NCBI RefSeq assembly: GCF_000018105.1
Contig: NC_009925.1
Location: forward strand, 4,320,001 to 4,352,000
Direction: 5' to 3'
From: Acaryochloris marina MBIC11017
GTDB lineage: Bacteria > Cyanobacteriota > Cyanobacteriia > Thermosynechococcales > Thermosynechococcaceae
DNA length: 32,000 bases
Part shown: piece by piece, positions 1-32,000 of the stretch
How positions within the stretch are numbered: the stretch's first letter is position 1
How the letters are laid out: the number at the start of each line of letters is the position of its first letter
Made by a program: the position numbers and the translations under genes
Notes under the pieces: generated by a model
Told to the model about the DNA's origin: nothing
Databases searched by the model: none
Seen by the model: only the letters and a program-made list of their open reading frames with translations

Positions 1-164
1 GGCGGTTTTGCCCTCAGTATTTTCAATCAATTCTTGAGCTAGCTCGTCGGTATGTTTGCCAATACGGCCACTGAGCACGAGACCACTCTCTTTCGCAAGA
101 CTCAATGCTATCCAGCAGTCGCCTACCCTCAACTCCTTCGGCTCACAGTGCTTTTGCTTTTTTT
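1..164 (-). CDS. IS1-family transposase, downstream -1 frame (partial, leaves window)
   Basis: A -1 shift on the A7 run (minus strand, 158..164) gives KKKQKHCEPKELRVGDCWIALSLAKESGLVLSGRIGKHTDELAQELIENTEGKTA with no stop up to position 1. This is the expected continuation of an IS1-type transposase. Confidence 0.55.
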
Positions 165-506
165 GACAAAGGACCACAACTCATCTGCATTAATGACGTC
201 GGTCGCAACGGCCTGAACTTCCCCATTGTGAATCATTTGGGATTTATGACTCGCTGAACGAACCACACTCACACAAGTGTTATACGCTACACCCGTGATG
301 CGAGAGAGTCCTCGTAGACTACTCCCTTCAACATGAGCTTGAAGGATGGTCTGGATCGTTTCAGGAGAGATCTGACGGCGATAACACAGGGTGTCAAAGG
401 TCTCACTAAAGGTCTGTTGACAGTGGGGGCAACGGTAACGTTGACTGCCTTTGCTGGTCTTGCCATGTTTGTGGGTTTTAGGATGACCACATAGAGGACA
501 TTGCAT
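129..506 (-). CDS. IS1-family transposase, upstream frame (zinc-finger/HTH part plus start of catalytic part)
   Basis: N-terminal CPLCG...CPHC zinc-finger pair, an HTH-like segment (SLRGLSRITGVAYNT), and DELWSFVKK typical of IS1 transposases. ATG at 506; the TTG at 521 in the ORF track is less likely. The frame stops at 129, shortly after an A7 run. Confidence 0.75.
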   Translation of the reverse strand: MQCPLCGHPKTHKHGKTSKGSQRYRCPHCQQTFSETFDTLCYRRQISPETIQTILQAHVEGSSLRGLSRITGVAYNTCVSVVRSASHKSQMIHNGEVQAVATDVINADELWSFVKKSKSTVSRRS

Positions 507-677
507 GAGGAAATAAAACAACTCGACTCCCTATCGGTTTAACAAACCCACACTTCTTTGATGCACGACCCCAGTGCGACCTCATAAACATACCCTGATC
601 TAGCCACGATCAAGGGGTGTTCCCCTGACACTGCTCGTTCCGAAAATTGTTATCCACTGTGTCATGCTTTTCCTTTT

Positions 678-1340
678 CTAAGCTGCTTTGGTTGCCACAA
701 TAAATGCGACCTTTCCCGAGCCCAGCTGCCAGGTGAACTCACTGGGTTGCCAGGGTTGCTCAACCTCAAAGCCTGCATCCGTCAAACTTTGCTCCAACTC
801 TTGTACCGAAAAGACCCTGACCAGTGGAAATAGCCGCAGAAATTTGCCAATGGGGGCAACCACCTTTAGCCAATCCATCGTTCCTCCCAGGCACACCGTA
901 CTCGTAATAAACCGTCCACCCGGTTTGAGTATGTTGTAGACCTTGGCAATTTCGGTTTCCTTGTCTTTCAGTAAATGCAAAACGTTTAGACCCAGCACCA
1001 CATCAATGCTTTGATTAGGGAGGCTCAACTCGTCAATGCTGGCTTGCTCAAAGGTGACGTTTTGGATGTTCTGGGCCTCGGCTTTGGACCGGGCGATTTT
1101 TATCATGTTGGCTGAAAAATCAATCGCCCGAATATGCTTCACATGGGGCGCATGAATCAAAGCAGTAGAGCCGGTGCCACAGCCAAATTCCAGGACCTCC
1201 ATATCTGGCTGTAGGTACTTTTGCGTCACTTCTAGCTTTTTTTCGTAAGTGGCCTGATCGGCAATGGGCTGCTTGGCATAGCTATCAGCAACTTTGTCCC
1301 AAAACTGCATCGACTGAGTCATAAGCATCTCCTTGGTCAT
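678..1340 (-). CDS. class I SAM-dependent methyltransferase
   Basis: Motif I VLEFGCGTGS, then a downstream acidic loop and DVVLGLNVLHL. 220 aa from the first ATG. The internal ATG at 1322 has a better AAGGAG Shine-Dalgarno site and may be the true start. Confidence 0.85.
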   Translation of the reverse strand: MTKEMLMTQSMQFWDKVADSYAKQPIADQATYEKKLEVTQKYLQPDMEVLEFGCGTGSTALIHAPHVKHIRAIDFSANMIKIARSKAEAQNIQNVTFEQASIDELSLPNQSIDVVLGLNVLHLLKDKETEIAKVYNILKPGGRFITSTVCLGGTMDWLKVVAPIGKFLRLFPLVRVFSVQELEQSLTDAGFEVEQPWQPSEFTWQLGSGKVAFIVATKAA

Positions 1341-1403
1341 GCGATGAGAACGCGATTCGGTGGCTACGAGTCGTCATGGGGAACGATGGGATATCTGGCT
1401 GAG

Positions 1404-1802
1404 TTAAGCAACTTGTGGAATCGGAGGGTGTTCGGTATAAACCGATGGGATATCCCAGGCTTCCGCAATACAGCCATTGACCATTCGCCACACTACAACA
1501 GCATCCAGCTCGATGGGTTGCCCGTTCAACATCATCCGATCTTTGACATGGGTGACGATCAGCTCATCGCCCACTGCCGTAACGGAGATGGGTTCAACCT
1601 GAAAGGTTCCTGCTGTCAGCGTTTCCAATACCTCAAAGAAGGCTTGCAGGCCCGCTAACCCCACATAGTCCCCCTCAATATCGGGGAGGTGGGGATTGAA
1701 AAAATGCCAAACAAAACCAGGGGCAAACAGCGTTGGGTCTGCAGCCAGGTTACTCGGATCTAGTCGTCTAAATATAGAGATATTGGGGTGCTCCCGCCTC
1801 AT
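1404..1802 (-). CDS. SnoaL-like / NTF2-fold family protein
   Basis: About 130 aa with a pattern typical of SnoaL_2/NTF2-like proteins (FF..L....GTF.VEP..V.A.GD..V..V......NG.....DAVVVWR..NG.I.E.WD). ATG at 1802 is preceded by GGAGA. The longer ORF to 1856 starts with GTG. Confidence 0.6.
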   Translation of the reverse strand: MRREHPNISIFRRLDPSNLAADPTLFAPGFVWHFFNPHLPDIEGDYVGLAGLQAFFEVLETLTAGTFQVEPISVTAVGDELIVTHVKDRMMLNGQPIELDAVVVWRMVNGCIAEAWDIPSVYTEHPPIPQVA

Positions 1803-2625
1803 ATTCCATCTCCCAGCTGAATTTTGATCAAGGATTGAACGCTGATGTTGCAGCACTTCAGAAATGATGGTGCAACATGCAACGCACTCTAAGATCCTAG
1901 TATTTCTAACTCGGCTTTATCAAGCTGGCAATACTATTAGAAATAGTCCCTGTAAAAACTAATAGCTTTTCTATTTTTATCTGCCATCCCCCATAAATTA
2001 ATTTGATCTATGGCCTAAGGATATCAATAGGTTAACGCAACAGAATATGGCTAGATAGGATGGCTGATTTTTCCCTAAAGTATTTCTGTGTAAGGGTTTT
2101 AGTGAAGATTTGGCTTTGGGGCATAAGTTTGGATTATCTAGCTAAAGTCCTCTTTAAATATAGAGTTACGAGAGCTGATCTGACCTCATAAACTGTAGAA
2201 GAACTATCGAAGTATATTAGTTAAAAATTCTGCGGAATTTTTTAAAACTTAACTGAACTTTGTTCGTTTTTTGAGGTCATTCTTAATTGAAATCGCACCG
2301 TCAACATTCACAAGATATCTGCTCTCTATTCCGCTCTCATTGGCATCACTGATCTGCCCTGAACATAGAAACGATACCAATGGTGCCAGATGTGACTCTT
2401 ACTGTCGATACCCTTGATAAACACATGCCTAACCGTATCCCTTGGCTGGCCGTTAAAGCCAGTATTCATTTATCGCTGATTTTGTTCTTTTTGTACTTGC
2501 TGAGTTTGAGCATGATGCGCAGGCGACTCAAGCCTGCTGTAGAGAGACCGTCTATTCAACCGGTGACTGAGACAGTCTCAAAGTGTGGCCAGGATAAAAG
2601 ACGTATTATCGCCTTTTGACGTTCT

Positions 2626-4020
2626 CTAAATCTCATGCCCCTGGAGGGACATCAAATTATAGAGAGCCTGTAGCCGGGTTTTCGCGTTCAGTTTAACGAG
2701 GATATTGTTGATATGAAATTTAACCGTACTATCGCTGATAAAGAGCTGCTCAGCGATATCGCGATCACGAAAGCCCTGGACTAATAACGCCAGAACGTCT
2801 CTTTCACGGGCAGAAAGCTGCTGTTCGTCTTGATCTAGTCCCCAGGTTTCCCCTTGCATGACAGATACCACCGCTTCCCCTAATTGCTCAGCAGTGATGG
2901 AAAGCTGGAGGTTTGCCTTGGCGCTTTTGGGTGTTATGGCTGAGCTATGGCTGACCCAAAGCGCATAGTGACTGGTTTCGAGCAGGTCCACTTGATCCGT
3001 TAGAAGCGGGATTTTTGGATCGCTGCTGACGCAAACCTGTAATCCAGCTCCAGAGGCCAGGTGCATCAGTCCCGTTTGCACTAAGGGAGACGCACACTGG
3101 ATGCGCACACGAGTCTCTTGAACGGCTACAGGAAAGGTTAAGGCCACTTGAATGGCCTTGATATTAGGTTCTGAACTGATTTTGAAGATGCCATTAAAAC
3201 ATGACGCCATCAAAGATAAACGACCAAAGGTGGTTCGCTCCCAGGCGCTCCGTTCGGGGGAGACGGGGGCGGCAGCAATGGCTTCTAAGGTTACTGCATC
3301 TTCGCCGTAGGTCAGGCGGCAGTAGCTGCAATCGAGATCCTTAAGGGTTTCAGCAGTCCGCAAAAAGAGATGGGTTTTGGACACGTCTAGACATCGTTCT
3401 GTCCCCAACACCAATACGGTTGCTTGCCCTAAGATATGGGCCATCGCATCCGATAAAGACAGATTGGCCAAGATCCGTTGGGTGTCCATGCCTGGGGGCA
3501 CCTGCCGTTCTGACTGGTGCAGAGACGCCATTTCTAAAGCTACGGTCAGGGTGGTACAGAGACTGGATAAAATCTTCAGAAACTCTGGACGGATAGCGTC
3601 ATGACTAAATACCGCCAAGACACCAATCACCTTATCTCCATGGGCTAAGGGGTACCCTGCAAAGCCGTTGATATTGTTGGCGATGGCCCAATCTGGATTC
3701 CTTACCCAGGATTCCTTGGCCAAATTATTGCTCAGGAGAGAAACCCGATTTTGAGCAATTTTGCCAATCTTAAATTCCCCCATGGGAATGCGGCTGAATG
3801 TGCCGTCAGTGCGGGTATAGAGTCCAGAAGAAGCCACTAGTTTCAGCATCGTCTGATCCGGCTCCACCAGCCAGATGCGGGCAAAGGCACAGTTAAACTG
3901 TTCCACGAAGCCATCTGTGGCGAGACGGGCAATGGTCTCAGGGTCCAATGAGGTGGAAAATCCTAGCGCAACCTTATTGGCTTGCTCTAGGTCCCAGACC
4001 AATGTTGCATTTTCAAGCAT
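2626..4020 (-). CDS. LuxR-family transcriptional regulator with N-terminal GAF-like sensor domain
   Basis: C-terminal LSARERDVLALLVQGFRDRDIAEQLFISDSTVKFHINNILVKLN is a canonical LuxR/FixJ HTH. The N-terminal ~170 aa resemble a GAF domain (ARIWLVE...GKIAQ...GFAGYPL..GDKVIGVLAVFS). Confidence 0.85.
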   Translation of the reverse strand: MLENATLVWDLEQANKVALGFSTSLDPETIARLATDGFVEQFNCAFARIWLVEPDQTMLKLVASSGLYTRTDGTFSRIPMGEFKIGKIAQNRVSLLSNNLAKESWVRNPDWAIANNINGFAGYPLAHGDKVIGVLAVFSHDAIRPEFLKILSSLCTTLTVALEMASLHQSERQVPPGMDTQRILANLSLSDAMAHILGQATVLVLGTERCLDVSKTHLFLRTAETLKDLDCSYCRLTYGEDAVTLEAIAAAPVSPERSAWERTTFGRLSLMASCFNGIFKISSEPNIKAIQVALTFPVAVQETRVRIQCASPLVQTGLMHLASGAGLQVCVSSDPKIPLLTDQVDLLETSHYALWVSHSSAITPKSAKANLQLSITAEQLGEAVVSVMQGETWGLDQDEQQLSARERDVLALLVQGFRDRDIAEQLFISDSTVKFHINNILVKLNAKTRLQALYNLMSLQGHEI

Positions 4021-4511
4021 TTAGAAAAATGTCTAATCCAAATTGTGTGAGTACAGGAAGCAACAGATATCAATTCGGGGGGAACGGTTGGTTCAATCAT
4101 GGGGAAAGTCGGGGAACAGGGCGTCTATGTCCTATGCCAGAACTGCAGGTGATGAGGGGATAGAAGGAAAAGGAGGACGCCTCTAAACCGGCCTATTTCA
4201 ATGGAGACCGCTTCCCGATGATTTCTCTGATCAGGCTGTAGAATCCTTATCAACCCTGCATCAGCAAGAAACCGTTGCATTTTTCCGATCTTCTGAATCA
4301 ATGGTGTGACCAGTTGATTCAGCCTCCTCTATACCCGGACCAGAACATGAACTTGGGGCAACCGTAACGGTTTGAAGCCGTTTGCACAATACCTTTTCGA
4401 TCTTAGAACATCTGTCCTTGAATATCTATCGCATCCGTATTGGAGCGTGCGATCGCAACCCATAGACCACATTCAATCAGATCCGAACTAACCTATTGTG
4501 GAGTACACCCT

Positions 4512-6539
4512 ATGCAACCCTTACCGCGCACCGTTAGCCTAATGTTTATGGCTAGCTTGATGGGGCTGACCCCCATCTCTGCCAGCCTCGCAGCGGAAAG
4601 CCCCAGCCCTCAAACCAGCCTGCCCCCACTGATCGACCGCGAGCTGTTTTTCTCCGATCCAGAGATTTCCGGTGCCCAACTGTCCCCGGATGGTCAATTT
4701 CTGGCCTTCCAAAAACCTCTAAAGGGGGTGATTAATGTCTGGGTTAAAGGCATTAATGAACCGATGTCCGCTGCTCGTCCCGTCACGGCCGACGCTACAA
4801 GCCCGATTATGATCTATTTCTGGAGTGCGGACGGTCGCTATATTCTCTACGGTCAGGATAAAGGGGGCAATGAAAATTTCCGGCTCTATGCCGTTGACCC
4901 CAAAACCGTCGGTGGCCAGACTCAAGCTCGTGACCTTACCCCGTTTGAAGGGATAACAGCTCAGGTCTATGCCGTGCCGAAACGGACCCCCAATGAAGTG
5001 ATTATTGGCCTCAATGACCGTAATCCACAGGTCCATGATGTCTATCGTCTCAATCTCACCACGGGAGAGCGGACCCTCCTGATCCAAAACGATCAGAATA
5101 TTGCGGGCTGGGTCACGGACTTAGATGGAACAGTTCGCCTGGCGGCCCGCCAAACCCTTGAGAAAGGCAATGAACTGCTCAAGGTTGAAAACGGCAAGCT
5201 CACCCCCCTGTATTCCTGCAAGGTTGAGGAGACCTGTGCCCCGATTCGCTTTCACCCAGACGGTCAGCGGGTTTATCTGCGCACCAACCGAGACGTGAAT
5301 TTTACCCGGCTGGAACTGCTCAATGTGGACACTCAGCAGAGCCAACCCGTTGAATCCGATCCTGAAAATCAGGTGGACTTTGGAGGTGCATTATTTTCCC
5401 AGGCCACGGATGAATTGGTTGCCACCTATTACGTGGGCGATCGCCGTCGCGTCTATCCCAAAACCGATCAGCTCACTGCGGATTTGAAGTTTTTGCGCCA
5501 GCAGCTTCCTAAGCTGGAGCTGTCCATTGGGTCGGTCACTCGGGATGATCGATTGGCATTGATTAATGCCCAAAGTGATGTAAATCCTGGAGCCACCTAC
5601 CTATTTGATCGCCAGGCTCAAACTCTGAAAAAGCTCTATGATGTGCGCCCAGAGCTACCCAGTCAACACTTGGCCCCTCGCCAACCGATTCGCTACCGAG
5701 GTCGCGATGGCCAAGAAATTCCAGCCTATCTGACCTTACCCAAAGGCGTTGAGCCCAAGAATCTCCCAGTGATTGTGTTTCCCCACGGTGGCCCTTGGGC
5801 GCGGGATTACTGGGGCTATGACGGTGCCGCCCAGTTCTTGGCCAATCGAGGCTATGCCATTTTGCAGCCCAACTTTCGCGGGTCGACGGGCTATGGAAAG
5901 GCGTTTCTCAATGCGGGAAATGAGCAATGGGGAACCGGCATTATGCAGCATGATGTGACGGATGGCGTCCAGTATCTCATTGACCAGGGTATTGCGGATC
6001 CTAAGCGGGTCGGCATTACCGGGATTTCCTATGGTGGCTATGCGACCTTGGCTGGGTTGGCCTTTACTCCTGAACTGTATGCAGCGGGGGCTTCGGTGGT
6101 GGGTCCCTCCAATATTATGACCCTGCTCAATTCTATTCCCCCCTACTGGGTACCGATGAAATCCATGTTTGCCCTCCGGGTCGGCGACCCAAAGGATCCA
6201 GCCGATCAGGACCGTTTGAAAGCTCAGTCGCCGCTATTCTCGGCCCAGAATATTCAAGCGCCGTTGCTGGTGATTCAAGGTGCCAATGACCCTCGGGTGA
6301 AACAGGCCGAGTCAGATCAGATCGTAGCGGCCTTAAGAGACCTCGGTCGCCCCGTGGACTATCTGATTGCCCCAGATGAAGGTCATGGCTTTCGGAAAGA
6401 GATCAATCTGTTAACCATGACTGCCTCTCTGGAACGCTTTTTTGCCCAGCATCTCGGCGGCCGCTATCAAAAGGAGTTGTCCCCTGAGCTGCAAACCAAC
6501 ATTGAAGCTCTGACGGTGGATATCAAGACGGTGCAGTAG
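4512..6539 (+). CDS. S9-family (prolyl oligopeptidase / acylaminoacyl-peptidase type) serine peptidase, secreted
   Basis: Signal-like N-terminus from the ATG at 4512, an N-terminal beta-propeller-like region, and a C-terminal alpha/beta-hydrolase region. Nucleophile motif GISYGGY, acid GANDPRV, and His in DEGHGF. The ORF is open from TTG 4440. Confidence 0.9.
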   Translation: MQPLPRTVSLMFMASLMGLTPISASLAAESPSPQTSLPPLIDRELFFSDPEISGAQLSPDGQFLAFQKPLKGVINVWVKGINEPMSAARPVTADATSPIMIYFWSADGRYILYGQDKGGNENFRLYAVDPKTVGGQTQARDLTPFEGITAQVYAVPKRTPNEVIIGLNDRNPQVHDVYRLNLTTGERTLLIQNDQNIAGWVTDLDGTVRLAARQTLEKGNELLKVENGKLTPLYSCKVEETCAPIRFHPDGQRVYLRTNRDVNFTRLELLNVDTQQSQPVESDPENQVDFGGALFSQATDELVATYYVGDRRRVYPKTDQLTADLKFLRQQLPKLELSIGSVTRDDRLALINAQSDVNPGATYLFDRQAQTLKKLYDVRPELPSQHLAPRQPIRYRGRDGQEIPAYLTLPKGVEPKNLPVIVFPHGGPWARDYWGYDGAAQFLANRGYAILQPNFRGSTGYGKAFLNAGNEQWGTGIMQHDVTDGVQYLIDQGIADPKRVGITGISYGGYATLAGLAFTPELYAAGASVVGPSNIMTLLNSIPPYWVPMKSMFALRVGDPKDPADQDRLKAQSPLFSAQNIQAPLLVIQGANDPRVKQAESDQIVAALRDLGRPVDYLIAPDEGHGFRKEINLLTMTASLERFFAQHLGGRYQKELSPELQTNIEALTVDIKTVQ

Positions 6540-6604
6540 GAGCCATCCATATTAGGGGTGAGACCGATTCAGTGTATTGCCCCGCAGTTTTTTGAATGTA
6601 GGTT

Positions 6605-7456
6605 ATGGAGAAGATGGTTAACCACGCTGATAAAAAGTTGGGGTACAGGGTTGCCCGGTGTTTGGCGATCGCAAGTCTATCTGTAACCGCCATCCCCTGG
6701 GGCGAACTATCTGTTGCAGCCACTCCCCAATTGGCTCAGCAGACGGTTTCCCTGGCCCAGCCTTTTCAAGATCTCAAGGTCAACGGCTCGATTTTGATTT
6801 ACGACCTCAAACGCAACCGCACCTATCAGCACAATCCGGCTCGCAATACCCAGCCGTTTTTACCTGCATCCACCTTTAAGATCCTCAACTCCCTGATTGC
6901 CCTAGAAACAGGGGTGATTGCTAATGACCTTGCTATTCTGACCTGGGATGGGGTGGAACGCAGTTTCCCCACTTGGAATCGAGACCTGAATTTGCAAACC
7001 GCGTTTAAGGTATCGGCAGTCTGGTTCTACCAGGTATTAGCGCGTCGCATTGGCTTTCAGCGGATGCAGCAATGGGTGACTAAAGTCGGCTACGGCAATC
7101 AATCCATTGGCAAGGCCGATGAGATAGATACCTTTTGGCTGACGGGAGATTTACGGATTTCACCGACGGAACAGATTCAGTTCCTCCAGCGGTTGTATCG
7201 CAATGAACTCCCTTTTTCAGAATCTGCGATCGCAACGGTGAAACAGATCATGATTGTGGAGCAAACACCTGAGTACACCATCCGAGCGAAGACGGGTTGG
7301 GCACTTCAGCCTGGCATTGGTTGGTATGTGGGTTATGTCGAGCAAAATGACAATGTCTATTTCTTTGCCACCAATCTCGATATCGGTGATCAGAAAGATT
7401 TACCCGCTCGGGCAGAAGTAACGCGTCGCAGTTTGAAAGCTTTAAATCTGTTGTAG
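6605..7456 (+). CDS. class D (OXA-like) beta-lactamase
   Basis: All class D hallmark motifs occur in order: STFK (PASTFKILN), SxV (KVSAVWFYQ), YGN (GYGNQSIG), WL..DLRISPTEQIQFL, and KTG (AKTGWA). N-terminal signal-like segment. 283 aa. Confidence 0.85.
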   Translation: MEKMVNHADKKLGYRVARCLAIASLSVTAIPWGELSVAATPQLAQQTVSLAQPFQDLKVNGSILIYDLKRNRTYQHNPARNTQPFLPASTFKILNSLIALETGVIANDLAILTWDGVERSFPTWNRDLNLQTAFKVSAVWFYQVLARRIGFQRMQQWVTKVGYGNQSIGKADEIDTFWLTGDLRISPTEQIQFLQRLYRNELPFSESAIATVKQIMIVEQTPEYTIRAKTGWALQPGIGWYVGYVEQNDNVYFFATNLDIGDQKDLPARAEVTRRSLKALNLL

Positions 7457-7587
7457 ATGAATTGTCATTCGTTTGATCCGATCCATCCTGTGTTGTCATC
7501 AGCATTAATCGTGAGAGTTTAAAGCTAGCAATTAGTCTGTATTGTCCACGAGAACGTCAATCGCAAATTCTAAAACTGCAGGCAATA

Positions 7588-9912
7588 CTATTGGAGGGCC
7601 TCATAGATGGCTACGATTTTCGAATGCGCGACAGCGAGATCATGCTGCCATTCTGCGTTAGATGGATCGGCTGAAGTCAGGTTCTGACAGATAGAGAGGT
7701 ATTCATTGAATGCTTGGAGTGCATCATCCAGTCGTCCTTTAGTTTGGTAGATGTCTCCGGTCTTCGAATACGCGACAGCGAGATCACTCTGCCATTCTGC
7801 GTTAGACGGATCGGCTGAAGTCAGATTCTGACAGATAGAGAGGTCTTCATTGAATGCTTGGAGTGCATCATCCAGTCGTCCTTTGGTTTGGTAGATGTCT
7901 CCGGTCCTCGAATATGCGACACCGAGTTCACGCTGCCATTCTGCGTTAGACGGATCGGCTGAAGTCAGATTCTGACAGATAGAGAGGTATTCATTGAATG
8001 CTTGGAGCGCATCATCCAGTCGTCCTTTAGTTTGGTAGATGTCTCCGATCTTCGAATACGCGATGCCGAGTTCACGCTGCCATGCTGCGTTAGACGGATC
8101 GGCCGAAGTCAGATTCTGACAGATAGAGAGGTATTCATTGAATGCTTGGAGTGCATCATCTAGTCGTCCTTTAGTTTGGTAGATGTCTCCGGTCCTCGAA
8201 TATGCGATGCCGAGTTCACGTTGCCATGCTGCGTTAGATGGATCGGCTGAAGTCAGGTTCTGACAGATAGAGAGGTATTCATTGAATGCTTGGAGCGCAT
8301 CATCCAGTCGTCTTTTGGTTTGGTAGATGTCTCCGATCTTCGAATATGCGACACCGAGTTCACGCTGCCATTCTGCGTTAGACGGATCGGCTGAAGTCAG
8401 GTTCTGAAAGATAGAGAGGTATTCATTGAATGCTTGGAGTGCATCATCTAGTCGTCCTTTGGTTTGGTAGATGTCTCCGGTCCTCGCATGCGCGACAGCG
8501 AGATCACTTTGCCATGCTGCGTTAGACGGATCGGCTGAAGTCAGGTTCTGACAGATAGAGAGGTCTTCATTGAATGCTTGGAGTGCATCATCCAGTCGTC
8601 CTTTGGTTTGGTAAATGTCTCCGGTCCTCGAATATGCGACACCGAGTTCACGCTGCCATGCTGCGTTAGACGGATCGGCTGAAGTCAGATTCTGACAGAT
8701 AGAGAGGTCTTCATTGAATGCTTGGAGTGCATCATCCAGTCGTCCTTTAGTTTGGTAGATGTCTCCAGTCCTCGAATACGCGATGCCGAGTTCACGTTGC
8801 CATGCTGCGTTAGACGGATCGGCTGAAGTCAGGTTCTGACAGATAGAGAGGTATTCATTGAATGCTTGGAGTGCATCATCCAGTCGTCCTTTGGTTTGGT
8901 AGATGTCTCCGGTCTTCGAATATGCGACACCGAGTTCACGCTGCCATGCTGCGTTAGACGGATCGGCTGAAGTCAGATTCTGACAGATAAAGAGGTATTC
9001 ATTGAATGCTTGGAGTGCATCATCCAGTCGTCCTTTGGTTTGGTAGATGTCTCCGGTCCTCGCATGTGCGACAGCGAGATCACTTTGCCATGCTGCGTTA
9101 GATGGATCGGCTGAAGTCAGGTTCTGACAGATAGAGAGGTATTCATTGAATGCTTGGAGTGCATCATCCAGTCGTCCTTTAGTTTGGTAGATGTCTCCTA
9201 GAAGGCGCTGTGCCCGGGCAATCCCCGATTGATGGGATGCTGCATGAGCAAGATTCACAACTTGAAGCGCTTGATCCTCAAGTTGGGCGGTGTCCCCGCG
9301 CAAACTGCGAACTTCAAAAGTAGCTAGTAGTGCTTCCACTCGGGCTTTTCCTTTGAGCCAGCCGGCATTAGCTAGTTCCTCCAGAGCTAGGGAGAGTGCA
9401 GTAGTATTCTCAGGCTGCATAGAGCATGTGATTTCCTGAGTTAGCAGTTCGCATTCGGCTGCAGCAGCTATTTGATCGGTTGCAAACAAGTGGTAGAGTG
9501 CTTCGATCCGAGCATGAACTTCTGTACGCTCGTTTAAGTAATTCCGAGCATTGGTGGACAACAAAAGCCAGCGAGCGGGATCTGTCTTCCGCAAATAATC
9601 CCGCAAGGTAAGGCGAGCAGACTCGTGGACATTCACGGCTTTCTCGCCCCGGGCAGGAAAGGGTTCAATAACAGTGAGTTTGCGCAAAGAATTGAATAAG
9701 ATGTCTCCCTGATCGGGTGTTGTGTCCAGCACAGCCACAAGGAGGTCGCAATCGCACCAGTGTGGTATGGCAGCAGCGATTAATGCCTTTTTAATTGATA
9801 GGCGCCGTGATTCAGAAAGCGGGGAATGGGCTAAATCGACACTAGCAAGAACAAGGGCTGCTGGGTCACCTTTTGCGTTTTGGAGAATACGGAGTCGTTC
9901 AGTGAAATCCAT
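7588..9912 (-). CDS. STAND-type winged-helix/helical domain plus TPR-repeat protein (11 x 48-aa repeats)
   Basis: 774 aa. N-terminal ~230 aa are helical and include a winged-helix-like LRKLTVIEPF....VNVHESARLTLRDYL. These are followed by 11 tandem near-identical 48-aa TPR-like units (GDIYQTKGRLDDALQAFNEYLSICQNLTSADPSNAAWQRELGVAYSR). Confidence 0.9.
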   Translation of the reverse strand: MDFTERLRILQNAKGDPAALVLASVDLAHSPLSESRRLSIKKALIAAAIPHWCDCDLLVAVLDTTPDQGDILFNSLRKLTVIEPFPARGEKAVNVHESARLTLRDYLRKTDPARWLLLSTNARNYLNERTEVHARIEALYHLFATDQIAAAAECELLTQEITCSMQPENTTALSLALEELANAGWLKGKARVEALLATFEVRSLRGDTAQLEDQALQVVNLAHAASHQSGIARAQRLLGDIYQTKGRLDDALQAFNEYLSICQNLTSADPSNAAWQSDLAVAHARTGDIYQTKGRLDDALQAFNEYLFICQNLTSADPSNAAWQRELGVAYSKTGDIYQTKGRLDDALQAFNEYLSICQNLTSADPSNAAWQRELGIAYSRTGDIYQTKGRLDDALQAFNEDLSICQNLTSADPSNAAWQRELGVAYSRTGDIYQTKGRLDDALQAFNEDLSICQNLTSADPSNAAWQSDLAVAHARTGDIYQTKGRLDDALQAFNEYLSIFQNLTSADPSNAEWQRELGVAYSKIGDIYQTKRRLDDALQAFNEYLSICQNLTSADPSNAAWQRELGIAYSRTGDIYQTKGRLDDALQAFNEYLSICQNLTSADPSNAAWQRELGIAYSKIGDIYQTKGRLDDALQAFNEYLSICQNLTSADPSNAEWQRELGVAYSRTGDIYQTKGRLDDALQAFNEDLSICQNLTSADPSNAEWQSDLAVAYSKTGDIYQTKGRLDDALQAFNEYLSICQNLTSADPSNAEWQHDLAVAHSKIVAIYEALQ
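7618..9201 (-). repeat. 11 tandem 144-bp coding repeats (48 aa each) inside the TPR gene
   Basis: Period measured directly: attcattgaa at 7701 versus cttcattgaa at 7845, and gtcgtccttt at 7731 versus 7875, both 144 bp apart. Eleven GDIYQTK units in the translation give 11 x 144 = 1584 bp. Confidence 0.95.
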
Positions 9913-9917
9913 TGGCT

Positions 9918-11039
9918 TTAATCCGAAGGCCCTAACAGTTGGGCAAGTGTTGTACTCTTGCCTTTAGAGTACTGATGGGCTGTGCGAACAAACTCAAGCT
10001 GGAGGCCCGGTTCGTAGGTCTGACCGTACTCAAACCATTCTTCAGGTGTAGGTAAGCTGAGCTCTATGGGTGAGATACTTGCTTCATCCCACGGTTCTCC
10101 GTGCACCTTCAGTGTATGTTGACCAACTACGATAACACGTAGCCAAGTTTCGCGAATGATCGAAAGGAGTAGACTTTGTTGCATCCAGGCCTCTGCTTCG
10201 CCAGCCATCTCAAACGTGTCGAAAATAAGGAGGGTGGGACGCGCAATCTTTTGGAGGGAAGTAAAAATTTGAGAAAGTTGACTAACAACCCTACCAGATG
10301 GGGCCTCAATCTTGAGGTTCTGAGCAAAAATCCGCAGTTCCGTGTCTATGTCTGTAGAACCTTTGAAGTCTAGACGTCCGCAAGTTAATCCCGGAATTTT
10401 AAATGCATTTCGGAGAAACTGCTTTGTTAAGTGGGTCTTACCTATTTCTGTCGGACCGTAGATTGGAAGTATTCTGAATGGTGCTCTATGCGTAATTAGC
10501 TTTGCAAAAGCAAGCTTCGCTTCACGATGATTTGCCACAGGCCAGTCAAGCGTAGGGGTGATATCAGGCCAACCCAGATCTTTAGAGTTTGTCGAAAGAT
10601 AGTACTCCTTCTTACGCCCTTCATTAATCGCAAGGCGACTGAGAATAAGTACAGCTGTTTCTTCAGGTGTCTTATCATCCAGATCAACAAAACCTGCAAG
10701 ACCAAACAATCCTGTAGGTTCGCAGTTGCCAAAGCGTAAGAGCATAACTTCTTCATTTTTACGCTGCATGAGAACACTATAAATAGCATTCCACTCAAGG
10801 CCGCACCACTTTTTCTCGTTGTAGTTATTGCATAGGATAGCAACGACCAGATCGGCTTCCTTCTCATAAAGCGAGGGAAGATAAAAGGCAAGATCGCTAC
10901 GGGCAAATTCTCCCTCGTGAAATTTATCGTAAAGAAGTTGTTCTTTGCTGAAGCGATCTGCAAGAAAGTTTGCTATTCGGGCAACAAAATCTCTGTTTTC
11001 TCCTGCAAATGAAAATGCGATGCGAAAACGTTTTTGCAT
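9918..11039 (-). CDS. TIR domain + P-loop (STAND/AAA-like) NTPase protein
   Basis: N-terminal bacterial TIR signature (RIAFSFAGENRDFV...LVVAILCNNYNEKKWCGLEWNAI, candidate catalytic Glu at residue 82). Walker A GPTEIGKT at residues 195-202 and Walker B LLIFDTFE at 270-277. 373 aa. Ends 5 nt before the TPR gene start. Confidence 0.85.
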   Translation of the reverse strand: MQKRFRIAFSFAGENRDFVARIANFLADRFSKEQLLYDKFHEGEFARSDLAFYLPSLYEKEADLVVAILCNNYNEKKWCGLEWNAIYSVLMQRKNEEVMLLRFGNCEPTGLFGLAGFVDLDDKTPEETAVLILSRLAINEGRKKEYYLSTNSKDLGWPDITPTLDWPVANHREAKLAFAKLITHRAPFRILPIYGPTEIGKTHLTKQFLRNAFKIPGLTCGRLDFKGSTDIDTELRIFAQNLKIEAPSGRVVSQLSQIFTSLQKIARPTLLIFDTFEMAGEAEAWMQQSLLLSIIRETWLRVIVVGQHTLKVHGEPWDEASISPIELSLPTPEEWFEYGQTYEPGLQLEFVRTAHQYSKGKSTTLAQLLGPSD

Positions 11040-11395
11040 TTTAACTGAACTCTAATTGGTGTCGGTGCATAACGATGGCGTCCCAGTTTTTAGAATAATG
11101 CAGCATTTTGACTTGCCTTTTCCACTTCGAATAAGTTTAACTCGGTTGAGGTAGGTTAAGTAACTGTATCTGTCAGCCAAAAACGGCATGGAGTTGTAGT
11201 TGTAGTTCTCACCTTAATAGCTGTGGTTTCTGGAGATGCAATTAATTCACCTACTCATCAAATATTGTTATACATTCACATACGCAGATAAAGACTTGCA
11301 AGAGAATCGAGATATTCCTTTGGGAGAAAATCAGGGATTGCCCGAGATTAATTTTTGGAAATGGATCAATAATTCTGGAGTGTACGCAACAGCTA

Positions 11396-12004
11396 TTACT
11401 TGGAAAAGTGAAATCGTCTCTGAATCAGTTTGCGGTAGACAGCAAATAACAGCAGTGAACTCATAATCAATAGGTGAACCTGAAAGGCAGCATTGGCAAT
11501 ATTCCAGACGGGAATCGAGGGTAGAACCAATAGCACGCTGAGGAGACTGGCAAAAAACATCGCGCCTGTCTCGGTATCTGGATATTTCCAGGTTTTAATT
11601 AAGGTGGGAAAAGAGGCAAAAATATCGCCGATGATGGCACAGAGGATGGCTAGTTGCGGAGATGCGATCGCAGCCCATAAAATCACCGCCAGTAACGAGA
11701 ACGCCCCACAGCTCAAGTCAAAGACTCCCATTTTCCAGTAGCTGCGTTTATTGACAAATGAGGCGAAAAAAATTAGGAGTGGCAATAAACCCGCAATAAA
11801 AACGCGCAAAGTAGGCCAACCAGCTGCCCCTGCTGAGAGTGCAGCTGCGGTACTAATCAAGGGGGATAAGGCCCACATAGACCAAGACACCCGGTTTGGC
11901 TTGGTCTTACCCGCCAGGGTATCGCGAATATAGGCGAAGGCCCCAGCTGCACTAATCAGTACACTGAGGATAACTAACCAATGGATCAGCGATATACCTA
12001 GCAT
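11396..12004 (-). CDS. multi-pass integral membrane protein, function unknown
   Basis: 202 aa, about six hydrophobic helices, ATG start. No family recognised with confidence. Confidence 0.65.
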   Translation of the reverse strand: MLGISLIHWLVILSVLISAAGAFAYIRDTLAGKTKPNRVSWSMWALSPLISTAAALSAGAAGWPTLRVFIAGLLPLLIFFASFVNKRSYWKMGVFDLSCGAFSLLAVILWAAIASPQLAILCAIIGDIFASFPTLIKTWKYPDTETGAMFFASLLSVLLVLPSIPVWNIANAAFQVHLLIMSSLLLFAVYRKLIQRRFHFSK

Positions 12005-12134
12005 GTAGTCCTATTACCTCTAGCAATCAAGTCTGTTTATCGCCGTCTGTGATCATGCTGATTCCCAATGGCATCTTGTGAGCATTAGGGTTTGGTTTGC
12101 CCAGATTTTGGGTTTTGAAACTGAGTCAAAAAGT

Positions 12135-12512
12135 TTACGAACCTGGCATCGTAAAAAACGTTATGCAACCGCCTACAGGATCAGTTACCACAAATTCTTT
12201 CGGTCCCCAGGGTTTTTGTGCCAATTTTTCTTGGACAATGCTGTCGTCTTTGGCTTCATATTCAGCAAACAGTTGGTCAATCTCGTTGACCTGAATACGG
12301 ATGCTGGTGGGACTGCCCAAATTTTGGTAGCTGTTTTTGCACAGATAGATCACGGCCATATCTCGCTGGACAATCGCCAACCTGAGCGGATCTCCTTCTC
12401 GGTGGATAACCTTGAATCCGAGTTTTTGTTCGTAAAATGCGATCGCAGGTTCCAGATCTTCCCCAGCGGGGACAAGGGGATGGATAGGACCTAAAGTTGG
12501 GGACGCACTCAT
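12135..12512 (-). CDS. VOC family (glyoxalase / bleomycin-resistance-like) protein
   Basis: AIAFYEQKLGFKV... then ...PWGPKEFVVTDPVGGCITFF, typical of small VOC/bleomycin-binding-like proteins. ATG at 12512; the ORF is open to a GTG at 12527. Confidence 0.8.
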   Translation of the reverse strand: MSASPTLGPIHPLVPAGEDLEPAIAFYEQKLGFKVIHREGDPLRLAIVQRDMAVIYLCKNSYQNLGSPTSIRIQVNEIDQLFAEYEAKDDSIVQEKLAQKPWGPKEFVVTDPVGGCITFFTMPGS

Positions 12513-12625
12513 CAGGAATGACCTCACTGGAATCTAGGACAATGGGGATCAAAGCAGATTAAGTATTATTGCCTAGCTCTTGCAATTCGCCGCATCGATC
12601 TCCTAAACATGATAGAACGGGGGAC

Positions 12626-13090
12626 ATGCTAAGTCTTAACGCCCTTCTCGACTTTTCCCGATGCAACTGCGTTGGCATTTGTGCATCCCTAGTCCCCATC
12701 AATATCCTGTCTACTGCCTTAACGGTTTATAAAGTCAGTCGAGATCATTCCCCTCGATCCATCCGCGCCAGTATCGGTTTCTCTAGCCTAGCGGCAGTTC
12801 TGCTAGCGCTCCACGATCTGTCCTGGCTGATCATCGGCGTGATTATGGCTCCTACCTATATTCTGTTCACCATTGCCGTGGTGTGTTTGAGCTTCAATGC
12901 TTGGGCGGGTTTCCATCCTCGCAGCATGAGACAAACCGTCTTGGCTATCGTGAGCTATTGTTGGCAGGGCCTGATGATGTTGAGGCCCTCTAAAGCAGAC
13001 CCTCTACTGAACCTCGATCCCATCCCCCTCAATAGCACTGTAGATATCCGGCGATACCAACCCCAACCAGGGATCAGAACTCGGCGTTAG
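12626..13090 (+). CDS. hypothetical small membrane protein
   Basis: ATG at 12626 and three to four hydrophobic segments. Its 3' end overlaps the convergent gene 13004..14293 by 87 nt, which lowers confidence. Confidence 0.4.
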   Translation: MLSLNALLDFSRCNCVGICASLVPINILSTALTVYKVSRDHSPRSIRASIGFSSLAAVLLALHDLSWLIIGVIMAPTYILFTIAVVCLSFNAWAGFHPRSMRQTVLAIVSYCWQGLMMLRPSKADPLLNLDPIPLNSTVDIRRYQPQPGIRTRR

Positions 13091-14293
13091 AAATAAGTCG
13101 GCATACACCTTCTCATTCAGCTGATATATCGTTCCGGTTTGGTTGCGTTCTACAAACCACTGGTGGATGCGCGAATGGAGAAGGTACTCGTTGCGGACCG
13201 TATCAATGGCCATAGCCTGTTCAAAGCTTTTGACGGTTTTGGCCAGCGTTTCAGGAGCATGGTAAGCGCGATGCTTACTTCGCATCAAGGACTTGCTATT
13301 CTCATCTAGCCTCGCTCTATCTGCCTGAAATTCAGCTAATTTCCCCCAGGTCTGAGGCTGGGTGGCTTCGTTGAGTTGATCGCGGTTTTGGTTGGCCAAA
13401 GTCGATAGACTCATGGACGAAGACACCAAGGGGATCTCCACCAGGGATTTGGTAACCGCAATGGGTGCAGCATCTACTGCATTGGGCTTCGTGGCATCAG
13501 GTAGTGCCTGCAGTACAGGAACATCCTTGATCCCTGCCGTTTGTAAGTCTTGAGTCCAATTCGTTTGAATGGCTTCTAGTCTTTGCTGATGATAGGTTTG
13601 CAGGGCTTGTTGGTATTCGCCTTCTTGTAGGCTAGCCGTTTGCTTCCAGAGTGCCTCGGCTCGCTGTAAATGCTGGAGAAAAGCTTGAGGGCCATAAAGT
13701 CCAGGCAATGCCTCAAAGGGACGGCCCTTAGCATCCAGAATATAGTGGATACTGTTGCCCGTGACGGTGCGCTTGAGCTGGCGACCATCGCCAAAATCAA
13801 TAGTCATAACGGGGGCAGGACGCACGGACTCCCAGTGCAAAACATACCGTTCGCGTAAATATTGAGACACCTCGGCATTGGGATAGAGGGCGACTCGGAA
13901 GAATCGACTATTGGCACAGCTCAGCTCTTCATCTAAGTTGCCCAATAACCGTAAAGACAAAATGGGCTTATTGCTGGCTTGGGCTTCTGCTTGCGCCTTC
14001 GCTAAATCCGTATGCCAATACAGCTGAGAGGCGTGACAATCTCGCTGCTTACAGAGTGCATCCAGTTGAGTCCTTAGGTGTGGATCAGGCAGCGCGGTGG
14101 ACTGTAGTGCCTGGGCATGGTCCTTTAAAAAACGTTCCAGTCCAGCAGGACCTTGGGCTCTCAGTTGGGTGATGCCCGGATTAGCCGTTTGCTGCACGGC
14201 CGATCCATTGGCGATAGCAGACTCAGCTGCAACCGATTGTGCCCCTAGCACAATGCCAATCCCAACCCATAGCCACTGAACTTTTAGACGCAT
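13004..14293 (-). CDS. exported hypothetical protein
   Basis: 429 aa. Clear signal peptide (MRLKVQWLWVGIGIVLGAQSVAAES) and GGAG upstream of the ATG. No family recognised. Confidence 0.75.
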   Translation of the reverse strand: MRLKVQWLWVGIGIVLGAQSVAAESAIANGSAVQQTANPGITQLRAQGPAGLERFLKDHAQALQSTALPDPHLRTQLDALCKQRDCHASQLYWHTDLAKAQAEAQASNKPILSLRLLGNLDEELSCANSRFFRVALYPNAEVSQYLRERYVLHWESVRPAPVMTIDFGDGRQLKRTVTGNSIHYILDAKGRPFEALPGLYGPQAFLQHLQRAEALWKQTASLQEGEYQQALQTYHQQRLEAIQTNWTQDLQTAGIKDVPVLQALPDATKPNAVDAAPIAVTKSLVEIPLVSSSMSLSTLANQNRDQLNEATQPQTWGKLAEFQADRARLDENSKSLMRSKHRAYHAPETLAKTVKSFEQAMAIDTVRNEYLLHSRIHQWFVERNQTGTIYQLNEKVYADLFLTPSSDPWLGLVSPDIYSAIEGDGIEVQ

Positions 14294-14413
14294 ACAGGAG
14301 ACTCCAAAGCCCGACTCTCAGCACCATCTTGGCACGTCTCTGGGCCAACGTCATGGTTGGGATCACATCCAGGGGCAAGATGGGCTGATATAACGGTTGC
14401 CTGAGCGAAGTCC

Positions 14414-15223
14414 CTAAGCGGCTTCAAAAAACATCAAATGTTGCTGGGGCAATAGGTTTTTGGTTTCTTTCCAGACCAATCCGACTTTGAGCATCTCTTT
14501 GCGGACCTGCTTTTGGGTCATCTTGTGTAAGGGTTTAATCATCACCAGCGGGTTCTCAGCCCGATACTCGGCTAAAACAACTCTGCCACCGGGCTTGAGA
14601 GCTTTAACGATGCCCGTCATCATTTCGTTGGGAAACTCAAACTCGTGGTAAGCATCCACCATCAACACCAAGTCCACACTTTGCTCAGGTAAGTTAGGGC
14701 TCTGTTCATTGCCTAAAATTGCGTCTAAATTATCAACCTGGCGTTCTTCTTTGAAATAATTGAGGATTTCCACCATCTCAGGCTGAATATCGACCGCTAA
14801 AACCTTTCCTTCAGGTAGGAAGGGCGTCATCCGAAAGCTCATATACCCCGTCCCCGCTCCAATATCAGCGACGACGTCCGTCGGGCTTAAGTTGAGGGCT
14901 TCCACCAATCGCCGAGGTTGCTCACTGCTAGCCCGTCCCGAGCGCTCTAGCCATCCTGCCCCCTGATGTCCCATAACCTGGGCGATTTCTCTGCCCATGT
15001 AGACTTTGCCGATCCCATCTAGGCTATATCCTGATTTCTCTTGGTAAAGGGCGGAATCTGTAAAGCCTACCCCTGCTAGGGCTTCCGCATTGATGCCAAT
15101 CGGACTCCATAGGACAGTACCGAGAACCCATAGCCCTGCTAATACCGTTGCGAGACGAGAGATTCGAGATCGCCATGCAAAGGGTGAGAGAACGTTAGAA
15201 AAAACGTTAGGTTTCGCTGCCAT
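14414..15223 (-). CDS. class I SAM-dependent methyltransferase with N-terminal membrane/signal anchor
   Basis: Motif I VADIGAGTGYMS, downstream DLVLMVDAYHE and LKPGGRVV. N-terminal hydrophobic helix. GGAG Shine-Dalgarno site upstream of the ATG. Confidence 0.85.
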   Translation of the reverse strand: MAAKPNVFSNVLSPFAWRSRISRLATVLAGLWVLGTVLWSPIGINAEALAGVGFTDSALYQEKSGYSLDGIGKVYMGREIAQVMGHQGAGWLERSGRASSEQPRRLVEALNLSPTDVVADIGAGTGYMSFRMTPFLPEGKVLAVDIQPEMVEILNYFKEERQVDNLDAILGNEQSPNLPEQSVDLVLMVDAYHEFEFPNEMMTGIVKALKPGGRVVLAEYRAENPLVMIKPLHKMTQKQVRKEMLKVGLVWKETKNLLPQQHLMFFEAA

Positions 15224-15678
15224 GAGGTCTCCAAAATATCCGGTGCTGATACTGCTATAGCCTAACGTGGCAATGTTGAACCTGTCTGTGAACTCGATGG
15301 CGATTCAATTTTTTCGACAGGAGTAAATCTTGAGTCTCAAATATTTTAATTTCTAGACAGAAAGAACGGGGTATATTTATTCGCTAATTTCTCTGTATGA
15401 CGGGCCATTTGGGCGAATCGGTCTTTATAATTAATGGGTATTAACAGGTGAGCTTTATAACTAACCATTGAAGGACTGCTTGATCTCTAGTCTGGGTGTT
15501 ATCCCGCTATTTTGTAGTCAGTAACAGCTAAAGACTACGATGCTTAATCTAGCAGTGAACGATTGGTTGTACTCTGCATTATTTTCCCTTGTGTGATTGC
15601 TGTAAATCGGAAAAGTTTGGTGTCATCACTGAGCTGAGGTTTGTCTTTGCTATCTCTGCAGGCTGAACTTTTGGGGGC

Positions 15679-17004
15679 TTGTCTAATTTGCAGCGATTTC
15701 GAAAGCTAACACTTTGGTTGTATCAACGGATAGCACTGATCCTGGTGCTGCTGCTTTGTATGGGTACGGGGGTTGCCCTCTCGGGCACCTTTGAGTTATC
15801 GGCAGATTTAGTGGATGCCCAAGCACTTCAACATGCGCGGGTTTCTGTGAATACGGTTAAGGAAGCTTGGCTCCTTTATAGCCAGTCTGTGGTGGGGCGC
15901 CTGGATGATGTAGATAATGTGACGGCAAGTCCTGAATACCATCAAATGGCAGGTGGTGTTCCAGTGCCTGCGACTTTCACAATTGAGTTGGGAGAACGGG
16001 TCAGCCAATCGGAAAGTGGTCTATCTTTTCGCTTGTTTAGTAACTACCCCTTTCCCAATCGCCAAGGGTCAGGGGGACCCCAAAATATATTTGAACAGAA
16101 GGCGCTGAAGTATTTACAGCGAAACCCGACTGGCTTCTACTACCAAAAAGCGAAAGAGAAGGATCACCTTTTGTTTCGCTATGCCGAAGCCGTCCAAATG
16201 GAACCGAGCTGTGTCAAGTGTCATAACACTTGGCCAGGGAGTCCTAAAACCGATTGGCAGGTGGGCGATGTACGAGGAGTTCTAGAAATCACTCAGCCCA
16301 TTGATGCCTTTGTGGCTCAGGCGCAAGAGGGGTTAAAGAGTATCTGGACCACATTGATTGTGATTGGCTGTCTGGCGGTCACCAGCCTGATCCTAGTGAT
16401 TAGCTACTTACAGAATAGTAATCAAATTTTGCAGGCTAAGGTTGAGGCAAAGACCGCTGCCCTAAATCGACTGGCCCATCTGGATGGCTTGACTGAACTG
16501 GCTAATCGGCGGTGTTTTGATCAGGTATTGGAGCAAGAATGGCGACGTATGCAGCGCCAACAGAAGCCTTTGGCTTTGATTATGTGTGATGCTGATTATT
16601 TCAAACGCTTTAATGATGCCTATGGTCATCAAGCAGGGGATCACTGTCTCCAAAAGATTGCTTGTGTCATCAACGCCAACGTCAGGCGGACGGGAGATTT
16701 AGCGACTCGTTATGGGGGCGAAGAGTTTGCAGTGATCATGCCCAATACCGATCATAAGCAGGCCTGTCTGGTGGCGGAAAAAATCCAGCGGGCGATGCTT
16801 GATTTGCGAATTGAGCATTTGCAGTCTGAGGTGGCCGATCATGTCACTTTGAGTATTGGGATTGCGAGCACTGTGCCCCAACCTATTTATCACCCCACTC
16901 ACTTGGTGGCGGTTGCGGATGCAGCTCTGTATGAGGCCAAGGTCAATGGCCGCAATCAAATTATTGTTAAACTTCCTGAGATAGTGGCAAGTCGGCGGAC
17001 TTAG
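15679..17004 (+). CDS. diguanylate cyclase (GGDEF) with periplasmic DUF3365-like haem-c sensor domain
   Basis: TM helix, ~190-aa loop with CVKCH (CxxCH, 16210..16224), second TM helix, coiled coil, then a GGDEF domain with GGEEF (16714..16728) and RTGD (RxxD) five residues upstream. TTG start. Confidence 0.85.
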
Positions 17005-19442
17005 CTTCTGAGGCTCACCTTGAACTGCTTTTCTAGGGCGTTACGCACCTTTTGGTGGATGGGGTTGACCTCTTCGTCCGTGAGGGTGCGATCGCACGCC
17101 TGATACAGCAATCGAAACGCCAAACTCCGCTGCCCTTCCGGCACATGTTCCCCTTGGTATTCATCAAACAGCTCAATGGCCGTCAGCAGGGATTGCTTAC
17201 GACCGCCTGCTGCCTTGCGAATCACTTTTTCGATTTCGGCAACAGTTACCTCCGTAGGAATAAAGAAAGCCAAATCGCGATCAGCAGCTGGATAGGTGGA
17301 ATAGGTAGAAAATAACGTTGCCTTCGTCTGCAAGCGGGCGAGCTGTTCTAGCAGTAAGTCTAAATTCAGCTCAAAGACATAGACCGTCGGCAAGTCTCGC
17401 TCCTGCTGCACTTGAGGATGGATCTGGCCGAAATAGCCAAGCTTCGCTCCCTGAGAAATCAGGGCCGCCGTGCATCCCGGATGGAGCCGCTGATCAGGAC
17501 AATCGGATTGAAACGTCACTGACAATCCCAACTGGCTTAGGACTCGCTCCAATAATCCCTTGGCTTCGAACCAGGTCATGGCATAGTCTTGATTGGCGGT
17601 GCGCATCCATTTGCCTTGGGCGGGGTCGCCCCCCAGAATGCCTGCAATGGCCCGAGCCTCTTTTAGTTTCTCGCCCTCTTTCCAGAACACTTGGCCGATT
17701 TCAAAGCCATTGAGCGCTCCATTCCCCTGTTCCCAGTTGCGTTGACAGGCATTCAGCAAGCTGGTCAGCATTTCCGTGCGCAGAGCAGAGAACTCCACCA
17801 ATAAGGGATTCACCACGACCACTTGGTCATCCCCCCCAGGTTTGACCCAGGAATAGTGGATTAGCTCAGTTAACCCCACTGCCCGGAAGGCTTCTCTGAG
17901 TTTACGGGCCAAAGCATCCTGACTGGATAGGGTGCCTAACTCGGTCTTAGCAGGTAAAGTCTCACAGAAATTGTCATAGCCATACAGTCGAGCAATTTCC
18001 TCTACCAAGTCGATTTCGCGTTCAATATCGCTATGGCGATGGGGCGGCACCTTGACAGTCCAGGTCTCAGGCCGATTGGTGGGGGTCGTGTCAAAACTGA
18101 GAGATTTTAAAATCGGCAGGATATCTTTGGCGGTTAAGTCTGTTGGCTCACCTTTCTTACCTTTGACTTTACCCAACACATGATTCACTCGATCCAAACG
18201 CAGCTCAATCGACCGTTCCAAAGACTTGCGATGGTCGGCTCGCTGTTGAGCAACCACCTTGGCCCCTGTCAAATCCACCAACAGCTGCAAGGCATGCAGG
18301 CAAGCAGTTTCTAATTGAGATTCATTGACCCCACGCTCGTAGCGGGCCGAGGCTTCACTGCGGAGGCTTTGACTACGGGCTGAGCGTCGAATGGTCAGAG
18401 AGTTGAATAGCGCAGCTTCCAGGACTAAGCGAGTACTCGTGTCTTTAACTTCAGTCTCCTCACCTCCCATTACGCCCCCTAAGGCCACTGGCTGATCATT
18501 AGCGGTAATCACCAGGGTTTGTTCCTGCAGCTTGCGCTTTTGGCTATCCAGGGTTGTGAGGGTTTCACCAGATTTGGCGAGACGTACGCCTAAGGTCAGG
18601 GGCTTTTTCTTTGCTAAAGTCTCCAAGGAATCAGCATCAAAGGCATGGAGGGGCTGTCCCCATTCCAGCAGGATGTAGTTGGTAATATCCACCACATTAT
18701 TAATGGGGCGAGTGCCAGCGGCGATTAGTCGCTGCTGCAGCCAGCCTGGAGAAGGGGCGATGGTGACATTTTCTAGTACCGTGGCGATATAGGCAGGGCA
18801 GGCTTCTGCGTCAGACAAGTCCACTTTGACGTCCTTGCCGGAGGGAATCTCCAATTTGGGGGTAGCAGGAAGTTTTAGCTTTGCCCCTGTCAGTGCCGTG
18901 ACTTCACGAGCCACTCCGACCATGCTGAGAGCATCGGCACGGTTCGCGGTGGAGGTCAGATCTAAGATGACGTCATCTAATCCTAAGAGGGGGCGGACAT
19001 CATTTCCAACTGCTACCCCATCCGTTTCAAAGCTATGGATGCCATCAATCTCGCTTTCTAAGCCCAGCTCGGTAAGGGAGCAAATCATTCCGGCAGAAGG
19101 TACACCTCGGAGTTTAGCTTTTTTGATTTTTAAGTCCGGTGTGGGTAAGTAGGTGCCTAAGGTAGCGACAGGTACATATAGTCCGGCTTTGACGTTGGGG
19201 GCACCACAGACAATTTGAGATGGCTCTGCTTCACCAATATCAACGGTACAAACGCGTAGTTTATCGGCATTGGGATGGGACTCACAGGTCAGCACTTTCC
19301 CCACCACAACGCCATCCGCCCAAGTGCGCAAATCTTCAATATCCTCAACCTCAAACCCAGCCAGAGTCAGTTGTTCTGCCAAATCTTCGGGTGACAGATC
19401 GATATCGACTAGATTTTTAAGCCAATTGAGAGAGATACGCAT
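17001..19442 (-). CDS. pheT: phenylalanine--tRNA ligase beta subunit
   Basis: 813 aa. N-terminal MRISLNWLK..., a tRNA-binding domain, B3/4 and B5 regions, and a C-terminal anticodon-binding-like domain. The match to PheT is unmistakable. Confidence 0.97.
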
Positions 19443-19793
19443 AAATTTGGTGCTAGTTGAATTAAGAGTGAGATAGTTCGAATCAAGGTCCAGCCTAGTG
19501 TACGGGCTGAGATGATCAACTACAGAGCAAAAAAAGAAGCTGATTGAAATCTACATCGCAGGGATTCCATCAGCATGACGTTTGTCACAGTCTCTATTGT
19601 GCGGTAATCGAATCACAGAGTGCAAACATTCTTGTTTTTCAATGAAATGGTTATTTGCCATAACCATCAAATGATGGCTATGGAGCCTGTGTTATGCCAG
19701 ATGTTCTGAAGCCACTTGAATGGACTAGTCTTTAGCTAGAATAAGAAAATTATCATTAGCCCAATCTTCAGGGTAAAGAGGTAATGGGCAAAG

Positions 19794-20018
19794 ATGCCCA
19801 AAAAGATCAAAGATTTGAAGCGGCTGTTGCAAAAGGCAGGGTTTGTATTGCTGCCCAAGCGGGGTAAAGGAAGTCACTCTTACTGGATTCATGAACTCTT
19901 GCCTAAGCCAGTTGTTTTGTCTGGCAAGGATGGTGGAGATGCAAAGCCCTACCAAGAGAAGCGAGTAGATGAAGCATTAAAGACGGTAGAACGGTTACAA
20001 GGTGAAGAAGATAAATGA
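19794..20018 (+). CDS. hicA: type II toxin-antitoxin system toxin, HicA family
   Basis: 74 aa. K.L.RLLQKAGF....KRGKGSHSYW.H......VVLSGKDG.D.KPY matches the HicA/YcfA pattern. Located directly upstream of a HicB-like gene. Confidence 0.8.
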   Translation: MPKKIKDLKRLLQKAGFVLLPKRGKGSHSYWIHELLPKPVVLSGKDGGDAKPYQEKRVDEALKTVERLQGEEDK

Positions 20019-20057
20019 AAGACGGTAGAACGGTTACAAGGTGAAGAAGATAAATGA
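19980..20057 (+). repeat. perfect 39-bp tandem duplication (2 copies) spanning the hicA stop / hicB start
   Basis: aagacggtagaacggttacaaggtgaagaagataaatga occurs at 19980..20018 and again at 20019..20057 (gacgg at 19982 and 20021). Confidence 0.95.
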
Positions 20058-20260
20058 AATACAGCATTCTTATTCAGTGGTCTGATTCTGATCAGTCTTA
20101 TATTGCAAGCTTGCCAGAGTGGGGAAGATTCGCATCAACCCACGGTGACACCTATGAAGAAGCTTTGGAAAATGCCAGAGAAGTTTTAGAGGATCTCATC
20201 TACGCCTATGGGCAAATGGGGAGGCCCTTACCTTTACCAAAAGTTCTACAGGTTGCGTAA
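20054..20260 (+). CDS. hicB: type II toxin-antitoxin system antitoxin, HicB family (short form)
   Basis: 68 aa. MKYSILIQWSDSDQSYIASLPEW....THGDTYEEALENAREVLEDLI matches the HicB/UPF0150 N-terminal fold pattern. Gene order is hicA then hicB. Confidence 0.75.
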   Translation: MKYSILIQWSDSDQSYIASLPEWGRFASTHGDTYEEALENAREVLEDLIYAYGQMGRPLPLPKVLQVA

Positions 20261-20411
20261 TCTTTAGATTGGGTATTTTAGTGTTCAAAGTACTTGTAAC
20301 TAATCAAAACTAAACTATCCCAGACTTGGGACTAACGGCTGAACAAGTGCTGAAGGCAGGGCGTTGACATTGCTTTAACTCAGACACCCTCATAAATATG
20401 AGATCGAATGG

Positions 20412-20924
20412 TTGTTATTGGACGAGCCACATAATCCGTTTTATTTCAATACAATTCCACAGAAAGTTGTAGTGTCTAATTTCGTAGGAAAGTGTCCATA
20501 TTGTTCTCATCGAATTAAGGCTTGGACAGATACCCCACACGGCTCAGAGTATAACTGTCCTCGATGTTCCAGGACCTTCGATGTCTTGCTGACAGACTTC
20601 AACAATCATTCTCCACACGAAATTAGTGAGCACTTCCCTTGCTTAGTGTTCAAGATGGGGGAACTTACAGCTTTTACGGTGAGAAAAGAACAGAGATTTT
20701 GTGAAGTGTGTGGAACTTTCTATAGGCAAGACGAGAATGTGTGTCCCAATCTACTTGAGGAGATTGTGTATTGGTACCACCACCCCGAAGTGATTTCCAA
20801 CAAGACAGACGAACTAGACCCAGATTTAGTACAGGGAGAAATCAAAGTGTATCTTGCCGCTAATTTTAAAGACAGAGTTGTACGTAGAATCATTAACGGA
20901 AACTTGAAAAAGAAGAAAGAGTAG
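20412..20924 (+). CDS. hypothetical Cys-rich protein with two zinc-ribbon-like motifs
   Basis: CPYC-x19-CPRC, then CEVC-x11-C. Lys-rich tail. TTG start and AT-rich sequence. No family recognised. Confidence 0.45.
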   Translation: MLLDEPHNPFYFNTIPQKVVVSNFVGKCPYCSHRIKAWTDTPHGSEYNCPRCSRTFDVLLTDFNNHSPHEISEHFPCLVFKMGELTAFTVRKEQRFCEVCGTFYRQDENVCPNLLEEIVYWYHHPEVISNKTDELDPDLVQGEIKVYLAANFKDRVVRRIINGNLKKKKE

Positions 20925-21194
20925 AGCGCCTTGTCAGGAAACAGTTAACGTCAGAGCCGTTTCAAGTTCTTGAGAGCAAATCTGAAGCGGGTATTATTTC
21001 TCAAATGCTCTTTGTATCTAAAGAATCTTAGTTTTCCTGAATAAGCTCTGGTGAGCTGGGAAAGGCCCCATATTTATTTAGGTGCAAAAAGCAGAATTAA
21101 TAGGTGCAAAAATCAGCGATAGATGCTGATTCAACTCATCATATTAAAGTCCCATTTCTGCAAGAGCTAGTACCGATGCGGGAAGCCTGAGGTT

Positions 21195-22595
21195 ATGTCA
21201 GCTAACAACGATATGTTTGAGCAATCCCATCGCCAGGCCGGAGATCTTATCGCGGAGCGATACCGCCTCCTTTCTGTACTCGGTAAAGGAGGGGCTGGCA
21301 TTACCTATGCCGCAGAAGATATTTATACCCAACAGGAGTTTGCCCTCAAAGAACTATCCCTAAAGGGCATGGGGGATTGGAAACAGCTAGAACTGTTTGA
21401 ACGCGAAGCCAAGGTTTTGTCTCAACTCAATCATCCAGCCATCCCCAACTATATCGACTACTTTCAAACCGATACTGAAGAAGATCGGTGGTTCTATATC
21501 GTTCAGGAATTAGCCCCCGGTCAGTCCCTAGCCGACTTGGTGAAAGAAGGATGGCGGGCTAGCCAAGCTGAAGTGCGTCAGTTAGCCTTACAAATTCTGG
21601 ACATTCTGAAATACTTACATGAGCTAACCCCACCGATTATTCATCGGGATATTAAGCCACAAAATATTATCCGCAGTGAAGAGGGTCAGATTTACCTGGT
21701 GGACTTCGGTGCTGTCCAAAATGTCTATCACAACACGATGGTGGGCAGTACAGTGGTGGGGACCTACGGCTATATGGCCCCTGAGCATTTCCGGGGGAAA
21801 GCGGTTCCCGCCACCGACTTGTACTCTCTCGGAGCAACGCTGCTGTTTTTGCTCACCCACTGTTCCCCTGCTGACTTGCCGCAAAAGCGACTCAAGATAG
21901 ATTTTCGTGCTGCGGTGCAGCTCAAGCCAGACTTTGCGGACTGGCTCGATCAACTGCTGGAACCTGCCGTGGAGGATCGGTTGGCCTCGGCCCAAGACGC
22001 GATTGACGCGCTTAAAGCACCGCCACGACGGGCGCAGTCTACATCTATTACCCCACCCAAAGCCAAAGCCCTGCAGCGAAAACCGATGGGCAGTAAGGTA
22101 AATCTACAACGCACAAGGACCCATCTAAACATTGACATTCCCCCCATTGGCTTACGGGGAGAAACTTTGGGGATTGGCTGTTTTGCTGTGTTTTGGAATG
22201 GGTTTATTTTTGTGTGGACTGCGGGTGCGCTTGCGGCTGGCGCTCCTTTTATCTTTCCCTTATTTTCCATTCCGTTTTGGATTGTTGGTCTTGGTATGGC
22301 GGGAGCGGCCATCTTTGGGATGGCTGGACGAACGCACCTAGAAATTAATCCGCAAACCTTTGAGTTAGTTTGGCAAGTCAAGTCTTTAGGATTCCGATAT
22401 CGTCGCAGTGGACGCACAGAAGATATTGAAGGCATTAAGCTCACGGTTGCCTATACCAGTAATGATCGCCCGGTTAAGGGCTGTACCCTATTGGAAGGCG
22501 TTAACACCCATCGATTTGGTACCATGCTCAGCCCTAGTGAAAAAGGATGGTTAGTGGATGAAATTGGTGATTTTTTAATGTCACAGCAACACTGA
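21195..22595 (+). CDS. Ser/Thr protein kinase with C-terminal TM-hairpin module (paralog 1, subtype A)
   Basis: GKGGAG (GxGxxG), FALKEL Lys, LFEREA Glu, HRDIKPQN, DFG, GTYGYMAPE. Two predicted TM helices at about residues 324-377. GAGG Shine-Dalgarno site. Confidence 0.92.
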   Translation: MSANNDMFEQSHRQAGDLIAERYRLLSVLGKGGAGITYAAEDIYTQQEFALKELSLKGMGDWKQLELFEREAKVLSQLNHPAIPNYIDYFQTDTEEDRWFYIVQELAPGQSLADLVKEGWRASQAEVRQLALQILDILKYLHELTPPIIHRDIKPQNIIRSEEGQIYLVDFGAVQNVYHNTMVGSTVVGTYGYMAPEHFRGKAVPATDLYSLGATLLFLLTHCSPADLPQKRLKIDFRAAVQLKPDFADWLDQLLEPAVEDRLASAQDAIDALKAPPRRAQSTSITPPKAKALQRKPMGSKVNLQRTRTHLNIDIPPIGLRGETLGIGCFAVFWNGFIFVWTAGALAAGAPFIFPLFSIPFWIVGLGMAGAAIFGMAGRTHLEINPQTFELVWQVKSLGFRYRRSGRTEDIEGIKLTVAYTSNDRPVKGCTLLEGVNTHRFGTMLSPSEKGWLVDEIGDFLMSQQH

Positions 22596-22689
22596 GCTGT
22601 TGCTTAGGAACTGCTAACCGACCCAGGCCACTATTCTCTCAATCAAGGTAAGACACAATGGAGATATCTCGTTTAGGACAAGTAACTCC

Positions 22690-24069
22690 ATGCTTGAGCC
22701 GATGTCTCACCAAATTGGAGATCTGATTGCTGGAAGGTATCGCGTGCAATCCATCTTGGGACAGGGTGGTACGGGTATAACCTTTGCTGTGAAAAATGTT
22801 TACAATTACCAGCATTATGCACTCAAAGCATTGTCTCTTAAAGGAATCCAAGAGTGGAAACAGTTAGAACTGTTTGAGCGAGAAGCTAAAGTTCTATCTC
22901 AACTGAATCATCCAGCGATTCCGAACTACATTGACTACTTCCAAATCGATATTGAAGCGGATCGGTGGTTTAATATTGTTCAAGAACTGGCACCAGGCAA
23001 ATCTCTCGCAGATTGGGTGAAAGATGGATGGAACCCTAGCCAAGAAAAAGTGCGTTGTTTGGCATTTCAAATTCTGGATATCCTGAAATATCTACATGAA
23101 CTAACACCACCGATTATTCATCGGGACATTAAACCGCAAAACATTATCCGCAGTGACAAAGGTCAGATTTACTTAGTGGACTTTGGTGCTGTGCAAAATG
23201 TCTATCAAAGCACGATGATGGGCAGTACGGTGGTGGGCACTTATGGTTACATGGCTCCTGAACATTCTCAAGGGAAAGTTGTGCCTGCCACCGACTTATA
23301 TTCTCTAGGGGCAACGCTGTTATTTTTGCTCACCCATTGTTCCCCTACCGATTTACCTCAAAAAAGGTTGAAGATTGATTTTCGCTCTACTGTCCAACTT
23401 GAACCTCAGTTTGCTGATTGGCTCGACCTGATGCTAGAGCCTGCTATAGAAGATCGCTTAGACTCTGCTCAAGCAGCGATTGACGTTCTTCCAGTTCTAC
23501 GACGCGTTTCTCCCTTATCAATTGCCCCACCCAAAGCCATCGCTCCTCCTCGGCAACCAATGGGGAGCAGGGTCAAGTTAAAAAGAACAAGAACCCACCT
23601 TGTACTTGAAATCCCCCCTGCAGGTTTAAAGTTTGAAACCGTTGGATTGGGCTGTTTTGCCCTATTTTGGAATGGGCTAATTCTTCTTTGGACTTTAGGT
23701 GCCGTGGCTGTTGGTGGTTCTTTCATTATTCCCTTATTGTCTATCCCGTTTGGACTTATGGGTATTGTGATGGCCGGAGCTGCACTCTATGGGATGGCAG
23801 GATGCGAACGTCTAGAAATTAGTCCCCAAACCTTTGAATTGGTCTGGCAAGTGGCGACATTCAGACTTCGATATCGTCGTAGTGGTCGAACAGCTGACAT
23901 CGATGGTATTAAGCTGACAACGACCCATACCAGAAATAATCGCCCTGTTAAAGGCTGCACTTTGCTAGAAGGTGCTAACGCACACATATTTGGCATTATG
24001 CTCAGTCCTCGTGAAAAAGTATGGCTAGTTGCGGAAATTGGTGACTTTTTAACGTCACGGCAACAATAA
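22690..24069 (+). CDS. Ser/Thr protein kinase with C-terminal TM-hairpin module (paralog 2, subtype A)
   Basis: Same motif set (GQGGTG, YALKAL, HRDIKPQN, DFG, MAPE) and the same C-terminal module. Confidence 0.92.
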   Translation: MLEPMSHQIGDLIAGRYRVQSILGQGGTGITFAVKNVYNYQHYALKALSLKGIQEWKQLELFEREAKVLSQLNHPAIPNYIDYFQIDIEADRWFNIVQELAPGKSLADWVKDGWNPSQEKVRCLAFQILDILKYLHELTPPIIHRDIKPQNIIRSDKGQIYLVDFGAVQNVYQSTMMGSTVVGTYGYMAPEHSQGKVVPATDLYSLGATLLFLLTHCSPTDLPQKRLKIDFRSTVQLEPQFADWLDLMLEPAIEDRLDSAQAAIDVLPVLRRVSPLSIAPPKAIAPPRQPMGSRVKLKRTRTHLVLEIPPAGLKFETVGLGCFALFWNGLILLWTLGAVAVGGSFIIPLLSIPFGLMGIVMAGAALYGMAGCERLEISPQTFELVWQVATFRLRYRRSGRTADIDGIKLTTTHTRNNRPVKGCTLLEGANAHIFGIMLSPREKVWLVAEIGDFLTSRQQ

Positions 24070-24159
24070 ATTAGGAAATCATGCAAACAGAGTTAGCATG
24101 ATTTTGAACGGGCGAAGGTGAAGGTTAGGAGTAAGCCAGAATGATAGGGCACTTCTTTG

Positions 24160-25536
24160 ATGACCTATTTCGTGTTTGAGAACCTACCTCACCAAGCTGG
24201 AGATTTAGTTGCAGAACGATATCGCTTAATATCTGTGCTGGGTCAAGGTGGATTTGGAGTAACTTACACAGCTGAAGATATTGATACTCACCAACAATTC
24301 GCTATCAAGCAAATGTCTTTAAAGGGCATGACCAATTGGAAGCAATTGGAATTATTTGAGCGAGAGGCACAAGTCTTATCTCAACTGGAACATCCAGCTA
24401 TTCCCAATTACATTGATTATTTTCAAACCGATACTGAAGGAGATCGTTATTACTATATTGTTCAAGAGCTAGCGTCAGGTAAATCTCTGGCAGAATTAGT
24501 TGGTCAAGGCTGGCAAGCCACCCAAGTAGAAGTAAAACAGATAGCCTTGCAGGTTTTGGAAGTTTTGAAGTACCTGCACGCGTTAACACCCCCGATCATT
24601 CATCGAGACATTAAACCCCAAAATATCATTCGAAATGATGATGGCCAGATATATCTAGTTGATTTTGGTGCTGTGCAAAATGTCTATCACAGCACGATGA
24701 TGGGTAGCACAGTGGTGGGTACTTATGGTTACATGGCGCCTGAACATTTCCAAGGGAAGGCTATCCCTGCGACCGACCTTTATTCTCTGGGGGCAACGTT
24801 GCTGTTTTTACTCACCCATTGCTCTCCTGCTGATTTACCTCGAAAACGTCTGAAAATTGATTTTGGCTCAGTTGTAAAGCTTGACCCTGCCTTTGCCGAT
24901 TGGCTTGATCTTATGCTGGAGCCAGTGGTCGAGGATCGTTTCTGCTCAGCTCAGGACGCCATCTCAGTTCTATTACAGCCAACAGTCAGTCGCTCTCTTG
25001 CTGGTGATGTAGCACAAACCATTCAGCAGCCACCTGGCAGCAAAATTAATTTGTATAAGACGAAAACTTCGGTGACCATTCATATCCCACCAGTTGGCTT
25101 GCCCTGGAAATCTGTTCAACAAAAGTGTTTGAAGCTTTGGTTTGATTTGTTAATGCTAATTATCTTGTTAATGCTACTTGAACATATTATGCCCCCGCTT
25201 GTTTTAGGGGGTGTATCCATTATTAGCGGGATGATTTGGGTTGGAATGATGGCTTCTGTGTTGTTTGATATTGTTGGACATACTCATCTCAAGATTGATC
25301 CAAAGCATTTTCGTTTGCTCTGGAGGTTAAAGTTCCCAGGTCTTAAGTATGTTCGTGGAGGGCGCACTGCAGATTTGATAAGAGTTAAGTGTATAACGAC
25401 CTCAAGAAGTAAGGCCAAATACTGCGCTCTTATCACTAAAGGTAATCAATATAATTTTGGAATGCAGCTTAGCTCTAGCGAAAAGAACTGGTTAGTGAAA
25501 GAAATAGGTGATTTTTTGATATCTCAACAGAACTGA
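24160..25536 (+). CDS. Ser/Thr protein kinase with C-terminal TM-hairpin module (paralog 3, subtype B)
   Basis: GQGGFG, FAIKQM, HRDIKPQN, DFG, MAPE. C-terminal module of the variant type (HTHLKIDPKHFRLLW..KYCALIT). ATG at 24160; a TTG lies at 24157. Confidence 0.9.
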   Translation: MTYFVFENLPHQAGDLVAERYRLISVLGQGGFGVTYTAEDIDTHQQFAIKQMSLKGMTNWKQLELFEREAQVLSQLEHPAIPNYIDYFQTDTEGDRYYYIVQELASGKSLAELVGQGWQATQVEVKQIALQVLEVLKYLHALTPPIIHRDIKPQNIIRNDDGQIYLVDFGAVQNVYHSTMMGSTVVGTYGYMAPEHFQGKAIPATDLYSLGATLLFLLTHCSPADLPRKRLKIDFGSVVKLDPAFADWLDLMLEPVVEDRFCSAQDAISVLLQPTVSRSLAGDVAQTIQQPPGSKINLYKTKTSVTIHIPPVGLPWKSVQQKCLKLWFDLLMLIILLMLLEHIMPPLVLGGVSIISGMIWVGMMASVLFDIVGHTHLKIDPKHFRLLWRLKFPGLKYVRGGRTADLIRVKCITTSRSKAKYCALITKGNQYNFGMQLSSSEKNWLVKEIGDFLISQQN

Positions 25537-25628
25537 ACGATGGACTGGAGAACGGCTGATTGCTCTAGATTCTCCATCTATGCCAAGGTACAAGACACAG
25601 CAGAATTGCGTTTCTAATGTAGCGCTTC

Positions 25629-27002
25629 ATGAGCATGAAGATTTCACATCCGATGGGTGACCTTATCGCTGAAAGGTATCGTGTGCGATCCGTTTTAGGG
25701 CAAGGTGGTGCTGGTATCACCTTTGCCGTGGAGGATGTTCATACTCACCAGTCTTATGCCCTTAAAGTCTTGTCTCTCAAAGGGATTCAGGATTGGAAAC
25801 AGCTAGAACTGTTTGAACGAGAAGCCAAGACGCTATCACAGCTGGATCATCCGGCCATTCCCAATTACATTGATTACTTTCAAGCTGATACCGCAGGCAA
25901 TCGGTGGTTTTATATTGTTCAAGAATTAGTTCCTGGCCACTCCCTCGCAGAACTTGTGCAGCAAGGATGGCGGGCAAACCAGACTGAAGTGCGTCAATTA
26001 GCTTTGCAGATTCTGGACATTCTGAAATATTTACATGAGCTGACCCCACCGATTATTCATCGAGATATTAAGCCGCAAAATATTATCCGTAATGGCGACG
26101 GCCAGATTTACTTGGTGGACTTTGGTGCTGTACAAAACGTCTATCACAACACGATGGTGGGCAGTACGGTGGTGGGCACCTATGGCTATATGGCTCCAGA
26201 GCATTTTCAAGGAAAGGCAGTGCCTGCGACCGACCTCTATTCTCTGGGGGCAACGCTGCTATTCTTGCTCACTCATTGTTCTCCCGCTGATTTACCTCAA
26301 AAACGTCTAAAAATTGACTTTCGCTCCGTCGTTCATCTTGAACCTGCTTTTGCGGATTGGCTGGATCAAATGTTGGAGCCTGCTCTAGAAGATCGGTTTG
26401 TTTCGGCCCGGGATGCGATGGATGGGCTTACTGCTCCACCCCGACGAGTGAAGCCACCTGCCAAGCCTCGCTCTCGGACTCCACGTCGGCAACCGAGGGG
26501 TAGTAAGGTTACCTTGAAACGGACAGAGACTCAGCTAATTGTTGATATTCCTCCCACTGGTTTGCGAGTACAAACGTTAGGGATGGGTTGCTTTGTGGTG
26601 TTTTGGAATGGGGGTGTTTTAGCTGGGACTTTCGCGTGTTTTGCAGTGGGTAATTTTGCCATTCTCCCTTTTTTCATTCCATTTTGGATTATGGGGAGTA
26701 TTTTAGTTGGTCTGACCCTCTGTGGGATAGCTAGCAGTACCCATCTAGAAATTAATCCTCTAACCTTTGAATTAGTCTGGCAAATCAAGTCTTTAGGGCT
26801 TCGATATCGTCGTAGTGGACGCACGTTGGAGATCAAACAAGTAAAACGAACGGATGCCTACAACATTAATGATCGCCCTGTGCAGGGGTGCACTCTCTTG
26901 GAAGGTTCTAAAAAACATAAATTTGGGACCATGCTGAGCCCTAGTGAACAAGCATGGCTCATGGAAGAAATTAGTGACTTTTTGAGATTGCGAAACCGCT
27001 GA
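25629..27002 (+). CDS. Ser/Thr protein kinase with C-terminal TM-hairpin module (paralog 4, subtype A)
   Basis: GQGGAG, YALKVL, HRDIKPQN, DFG, MAPE. Subtype A C-terminal module. Confidence 0.92.
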   Translation: MSMKISHPMGDLIAERYRVRSVLGQGGAGITFAVEDVHTHQSYALKVLSLKGIQDWKQLELFEREAKTLSQLDHPAIPNYIDYFQADTAGNRWFYIVQELVPGHSLAELVQQGWRANQTEVRQLALQILDILKYLHELTPPIIHRDIKPQNIIRNGDGQIYLVDFGAVQNVYHNTMVGSTVVGTYGYMAPEHFQGKAVPATDLYSLGATLLFLLTHCSPADLPQKRLKIDFRSVVHLEPAFADWLDQMLEPALEDRFVSARDAMDGLTAPPRRVKPPAKPRSRTPRRQPRGSKVTLKRTETQLIVDIPPTGLRVQTLGMGCFVVFWNGGVLAGTFACFAVGNFAILPFFIPFWIMGSILVGLTLCGIASSTHLEINPLTFELVWQIKSLGLRYRRSGRTLEIKQVKRTDAYNINDRPVQGCTLLEGSKKHKFGTMLSPSEQAWLMEEISDFLRLRNR

Positions 27003-27097
27003 CCAATTTGCTTGAAAAGGACTGATTGCGCCAGATCACCAACTTATTATTTGGGGCAAGACACAATGGAAGCATTGCGTTGTTACCCTAGCGCTTC

Positions 27098-28462
27098 ATG
27101 ATCACGCAAATTTCACACCAGATTGGCGACCTTATCGCTGAACGGTATCGTGTGCGATCCGTTTTGGGGCAAGGTAGCACTGGTATCACCTTTGCTGTGG
27201 AGGATGTTCAGACTCATCAGCAGTATGCCCTTAAAGCTTTGTCCCTCAAGGGAATTCAAGATTGGAAGCAGTTAGAACTGTTTGAGCGAGAAGCGAACGT
27301 TCTCTCGCAACTCGATCACCCATCAATTCCCCATTACATCGACTATTTCCAAACGGATACTGCAGAAGATCGGTGTTTTTATATTGTTCAAGAATTAGCA
27401 CCAGGTAAATCTCTTGCCTGTCTGGTGGAGGATGGATGGCGAGCGAGTCAGGCGGAGGTCCGTCAACTCGCTTTGAAAATTTTAGAGACATTGCAATATC
27501 TTCATGAATTACACCCACCGATTATTCATCGGGATATTAAACCGCAAAATATTATCCGTAATGGCGACGGCCAGTTCTATTTAGTCGATTTTGGAGCAGT
27601 GCAAAATGTCTACTACAACACGATGATGGGCAGTACGGTTGTAGGCACTTATGGGTATATGGCTCCTGAACATTTCCAAGGTAAGGCTGTCCCTGCGACG
27701 GATCTCTATTCTTTGGGAGCAACGCTACTGGCGCTGCTCACCCATTGCTCTCCTGCTGAATTGCCCCGGAAACGTCTGAAAATTGACTTTCGCTCAGTCG
27801 TAAGGCTCGACCCTGCTTTTGCCAATTGGCTGGATCATCTCATCGAACCTGCGGTGGAAGATCGGTTTGTTTCGGCCCGGAATGCGATCGCAGCCCTAAG
27901 ACAACCAGGCATCCCACGACAATCTTCTTTACCTCAAAAAGATAGATCTGCCCCGATTCAGCCAGTGGGCAGCAATATCCAATTACACAAAACGCAGACT
28001 ACACTGACTGTTCATATTCCCCCCGTCGGTTGGCATTGGGAAACGTTGAAACAGGAGTGTCTACAACTTTGGGTTAATGTCTGTGTCCTCGTTGTATTTT
28101 TATGGGCCTTTAAAGCGGCCATGCCCCCACTAATATTTGGAGTTGCGGCCTGTCTCGGCGGCATGATTGGGATTGGAATGCTGAACTCTGTGGTGTTTGC
28201 CATTGGGGGCCATACGCATCTCAAAATCGCTCCTCAGGCTTTTCGGTTATCCTGGCGGGTTCATATACCTGGTCTACAATACTCTCGCAGAGGGCGCACT
28301 GTAGACTTGATCGGGATTAAGTTAACCACGTCTCCTAAGAGTAAAGTCAAATACTGCACCCTATTCACTACAGATCATCAATATAGTTTTGGAACACATC
28401 TAAGCCCTTCTGAGCAGGCTTGGTTAGTGGAGGTCATTGGTCATTTTTTGAGGCCAGAATAA
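27098..28462 (+). CDS. Ser/Thr protein kinase with C-terminal TM-hairpin module (paralog 5, subtype B)
   Basis: GQGSTG, YALKAL, HRDIKPQN, DFG, MAPE. Subtype B C-terminal module (HTHLKIAPQAFRLSW..KYCTLFT). Confidence 0.92.
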   Translation: MITQISHQIGDLIAERYRVRSVLGQGSTGITFAVEDVQTHQQYALKALSLKGIQDWKQLELFEREANVLSQLDHPSIPHYIDYFQTDTAEDRCFYIVQELAPGKSLACLVEDGWRASQAEVRQLALKILETLQYLHELHPPIIHRDIKPQNIIRNGDGQFYLVDFGAVQNVYYNTMMGSTVVGTYGYMAPEHFQGKAVPATDLYSLGATLLALLTHCSPAELPRKRLKIDFRSVVRLDPAFANWLDHLIEPAVEDRFVSARNAIAALRQPGIPRQSSLPQKDRSAPIQPVGSNIQLHKTQTTLTVHIPPVGWHWETLKQECLQLWVNVCVLVVFLWAFKAAMPPLIFGVAACLGGMIGIGMLNSVVFAIGGHTHLKIAPQAFRLSWRVHIPGLQYSRRGRTVDLIGIKLTTSPKSKVKYCTLFTTDHQYSFGTHLSPSEQAWLVEVIGHFLRPE

Positions 28463-28554
28463 TCCTGGCTCGGCCCAGCGGGTTGTGCTAGATCACCCAC
28501 CGCTCTTGTGGGGCAAGCCACAATAAAGACAGCCCATTACCTATAAGGCAGCTC

Positions 28555-29976
28555 ATGCTTCAGCGGACCTCACACCAGATTGGCGACCTCATTGCTGAAC
28601 GGTATTTAGTGCAATCCGTGTTGGGGCAAGGAAGCAGTGGCATGACCTTCGCAGTTGAAGATATTCAGACTCGTCAGCTGTATGCCCTTAAGGCTTTGTC
28701 CCTTAGAGATATTCAGGACTGGAAACAGCTTGAACTGTTTGAACGAGAAGCCCAGGTCTTATCCCAGCTCGATCATCCAGCAATTCCTCACTACATTGAC
28801 TACTTTCAAGCGGATACTGACCAAGACCGATGGTTTTATATTGTCCAAGAATTAGCGTCCGGTCAATCCCTGTCAGACTGGGTTAAGGAGGGCTGGCGGG
28901 CCAGCCCGGCTGAAGTGCGTCAATTGGCAGTGCAGATTTTAGGCATTCTTCAATATCTCCATGCATTGAGTCCACCCATTATTCATCGGGATATCAAGCC
29001 CCAGAATATTATCCGTAGCGAAGATGGTCAAATTTATTTGGTGGATTTTGGAGCAGTCCAAAATATCTATCGCAATACGGCGGGCAGTACCGTTGTTGGT
29101 ACCTATGGCTATATGGCTCCCGAGCATTTCCAGGGTCAAGCAGTCCCGGCGACGGATCTCTATTCTTTAGGGGCGACGCTTCTCTTTCTCCTGACCCATT
29201 GTTCTCCTGTTGATTTGCCCCAACAGCGGCTCAAGATCGATTTTCGCCAAGCCGTTCAACTCCAGCCAGGGTTCGCCGATTGGCTGGATTGTCTGCTCGA
29301 ACCTGCTGTGGAAGATCGCTTGAGTTCGGCTCAGGAGGCATGGGATGCATTGGCAGCGTTAACTCGGCCCTCTGCCAAGCCGGTTCGTCCCAAATCCTTA
29401 TCCCAACGGAAAGTAGAGGCATTGCGGCAACAGCCCAAAGGCAGTAAGGTGCGGCTTCAAAAAACATCGTCTCAACTGACCGTTGATATTCCTCCGAGTG
29501 GGTTGCGGGGCAAAATTCTAGGGATTGGCCTGTTTGCCTTGTTCTGTGAAGGGATTGCCTTTGCGATCGCAGCCAGTGTTGCCACCAGTCTATTCAACGG
29601 TCAAGTCCCTCCTCTGTTTGCGTTTGTCGCGATTCTACCCCTACTGATTTCAGGATCAGGGCTGTTGATAGCGGTCTTGTTCGGTATTGCCGGGAGTATC
29701 CAGTTACAGATCAACTCTCAAACCTTTCAACTGTGTTGGCAAATTCAGCGCTTGGGGCTGCGACATCAAATATCGGGCAGCACAGCAGCATTGGATGGGG
29801 TTAAACTAACGACGGCCTATAAAAGTAATGACCGACCCGTTGCCGCCTGCACCCTGATTGAAGGAGACAAACTCCATAAATTTGGTACTCTGCTTAGCCT
29901 GCCAGAAAAAGAATGGCTCGTTCGGGAAATTAGTGATTTTTTATGGTGTCAGCCACGCCAGAAACAGACCGTCTAA
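28555..29976 (+). CDS. Ser/Thr protein kinase with C-terminal TM-hairpin module (paralog 6, divergent subtype A)
   Basis: GQGSSG, YALKAL, HRDIKPQN, DFG, MAPE. Subtype A-like C-terminal module with a longer linker and tail. Confidence 0.92.
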   Translation: MLQRTSHQIGDLIAERYLVQSVLGQGSSGMTFAVEDIQTRQLYALKALSLRDIQDWKQLELFEREAQVLSQLDHPAIPHYIDYFQADTDQDRWFYIVQELASGQSLSDWVKEGWRASPAEVRQLAVQILGILQYLHALSPPIIHRDIKPQNIIRSEDGQIYLVDFGAVQNIYRNTAGSTVVGTYGYMAPEHFQGQAVPATDLYSLGATLLFLLTHCSPVDLPQQRLKIDFRQAVQLQPGFADWLDCLLEPAVEDRLSSAQEAWDALAALTRPSAKPVRPKSLSQRKVEALRQQPKGSKVRLQKTSSQLTVDIPPSGLRGKILGIGLFALFCEGIAFAIAASVATSLFNGQVPPLFAFVAILPLLISGSGLLIAVLFGIAGSIQLQINSQTFQLCWQIQRLGLRHQISGSTAALDGVKLTTAYKSNDRPVAACTLIEGDKLHKFGTLLSLPEKEWLVREISDFLWCQPRQKQTV

Positions 29977-30149
29977 AAGGCTCAGCGGCTTCAGGTGTAG
30001 CGTGACCTGCTCAAAAATCCAAGATGTCAGAAGCTCAGCGCTATCTGTGCAACCTGAATTAAAGGGTTCAGGCGTCTGACTGATATAGATCTCCCTGATA
30101 GCGCTACCCTAGAGATCTCGCGAGGAGCGGTATTCTCCAGTCATTCCCT

Positions 30150-31631
30150 ATGAACTCCGGTTTCCCTAACCCTTATGCCTTTGAACATTCTGATCCAGAG
30201 ACCTTAGAAGCTGAACTGGATCAGACCATTCAGGACTTTGAGCAAATGCAGGCAGAATTGGGGTATCAGCAAGCCCATTCTGCTCTAGAGACCTTGGTGG
30301 ATAAGCTGGATCTCTCTCCCCGAGAGCGAGCGGGACTAGAAACCGAAATCAATTCCCTGCAATCCATGCTCGACAAGCTAGAAAAACAGGTGGTTCATAT
30401 CGCTGTGTTTGGCATGGTCAGTCGAGGCAAATCTTCCCTCCTCAATGCCTTGTTGGGACAGGCCGTGTTTGCCACCGGGCCGGTGCATGGGGTGACGCAA
30501 CAGAGCCAGCAGGCCAGCTGGTTTGTGGATCAAGACTCTGGCGAAGAGGCCATTCGCGTCTCTTTGCAAGGGGTGGGGCAATCCCGGATTGAGCTGATAG
30601 ACACCCCTGGGATTGATGAAGTCGATGGTGAGGTGCGAGAGCGGCTGGCCCGCCAAATTGCCCAGCAGGCCGATTTGATTTTATTTGTGATTGCGGGGGA
30701 TATGACCAAAGTCGAGTTTGAGGCTCTATCGGAGTTGCGGCAGGCCAGTAAACCGATTCTGCTAGTGTTCAACAAAGTCGACCAATATCCCGAAGCAGAT
30801 CGCAACGCCATTTACGAAAAAATTCGAGATGAGCGAGTGCGAGAGCTGCTGTCTGCCGATGAGATTGTCATGGCCTCGGCAGCCCCCCTGGTGGCCCAAG
30901 CCATCCAATATCCTGATGGGCGCTTGGGGGCAGAACTGGTGCCCGGCCCCCCCCAAGTCCAGGATCTAAAGTTGAAAATCCTAGAAGTGCTGGAGCGAGA
31001 AGGTAAGTCACTGGTGGCCCTGAATACCATGCTCTATGCCGATGATATTAACGAGCAGCTGATTGAGCGGAAGATGCGGATCCGCGATCGCAGTGCGAAT
31101 CAGATTATTTGGCGCGGCGTCATGGCCAAAGCGGTCGCCATTGCCCTTAATCCCGTTACCGTTGTGGATGTGCTCAGCAGTGCCGCCATCGACATCGCCA
31201 TGATTCTGACCCTTTCAAAGCTTTATGGCATTTCCATGACCCAAAAAGGAGCCGTCGATTTACTACGCAAAATTGCCTTAACAATGGGCGGCGTTGGTGC
31301 TACGGAACTATTAACCACTCTAGGGCTAAGTTCCCTCAAAGGACTCTTAAGCTTAGCGGCTCCAGCAACCGGGGGAGCCTCCCTGTTGCCCTACGTTTCT
31401 GTGGCCGTTTCTCAAGCAGCTGTGGCGGGGGTTTCTTCCTATGGCATTGGTGAAGTTACCAAACGGTACCTCGTCAATGGGGCCTCCTGGGGACCCAATG
31501 GGCCAAAAACCGTGGTTAATGAGATTCTCTCTTCCCTCGATCAGGCCACTATTTTGAACCGGATCAAAACCGAGCTGCAGGAAAAACTAGATATTGCTGA
31601 TGACAGCACATCTATGGTGGAAGAGGGCTAA
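30150..31631 (+). CDS. GTP-binding protein with C-terminal DUF697-like membrane-associated domain
   Basis: G1 GMVSRGKSSLLNALLG, G3 DTPGIDE, G4 NKVD. The C-terminal ~170 aa are Gly/Ala-rich and hydrophobic, as in the YcjF/DUF697 family. 493 aa. Confidence 0.85.
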   Translation: MNSGFPNPYAFEHSDPETLEAELDQTIQDFEQMQAELGYQQAHSALETLVDKLDLSPRERAGLETEINSLQSMLDKLEKQVVHIAVFGMVSRGKSSLLNALLGQAVFATGPVHGVTQQSQQASWFVDQDSGEEAIRVSLQGVGQSRIELIDTPGIDEVDGEVRERLARQIAQQADLILFVIAGDMTKVEFEALSELRQASKPILLVFNKVDQYPEADRNAIYEKIRDERVRELLSADEIVMASAAPLVAQAIQYPDGRLGAELVPGPPQVQDLKLKILEVLEREGKSLVALNTMLYADDINEQLIERKMRIRDRSANQIIWRGVMAKAVAIALNPVTVVDVLSSAAIDIAMILTLSKLYGISMTQKGAVDLLRKIALTMGGVGATELLTTLGLSSLKGLLSLAAPATGGASLLPYVSVAVSQAAVAGVSSYGIGEVTKRYLVNGASWGPNGPKTVVNEILSSLDQATILNRIKTELQEKLDIADDSTSMVEEG

Positions 31632-31634
31632 CCC

Positions 31635-32000
31635 CTATTCTGGAGGAGTGGCCGCGTCTGCTCCTGTAATTTCGATGGTGTCATTAACTTGAAGTTTGCC
31701 CTGGTCATCAATGCTCCAAATGTCATAGCTTCCCGTGACGTCGCCTTGAGGGTTTAGATCAACGGTGCCGCTGGCCCCCTGATAGTTGATGGTTTTCCCT
31801 TCCCGTAATAAGGCTAAAGCTTCACAGACATCCGTCACTTCTTCGCCCGGGGCATTGGCGACTGCTTGTAGCTGTTCTCGGATGCCAGTACCGGTGGGCT
31901 CCTTGGCGGCCTCGGCAGCCAGAACTAGAAGGGCCGTCGCATCCCAAGTATTAGGGTCAAAGACACTGGGCTCTCGCTGAAACGCGTCTTGATACCGTTT
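31635..32000 (-). CDS. ABC transporter substrate-binding protein, LivJ/PBP1-like (C-terminal part; gene continues beyond the right edge)
   Basis: The minus frame is open from 32000 down to the stop at 31635. It reads ...FDPNTWDATALLVLAAEAAKEPTGTGIREQLQAVANAPGEEVTD...TINYQGASGTVDLNPQGDVTGSYDIWSI, typical of branched-chain amino-acid-type binding proteins. Confidence 0.8.
   Translation of the reverse strand, partial: KRYQDAFQREPSVFDPNTWDATALLVLAAEAAKEPTGTGIREQLQAVANAPGEEVTDVCEALALLREGKTINYQGASGTVDLNPQGDVTGSYDIWSIDDQGKLQVNDTIEITGADAATPPE

What the first reader, a model, noticed from the sequence alone, without database searches (positions are those of the whole stretch)
7588..11039. TIR + P-loop NTPase and winged-helix + TPR proteins: an NLR/STAND-like module split across two adjacent genes
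The upstream gene (9918..11039) encodes a bacterial TIR domain. It has the FSFAGE.RD start and a WCxxE motif with a candidate catalytic Glu82 (codon 10794-10796). The TIR domain is fused to a compact P-loop NTPase with Walker A GPTEIGKT and Walker B LLIFDTFE.

The downstream gene starts 5 nt later. It opens with a helical, winged-helix-like segment (LRKLTVIEPF...VNVHESARLTLRDYL) of the kind that normally follows the nucleotide-binding domain in STAND ATPases. It then continues into 11 TPR-like repeats.

Together the two genes reconstruct the effector, NTPase switch and repeat-sensor logic of Avs/bacterial NLR-like antiphage proteins, with TIR as a probable NAD+-consuming effector. The break falls inside the STAND module, which is unusual. 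By eye the TIR gene is more AT-rich than its surroundings, and I found no HIP1 site between 7588 and 11400, which is consistent with horizontal acquisition.
Basis: partly seen in the sequence, partly recalled or inferred. Interest (0 to 1): 0.8.

Follow-up and report, generated by a model that had tools for sequence, protein, structure and literature searches.

The report
Two-gene split TIR NLR-like immune sensor
Two tightly linked cyanobacterial genes together look like one NLR-type immune switch (a TIR enzyme, an ATPase and a repeat sensor) that has been permanently cut in two at its hinge, an arrangement kept in every related genome examined.

Summary
geneA (9918-11039, minus strand, 373 aa) is a TIR domain with an invariant candidate catalytic Glu82, followed by a P-loop NTPase with invariant Walker A and B residues. 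geneB (7588-9912, minus strand, 774 aa) starts 5 nt downstream. It has a non-TPR head and then eleven near-identical 48-aa TPR units.

The split-STAND reading is supported. geneA's NTPase aligns colinearly with the nucleotide-binding and first helical domains of single-chain TIR-STAND-TPR proteins that carry the same TIR subtype, and it ends at their GxP helix. A confident model (pLDDT 94) gives geneB's head a winged-helix topology followed by an invariant His. The pair is obligate: 7 of 7 genome loci and 78 of 78 evaluable metagenome loci keep both genes adjacent, none is fused, and the two genes co-diverge (r = 0.885). Some family members carry SEFIR instead of TIR.

Two points are weaker. 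The winged-helix homology is not significant by sequence.

The most likely function is an NLR/Avs-like, NAD+-consuming conflict system rebuilt from two proteins. No PADLOC model covers it and no paper found analyses it. I rate it a new variant of a known kind.

The parts
11040..11395 (-). AT-rich upstream intergenic region (GC 0.385), the presumed promoter region of the two-gene operon
   Evidence: There is only one weak sigma-70-like match at 11065-11038. A promoter is inferred, not shown.
9918..11039 (-). geneA: TIR-NTPase protein, 373 aa including the stop codon
   Evidence: ORF. It is 100% identical to an Acaryochloris marina 'TIR domain-containing protein'. It has 320 homologues, and nearly all of the 120 listed are about 375 aa.
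10620..11039 (-). TIR domain (residues 1-140), starting 'FSFAGExRDF'
   Evidence: Pfam TIR_2 at 40.9 bits, above the cut-off of 28. AF2 gives a beta-alpha fold. Foldseek matches RPP1 (TIR plus NB-ARC) and the AbTir TIR domain 7uxu_A (TMt 0.64).
10794..10796 (-). Codon of Glu82, the candidate catalytic Glu in 'WCGLEW'
   Evidence: W78, G80, E82 and W83 are invariant in 29 homologues. The resemblance to the plant TIR 'SxWCLxEL' catalytic motif is from my own knowledge.
10065..10544 (-). P-loop nucleotide-binding domain (residues ~166-325). It includes a degenerate 'VA[DN]HxEA' pre-Walker motif and the sensor-1-position strand 'RVIVVGQ' (Q307 invariant).
   Evidence: strands E190-194, E219-224, E269-274, E300-306.
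10434..10457 (-). Walker A, GPTEIGKT (residues 195-202)
   Evidence: G195, G200 and K201 are invariant. It aligns to GPGGMGKT of the single-chain STAND family.
10209..10232 (-). Walker B, LLIFDTFE (residues 270-277)
   Evidence: D274 and E277 are invariant. It aligns to LLLLDNLE of the single-chain family, sharing the pattern D-x-h-E.
9921..10064 (-). Helical lid / HD1-like domain (residues 326-373) ending in the GxP-type helix 'GKSTTLAQLLGP'. The protein stops here.
   Evidence: Helices H332-340, H348-358 and H362-369. It aligns to 'GGKPLLLRW' of the single-chain family.
9913..9917 (-). 5-nt spacer between the geneA stop (TAA, 9918-9920) and the geneB start (ATG, 9910-9912)
   Evidence: Homologous junctions in genome loci have gaps of 2-9 nt, in mixed reading frames. 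Translational coupling is inferred.
7588..9912 (-). geneB: winged-helix-like head plus TPR sensor protein, 774 aa including the stop codon
   Evidence: ORF. A homologue lies immediately downstream of every geneA homologue examined.
9823..9912 (-). Two N-terminal helices (residues 1-30, 'LRILQxAxGDPAxLxLA'). They may be the last HD1 helix and the connector.
   Evidence: H3-12 and H17-28. They align by position to the segment directly after the GxP helix of single-chain STANDs (not significant). That they complete HD1 in trans is inference.
9583..9822 (-). Winged-helix-like domain (residues 31-110): alpha1, beta1, alpha2, alpha3, beta-hairpin wing, then a helix. Invariant motifs are 'PHWxD' and 'ExFxARG...NVHExxRLxxR'.
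   Evidence: AF2 pLDDT 94: H34-47, strand at 53, H55-62, H66-76, E82-84, E93-95, H97-110. Invariant residues. No significant sequence match to known winged-helix domains.
9625..9627 (-). Codon of His96 (in 'NVHE'), a candidate counterpart of the STAND/NB-ARC 'MHD' His
   Evidence: Invariant in 30 diverse homologues. It lies immediately after the wing hairpin. Contact with the nucleotide is inferred.
9217..9582 (-). Helical linker / irregular TPR-like region (residues 111-232)
   Evidence: Helices H112-224 in the model. Conserved across the family.
7633..9216 (-). Eleven tandem 48-aa (144-bp) TPR units (residues 233-760). Amino-acid variation is confined to unit positions 1, 3-6, 26, 42, 45, 46 and 48, apart from three single-unit substitutions (14, 28, 30).
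   Evidence: TRF 7620-9198, 11.0 copies, 93% match. Per-codon analysis gives pooled pN/pS of 0.42. Units are on average 88% identical at the amino-acid level. Pfam TPR_12 and TPR_2.

Best explanation
geneA and geneB encode the two halves of one STAND (NLR-like) molecular switch that is permanently split at the hinge between the first helical domain (HD1) and the winged-helix domain.

What each gene supplies:
- geneA supplies the effector and the motor: an N-terminal TIR domain with Glu82 as the likely NAD+-cleaving residue, a P-loop nucleotide-binding domain, and the HD1 lid, which ends at the GxP-type helix.
- geneB supplies the regulatory and sensing half: a winged-helix-like domain with an invariant His96, a helical linker, and a variable array of 48-aa TPR units.

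Proposed mechanism (inferred):
1. The genes are co-transcribed and probably translationally coupled (5-nt gap). The products associate non-covalently, so geneB's winged helix packs on geneA's nucleotide-binding domain and holds it in an inactive, ADP-bound state.
2. A ligand, most plausibly a phage or other invader protein, binds the TPR array and displaces or re-orients the winged helix.
3. This allows nucleotide exchange, oligomerisation of the NTPase and clustering of the TIR domains.
4. The clustered TIR domains then hydrolyse NAD+, causing growth arrest or abortive infection, or make an ADPR-derived product.

Shown here:
- Domain identities and motif conservation.
- Colinearity of geneA with single-chain relatives.
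- The predicted topology of geneB's head.
- Obligate adjacency, absence of fusions, co-divergence, and swapping of the effector domain.

Inferred:
- Physical A:B complex formation.
- The role of His96.
- The trigger.
- NADase activity and an immune role.
For: 1. Domains and motifs. TIR_2 scores above its cut-off and the P-loop matches are to STAND-type families. E82, G195/G200/K201 and D274/E277 are invariant.

2. Colinearity with single-chain relatives. About 70 genome loci carry the same TIR subtype (40-70% identity), most of them (about 40) at the N-terminus of roughly 800-aa proteins with AAA_16/NB-ARC and TPR domains. The geneA profile aligns to them from Walker A through Walker B and the sensor-1 strand to the GxP helix, then ends. 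For the NTPase part alone hhalign gives E = 2.7e-5 and 7.8e-6.

3. Structure. The geneA model (pLDDT 85.7) has the plant TIR-NLR RPP1 as its best PDB match (E = 4e-8), and also matches the ZAR1 and wheat resistosomes and ORC/Cdc6 AAA+ proteins. The geneB(1-330) model (pLDDT 94, pTM 0.86) shows a winged-helix topology followed by invariant His96 and then TPR helices. A STAND-TPR crystal structure (6mfv) is among its top hits (E = 8.7e-4, 442 aligned columns).

4. Junction test. A concatenated A+B profile aligns through the junction onto the winged-helix and repeat region of the single-chain family (370 columns). All 6 reversed or shuffled controls stop at 118-119 columns.

5. Linkage. All 7 genome loci from five or more phyla, and all 78 evaluable metagenome loci found through geneB, have geneA directly upstream. 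None is fused. No third gene is conserved. Distances for the A NTPase and the B head correlate at r = 0.885 (Mantel 0/2000).

6. geneB's head is always N-terminal. In the roughly 110 of the 150 listed cluster representatives that matched through the head domain, it starts at or near residue 1 and is never preceded by an NTPase.

7. Effector swapping, as is typical of conflict systems. Some family members carry SEFIR or a canonical TIR_2 instead. The SEFIR versions match the PADLOC bSEFIR defence model in the SEFIR domain (102, 50 and 35 bits).

8. Variable sensor. geneB lengths run from about 180 to 1126 aa in loci and up to 1849 aa in the representative search. The 48-aa repeats are internally homogenised with site-restricted variability, as described for fungal NLR repeat domains (PMC4986451).
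Against: - The geneB head has no significant sequence or profile similarity to any known winged-helix domain or to the winged-helix region of the single-chain family (hhalign E = 0.13-0.6; PDB hmmsearch E >= 0.36; no Pfam hit).
- In the concatenation test the alignment lengthened but the score did not rise (51.4 against 51.2-51.4).
- Foldseek hits for geneB are dominated by generic TPR proteins.
- geneA's NTPase departs from STAND consensus. It has His in place of the Arg of hhGRExE, Gln307 in place of the sensor-1 Arg, and Walker B D-T-F-E. Its structural neighbours include general AAA+/ORC proteins as well as NLRs.
- No complex model, nucleotide-binding data or NADase data exist.
- No PADLOC defence model matches geneA or geneB beyond TPR.
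- The window is not an obvious defence island. The neighbours are an S9 peptidase, a class D beta-lactamase-like gene, pheT and a GGDEF gene.
- No relatives were found in viral contigs, and plasmids hold only TIR-domain matches.
Confidence: 0.62

Rival explanations
1. geneA is a self-contained TIR plus AAA+/ORC-Cdc6-like ATPase. geneB is only a dedicated TPR adaptor or scaffold whose N-terminal domain is a family-specific docking module, not the missing winged-helix domain of a STAND unit. The pair would still work together, but it would not be a split NLR.
For: The geneB head has no significant sequence link to known winged-helix domains. geneA's structural neighbours include many non-STAND AAA+ proteins such as p97, ORC, Cdc6 and RFC. 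geneA lacks the canonical sensor-1 Arg and the hhGRExE Arg.
Against: ORC/Cdc6 and STAND ATPases are all followed by a winged helix, and geneA has none of its own. geneB supplies a confidently predicted winged-helix topology at exactly the colinear position. The best structural match of geneA is a TIR-NLR. The nearest relatives of its TIR domain are fused to NB-ARC/AAA_16-TPR proteins. Both families share the Walker B pattern D-x-h-E.
Confidence: 0.2
2. The pair is a non-immune signal-transduction or developmental switch, like MalT, AfsR or GutR-type STAND regulators. It would respond to an endogenous metabolite or protein, with TIR acting as a signalling or scaffolding domain and not as a suicide NADase.
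For: The window is not a defence island. There are no PADLOC hits and no phage or plasmid association. The same TIR subtype is also fused to a response-regulator/LuxR protein (L026).
Against: The candidate catalytic Glu is invariant. TIR is exchanged for SEFIR domains that match a validated defence family. The repeat array is hypervariable and homogenised, as in NLR sensors. The phyletic distribution is patchy at 50-65% identity across unrelated phyla.
Confidence: 0.1
3. The system is Thoeris-like. geneA's TIR makes a diffusible ADPR-derived signal, and geneB's TPRs receive it or regulate its production. This would be analogous to BcTir/BcTpr or the TPR-containing effector ThsI.
For: TIR-plus-TPR two-gene systems with signalling roles exist (10.1101/2023.05.26.542521; 10.64898/2025.12.03.692087).
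Against: geneB has no effector or glycosidase domain. It consists only of the winged-helix-like head and TPRs. BcTpr's N-terminus is a MilB-like glycosidase and BcTir lacks an NTPase. There are no PADLOC Thoeris hits. No third gene is conserved.
Confidence: 0.05
4. The split is an artefact: a recently pseudogenised single-chain gene, a sequencing error, or a gene that is rejoined by programmed frameshifting or stop-codon read-through.
For: Several homologous junctions have gaps that are multiples of 3, so read-through would be in frame there.
Against: The split is present in all 85 evaluable loci across many phyla, each with its own ATG or GTG start. The relative frame is inconsistent: gaps of 5 and 2 nt are out of frame, and metagenome gaps of 1, 3, 6, 21 and 24 nt and overlaps occur. 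Nearly all of the 120 listed geneA homologues are about 375 aa. In the geneB-family members among the 150 listed representatives the head starts at or near residue 1. The identical gene pair occurs in an independent Acaryochloris assembly.
Confidence: 0.02

Closest known systems
Single-chain bacterial TIR-STAND(NB-ARC/AAA_16)-TPR proteins of ~800 aa (loci L008-L078; AP-ATPase-type TIR-NLR-like proteins)
   Same: The TIR subtype is the same (40-70% identity across the ~70 TIR-only loci). The order is the same: TIR, P-loop, helical lid with a GxP helix, winged helix, TPR. Both share the Walker B pattern D-x-h-E. In some members (for example L070) the repeats are of the 48-aa TPR type.
   Different: They are one polypeptide, whereas here the chain ends after the GxP helix and restarts as a second gene. 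The NTPase sequences are only remotely similar (hhalign E about 1e-5; no BLASTP hit). The sensor-1 Arg and the hhGRExE Arg are replaced by Gln and His.
Avs / AVAST antiviral STAND NTPases and bacterial NLR-like proteins (bNACHT, TIR-NLR)
   Same: The logic is the same: an N-terminal effector (TIR in some), a STAND switch and a C-terminal TPR-like sensor. Activation is expected to be by oligomerisation.
   Different: No PADLOC Avs or NLR model matches. The D[GAS]hDE NACHT signature is absent. The module is split over two genes. No experimental defence data exist.
Plant TIR-NLRs (RPP1, ROQ1)
   Same: RPP1 is the best structural match of geneA (7dfv_B, E = 4e-8, spanning TIR and NB-ARC). The catalytic-Glu motif is of the WCxxE type.
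   Different: The plant proteins use LRR/C-JID sensors and are a single chain. Sequence identity is about 14%.
bSEFIR defence protein (PADLOC PDLC03957)
   Same: Members of the geneA family that carry SEFIR instead of TIR match its SEFIR domain strongly (102 bits).
   Different: The match covers only the SEFIR domain (profile positions ~36-189 of 412). The NTPase and the geneB partner are not part of bSEFIR. The window's own geneA has TIR, not SEFIR.
E. coli 'TIR-II' systems (Nat Commun 2024, PMC11350192)
   Same: This is a validated TIR+TPR anti-phage system. The authors remark that about 30% of relatives also have an ATPase domain and that TIR and TPR can lie on two proteins.
   Different: The remark is at domain level only and does not analyse where the split falls or whether it is conserved. 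Homology to geneA/geneB could not be tested because the sequences were not at hand.
BcTir/BcTpr two-gene system of Bacillus cereus (bioRxiv 10.1101/2023.05.26.542521)
   Same: It is a two-gene operon with a TIR protein and a TPR protein that form a complex and protect against phage.
   Different: BcTir has no NTPase. BcTpr's N-terminus is a MilB-like glycosidase that is itself the NADase. It has no winged helix and no STAND module.
Fungal NLRs with highly internally conserved TPR/ANK/WD repeats (PMC4986451)
   Same: The repeat units are near-identical (over 85% identity), repeat number varies, and variability is restricted to a few positions per unit.
   Different: The fungal proteins are single-chain eukaryotic NLRs with 42-aa TPR units. 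Positive selection was not demonstrated here (pooled pN/pS 0.42).

Membership tests
TIR domain NADases (TIR_2 / STIR superfamily) | Match to the TIR profile above the curated threshold | tested here: met
   PF13676 at 40.9 bits against a cut-off of 28. Structural match to the AbTir TIR domain and the RPP1 TIR.
TIR domain NADases (TIR_2 / STIR superfamily) | Conserved catalytic glutamate | tested here: met
   E82 in 'WCGLEW' is invariant in 29 of 29 homologues. Its catalytic role is inferred from its position.
TIR domain NADases (TIR_2 / STIR superfamily) | NAD+ hydrolase or cyclase activity | not testable with these tools
   This needs a biochemical assay.
STAND NTPases (Leipe et al. 2004) | P-loop NTPase with Walker A GxxxxGK[ST] and an acidic Walker B | tested here: met
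   GPTEIGKT and LLIFDTFE; G195, G200, K201, D274 and E277 are invariant.
STAND NTPases (Leipe et al. 2004) | Profile or structural similarity of the NTPase to STAND families | tested here: inconclusive
   Pfam STAND-type hits are all below their cut-offs (ATPase_2 22.6 against 33.2; AAA_16 18.8 against 32.6; NACHT 14.1 against 26.7). hhalign to a bona fide AAA_16/NB-ARC family gives E = 2.7e-5 to 7.8e-6 with probability 75-84%. The best PDB hit is RPP1, but generic AAA+ proteins are close behind.
STAND NTPases (Leipe et al. 2004) | hhGRExE motif before Walker A, and a sensor-1 Arg | tested here: not met
   The family has 'VA[DN]HxEA', with His in place of Arg, and an invariant Gln307 at the sensor-1 position.
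STAND NTPases (Leipe et al. 2004) | Helical domain with a GxP motif, followed by a winged-helix domain in the same polypeptide | tested here: not met
   geneA ends at the GxP-type helix. The winged-helix-like domain is encoded by geneB. This is the defining difference of this family.
STAND NTPases (Leipe et al. 2004) | Winged-helix domain homologous to STAND winged-helix domains, with a conserved His | tested here: inconclusive
   The topology alpha-beta-alpha-alpha-beta-beta with invariant His96 is predicted at pLDDT 94. Sequence-profile tests are not significant.
NACHT clade | Walker B signature D[GAS]hDE | tested here: not met
   The sequence is D-T-F-E-M. The signature is as defined in 10.1101/2022.07.19.500537.
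Avs/AVAST and other catalogued defence systems | Match to a PADLOC-DB model of the system | tested here: not met
   geneA's best hits are PDC-S01 (E = 0.004) and mad8 (0.005). geneB matches only the generic TPR model.
Avs/AVAST and other catalogued defence systems | Protection against phage, triggered by a phage protein | not testable with these tools
   This needs phage challenge experiments.
Thoeris | A ThsB-type TIR together with a signal-activated effector (SIR2/SLOG, Macro, TM and others) | tested here: not met
   No such effector is present. geneA and geneB are the only conserved genes. There are no PADLOC Thoeris hits.
BcTir/BcTpr | A TPR protein with an N-terminal MilB-like glycosidase, and a TIR protein without an NTPase | tested here: not met
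   geneB's head is helical with a wing hairpin. geneA carries an NTPase.

The most novel reading that the evidence does not exclude
The split is functional, not incidental. geneB would be a dissociable 'clamp and sensor' that supplies the winged-helix lock in trans. Activation would then occur by release or exchange of a subunit, not by the intramolecular domain rotation seen in all characterised NLRs. geneA alone would be a constitutively oligomerising, toxic TIR-ATPase, and geneB would act both as its antitoxin-like inhibitor and as the pathogen receptor. This would be a natural two-component NLR in which guard and executioner are separate proteins. It would also explain why the pair is never fused and why the TPR array can expand and contract freely.
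Probability: 0.25. Interest if true: 0.78.

Novelty: new variant of a known kind. Interest (0 to 1): 0.62.

Why it matters
All NLR/STAND immune switches characterised so far, in animals, plants, fungi and bacteria, are single chains. In them the winged-helix domain locks the nucleotide-binding domain until a ligand is sensed.

Here the chain is obligately broken at exactly that hinge, in a widespread family. It has hundreds of members in Cyanobacteria, Nitrospirota, Verrucomicrobiota, Proteobacteria and soil metagenomes.

This offers a natural system for studying autoinhibition, nucleotide exchange and oligomerisation with separable parts. It also points to an unannotated defence or conflict family that current catalogues such as PADLOC and Pfam do not cover. 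Finally, it shows that NLR sensors can evolve as independent genes with rapidly changing repeat number.

Tried and rejected
1. Concatenated A+B chain for structure prediction. I abandoned this and modelled the two proteins separately.

2. Sequence proof that geneB's head is a STAND winged helix. None of the tests was significant: hhalign against the single-chain family, a profile search of PDB sequences, and a Pfam scan of residues 1-130.

3. Exhaustive profile search with geneB's head, to find distant fused relatives. The profile picked up one TPR unit, so the list mixes family members with TPR-only hits. It showed that the head is always N-terminal, but it did not reach remote single-chain relatives.

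4. Horizontal transfer inferred from GC content and HIP1. Rejected as not significant.

5. Recent pseudogene or programmed recoding. Rejected on junction diversity and universal conservation.

6. A third conserved gene. None was found.

7. Phage or plasmid carriage. There were no relatives in viral contigs, and plasmids had only TIR-domain matches.

8. Weak RecA hits in the PDB sequence search. These are Walker-A-only similarity inflated by concatenated RecA chains, and I disregarded them.

9. Literature phrase searches for split or bipartite NLR/STAND. Nothing relevant was returned.

Full report
**1. What is in the sequence**

The window comes from an Acaryochloris-type cyanobacterium. geneA's product is 100% identical to an A. 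marina 'TIR domain-containing protein'. The same locus, with the same neighbours, occurs in assembly AP026075.1.

geneA is 9918-11039 on the minus strand (373 aa) and geneB is 7588-9912 on the minus strand (774 aa). The junction reads TAA, AGCCA, ATG.

- geneA matches Pfam TIR_2 above the curated cut-off (40.9 bits against 28, residues 7-126). Residues 170-310 give sub-threshold matches only to STAND/AAA-type P-loop families: ATPase_2, AAA_22, AAA_16 and NACHT.
- geneB has strong TPR matches (TPR_12 E = 4.5e-53). They derive from a 144-bp tandem array of 11.0 copies at 93% match, which is eleven 48-aa units.
- Its first ~230 residues match no Pfam family.
- PADLOC and NCBIfam give nothing specific.

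**2. Motif conservation**

geneA has 320 database homologues, and nearly all of the 120 listed are about 375 aa. So the short architecture is a family trait. In an alignment of 29 homologues at 48-65% identity, these residues are invariant:

- W78, G80, E82 and W83, where E82 is the candidate catalytic Glu;
- G195, G200 and K201 (Walker A);
- P268, T269, L270, L271, D274, F276 and E277 (Walker B);
- G306 and Q307, at the sensor-1 position.

The C-terminus is a conserved 'GKSxxLAQLLGP'.

geneB's head is also strongly conserved. 'PHWxD' and 'E83-x-F85-x-A87-R88-G89 ... N94-V95-H96-E97-x-x-R100-L101-x-x-R104' are invariant in 30 sequences that go down to 38% identity.

**3. Are the two genes a unit?**

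Yes.

- In a scan of one genome per species, every one of the 7 loci with a full-length geneA relative has a geneB relative directly downstream: 2-9 nt after the geneA stop codon in six, and overlapping the split geneA reading frame in the frameshifted L006 locus. These loci come from Burkholderiales, Nitrospirales, Vineibacter, Chthoniobacteraceae, Chthoniobacterales, an uncultured Verrucomicrobia MAG and Nitrococcus.
- In the reciprocal test, 80 metagenome loci were fetched with geneB's head. All 78 that had upstream DNA carry a geneA-type NTPase ORF immediately upstream, and none is fused.
- No third gene is conserved.
- Pairwise identities of the NTPase and of geneB's head correlate at r = 0.885, and 0 of 2000 Mantel permutations reached that value.
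- The exhaustive profile search listed 150 cluster representatives. In the roughly 110 that matched through the head domain, it starts at or near residue 1; the rest were TPR-only hits. Protein lengths run from about 300 to 1849 aa.
- The junction frames differ between loci: gaps of 9, 6, 6, 2, 6, 6 and 5 nt in genomes, with other values and overlaps in metagenomes. This rules out a recent nonsense mutation and a conserved recoding signal.

**4. Is it a split STAND module?**

Three lines of evidence bear on this.

(a) Single-chain relatives.
- About 70 other genome loci carry the same TIR subtype (40-70% identity), most of them (about 40) at the N-terminus of roughly 800-aa proteins.
- Their sequences show FFGRxxEL, GPGGMGKTSLA, LLLLDNLES, KAILTSRRR, GGKPLLLRW, a winged-helix-like segment and then TPRs. 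They hit AAA_16, NB-ARC and TPR families.
- The geneA profile aligns to this family colinearly and stops at the GxP helix, at about column 389 of 818.
- With the TIR domain removed the alignment is still significant: E = 2.7e-5, and E = 7.8e-6 with a 55-sequence profile. Walker A, Walker B (DTFE against DNLE), the sensor-1 strand and the GxP helix are all in register.
- geneB's head alone is not significantly similar to the family (E = 0.13-0.6).
- The best path nevertheless places it directly after the GxP helix. 'LRKLTVIEPF...NVHESARLTLRDYL' falls opposite 'LRTLANRSLVV...FALVPMVDDFLRR'.
- In a concatenated A+B profile the alignment runs through the junction (370 columns) only when the real geneB part is used. 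All 6 reversed or shuffled controls stop at 118-119 columns. The score does not increase, so I rate this as weak support.

(b) Structure.
- The geneA model has mean pLDDT 85.7. It shows a TIR fold, a disordered linker around residues 150-154, a five-stranded P-loop core and three C-terminal lid helices.
- Its best PDB match is the plant TIR-NLR RPP1 (E = 4e-8, 435 columns). It also matches the ZAR1 and wheat resistosomes and ORC/Cdc6/AAA+ proteins.
- The geneB(1-330) model has pLDDT 94 and pTM 0.86. It shows:
  - two N-terminal helices;
  - then H34-47, a strand at 53, H55-62, H66-76 and a hairpin at E82-84/E93-95, which is a winged-helix topology;
  - invariant His96 at the start of the next helix, the position of the 'MHD' His of NB-ARC proteins (that comparison is from my own knowledge);
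  - then TPR-like helices.
- Its PDB hits are mostly generic TPR proteins. A STAND-TPR crystal structure (6mfv) ranks ninth with 442 aligned columns.

(c) Completeness.
- geneA lacks any winged helix of its own, although STAND and ORC/Cdc6-type ATPases are followed by one (stated in 10.1101/2022.07.19.500537).

Together these lines support a break at the HD1/winged-helix boundary. geneA has only three lid helices. geneB's first helices may therefore complete the HD1 bundle in trans, but that is inference.

**5. Features typical of conflict systems**

- The N-terminal effector is exchanged within the geneA family. Six members checked carry SEFIR (24-45 bits against a cut-off of 23), others carry a canonical TIR_2 (63 and 117 bits), and two have unassigned N-termini.
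- The SEFIR versions match the PADLOC bSEFIR defence model within the SEFIR domain (102, 50 and 35 bits).
- The sensor is highly variable in length. Complete geneB ORFs run from about 180 to 1126 aa.
- The 48-aa period is found across the family, with internal identity from 18% to 89%. This Acaryochloris copy is the most homogenised, at mean 88% between units.
- Apart from three single-unit substitutions (positions 14, 28 and 30), amino-acid differences among its 11 units fall at positions 1, 3-6, 26, 42, 45, 46 and 48. Pooled pN/pS is 0.42, so this is site-restricted variation and positive selection is not shown.
- The pattern parallels the 'highly internally conserved' repeats of fungal NLRs (PMC4986451).

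**6. What is not supported**

  - geneA's GC (0.449; TIR part 0.42) lies within the spread of other ORFs in the window (0.41-0.54), and geneB's is average (0.497).
  - With 10 HIP1 sites in 32 kb, the probability of none in 3.45 kb is 0.34, and a 10.8-kb HIP1-free gap exists elsewhere.
- The patchy distribution across phyla at 50-65% identity is compatible with horizontal spread, but that is a separate argument.
- The locus is not in an obvious defence island.
- The family was not found in viral contigs, and only TIR-domain matches were found on plasmids.

**7. Mechanism**

The most likely mechanism is set out in the best explanation. geneA and geneB assemble into one NLR-like unit. geneB's winged helix would lock geneA's nucleotide-binding domain. 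Ligand binding to the TPR array would release the lock, and the NTPase would then oligomerise. The clustered TIR domains would consume NAD+.

- Shown: the anatomy, motif conservation, obligate linkage and co-divergence.
- Inferred: complex formation, nucleotide dependence, the trigger, NADase activity and an immune role.

The main rival is that geneB is a dedicated adaptor whose head is not homologous to STAND winged helices (confidence 0.2). Non-immune signalling (0.1), Thoeris-like signalling (0.05) and artefact or recoding (0.02) are less likely.

**8. Comparison with what is known**

- It works like single-chain TIR-STAND-TPR proteins, Avs/bNLR proteins and plant TNLs.
- It is not a member of NACHT, because the D[GAS]hDE signature is absent. 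It does not match any catalogued PADLOC system.
- It fails the STAND criterion of a contiguous NBD-HD-winged-helix unit. That failure is the point of interest.
- Papers found:
  - PMC11350192 remarks that relatives of E. coli 'TIR-II' can have an ATPase, and can have TIR and TPR on two proteins.
  - PMC13581612 mentions 'split proteins' in a methods section, for Avs7/Dsr1.
  - BcTir/BcTpr is a different system with a glycosidase-TPR protein and no NTPase.
- I found no analysis of a conserved fission at the HD1/winged-helix hinge. The library does not cover subscription-only papers.

**9. Verdict**

- The split-STAND interpretation is supported. The winged-helix homology rests on structure prediction, not on sequence statistics.
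- The horizontal-transfer argument is not supported.
- Novelty: a new variant of a known kind.
- Interest: 0.62. It is a natural, widespread two-piece NLR that current catalogues miss. It would let autoinhibition be studied in trans, but its function is not yet demonstrated.

Noticed in passing
window 21195-29976 (+), then 30150-31631 (+): There are six tandem Ser/Thr protein-kinase paralogues (466, 459, 459, 457, 454 and 473 aa; Pkinase at 136-153 bits each) in one orientation. They are followed by a GTPase (MMR_HSR1/Dynamin_N) plus DUF697 gene. This is a striking local kinase expansion unrelated to the finding.
   Followed up: partly
window 6605-7456 (+); L161 9584-11371: The class D beta-lactamase/transpeptidase-like gene convergent with geneB is intact in the window. 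In Acaryochloris assembly AP026075.1 it is interrupted by an IS630-family (DDE_3) transposase.
   Followed up: no
P0137 (304 aa, 2.4-kb JGI metagenome contig): This is a partial TIR_2 domain joined directly to a geneB-type head ('MNFAEQLRVLQ...NVHESARLALR') with no NTPase in between. It could be a deletion derivative, a chimeric contig, or a genuine TIR-winged-helix architecture.
   Followed up: partly
L021, L022, L026, L041/L042; L024, L027, L034: The same 'FSFAGE...WCGLEW' TIR subtype (50-68% identical) is also fused to NACHT plus FGE-sulfatase, to LRRs, to a response-regulator receiver plus LuxR HTH, and to an unknown 300-aa domain. Several genomes carry tandem duplicated TIR-STAND-TPR genes.
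   Followed up: partly
L162-L164 (Logan short-read contigs); geneB residue ~248 = window ~9170: The short-read contigs shown that carry geneA (L162-L164) all end 248 aa into geneB, where the near-identical 144-bp TPR units begin. Repeat-induced assembly breaks therefore make database geneB homologues look shorter than they are.
   Followed up: yes
L006 1851-2979 (Nitrococcus MAG): The geneA homologue is split into 264-aa and 88-aa pieces by a frameshift, while the downstream geneB homologue is intact. This is either a pseudogene or an assembly error.
   Followed up: no
L156 216-1364 and L159 173-1210: These geneA-family members have N-terminal ~150 residues that match neither TIR nor SEFIR nor any Pfam family. 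They may carry a further, unrecognised effector domain.
   Followed up: no
window 2626-4020 (-): A GAF plus LuxR-type (GerE) transcription regulator lies upstream in the window. No link to the geneA/geneB pair was seen.
   Followed up: no

Follow-up and report, generated by a model that had tools for sequence, protein, structure and literature searches.

Six tandem membrane-anchored Hanks-type kinase paralogs at a conserved chromosomal site in Acaryochloris marina

Genes and features of the locus

The window analyzed here is a 32,000-nucleotide stretch of Acaryochloris marina MBIC11017 (NC_009925.1, positions 4,320,001 to 4,352,000). It contains six plus-strand ORFs arranged head-to-tail (K1 to K6), each of 454-473 aa, and the ORF coordinates confirm the spacers of 90-95 nt given in the original prediction (94, 90, 92, 95, and 92 nt, in order). 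At the DNA level the array is a repeat with a period of 1457-1482 nt, whose six copies are 60-85% identical. The features are as follows.

17001-19442, minus strand: pheT, gene for the beta subunit of phenylalanine-tRNA ligase; conserved, bounding the slot upstream
19794-20018, plus strand: hicA (PF07927), followed by a hicB-sized ORF at 20054-20260, plus strand
20970-20997, plus strand: candidate array promoter, TTGAGA-16-TATTAT, 10 of 12 sigma-70-like positions, a consensus match only
21195-22595, plus strand: K1, 466 aa; Pfam Pkinase E 2.4e-42; AF2 model pLDDT 85
22596-22689, plus strand: K1-K2 spacer, 94 nt; conserved box TAAGACACAATGGA at 22649-22662
22690-24069, plus strand: K2, 459 aa; anchor module nearest that of K1; ortholog of about 70% identity in Moss Beach
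24070-24159, plus strand: K2-K3 spacer, 90 nt; the most divergent spacer, with a degenerate box only
24160-25536, plus strand: K3, 458 aa from the ATG at 24160, or 459 aa from an in-frame TTG at 24157
25537-25628, plus strand: K3-K4 spacer, 92 nt; box at 25591-25604
25629-27002, plus strand: K4, 457 aa; annotated start codon varies (439-457 aa)
27003-27097, plus strand: K4-K5 spacer, 95 nt; upstream box GATTGCGCCAGATCACCAA at 27024-27042, and CAAGACACAATGGA at 27057-27070
27098-28462, plus strand: K5, 454 aa; divergent TM hairpin
28463-28554, plus strand: K5-K6 spacer, 92 nt; boxes at 28481-28499 and 28514-28527
28555-29976, plus strand: K6, 473 aa; terminal copy, mosaic
30150-31631, plus strand: GTPase and DUF697 membrane protein (DUF697 E 1.4e-39; MMR_HSR1 E 3.9e-18)

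All six genes are already included in the MBIC11017 type-strain annotation (ABW29297-ABW29302), and we found no published study of them in the literature. Two complete genomes and several independent read assemblies all contain the array; an assembly artefact is excluded.

The slot itself is conserved. Directly 3' of the last kinase, other strains carry orthologs of the GTPase-DUF697 gene with 97-98% identity, and this gene is the conserved downstream boundary in Acaryochloris. S15, NIES-2412, and Moss Beach have no hicAB pair; in the window it is an insertion, variable from strain to strain, that separates pheT from the array and does not belong to the kinase unit. The array had been placed in an accessory block beside hicAB: the adjacency is real, but the slot is conserved and only K2-K6 and hicAB vary. 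As originally noted, the window contains none of the usual kinase partners looked for (PP2C, FHA, and response-regulator genes).

Mapping of copy number and synteny, proposed in the original prediction, showed between one and six kinases in this fixed slot among Acaryochloris genomes: six in MBIC10699 and MBIC11017, four in S15 and NIES-2412, two in CCMEE 5410 and one MAG, and one in the other MAGs. In Moss Beach, four copies are accompanied by an IS element and by a remnant of 76 aa. The subsets kept in related strains differ (K1+K6; K1+K5+X+K6; K1+K2+K3+K5). K1 orthologs (83-94% identity) occur in all Acaryochloris genomes examined, and K1 is the universally kept, slowly evolving founder copy (ortholog dN 0.03-0.04, compared with 0.09-0.22 for K6). 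K2-K6 are individually dispensable and evolve faster. S15, NIES-2412, and Moss Beach each have a K5 ortholog (79-84% identity), and among the Acaryochloris genomes examined K4 is known from the MBIC10699/MBIC11017 lineage only. The Acaryochloris copies form a genus-specific clade with subclades. The array thus represents the expansion, within one lineage, of a kinase family that occurs across the cyanobacteria, and not a new kind of system.

The spacers share conserved boxes although silent sites are saturated. No match to a sigma-70 consensus, a terminator, an RNA structure, or an Rfam family was obtained for these boxes; they probably supply each internal gene with its own regulatory or expression element. 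The candidate promoter at 20970-20997 is the sole sigma-70-like match upstream of K1, and shuffled sequence contains more such sites than this region does.

Divergence, selection, and recombination among the copies

Pfam Pkinase matches every copy (E 2e-39 to 1e-44), and GxGxxG, A[LI]K, LFEREA, HRDIKPQN, DFG, APE, and GSTVVGTYGY are kept in all six. As predicted, the catalytic motifs are intact, with no disabling substitutions on checking. Judged by these motifs, all six are catalytically complete Hanks-type Ser/Thr kinases.

The other copies are 60-73% identical to K1 in amino acids and 57-73% in nucleotides. Paralog dS is at least 1 (saturated) in every pair, including in the near-invariant core, so the near-zero dS expected of a recent amplification was found in no pair. 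The range of 1.25-1.9 compares with an ortholog dS of 0.4-0.7 between strains for the flanking pheT and GTPase genes. Paralog dN/dS lies at 0.03-0.2 between copies; in the pairwise calculation it is 0.10-0.20 overall and 0.015-0.075 in the core. These values agree with the earlier view of old duplicates under purifying selection, neither recent nor decaying. A check for gene conversion revealed no silent-site tracts among the six copies (smallest p 0.043 in 15 uncorrected tests).

Divergence of K2-K6 is greatest in the linker and the TM hairpin. By region, dN/dS is 0.02-0.14 for the kinase, 0.05-0.8 for the linker, and 0.04-0.5 for the hairpin and TM helices, and no region tested exceeded 1. 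The quicker change in the TM hairpin and linker could reflect relaxed constraint instead of new specificity. The conserved TM signature of the family is lost in K3, K5, and K6; in K3 the hairpin is divergent, the FWNG...FSIPFW signature is gone, and the anchor module groups with that of K5.

The copies are not six independently evolving lineages; the trees of their kinase and anchor segments conflict. The anchor of K6 is 94-98% identical in nucleotides to copy 2 of CCMEE 5410 but its kinase part only about 70%, and its N-lobe is nearest to copy 3 of NIES-2412. CCMEE copy 2 in turn groups by its kinase with the bin137 copy (96-100%) and by its anchor with K6_MB (100%). Bootstrap support for the anchor clades K5g, K6g, and K3g+K5g is 100% when the anchor segment is used and 0% for the N-lobe. 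Since the segment trees conflict at 96-100% bootstrap, kinase and anchor parts have recombined. Both the copy number (1-6) and the kinase/anchor chimeras were produced by unequal crossing-over or homologous recombination. Three deep clades of anchor modules are resolved with 100% support, and their differing TM signatures are kept across strains.

The membrane anchor and its predicted fold

In each protein a cytoplasmic kinase comes first. A disordered linker of about 30 aa, basic and rich in proline, leads from it to a beta-hairpin, after which come two neighbouring hydrophobic helices with a loop of only some 5 residues between them. As was originally proposed, this loop leaves no room for an external sensor domain. 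In the predicted fold, the TM hairpin re-enters the cytoplasm and the chain then completes a PH-like beta-sandwich and a C-terminal helix (AF2 models, pLDDT 85-86). In K1, the kinase spans aa 17-275, the linker about 276-302, the beta-hairpin 303-315, TM1 322-347, TM2 353-377, the PH-like strands 378-441, and the C-terminal helix 447-465.

The best Foldseek match of the model was EROS (8kei_D; E 4.5e-6, TM-score 0.52/0.54, 174 columns), and the matches after it were PH domains. The predicted anchor (beta-hairpin, two TM helices, and PH-like domain) therefore looks like EROS/CYBC1: in both, two antiparallel TM helices precede a cytoplasmic PH-like domain made of six beta-strands and a C-terminal helix, and the Foldseek alignment is full-length. 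However, identity is only 14%, with no Pfam Ycf4 or EROS match, and the array anchor has an extra N-terminal beta-hairpin ahead of TM1 and is fused to a kinase. EROS is a chaperone that grips NOX2 via two TM helices and a PH domain, and is reported to be orthologous to Ycf4, an assembly factor of photosystem I (bioRxiv 10.1101/2023.09.11.557130). A. marina has its own Ycf4, AM1_1082 (PMC5295598), and comparison of the anchor with Ycf4 by hhalign gave probabilities of 0.7-15%.

The original prediction overlooked that the C-terminal 170 aa form this EROS-like 2TM and PH module, which belongs to a large family outside Pfam (2084 representative clusters match). Some members of the family stand alone as proteins of 170-250 aa, and others are doubled; in one kinase-less protein TM2 (LFSIPFWIVGLGMAG) is near-identical although overall identity is only 31%. 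An EROS/Ycf4-like kinase anchor is apparently undescribed before.

Related kinases and interpretation of the array

The layout had been thought to match no described system. Tandem paralogous Hanks kinases are in fact known, in Trichodesmium (Tery_0640-0643) and Anabaena (alr0709/alr0710) (PMC2176072) and as tandem duplicate Ser/Thr kinases in myxobacteria (PMC11032199, citing Perez et al. 2008). They share with the array adjacent same-strand paralogs arising by lineage-specific tandem duplication. In these sources, however, they are described as recent duplicates with DUF323 and GAF/His-kinase accessory domains; the array differs from what is described there in its six copies with saturated dS, its anchor, its copy-number polymorphism, and its documented segment shuffling.

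Among single kinases, the cbSTKI-TM class, for example SpkF/slr1225 of Synechocystis, an active kinase and integral plasma-membrane protein (PMC2176072, PMC11863333), is similar by description, with an N-terminal Hanks domain, C-terminal membrane helices, and no recognized accessory domain. Knockout of SpkF, which is a single gene, gives an almost wild-type phenotype, whereas here six paralogs carry the predicted EROS-like anchor. PASTA kinases (PknB/Stk1) resemble the array proteins in catalytic domain and membrane anchoring (PDB matches to PknB, PknA, and StkP, E 1e-23 to 1e-27), but have one TM helix and an extracellular PASTA sensor where the array kinases have a re-entrant TM hairpin, both ends cytoplasmic, and no external domain; the NCBIfam PknB_PASTA_kin model gives 137-155 bits against a family cut-off of 450. 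In relatives from other cyanobacteria, kinase genes abut in pairs at 24 of 32 loci, and outside Acaryochloris there is no conserved non-kinase neighbour that would indicate a partner.

Our best reading, to which we give a probability of roughly 60%, is that the paralogous kinases are docked at different membrane partners within a tandem expansion shaped by gain and loss. An anti-phage or conflict array, in which a diversified set of kinases, comparable to PD-T4-6, Stk2, or those of MADS/BREX, would act as sensors or decoys, each for a different invader, is improbable. PADLOC PD-T4-6 and mad6 profiles do match strongly (E 1e-52 to 1e-61), copy number is polymorphic, recombination has made copies mosaic, and accessory copies evolve more quickly; a stretch of about 11 kb also takes in hicAB, IS elements, and a gene pair of the TIR-plus-TPR type. 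Those matches nevertheless cover the kinase domain only, more than 25 different PD-T4-6 models match simultaneously, and curated NCBIfam cut-offs are missed (MADS6, 130 vs 460 bits; PglW, 65 vs 990), so that the likeness to PD-T4-6, MADS MAD6, and BREX PglW is limited to the generic kinase fold, the sole support for the immunity or decoy idea. The context is core and not island-like; the distribution in cyanobacteria is vertical, the genus-specific clade sits between housekeeping genes, full-length family members occur on none of 72,556 plasmids, dN/dS is well under 1 throughout, and the slot of other strains is without hicAB and IS elements.

Hanks kinases commonly dimerise, and the shared strand, the short uniform spacers lacking terminator-like sites, and the abutting pairs among relatives, which suggest common hetero-association in this subfamily, would suit a single obligate hetero-oligomeric membrane complex whose genes stay side by side so that the subunits are co-expressed in stoichiometric amounts. 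Such a six-member complex, also suggested originally, is unlikely, because in sister strains the same slot holds 1, 2, or 4 copies in varied combinations; one strain has a decayed K6 and an IS element within its array, and the membrane segments, the would-be core of the complex, are the most divergent parts. Functional redundancy, with copies kept for dosage or by chance and diverging by neutral drift within functional limits, also seems doubtful. In its favour, Acaryochloris genomes are unusually rich in retained duplicates (PMC3156569, PMC11086944), strains can do without individual copies, and the catalytic core is near-invariant. Against this, redundant copies are not expected to stay intact until dS saturation with dN/dS of 0.03-0.2, the three anchor clades keep distinct TM signatures, and the duplication papers count only about 3% of duplicates as tandem and do not list the six kinase genes (PMC3156569, PMC11086944).

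In the docking reading, one conserved cyanobacterial membrane kinase family would have expanded in the fixed slot between pheT and the GTPase-DUF697 gene by copy gain and loss. The anchor may act as a docking module, not a sensor, and would position every kinase next to a specific protein or complex of the membrane; this role is suggested by the predicted fold (TM-score about 0.5, 14% identity to EROS). Input would come via protein contacts in the membrane or cytoplasm, or by trans-phosphorylation between neighbouring paralogs, a pairing made plausible by the usually abutting genes of relatives elsewhere. The paralogs may have split or shifted docking specificity with the catalytic core unchanged, and the array would thus supply Acaryochloris with several kinases addressed to different sites.

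Six intact kinase genes and their age

ORF calling gave six tandem genes on one strand, K1 to K6:

21195-22595, + strand, kinase gene K1
22690-24069, + strand, kinase gene K2
24160-25536, + strand, kinase gene K3 (in-frame TTG at 24157)
25629-27002, + strand, kinase gene K4
27098-28462, + strand, kinase gene K5
28555-29976, + strand, kinase gene K6

The spacers between them measure 94, 90, 92, 95 and 92 nt in K1-K6 order. All six products match Pfam Pkinase PF00069 (E 2e-39 to 1e-44; 136-153 bits, gathering cut-off 31.7 bits) and carry complete catalytic motifs: the P-loop, the VAIK lysine (A[LI]K), the alphaC glutamate (LFEREA), HRDIKPQN with the catalytic asparagine, DFG and APE. The activation-loop GSTVVGTYGY is likewise retained in all of them. 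By profile and motifs, K1-K6 are Hanks-type (eukaryote-like) Ser/Thr protein kinases whose activity is predicted, in agreement with their public annotation as 'serine/threonine protein kinase'. The original prediction had described these ORFs, spacers and catalytic elements accurately. Since every frame and motif is intact, pseudogenes are ruled out in this strain. The start of K4 (25629-25680) is annotated variously in public records, giving 439, 449, 455 or 457 aa, and its first 9 codons hold three in-frame ATGs.

The other copies are 60-73% identical to K1 in amino acids, and nucleotide identities among the copies lie at 57-73%. A dS near zero had been set beforehand as the observation that would speak against old duplicates held under purifying selection; Nei-Gojobori dS is at least 1 (saturated) in all 15 pairs, the near-invariant core included. 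dN/dS among copies is 0.10-0.20 over the whole gene and 0.015-0.075 in the core. For the flanking pheT and GTPase-DUF697 genes, dS between Acaryochloris strains is 0.4-0.7, compared to 1.25-1.9 between the paralogs, so the duplications predate the divergence of the sequenced strains. The age and the selection proposed for the copies are thus borne out. Saturated dS, together with the presence of the array in two complete genomes and several read assemblies, rules out a recent amplification or an assembly artefact; these, like decay, are excluded for this genome. We found no significant conversion tract among the six copies in a silent-codon run test (smallest p 0.043 in 15 uncorrected tests).

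One chromosomal slot with variable, mosaic copies

In the annotation of the type strain MBIC11017 the identical array bears the accessions ABW29297-ABW29302, and the same six genes are found in A. marina MBIC10699 (AP026075.1, about 1.18-1.21 Mb). In the recovered Acaryochloris genomes the kinases share one slot, in the order pheT (17001-19442, - strand, in the window), kinases, GTPase-DUF697 (30150-31631, + strand), two MAG contigs deviating. The number of copies varies, and gene order is kept wherever orthologs exist, as K1-K2-K3-(K4)-K5-K6.

Kinase copies in the slot
MBIC10699 and MBIC11017: 6
S15 and NIES-2412: 4
Moss Beach: 4, plus an IS element and a 76-aa K6-type remnant
CCMEE 5410 and one MAG: 2
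Other MAGs: 1

All Acaryochloris copies form a single clade in the tree, which excludes the single-copy genes found in Almyronema, Sphaerothrix and Halomicronema, so the array is a genus-specific expansion. Moss Beach (CP071717.1) gives direct evidence of ongoing loss within the array: an IS element with a DDE_3 transposase lies between array copies 2 and 3 (12950-14047 of the fetched locus), and the remnant, which has undergone internal deletions, comes immediately ahead of the GTPase gene (17081-17311). The deviating contigs, L007 (MAG IP29b_bin.148) and L009 (uncultured Acaryochloris), hold a single K1-type gene without GTPase-DUF697 within the following 10 kb, and in L007 pheT is missing from the upstream side as well; the explanation is either a rearranged slot in these lineages or chimeric contigs. 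GTPase-DUF697 was rejected as a conserved partner gene, being a neighbour within Acaryochloris only. The genes flanking the array are ordinary chromosomal genes, and a plasmid or mobile origin was rejected, with 0 full-length matches on 72,556 plasmids (PLSDB).

K1 has orthologs in every strain and evolves slowly (dN 0.03-0.04). Orthologs of K6 evolve three to five times faster (dN 0.09-0.22), with dN/dS still at 0.09-0.18, and a comparison of orthologs between strains by region gave dN/dS below 1 throughout. Between strains, the genes prove to be mosaics. K6 of MBIC10699 and copy 2 of CCMEE 5410 share 94-98% nucleotide identity in their last 120 codons, against only about 70% in the kinase part. 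Compared with the bin137 copy, the same CCMEE 5410 copy shows 95-99% identity in the kinase and 66-72% in the C-terminal anchor module. Trees made separately for the N-lobe, C-lobe and anchor segments conflict with strong support: the K5-type, K6-type and K3+K5 clades have a bootstrap of 100% in the anchor segment and 0% in the N-lobe, where the Moss Beach K5-type gene joins the K6-type genes at 96%. Along one gene, 'ortholog' dS runs from 0.07 up to saturation. Together, the conflicting trees and mosaic identities argue that copy number was altered, and kinase parts were reshuffled against anchor parts, by unequal crossing-over and homologous exchange. To see the copies as six old lineages, each evolving on its own, is too simple.

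The internal spacers share linear boxes in the order GATTGC.CTAGATCACCAA, CAAGACACAATGGA, ATTGCGTTT, which recur across paralogous spacers and across strains though silent sites are saturated. They are missing upstream of K1 and degenerate upstream of K3. An RNA element was rejected (RNAalifold, 0 pairs; in Rfam only a chance snoRNA match at E 0.61). No sigma-70 promoters or intrinsic terminators were found in the spacers, with counts for the region below those of shuffled sequence, and the only sigma-70-like site ahead of the array is at 20970-20997. CACAAT is compatible with a -10 hexamer (xAxxxT), which would put the second box at about -35 to -45. We favour the inference that the boxes are a putative internal promoter or operator duplicated with each gene.

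Several other features lie beside the array or about 10 kb from it:

7588-9912, - strand, 774-aa TPR protein with a weak Effector-associated-domain-4 match at its C-terminus
9918-11039, - strand, TIR-domain protein (TIR_2, E 3.5e-10), directly upstream of and co-oriented with the TPR protein
19979-20059, perfect 39-bp tandem duplication (2.1 copies) at the hicA/hicB junction
20412-20924, + strand, ORF with several CxxC pairs (weak zinc-ribbon matches), between hicAB and K1

The hicAB module had been placed beside the array, and indeed the 74-aa hicA product matches HicA_toxin PF07927 and is followed by a small antitoxin-sized gene; this 68-aa ORF has no Pfam match, and hicB is assigned by position only. 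The pair adjoins the array and is not part of it; its presence in some strains only makes it an independent insertion. The 39-bp duplication repeats the hicA stop region and puts 36 nt between hicA and hicB; their CCMEE 5410 counterparts have 4 nt in common (5735-5959 and 5956-6162 of the fetched locus). The CxxC ORF is 98% conserved in CCMEE 5410 and annotated only as an 89-aa protein (20655-20924). The TIR and TPR genes, to judge from their domains, may be a conflict or NAD-depletion type pair.

The predicted anchor fold and its family

We modelled K1 with AlphaFold2 (83-sequence alignment, pLDDT 85).

Architecture of K1 in the AlphaFold2 model
Residues 17-275: kinase
Residues 280-292: disordered linker
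Residues 303-315: beta-hairpin
Residues 322-347 and 353-377: two helices, about 5-residue connection
Residues 378-441: six strands
Residues 447-465: C-terminal helix

In this model the membrane hairpin begins and ends in the cytoplasm, which leaves no external sensor, as had been read from the short loop between the helices. The anchor modelled alone (last 172 residues, pLDDT 86) was compared with the PDB by Foldseek. EROS/CYBC1, the chaperone of NOX2, ranks first (8KEI chain D; E 4.5e-6, TM-score 0.52/0.54 over 174 aligned columns), and many PH domains come next. The predicted fold is of the EROS/Ycf4 type, an antiparallel TM hairpin leading into a PH-like beta-sandwich on the cytoplasmic side and a C-terminal helix. 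EROS consists of two antiparallel membrane helices and a PH domain of six strands and a helix, grips NOX2 via both helices and the PH domain, and is described by its authors as orthologous to Ycf4, an assembly factor of photosystem I (bioRxiv 10.1101/2023.09.11.557130).

At the sequence level, the anchor gave no match to Pfam Ycf4 (PF02392) at E <= 10, and hhalign against Ycf4 returned probabilities of 0.7-15%, with the last strands and helix aligned collinearly. The PDB holds no Ycf4 structure, and searching its sequences with the anchor profile gave no matches. A Pfam identity was rejected, the sole match being a sub-threshold one to DUF2244 (E 0.087).

A word-indexed search with the anchor alone found only 5 proteins, and an exhaustive profile search was used, which matched 2084 representative clusters at E <= 1e-3 and 761 at E <= 1e-10. 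The module occurs standalone (170-250 aa), doubled, tripled or behind a kinase, and by this search is a large family of its own. Some standalone proteins (e.g. P0152) have an N-terminal zinc ribbon, the domain weakly matched by the CxxC ORF. The K1 TM2 sequence LFSIPFWIVGLGMAG is nearly unchanged in a kinase-less protein only 31% identical overall, which suggests that the helices may be an interaction surface rather than a passive anchor. This TM2 signature is kept in K1, K2 and K4 and replaced in K3, K5 and K6.

Relatives, alternative readings and significance

Full-length relatives (55-60% identity, 445-475 aa) are found throughout filamentous and unicellular cyanobacteria. Because 24 of the 32 loci in other genera have a second same-strand kinase of the subfamily abutting or overlapping, often a kinase-TM-ankyrin protein directly upstream, tandem pairing is normal for these kinases; Acaryochloris extended it with anchor-type copies only. 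In Microcoleus and Calothrix (L017, 7437-11356; L029, 7884-11362) the gene of a kinase-TM-ankyrin-repeat paralog (843 and 690 aa) ends no more than 30 bp before the member starts; these neighbours and P0030, a kinase-ankyrin-kinase fusion, point to a conserved two-kinase unit. In the 507-aa homolog P0104, about 50 aa of repeated PLDKGGWGDGEA units are inserted after the catalytic loop and before DFG, and HRDIQPRN takes the place of HRDIKPQN; this protein may be an inactive or regulated variant.

Like the cbSTKI-TM/SpkF class, K1-K6 combine a kinase and TM helices with no other Pfam domain (PMC2176072); SpkF is plasma-membrane-bound (PMC2176072, PMC11863333). The PknB/Stk1 kinases (NCBIfam NF033483) have extracellular PASTA repeats, whereas K1-K6 have no PASTA domain, their hairpin leaves none external, and they reach 137-155 bits against a 450-bit cut-off, over the kinase domain only. 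The layout had been thought to lack a described precedent, but tandem arrays of paralogous Hanks kinases had already been reported from cyanobacteria (Tery_0640-0643, alr0709/0710; PMC2176072) and myxobacteria (PMC11032199), and K1-K6 are themselves annotated in MBIC11017. We found no paper discussing them, including by UniProt accession, nor are they discussed in the Acaryochloris duplication and transcriptome papers in the literature searched.

What is well supported is the evolutionary reading: the tandem family is old, kept by selection, variable in copy number and recombining, and it consists of a single core member and several that are dispensable. Mechanistically, we infer that the anchor would be an EROS-type docking module from which the kinase hangs by a flexible linker, and that the paralogs would differ mainly in their docking site. 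The hetero-oligomeric complex of the original prediction, taken as an obligate six-protein assembly, is disfavoured by the subsets of copies varying among sister strains. Pure redundancy fits poorly with how old the copies are and with three deep anchor clades shared across strains.

A defence role, proposed as a sensor, decoy or immunity-type array, could draw on matches to PADLOC PD-T4-6, though these are generic (at least 25 models, kinase domain only). It is not supported: scores for the curated MADS6 (NF047741, 123-134 bits, cut-off 460) and BREX PglW (NF033442, 57-65 bits, cut-off 990) models are, like those for PknB, far under the cut-offs, the locus lies on the chromosome and has been passed on vertically, and dN/dS stays below 1 everywhere.

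A bolder proposal, which we regard as improbable, extends the docking reading: the C-terminal module would be a true Ycf4/EROS relative marking widespread, unrecognised 'chaperone-docked' kinases on specific photosynthetic or respiratory membrane complexes, which would phosphorylate these complexes or their assembly intermediates, with the array as a recombining cassette set. If true, one conserved catalytic core would be re-addressed to different clients through exchangeable anchor modules, and the cassette set could follow the unusually multiplied paralogs of photosystem, antenna and cytochrome proteins in Acaryochloris.

Three things appear undescribed: that the anchor family is EROS-like by prediction and broad, that kinases of this subfamily are regularly paired, and how the Acaryochloris locus changes in copy number and mosaic make-up. 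Cyanobacterial Hanks kinases are numerous, few having known inputs or targets, and an EROS-like anchor instead of a sensor domain in one widespread subfamily gives the testable idea that docking to membrane complexes may determine where these kinases sit. A natural experiment is available at the Acaryochloris locus, with one conserved founder, up to five dispensable paralogs, three anchor types, strains of 1, 2, 4 and 6 copies, and natural kinase/anchor chimeras. It is also a clear bacterial case of an old tandem family evolving via gain, loss and segment exchange, not recent amplification.

Follow-up and report, generated by a model that had tools for sequence, protein, structure and literature searches.

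A PH-like domain split by a transmembrane hairpin is predicted at the C terminus of six tandem kinases of Acaryochloris marina

Cyanobacteria possess many Hanks-type kinases, but inputs and substrates are known for only a few of them. A locus of Acaryochloris marina MBIC11017 at which six kinase genes follow one another raises the question of what the C-terminal region shared by their products contributes to the kinases that carry it. The window analyzed here is a stretch of 32,000 nucleotides (NCBI RefSeq assembly GCF_000018105.1, contig NC_009925.1, positions 4,320,001 to 4,352,000), and all positions below refer to it. Six open reading frames of 454-473 residues lie in tandem on the same (+) strand over positions 21195-29976: paralogue 1 (21195-22595; 466 residues comprising kinase, linker and C-terminal module, and taken here as the canonical copy), paralogue 2 (22690-24069), paralogue 3 (24157-25536), paralogue 4 (25629-27002), paralogue 5 (27098-28462) and paralogue 6 (28555-29976). 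Their ends agree with those given for the six paralogues in an earlier note on this DNA. Scans of the window for Rfam families and tRNAs returned nothing, predicted promoters and terminators were at or below the counts expected from shuffled sequence, and the spacers carry no terminator-like sites. A gene encoding a HicA toxin is located upstream of the array, and downstream lies a GTPase-DUF697 gene with synteny confined to Acaryochloris. No conserved neighboring gene that would point to a partner was found.

On sequence grounds, all six proteins are Hanks-type kinases with intact catalytic motifs. A Pkinase domain (Pfam PF00069, E-values from 1e-39 to 1e-44) was detected at approximately residues 17-263 of every paralogue, with scores of 136-153 bits (cutoff 31.7) that place all six among the Hanks-type Ser/Thr kinases, and the G-loop, AxK, HRDIKPQN, DFG and APE motifs are intact in each. 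In paralogue 1 the kinase domain (residues 17-263; 21243-21983, + strand; PF00069 at 23-263, E 2.4e-42) contains GKGGAG, ALK, HRDIKPQN, DFG and APE, and its pLDDT is mostly above 85. It is followed by a flexible linker rich in Pro, Lys and Arg (residues 271-296; 22005-22082, +), with a pLDDT below 50 for residues 280-292. Identity among the paralogues is 30% in this linker, at a dN/dS of 0.61.

The ~170-residue C-terminal module that the earlier note had recognized in all six kinases was recovered by alignment, without large gaps and with 38-68% identity to paralogue 1. Three of the motifs proposed for it, GS[KRN][VI].L.[KR]T...[LV]...IPP.G., C[TA]L and FG..LS..E..WL[VM].[EV]I..FL, match literally in the six sequences. 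A further motif, [ST]..L.I.P..F.L.W..., matches none of them as written, its first spacing being one off, its required L being F in paralogue 1 and its P and G positions being variable; in relaxed form it is matched by five of the six paralogues. AlphaFold2 predicts a module (~170 residues; pLDDT of 86 when modeled alone and ~94 inside the full-length model) in which a beta-hairpin, two transmembrane (TM) helices separated by a loop of ~5 residues, six beta-strands and a C-terminal helix follow in that order. In paralogue 1, the N-terminal beta-hairpin (residues 297-321; 22083-22157, +; strands 303-306 and 311-315) ends in IPP.G before TM1; P316 and P317 are invariant across 77 homologues, at least 90% of which also keep I315 and G319. 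TM1 (residues 322-347; 22158-22235, +) and TM2 (residues 353-377; 22251-22325, +; modeled as helices 353-357 and 359-377), assigned from the predicted helices, carry the family motifs FA.FWNGF...WT and LFSIPFW..G.GM, respectively, and G365 in TM2 is likewise conserved in at least 90% of the 77 homologues. The loop between them (residues 348-352, AGAPF) is uncharged in paralogue 1. The six-stranded part (residues 378-441; 22326-22517, +; strands 378-384, 388-395, 400-407, 411-422, 425-434 and 437-441) is capped by the C-terminal helix (residues 447-465; 22533-22589, +; motif E..WL..EI..FL), in which E449 and W452 are invariant across the 77 homologues.

The two hydrophobic helices joined by a very short loop that had been read from the sequence thus reappear in the model at residues 322-347 and 353-377, in agreement with hydropathy. 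The hydrophobic block spans ~55 residues with Kyte-Doolittle maxima of 1.9-2.5 (19-residue window), the connecting loop carries at most one charged residue, and Lys or Arg occurs on both flanks of the TM hairpin in the six paralogues. Neither hydropathy nor the predicted helices gave any sign that these segments fail to span the membrane, and as modeled they behave as membrane-spanning helices. The cytoplasmic side would then hold the kinase, the disordered linker of ~25 residues and both halves of the beta-rich domain; the opposite side would be reached by the ~5-residue loop only, so that no extracytoplasmic sensor would be present. Receptor-type Hanks kinases (PknB/Stk1 with PASTA domains, cbSTKII) share the N-terminal cytoplasmic kinase and the flexible juxtamembrane linker, but they cross the membrane with a single TM helix that leads to an extracytoplasmic sensor, whereas here the hairpin returns and no external domain follows. 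In a 2007 survey of cyanobacteria, kinases with long unidentified C-terminal regions were designated 'cbSTKI-other'. Synechocystis SpkF is probably not a member of the present family, because its class, cbSTKI-TM, has 3-6 TM helices; Synechocystis SpkC, an integral membrane protein, is a candidate member.

The earlier note had proposed a search with the predicted module structure. When we compared the AlphaFold2 module with the PDB using Foldseek, the top match was EROS/CYBC1 (8KEI_D; E 1.3e-6, TM-scores 0.53/0.54, 176 columns), the sole full-length match and the sole match at E<=1e-3 among the 50 listed. The superposition has an rmsd of 6.8 A, denoting the same topology and not a close superposition. 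The other matches, over ~90 columns, are to PH or PH-like domains, including those of Sac2, Brag2, MTMR2, SIN1 and Exo84 and the bacterial PH proteins 3DCX and 3HSA, in line with the PH-like fold that had been guessed from sequence pattern. In the EROS paper (PMC11161758) the PH domain is said to be 'separated by H1 and H2', and NOX2 is bound by the helices as well as by the beta-strands. In both proteins, two N-terminal strands, a short-loop TM hairpin, six strands and a C-terminal helix follow one another, and the N- and C-termini are cytoplasmic, as a prediction in the case of the module. EROS, however, is a standalone animal protein of ~187 residues, whereas the module is the C-terminal part of a Hanks kinase, and the client-chaperone role demonstrated for EROS toward NOX2 would be a putative one for the module. 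At the level of sequence, no DUF4564 match is listed by Pfam for the six modules or for 59 homologous modules, and hhalign gave a probability of 0.2-0.3% for the module against human EROS in an underpowered set-up, in which the published Ycf4-EROS link used as a control also fails (0.4%).

As modeled, then, the module is a PH-like domain with its beta-sheet interrupted by a two-helix TM hairpin, as in EROS/CYBC1. The earlier picture of a PH-like domain preceded by two TM helices has to be modified accordingly, the domain being split by them. The suggestion that both flanks of the hairpin lie on the same, cytoplasmic side agrees with the model, in which strands 303-306 and 311-315 adjoin TM1 and strand 378-384 adjoins TM2, and with the full-length EROS match; from the topology and the EROS alignment, the N-terminal hairpin would pair with the C-terminal sheet. 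The sequence echo reported between the flanking strands holds for paralogue 1 (5 of 9 positions identical), but is weak in the others (1-3 of 9) and is not conserved in the wider family.

A PH fold invites the reading that the TM hairpin merely inserts as a passive anchor and that the PH domain reads lipid headgroups or membrane state and thereby gates the kinase. The beta1-beta2 loop of canonical eukaryotic PH domains binds phosphoinositides. In the module, the N-terminal PH strands are interrupted by the TM hairpin in the region of that loop (the exact insertion point being approximate), which argues against such sensing. Hydrophobicity alone would also suffice for an anchor, yet eight consecutive TM1 residues and the TM2 S.PFW..G.G block are conserved from cyanobacteria to streptophyte algae. 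The absence of an extracytoplasmic domain is in favor of lipid sensing, as is the lipid binding often associated with PH domains, bacterial ones included (a link cited for Slr1470, PMC9157124), and the TM hairpin is the least constrained part of the module among the six paralogues (dN/dS 0.59), as a passive anchor might be. On balance, we consider this explanation improbable.

Profile comparisons identified DUF2244 (PF10003) as the only recurrent Pfam relative of the module. The 27-bit gathering threshold of this family is not reached at the locus, where paralogue 1 scores 13 bits (E 0.088) and the other five show no match, but among 59 homologous modules the profile has 23 matches (best E 1.1e-5), and among 100 full-length homologues it has 15 (best E 1.8e-12). 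These alignments are collinear and nearly full-length, running from TM1 to the C-terminal helix at about positions 13-136 of 138 in the profile and reaching 9-137, and at the superfamily level of homology the module is, as judged by these profile matches, a divergent DUF2244 relative. DUF2244 has been proposed to be a membrane-anchored bacterial PH domain in which two TM helices come first, 'lacking beta1', and has been grouped in this respect with the YdbS/YdbT-type DUF304 (Xu et al. 2010, PMC2817789). Two TM helices (322-347 and 353-377) followed by a PH-like beta domain are likewise found in the module. The Pfam model, however, begins at TM1 without the N-terminal beta-hairpin, which in the module would supply the 'missing' strands, and DUF2244 is not described as kinase-fused. 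bPH_2 (PF03703, formerly DUF304) also groups membrane-anchored bacterial PH-like domains of the same superfamily in which the TM helices come first (Xu et al. 2010), but there the PH domain follows the helices and here it is split by them; the profile had no match at E<=10 in the six modules and does not figure in the family list of the 59 homologous modules. The YdbS/YdbT type suggested by the earlier note is therefore right at the superfamily level, given the grouping of DUF2244 with DUF304, although the nearest sequence family is DUF2244 and PF03703 is absent from the matches listed. A weak bPH_7 match was seen in two modules, NCBIfam had no match to the module, and none of Pfam, NCBIfam and PADLOC provided a confident match of the module to a characterized domain. 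We regard the module as an unannotated variant, here fused to kinases, of a known fold class.

Two proteins of oxygenic phototrophs offer further points of comparison. Ycf4 (PF02392) is a photosystem I (PSI) assembly factor of cyanobacteria and plastids, the same organisms in which the module is found, and its sequence follows the linear plan of the module, in which a TM hairpin comes after a short N-terminal stretch and leads into a beta-rich domain and a C-terminal helix. A sequence relationship between Ycf4 and EROS has been reported (PMC5379978); Ycf4 is not fused to a kinase. No Ycf4 match is listed by Pfam for the six modules or the 59 homologues, and no Ycf4 chain is available in the PDB. 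Profile alignment with hhalign gave a probability of 15% (E 0.0018) over 127 in-register columns against a Ycf4 alignment of angiosperms only (Neff 1.3), and 4% with a larger alignment; 127-152 columns were aligned in register across runs, and neither probability is significant in this underpowered comparison. Slr1470 is a membrane-anchored bacterial PH protein that co-purifies with the photosystem II (PSII) intermediate RCII (PMC9157124), and so resembles the module as a membrane-tethered PH-like protein at an assembly intermediate of a membrane complex. It has a single TM helix, belongs to another bacterial PH family (IPR012544) and lacks a kinase, and serves as a precedent only.

The PDB sequence search also returned a match of the module profile to residues 113-210 of TolQ (E 8e-4 to 1e-3, 22 bits), which would suit a hairpin homologous to the TM2-TM3 stator hairpin of TolQ, ExbB and MotA and forming an ion-conducting channel. 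The match is a marginal one that reflects TM composition. MotA_ExbB is not among the Pfam families listed for the six modules, nor among the top 25 families listed for the 59 homologous modules and for the 100 homologues, the 50 listed Foldseek matches include no chain of TolQ, ExbB or MotA, and no acidic residue within the membrane is conserved in the module. We rejected the similarity as a composition artefact, did not assign the module to MotA/TolQ/ExbB, and regard an ion-conducting role as scarcely credible.

To describe the distribution of the module, we relied on an exhaustive profile search, since a word-indexed search had retrieved 4 matches only. At E<=1e-3 the profile recovered 3,341 representative proteins, of which 932 also pass E<=1e-10, so that the module is not a chance similarity. 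A kinase is present in about half of 100 module homologues scanned. The module does occur without a kinase, which the earlier note had proposed looking for: it is also found standalone, in tandem, and fused to zinc ribbons or U-box domains, and many homologues, including the kinases P0005, P0008 and P0064, carry two or three modules in one chain. Full-length kinase-module proteins, annotated only as 'kinase', occur across cyanobacteria, with 54-60% full-length identity between genera, and extend to green algae such as Chara and Mesostigma, the streptophyte and prasinophyte members having transit-peptide-like N-termini. By these sequence comparisons the kinase-module protein behaves as a conserved orthologous group of cyanobacterial genera and green algae. 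Closer to the locus, the paralogue 1 orthologue of a related Acaryochloris metagenome-assembled genome is 93% identical, and the paralogue 6 orthologue is the second kinase of a two-gene locus in a related Acaryochloris.

The variable copy number of these kinases in Acaryochloris genomes (2 vs. 6), the lower conservation of the kinase orthologues (93% and 77%) relative to flanking genes (97%), the upstream HicA gene and matches to the PADLOC PD-T4-6 and mad6 models (E down to 1e-61) could together describe a phage-defense or conflict array of PD-T4-6-like kinases in which the module is a membrane-disrupting effector. The PADLOC matches, however, cover the generic kinase domain only, ending near residue 300 in five of the six proteins, with one match in paralogue 3 extending to residue 340, and the module alone has none; for this reason we rejected the defense reading and did not assign the proteins to PD-T4-6 or MADS. 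It also sits poorly with an orthologous group conserved across cyanobacterial genera and green algae, with saturated paralogue dS, which indicates old and stable duplicates, and with the lack of any match at E<=1e-3 in a library of viral structures. We judge it very unlikely.

Among the six paralogues, divergence is concentrated in the TM hairpin. The module profile matches paralogues 2 (23557-24066, +; profile positions 1-170, E 7e-75; 68% identity to the paralogue 1 module), 3 (25030-25533, +; E 1e-69), 4 (26493-26999, +; E 3e-73), 5 (27962-28459, +; E 1e-69) and 6 (29434-29973, +; E 8e-66). Paralogue 3 has the most divergent TM hairpin and forms a subclass with paralogue 5 (52% identity between their modules), and in paralogue 6 the TM1-TM2 region is longer. 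Despite the family-wide motif, the TM hairpin is the most divergent part of the module among the six paralogues, with 11-63% identity and a dN/dS of 0.59, against 70-83% and 0.09 for the kinase domain (dS saturated, ~1.5), and the share of family-conserved hairpin positions retained ranges from 95% in paralogue 1 down to 18% in paralogue 3. Saturation of dS (~1.2-1.7) in all regions led us to reject recent gene conversion as the source of the similarity of the kinase domains. In the wider family, FA.FWNGF..WT and LFSIPFW..G.GM have conservation scores of 0.56-0.59 in 71 cyanobacterial homologues, vs. 0.54 for the PH core, and proteins of Chara, Mesostigma and Spirogloea keep the same hairpin motifs.

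TM-hairpin motifs as conserved as the PH core among cyanobacterial homologues, and retained in algae, suggest more than an anchor, and we infer that the module may be a docking element embedded in the membrane, which keeps the kinase attached to specific partners there, a proposal whose chances we see as evenly balanced. By analogy with EROS and NOX2, other membrane proteins would dock specifically on a surface made jointly by the TM hairpin and the PH sheet, and a constitutively competent Hanks kinase would be kept on a flexible leash close to the side of its partner or substrate that faces the cytoplasm. With near-identical catalytic and PH cores and different hairpins, the six paralogues might then represent one kinase retargeted to different membrane partners. 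The occurrence of the module on other 'writer' heads (U-box), on zinc ribbons or alone supports its modularity, and membrane-tethered PH-like proteins at assembly intermediates have precedents in EROS-NOX2, Ycf4-PSI (PMC5379978) and Slr1470-PSII RCII (PMC9157124). Relaxed constraint could equally account for the hairpin divergence in paralogues 3, 5 and 6.

Proteins with tandem modules hint at self-association instead of docking. The module might then serve as an oligomerization platform, with homo- or hetero-oligomers allowing the kinases to trans-autophosphorylate and the hairpin motifs providing module-module contacts. Hanks kinases are commonly activated by dimerization. Two or three modules per chain, typical of self-associating domains, are common in the family, small-residue motifs (G.G, GA) occur in the TM helices, and bacterial PH domains crystallize as oligomeric rings via an open beta5 edge (PMC2817789). 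EROS, the closest structure, nevertheless acts as a client-bound monomer (PMC11161758), and hairpin divergence among co-encoded paralogues would weaken a shared interface. We regard self-association as a possible but less favored role.

Extending the docking proposal, we tentatively consider an ancient, so far unrecognized signaling protein of oxygenic phototrophs, which green algae would have inherited from cyanobacteria and would target to their plastids. Its EROS/Ycf4-like split PH domain would dock on specific polytopic membrane complexes and let the tethered kinase phosphorylate them, and the six Acaryochloris copies, with their altered TM hairpins, would address different clients. Such clients might include complexes of photosynthesis, respiration or transport, or intermediates in the assembly of these, and more generally the module would act as a portable 'membrane-client reader' available also to U-box and zinc-ribbon heads.

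Together, these results give one previously unclassified kinase C-terminal region a defined fold and, in EROS, a mechanistic precedent. They also show that most of the ~3,300 representative proteins escape Pfam DUF2244, whose model leaves out the N-terminal strands by which the PH fold would be completed. How a kinase that lacks an external sensor finds its membrane target can now be framed as a testable idea, for which the six-copy array, where the TM hairpin varies and the catalytic core is constant, constitutes a natural experiment. Given its conservation in algae and the transit-peptide-like N-termini of algal members, the family may also bear on plastid regulation.

The six kinases are encoded in tandem on the forward strand, at 21195-22595 (paralogue 1), 22690-24069 (paralogue 2), 24157-25536 (paralogue 3), 25629-27002 (paralogue 4), 27098-28462 (paralogue 5) and 28555-29976 (paralogue 6), and their products span 454-473 aa. 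Two start sites are ambiguous: TTG 24157 and ATG 24160 are both candidate starts for paralogue 3 (458 aa in public calls), and paralogue 4 is a 457-aa ORF from the ATG at 25629 but 449 aa long in the public annotation (ambiguous stretch 25629-25652). Pfam places a Pkinase domain at approximately residues 17-263 of each protein (E 1e-39 to 1e-44), and the G-loop, AxK lysine, HRDIKPQN, DFG and APE motifs are intact in all six, which suggests that all should be active Hanks kinases. Aligned end to end, the proteins are 60-73% identical to paralogue 1, and their last ~170 residues, hereafter the module, align to its module at 38-68% identity. The coordinates assigned to the module in the earlier note agree with the ORF ends in all six. 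Given a pLDDT below 50 at residues 280-292 and an overall pTM of 0.58 in the full-length AlphaFold2 model, kinase and module are predicted to be independent bodies joined by a flexible leash.

The five inter-kinase spacers (22596-22689, 24070-24156, 25537-25628, 27003-27097 and 28463-28554) measure 87-95 nt each. Four of them contain a conserved element of ~70 nt (GCTGATTGC..AGATC..CC...GGGGCAAGACACAATG...GCGTT...AGCGCTTC), and the spacer was therefore part of the duplication unit. No terminator-like site was detected in any of the five spacers, which, together with the common element, indicates that the array is probably a single operon.

In the AlphaFold2 model of paralogue 1, the module opens with two short strands (303-306 and 311-315), followed by a hydrophobic block of ~55 residues modelled as two helices (322-347 and 353-377) separated by a five-residue loop, by six strands (378-441) and by a long helix (447-465). 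Mean pLDDT was 86 for the module alone (nine-sequence alignment) and ~94 within the full-length model (77 homologues). The inter-helix loop contains at most one charged residue per paralogue and K/R residues lie on both flanks, a pattern that fits an in-out-in topology in which all but this loop would be cytoplasmic. The only PDB match that Foldseek returned at E<=1e-3 was 8KEI chain D, which is EROS/CYBC1 in the NOX2-p22phox-EROS complex (E 1.3e-6, TM 0.53/0.54); the alignment spans 176 columns and takes in the entire module, and the EROS sequence used in our comparisons is identical to this chain. PH and PH-like domains account for many of the matches ranked below it (E of at least 0.03, ~90 columns), the bacterial PH proteins 3DCX and 3HSA included. 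The module is therefore a PH-like domain interrupted by a TM hairpin, an architecture that it shares with EROS over its full length.

These results support the PH-like fold that the earlier note had guessed, as well as its proposal that the flanks of the hairpin meet on the cytoplasmic side, with the predicted strand pairing drawing on the topology and the full-length EROS alignment. The sequence echo that it had described between the flanking strands is strong in paralogue 1 (5/9 residues) but amounts to only 1-3/9 in the other five. Of its five motif strings, three fit every paralogue to the letter; the long middle one is unmatched as written.

Searches of Pfam and NCBIfam yielded nothing above threshold for the module. 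The single recurrent weak Pfam match was DUF2244 (PF10003), scoring 13 bits against paralogue 1 and 15.7 bits against the homologue P0001. Among homologous modules it matched 23 of 59 (best E 1.1e-5), and among full-length homologues 15 of 100 (best E 1.8e-12), with collinear alignments covering nearly the whole profile. DUF2244 has been tied to two bacterial PH families, DUF304 (now bPH_2, YdbS/YdbT type) and DUF1200, and described as bearing two TM helices at its N terminus and apparently lacking strand beta1 (Xu et al. 2010, PMC2817789); in the kinase-module family, the "missing" strands precede the hairpin, in a stretch that the Pfam model does not cover. Neither bPH_2, Ycf4 (PF02392) nor DUF4564 (EROS) was among the Pfam matches listed for the six modules and 59 homologues. 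Because similarity between EROS and Ycf4 has been reported (PMC5379978), we compared the module profile with an angiosperm-only Ycf4 alignment. The two kept the same register all the way from TM1 through the C-terminal helix, at a non-significant probability of 15% (E 0.0018) that fell to 4% with a larger module alignment. The comparison is underpowered, since the Ycf4 set is restricted to angiosperms and even the published Ycf4-EROS link did not emerge when compared in this way (probability 0.4%); the PDB contains no Ycf4 structure. Module positions 5-90 (beta-hairpin and TM hairpin) also aligned marginally with the TM2-TM3 region of TolQ (residues 113-210; 8ODT, 9KPZ; E ~1e-3, 22 bits). This one TM-region score, which we judge probably a TM-composition artefact, is the sole basis for reading the hairpin as a TolQ-like channel.

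At E<=1e-3, an exhaustive profile search identified the module in 3,341 representative proteins; 932 pass E<=1e-10. Architectures were read from the best 150 of the 3,341 matches, 100 of which were scanned with Pfam. A kinase with one module is the commonest arrangement (Pkinase in 46/100 scanned), and the best 150 also include kinases bearing two or three modules, kinase-less tandem doubles and triples, short proteins with little beyond the module itself, zinc-ribbon fusions (e.g. P0002 and P0063) and two U-box fusions (P0095 and P0105). The zinc-ribbon and U-box heads fit a portable "membrane-partner reader". In P0095 and P0105, the U-box and an extra hydrophobic segment lie N-terminal to the module; if this segment is membrane-spanning, module and U-box would be on opposite sides. 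The existence of tandem-module proteins and the rings formed by bacterial PH domains (PMC2817789) support the main rival to a membrane-docking role, namely that the module self-associates and so activates the kinase.

Proteins homologous to paralogue 1 over its full length (54-60% identity, >=95% coverage) are present in numerous genera of cyanobacteria, among them Trichocoleus, Nodosilinea, Leptolyngbya, Planktothrix, Microseira, Argonema and Aerosakkonema. Every one of these proteins is annotated simply as "serine/threonine protein kinase", with Pfam marks limited to the kinase domain. The same full-length architecture is found in the green algae Chara braunii (GBG86707.1), Mesostigma, Chlorokybus, Spirogloea, Closterium, Pterosperma and Picocystis, where complete sequences are 35-47% identical to paralogue 1 across essentially its entire length. 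On a neighbour-joining tree, these algal proteins group in a clade beside the cyanobacterial one. They carry N-terminal extensions rich in S/T/R that, judged by eye, look like plastid transit peptides. One kinase-module protein derives from a Spirochaetales MAG.

By exact protein matching, the window falls within the Acaryochloris marina chromosome AP026075.1 (GCA_024347835.1). The array is flanked by pheT on one side and, downstream, by a gene (30150-31631, +) encoding a GTPase (MMR_HSR1/dynamin-like N-terminus) fused to DUF697, which is syntenic and 97% identical in another Acaryochloris genome. LeoA/LeoBC-like PADLOC matches to this gene are weak and involve the GTPase domain only. A reading of the array as defence kinases derives only from PADLOC matches confined to the generic kinase domain. 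Between pheT and the array, public gene calls include a 74-aa HicA-toxin-family ORF (19794-20018, +) and an adjoining 68-aa ORF (20054-20260, +), a possible HicB-like partner. A mechanically called 170-aa ORF with CxxC pairs follows (20412-20924, +), of which the public annotation covers the last 89 aa only (20655-20924) and whose double-zinc-ribbon matches are weak (E ~1e-3, below threshold); given the zinc-ribbon fusions elsewhere, its position beside the array could be either meaningful or coincidental.

On the tree, the six paralogues and the proteins of other Acaryochloris strains form one clade, within which several paralogues pair with sequences of other strains; the expansion is therefore specific to the Acaryochloris lineage. 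The syntenic locus of Acaryochloris sp. IP29b_bin.137 (L005, 9113-12015) encodes only two kinases, orthologues of paralogues 1 and 6, in the conserved order GGDEF-pheT-[paralogue 1]-[paralogue 6]-GTPase. Identity is 97% for pheT and the GTPase, and 93% and 77% for the kinases: evolution is faster in the array than in the genes around it, and the number of kinase copies varies. Between the six paralogues, synonymous divergence is saturated in every region (~1.2-1.7), ruling out recent gene conversion as the source of kinase-domain similarity, which, at a dN/dS of 0.09, reflects purifying selection. The module is less constrained than the kinase (dN/dS 0.31), and the TM hairpin least of all (dN/dS 0.59, 11-63% identity among paralogues). 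Across 71 non-window cyanobacterial homologues, however, the hairpin is conserved to the level of the PH core (0.56-0.59 vs 0.54), with the motifs FA.FWNGF..WT and LFSIPFW..G.GM, both kept in the algal proteins. Conserved hairpin positions are retained at 95% in paralogue 1, 77% in 2, 59% in 4, 41% in 5, 36% in 6 and 18% in 3, whereas 69-100% of beta-hairpin and PH-core positions are kept in all six. This gradient, set against family-wide conservation, indicates that the canonical hairpin is strongly constrained and that the extra Acaryochloris copies have changed it specifically. Paralogues 3 and 5 (modules at 25030-25533 and 27962-28459) constitute a subclass, with a common 3-residue deletion in the loop between strands four and five after TM2, replacement of RPV..C by K[YV], and loss of the FWNG and PFW hairpin motifs.

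The evidence shows or strongly supports a cytoplasmic, active-looking kinase connected by a flexible linker to a hairpin-split PH-like domain, with no external sensor domain. By inference, we favor a docking model in which the module would bind specific membrane proteins, the leash would let the kinase reach their cytoplasmic surfaces and divergent hairpins would retarget the paralogues. This preference has two grounds: conservation of the hairpin goes far beyond what anchoring alone would require, making a passive anchor combined with a PH domain that senses lipids less likely, and EROS grips its polytopic client with the same elements, binding NOX2 via both its two antiparallel helices and its cytoplasmic beta-strands (PMC11161758). 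Precedents for docking in phototrophs are Ycf4 with PSI (PMC5379978) and Slr1470 with PSII RCII (PMC9157124).

The split-PH and TM-hairpin architecture is already known from EROS, and from Ycf4 via its reported sequence similarity to EROS, as is DUF2244 as a putative bacterial PH family. In the papers searched on DUF2244, DUF4564 and bacterial PH domains, we found no account of the module's fusion to Hanks kinases, of its conservation from cyanobacteria to green algae, of N-terminal strands completing the PH fold or of a six-copy, hairpin-diversifying array. The unannotated half of a widespread kinase family thus becomes a testable targeting hypothesis.
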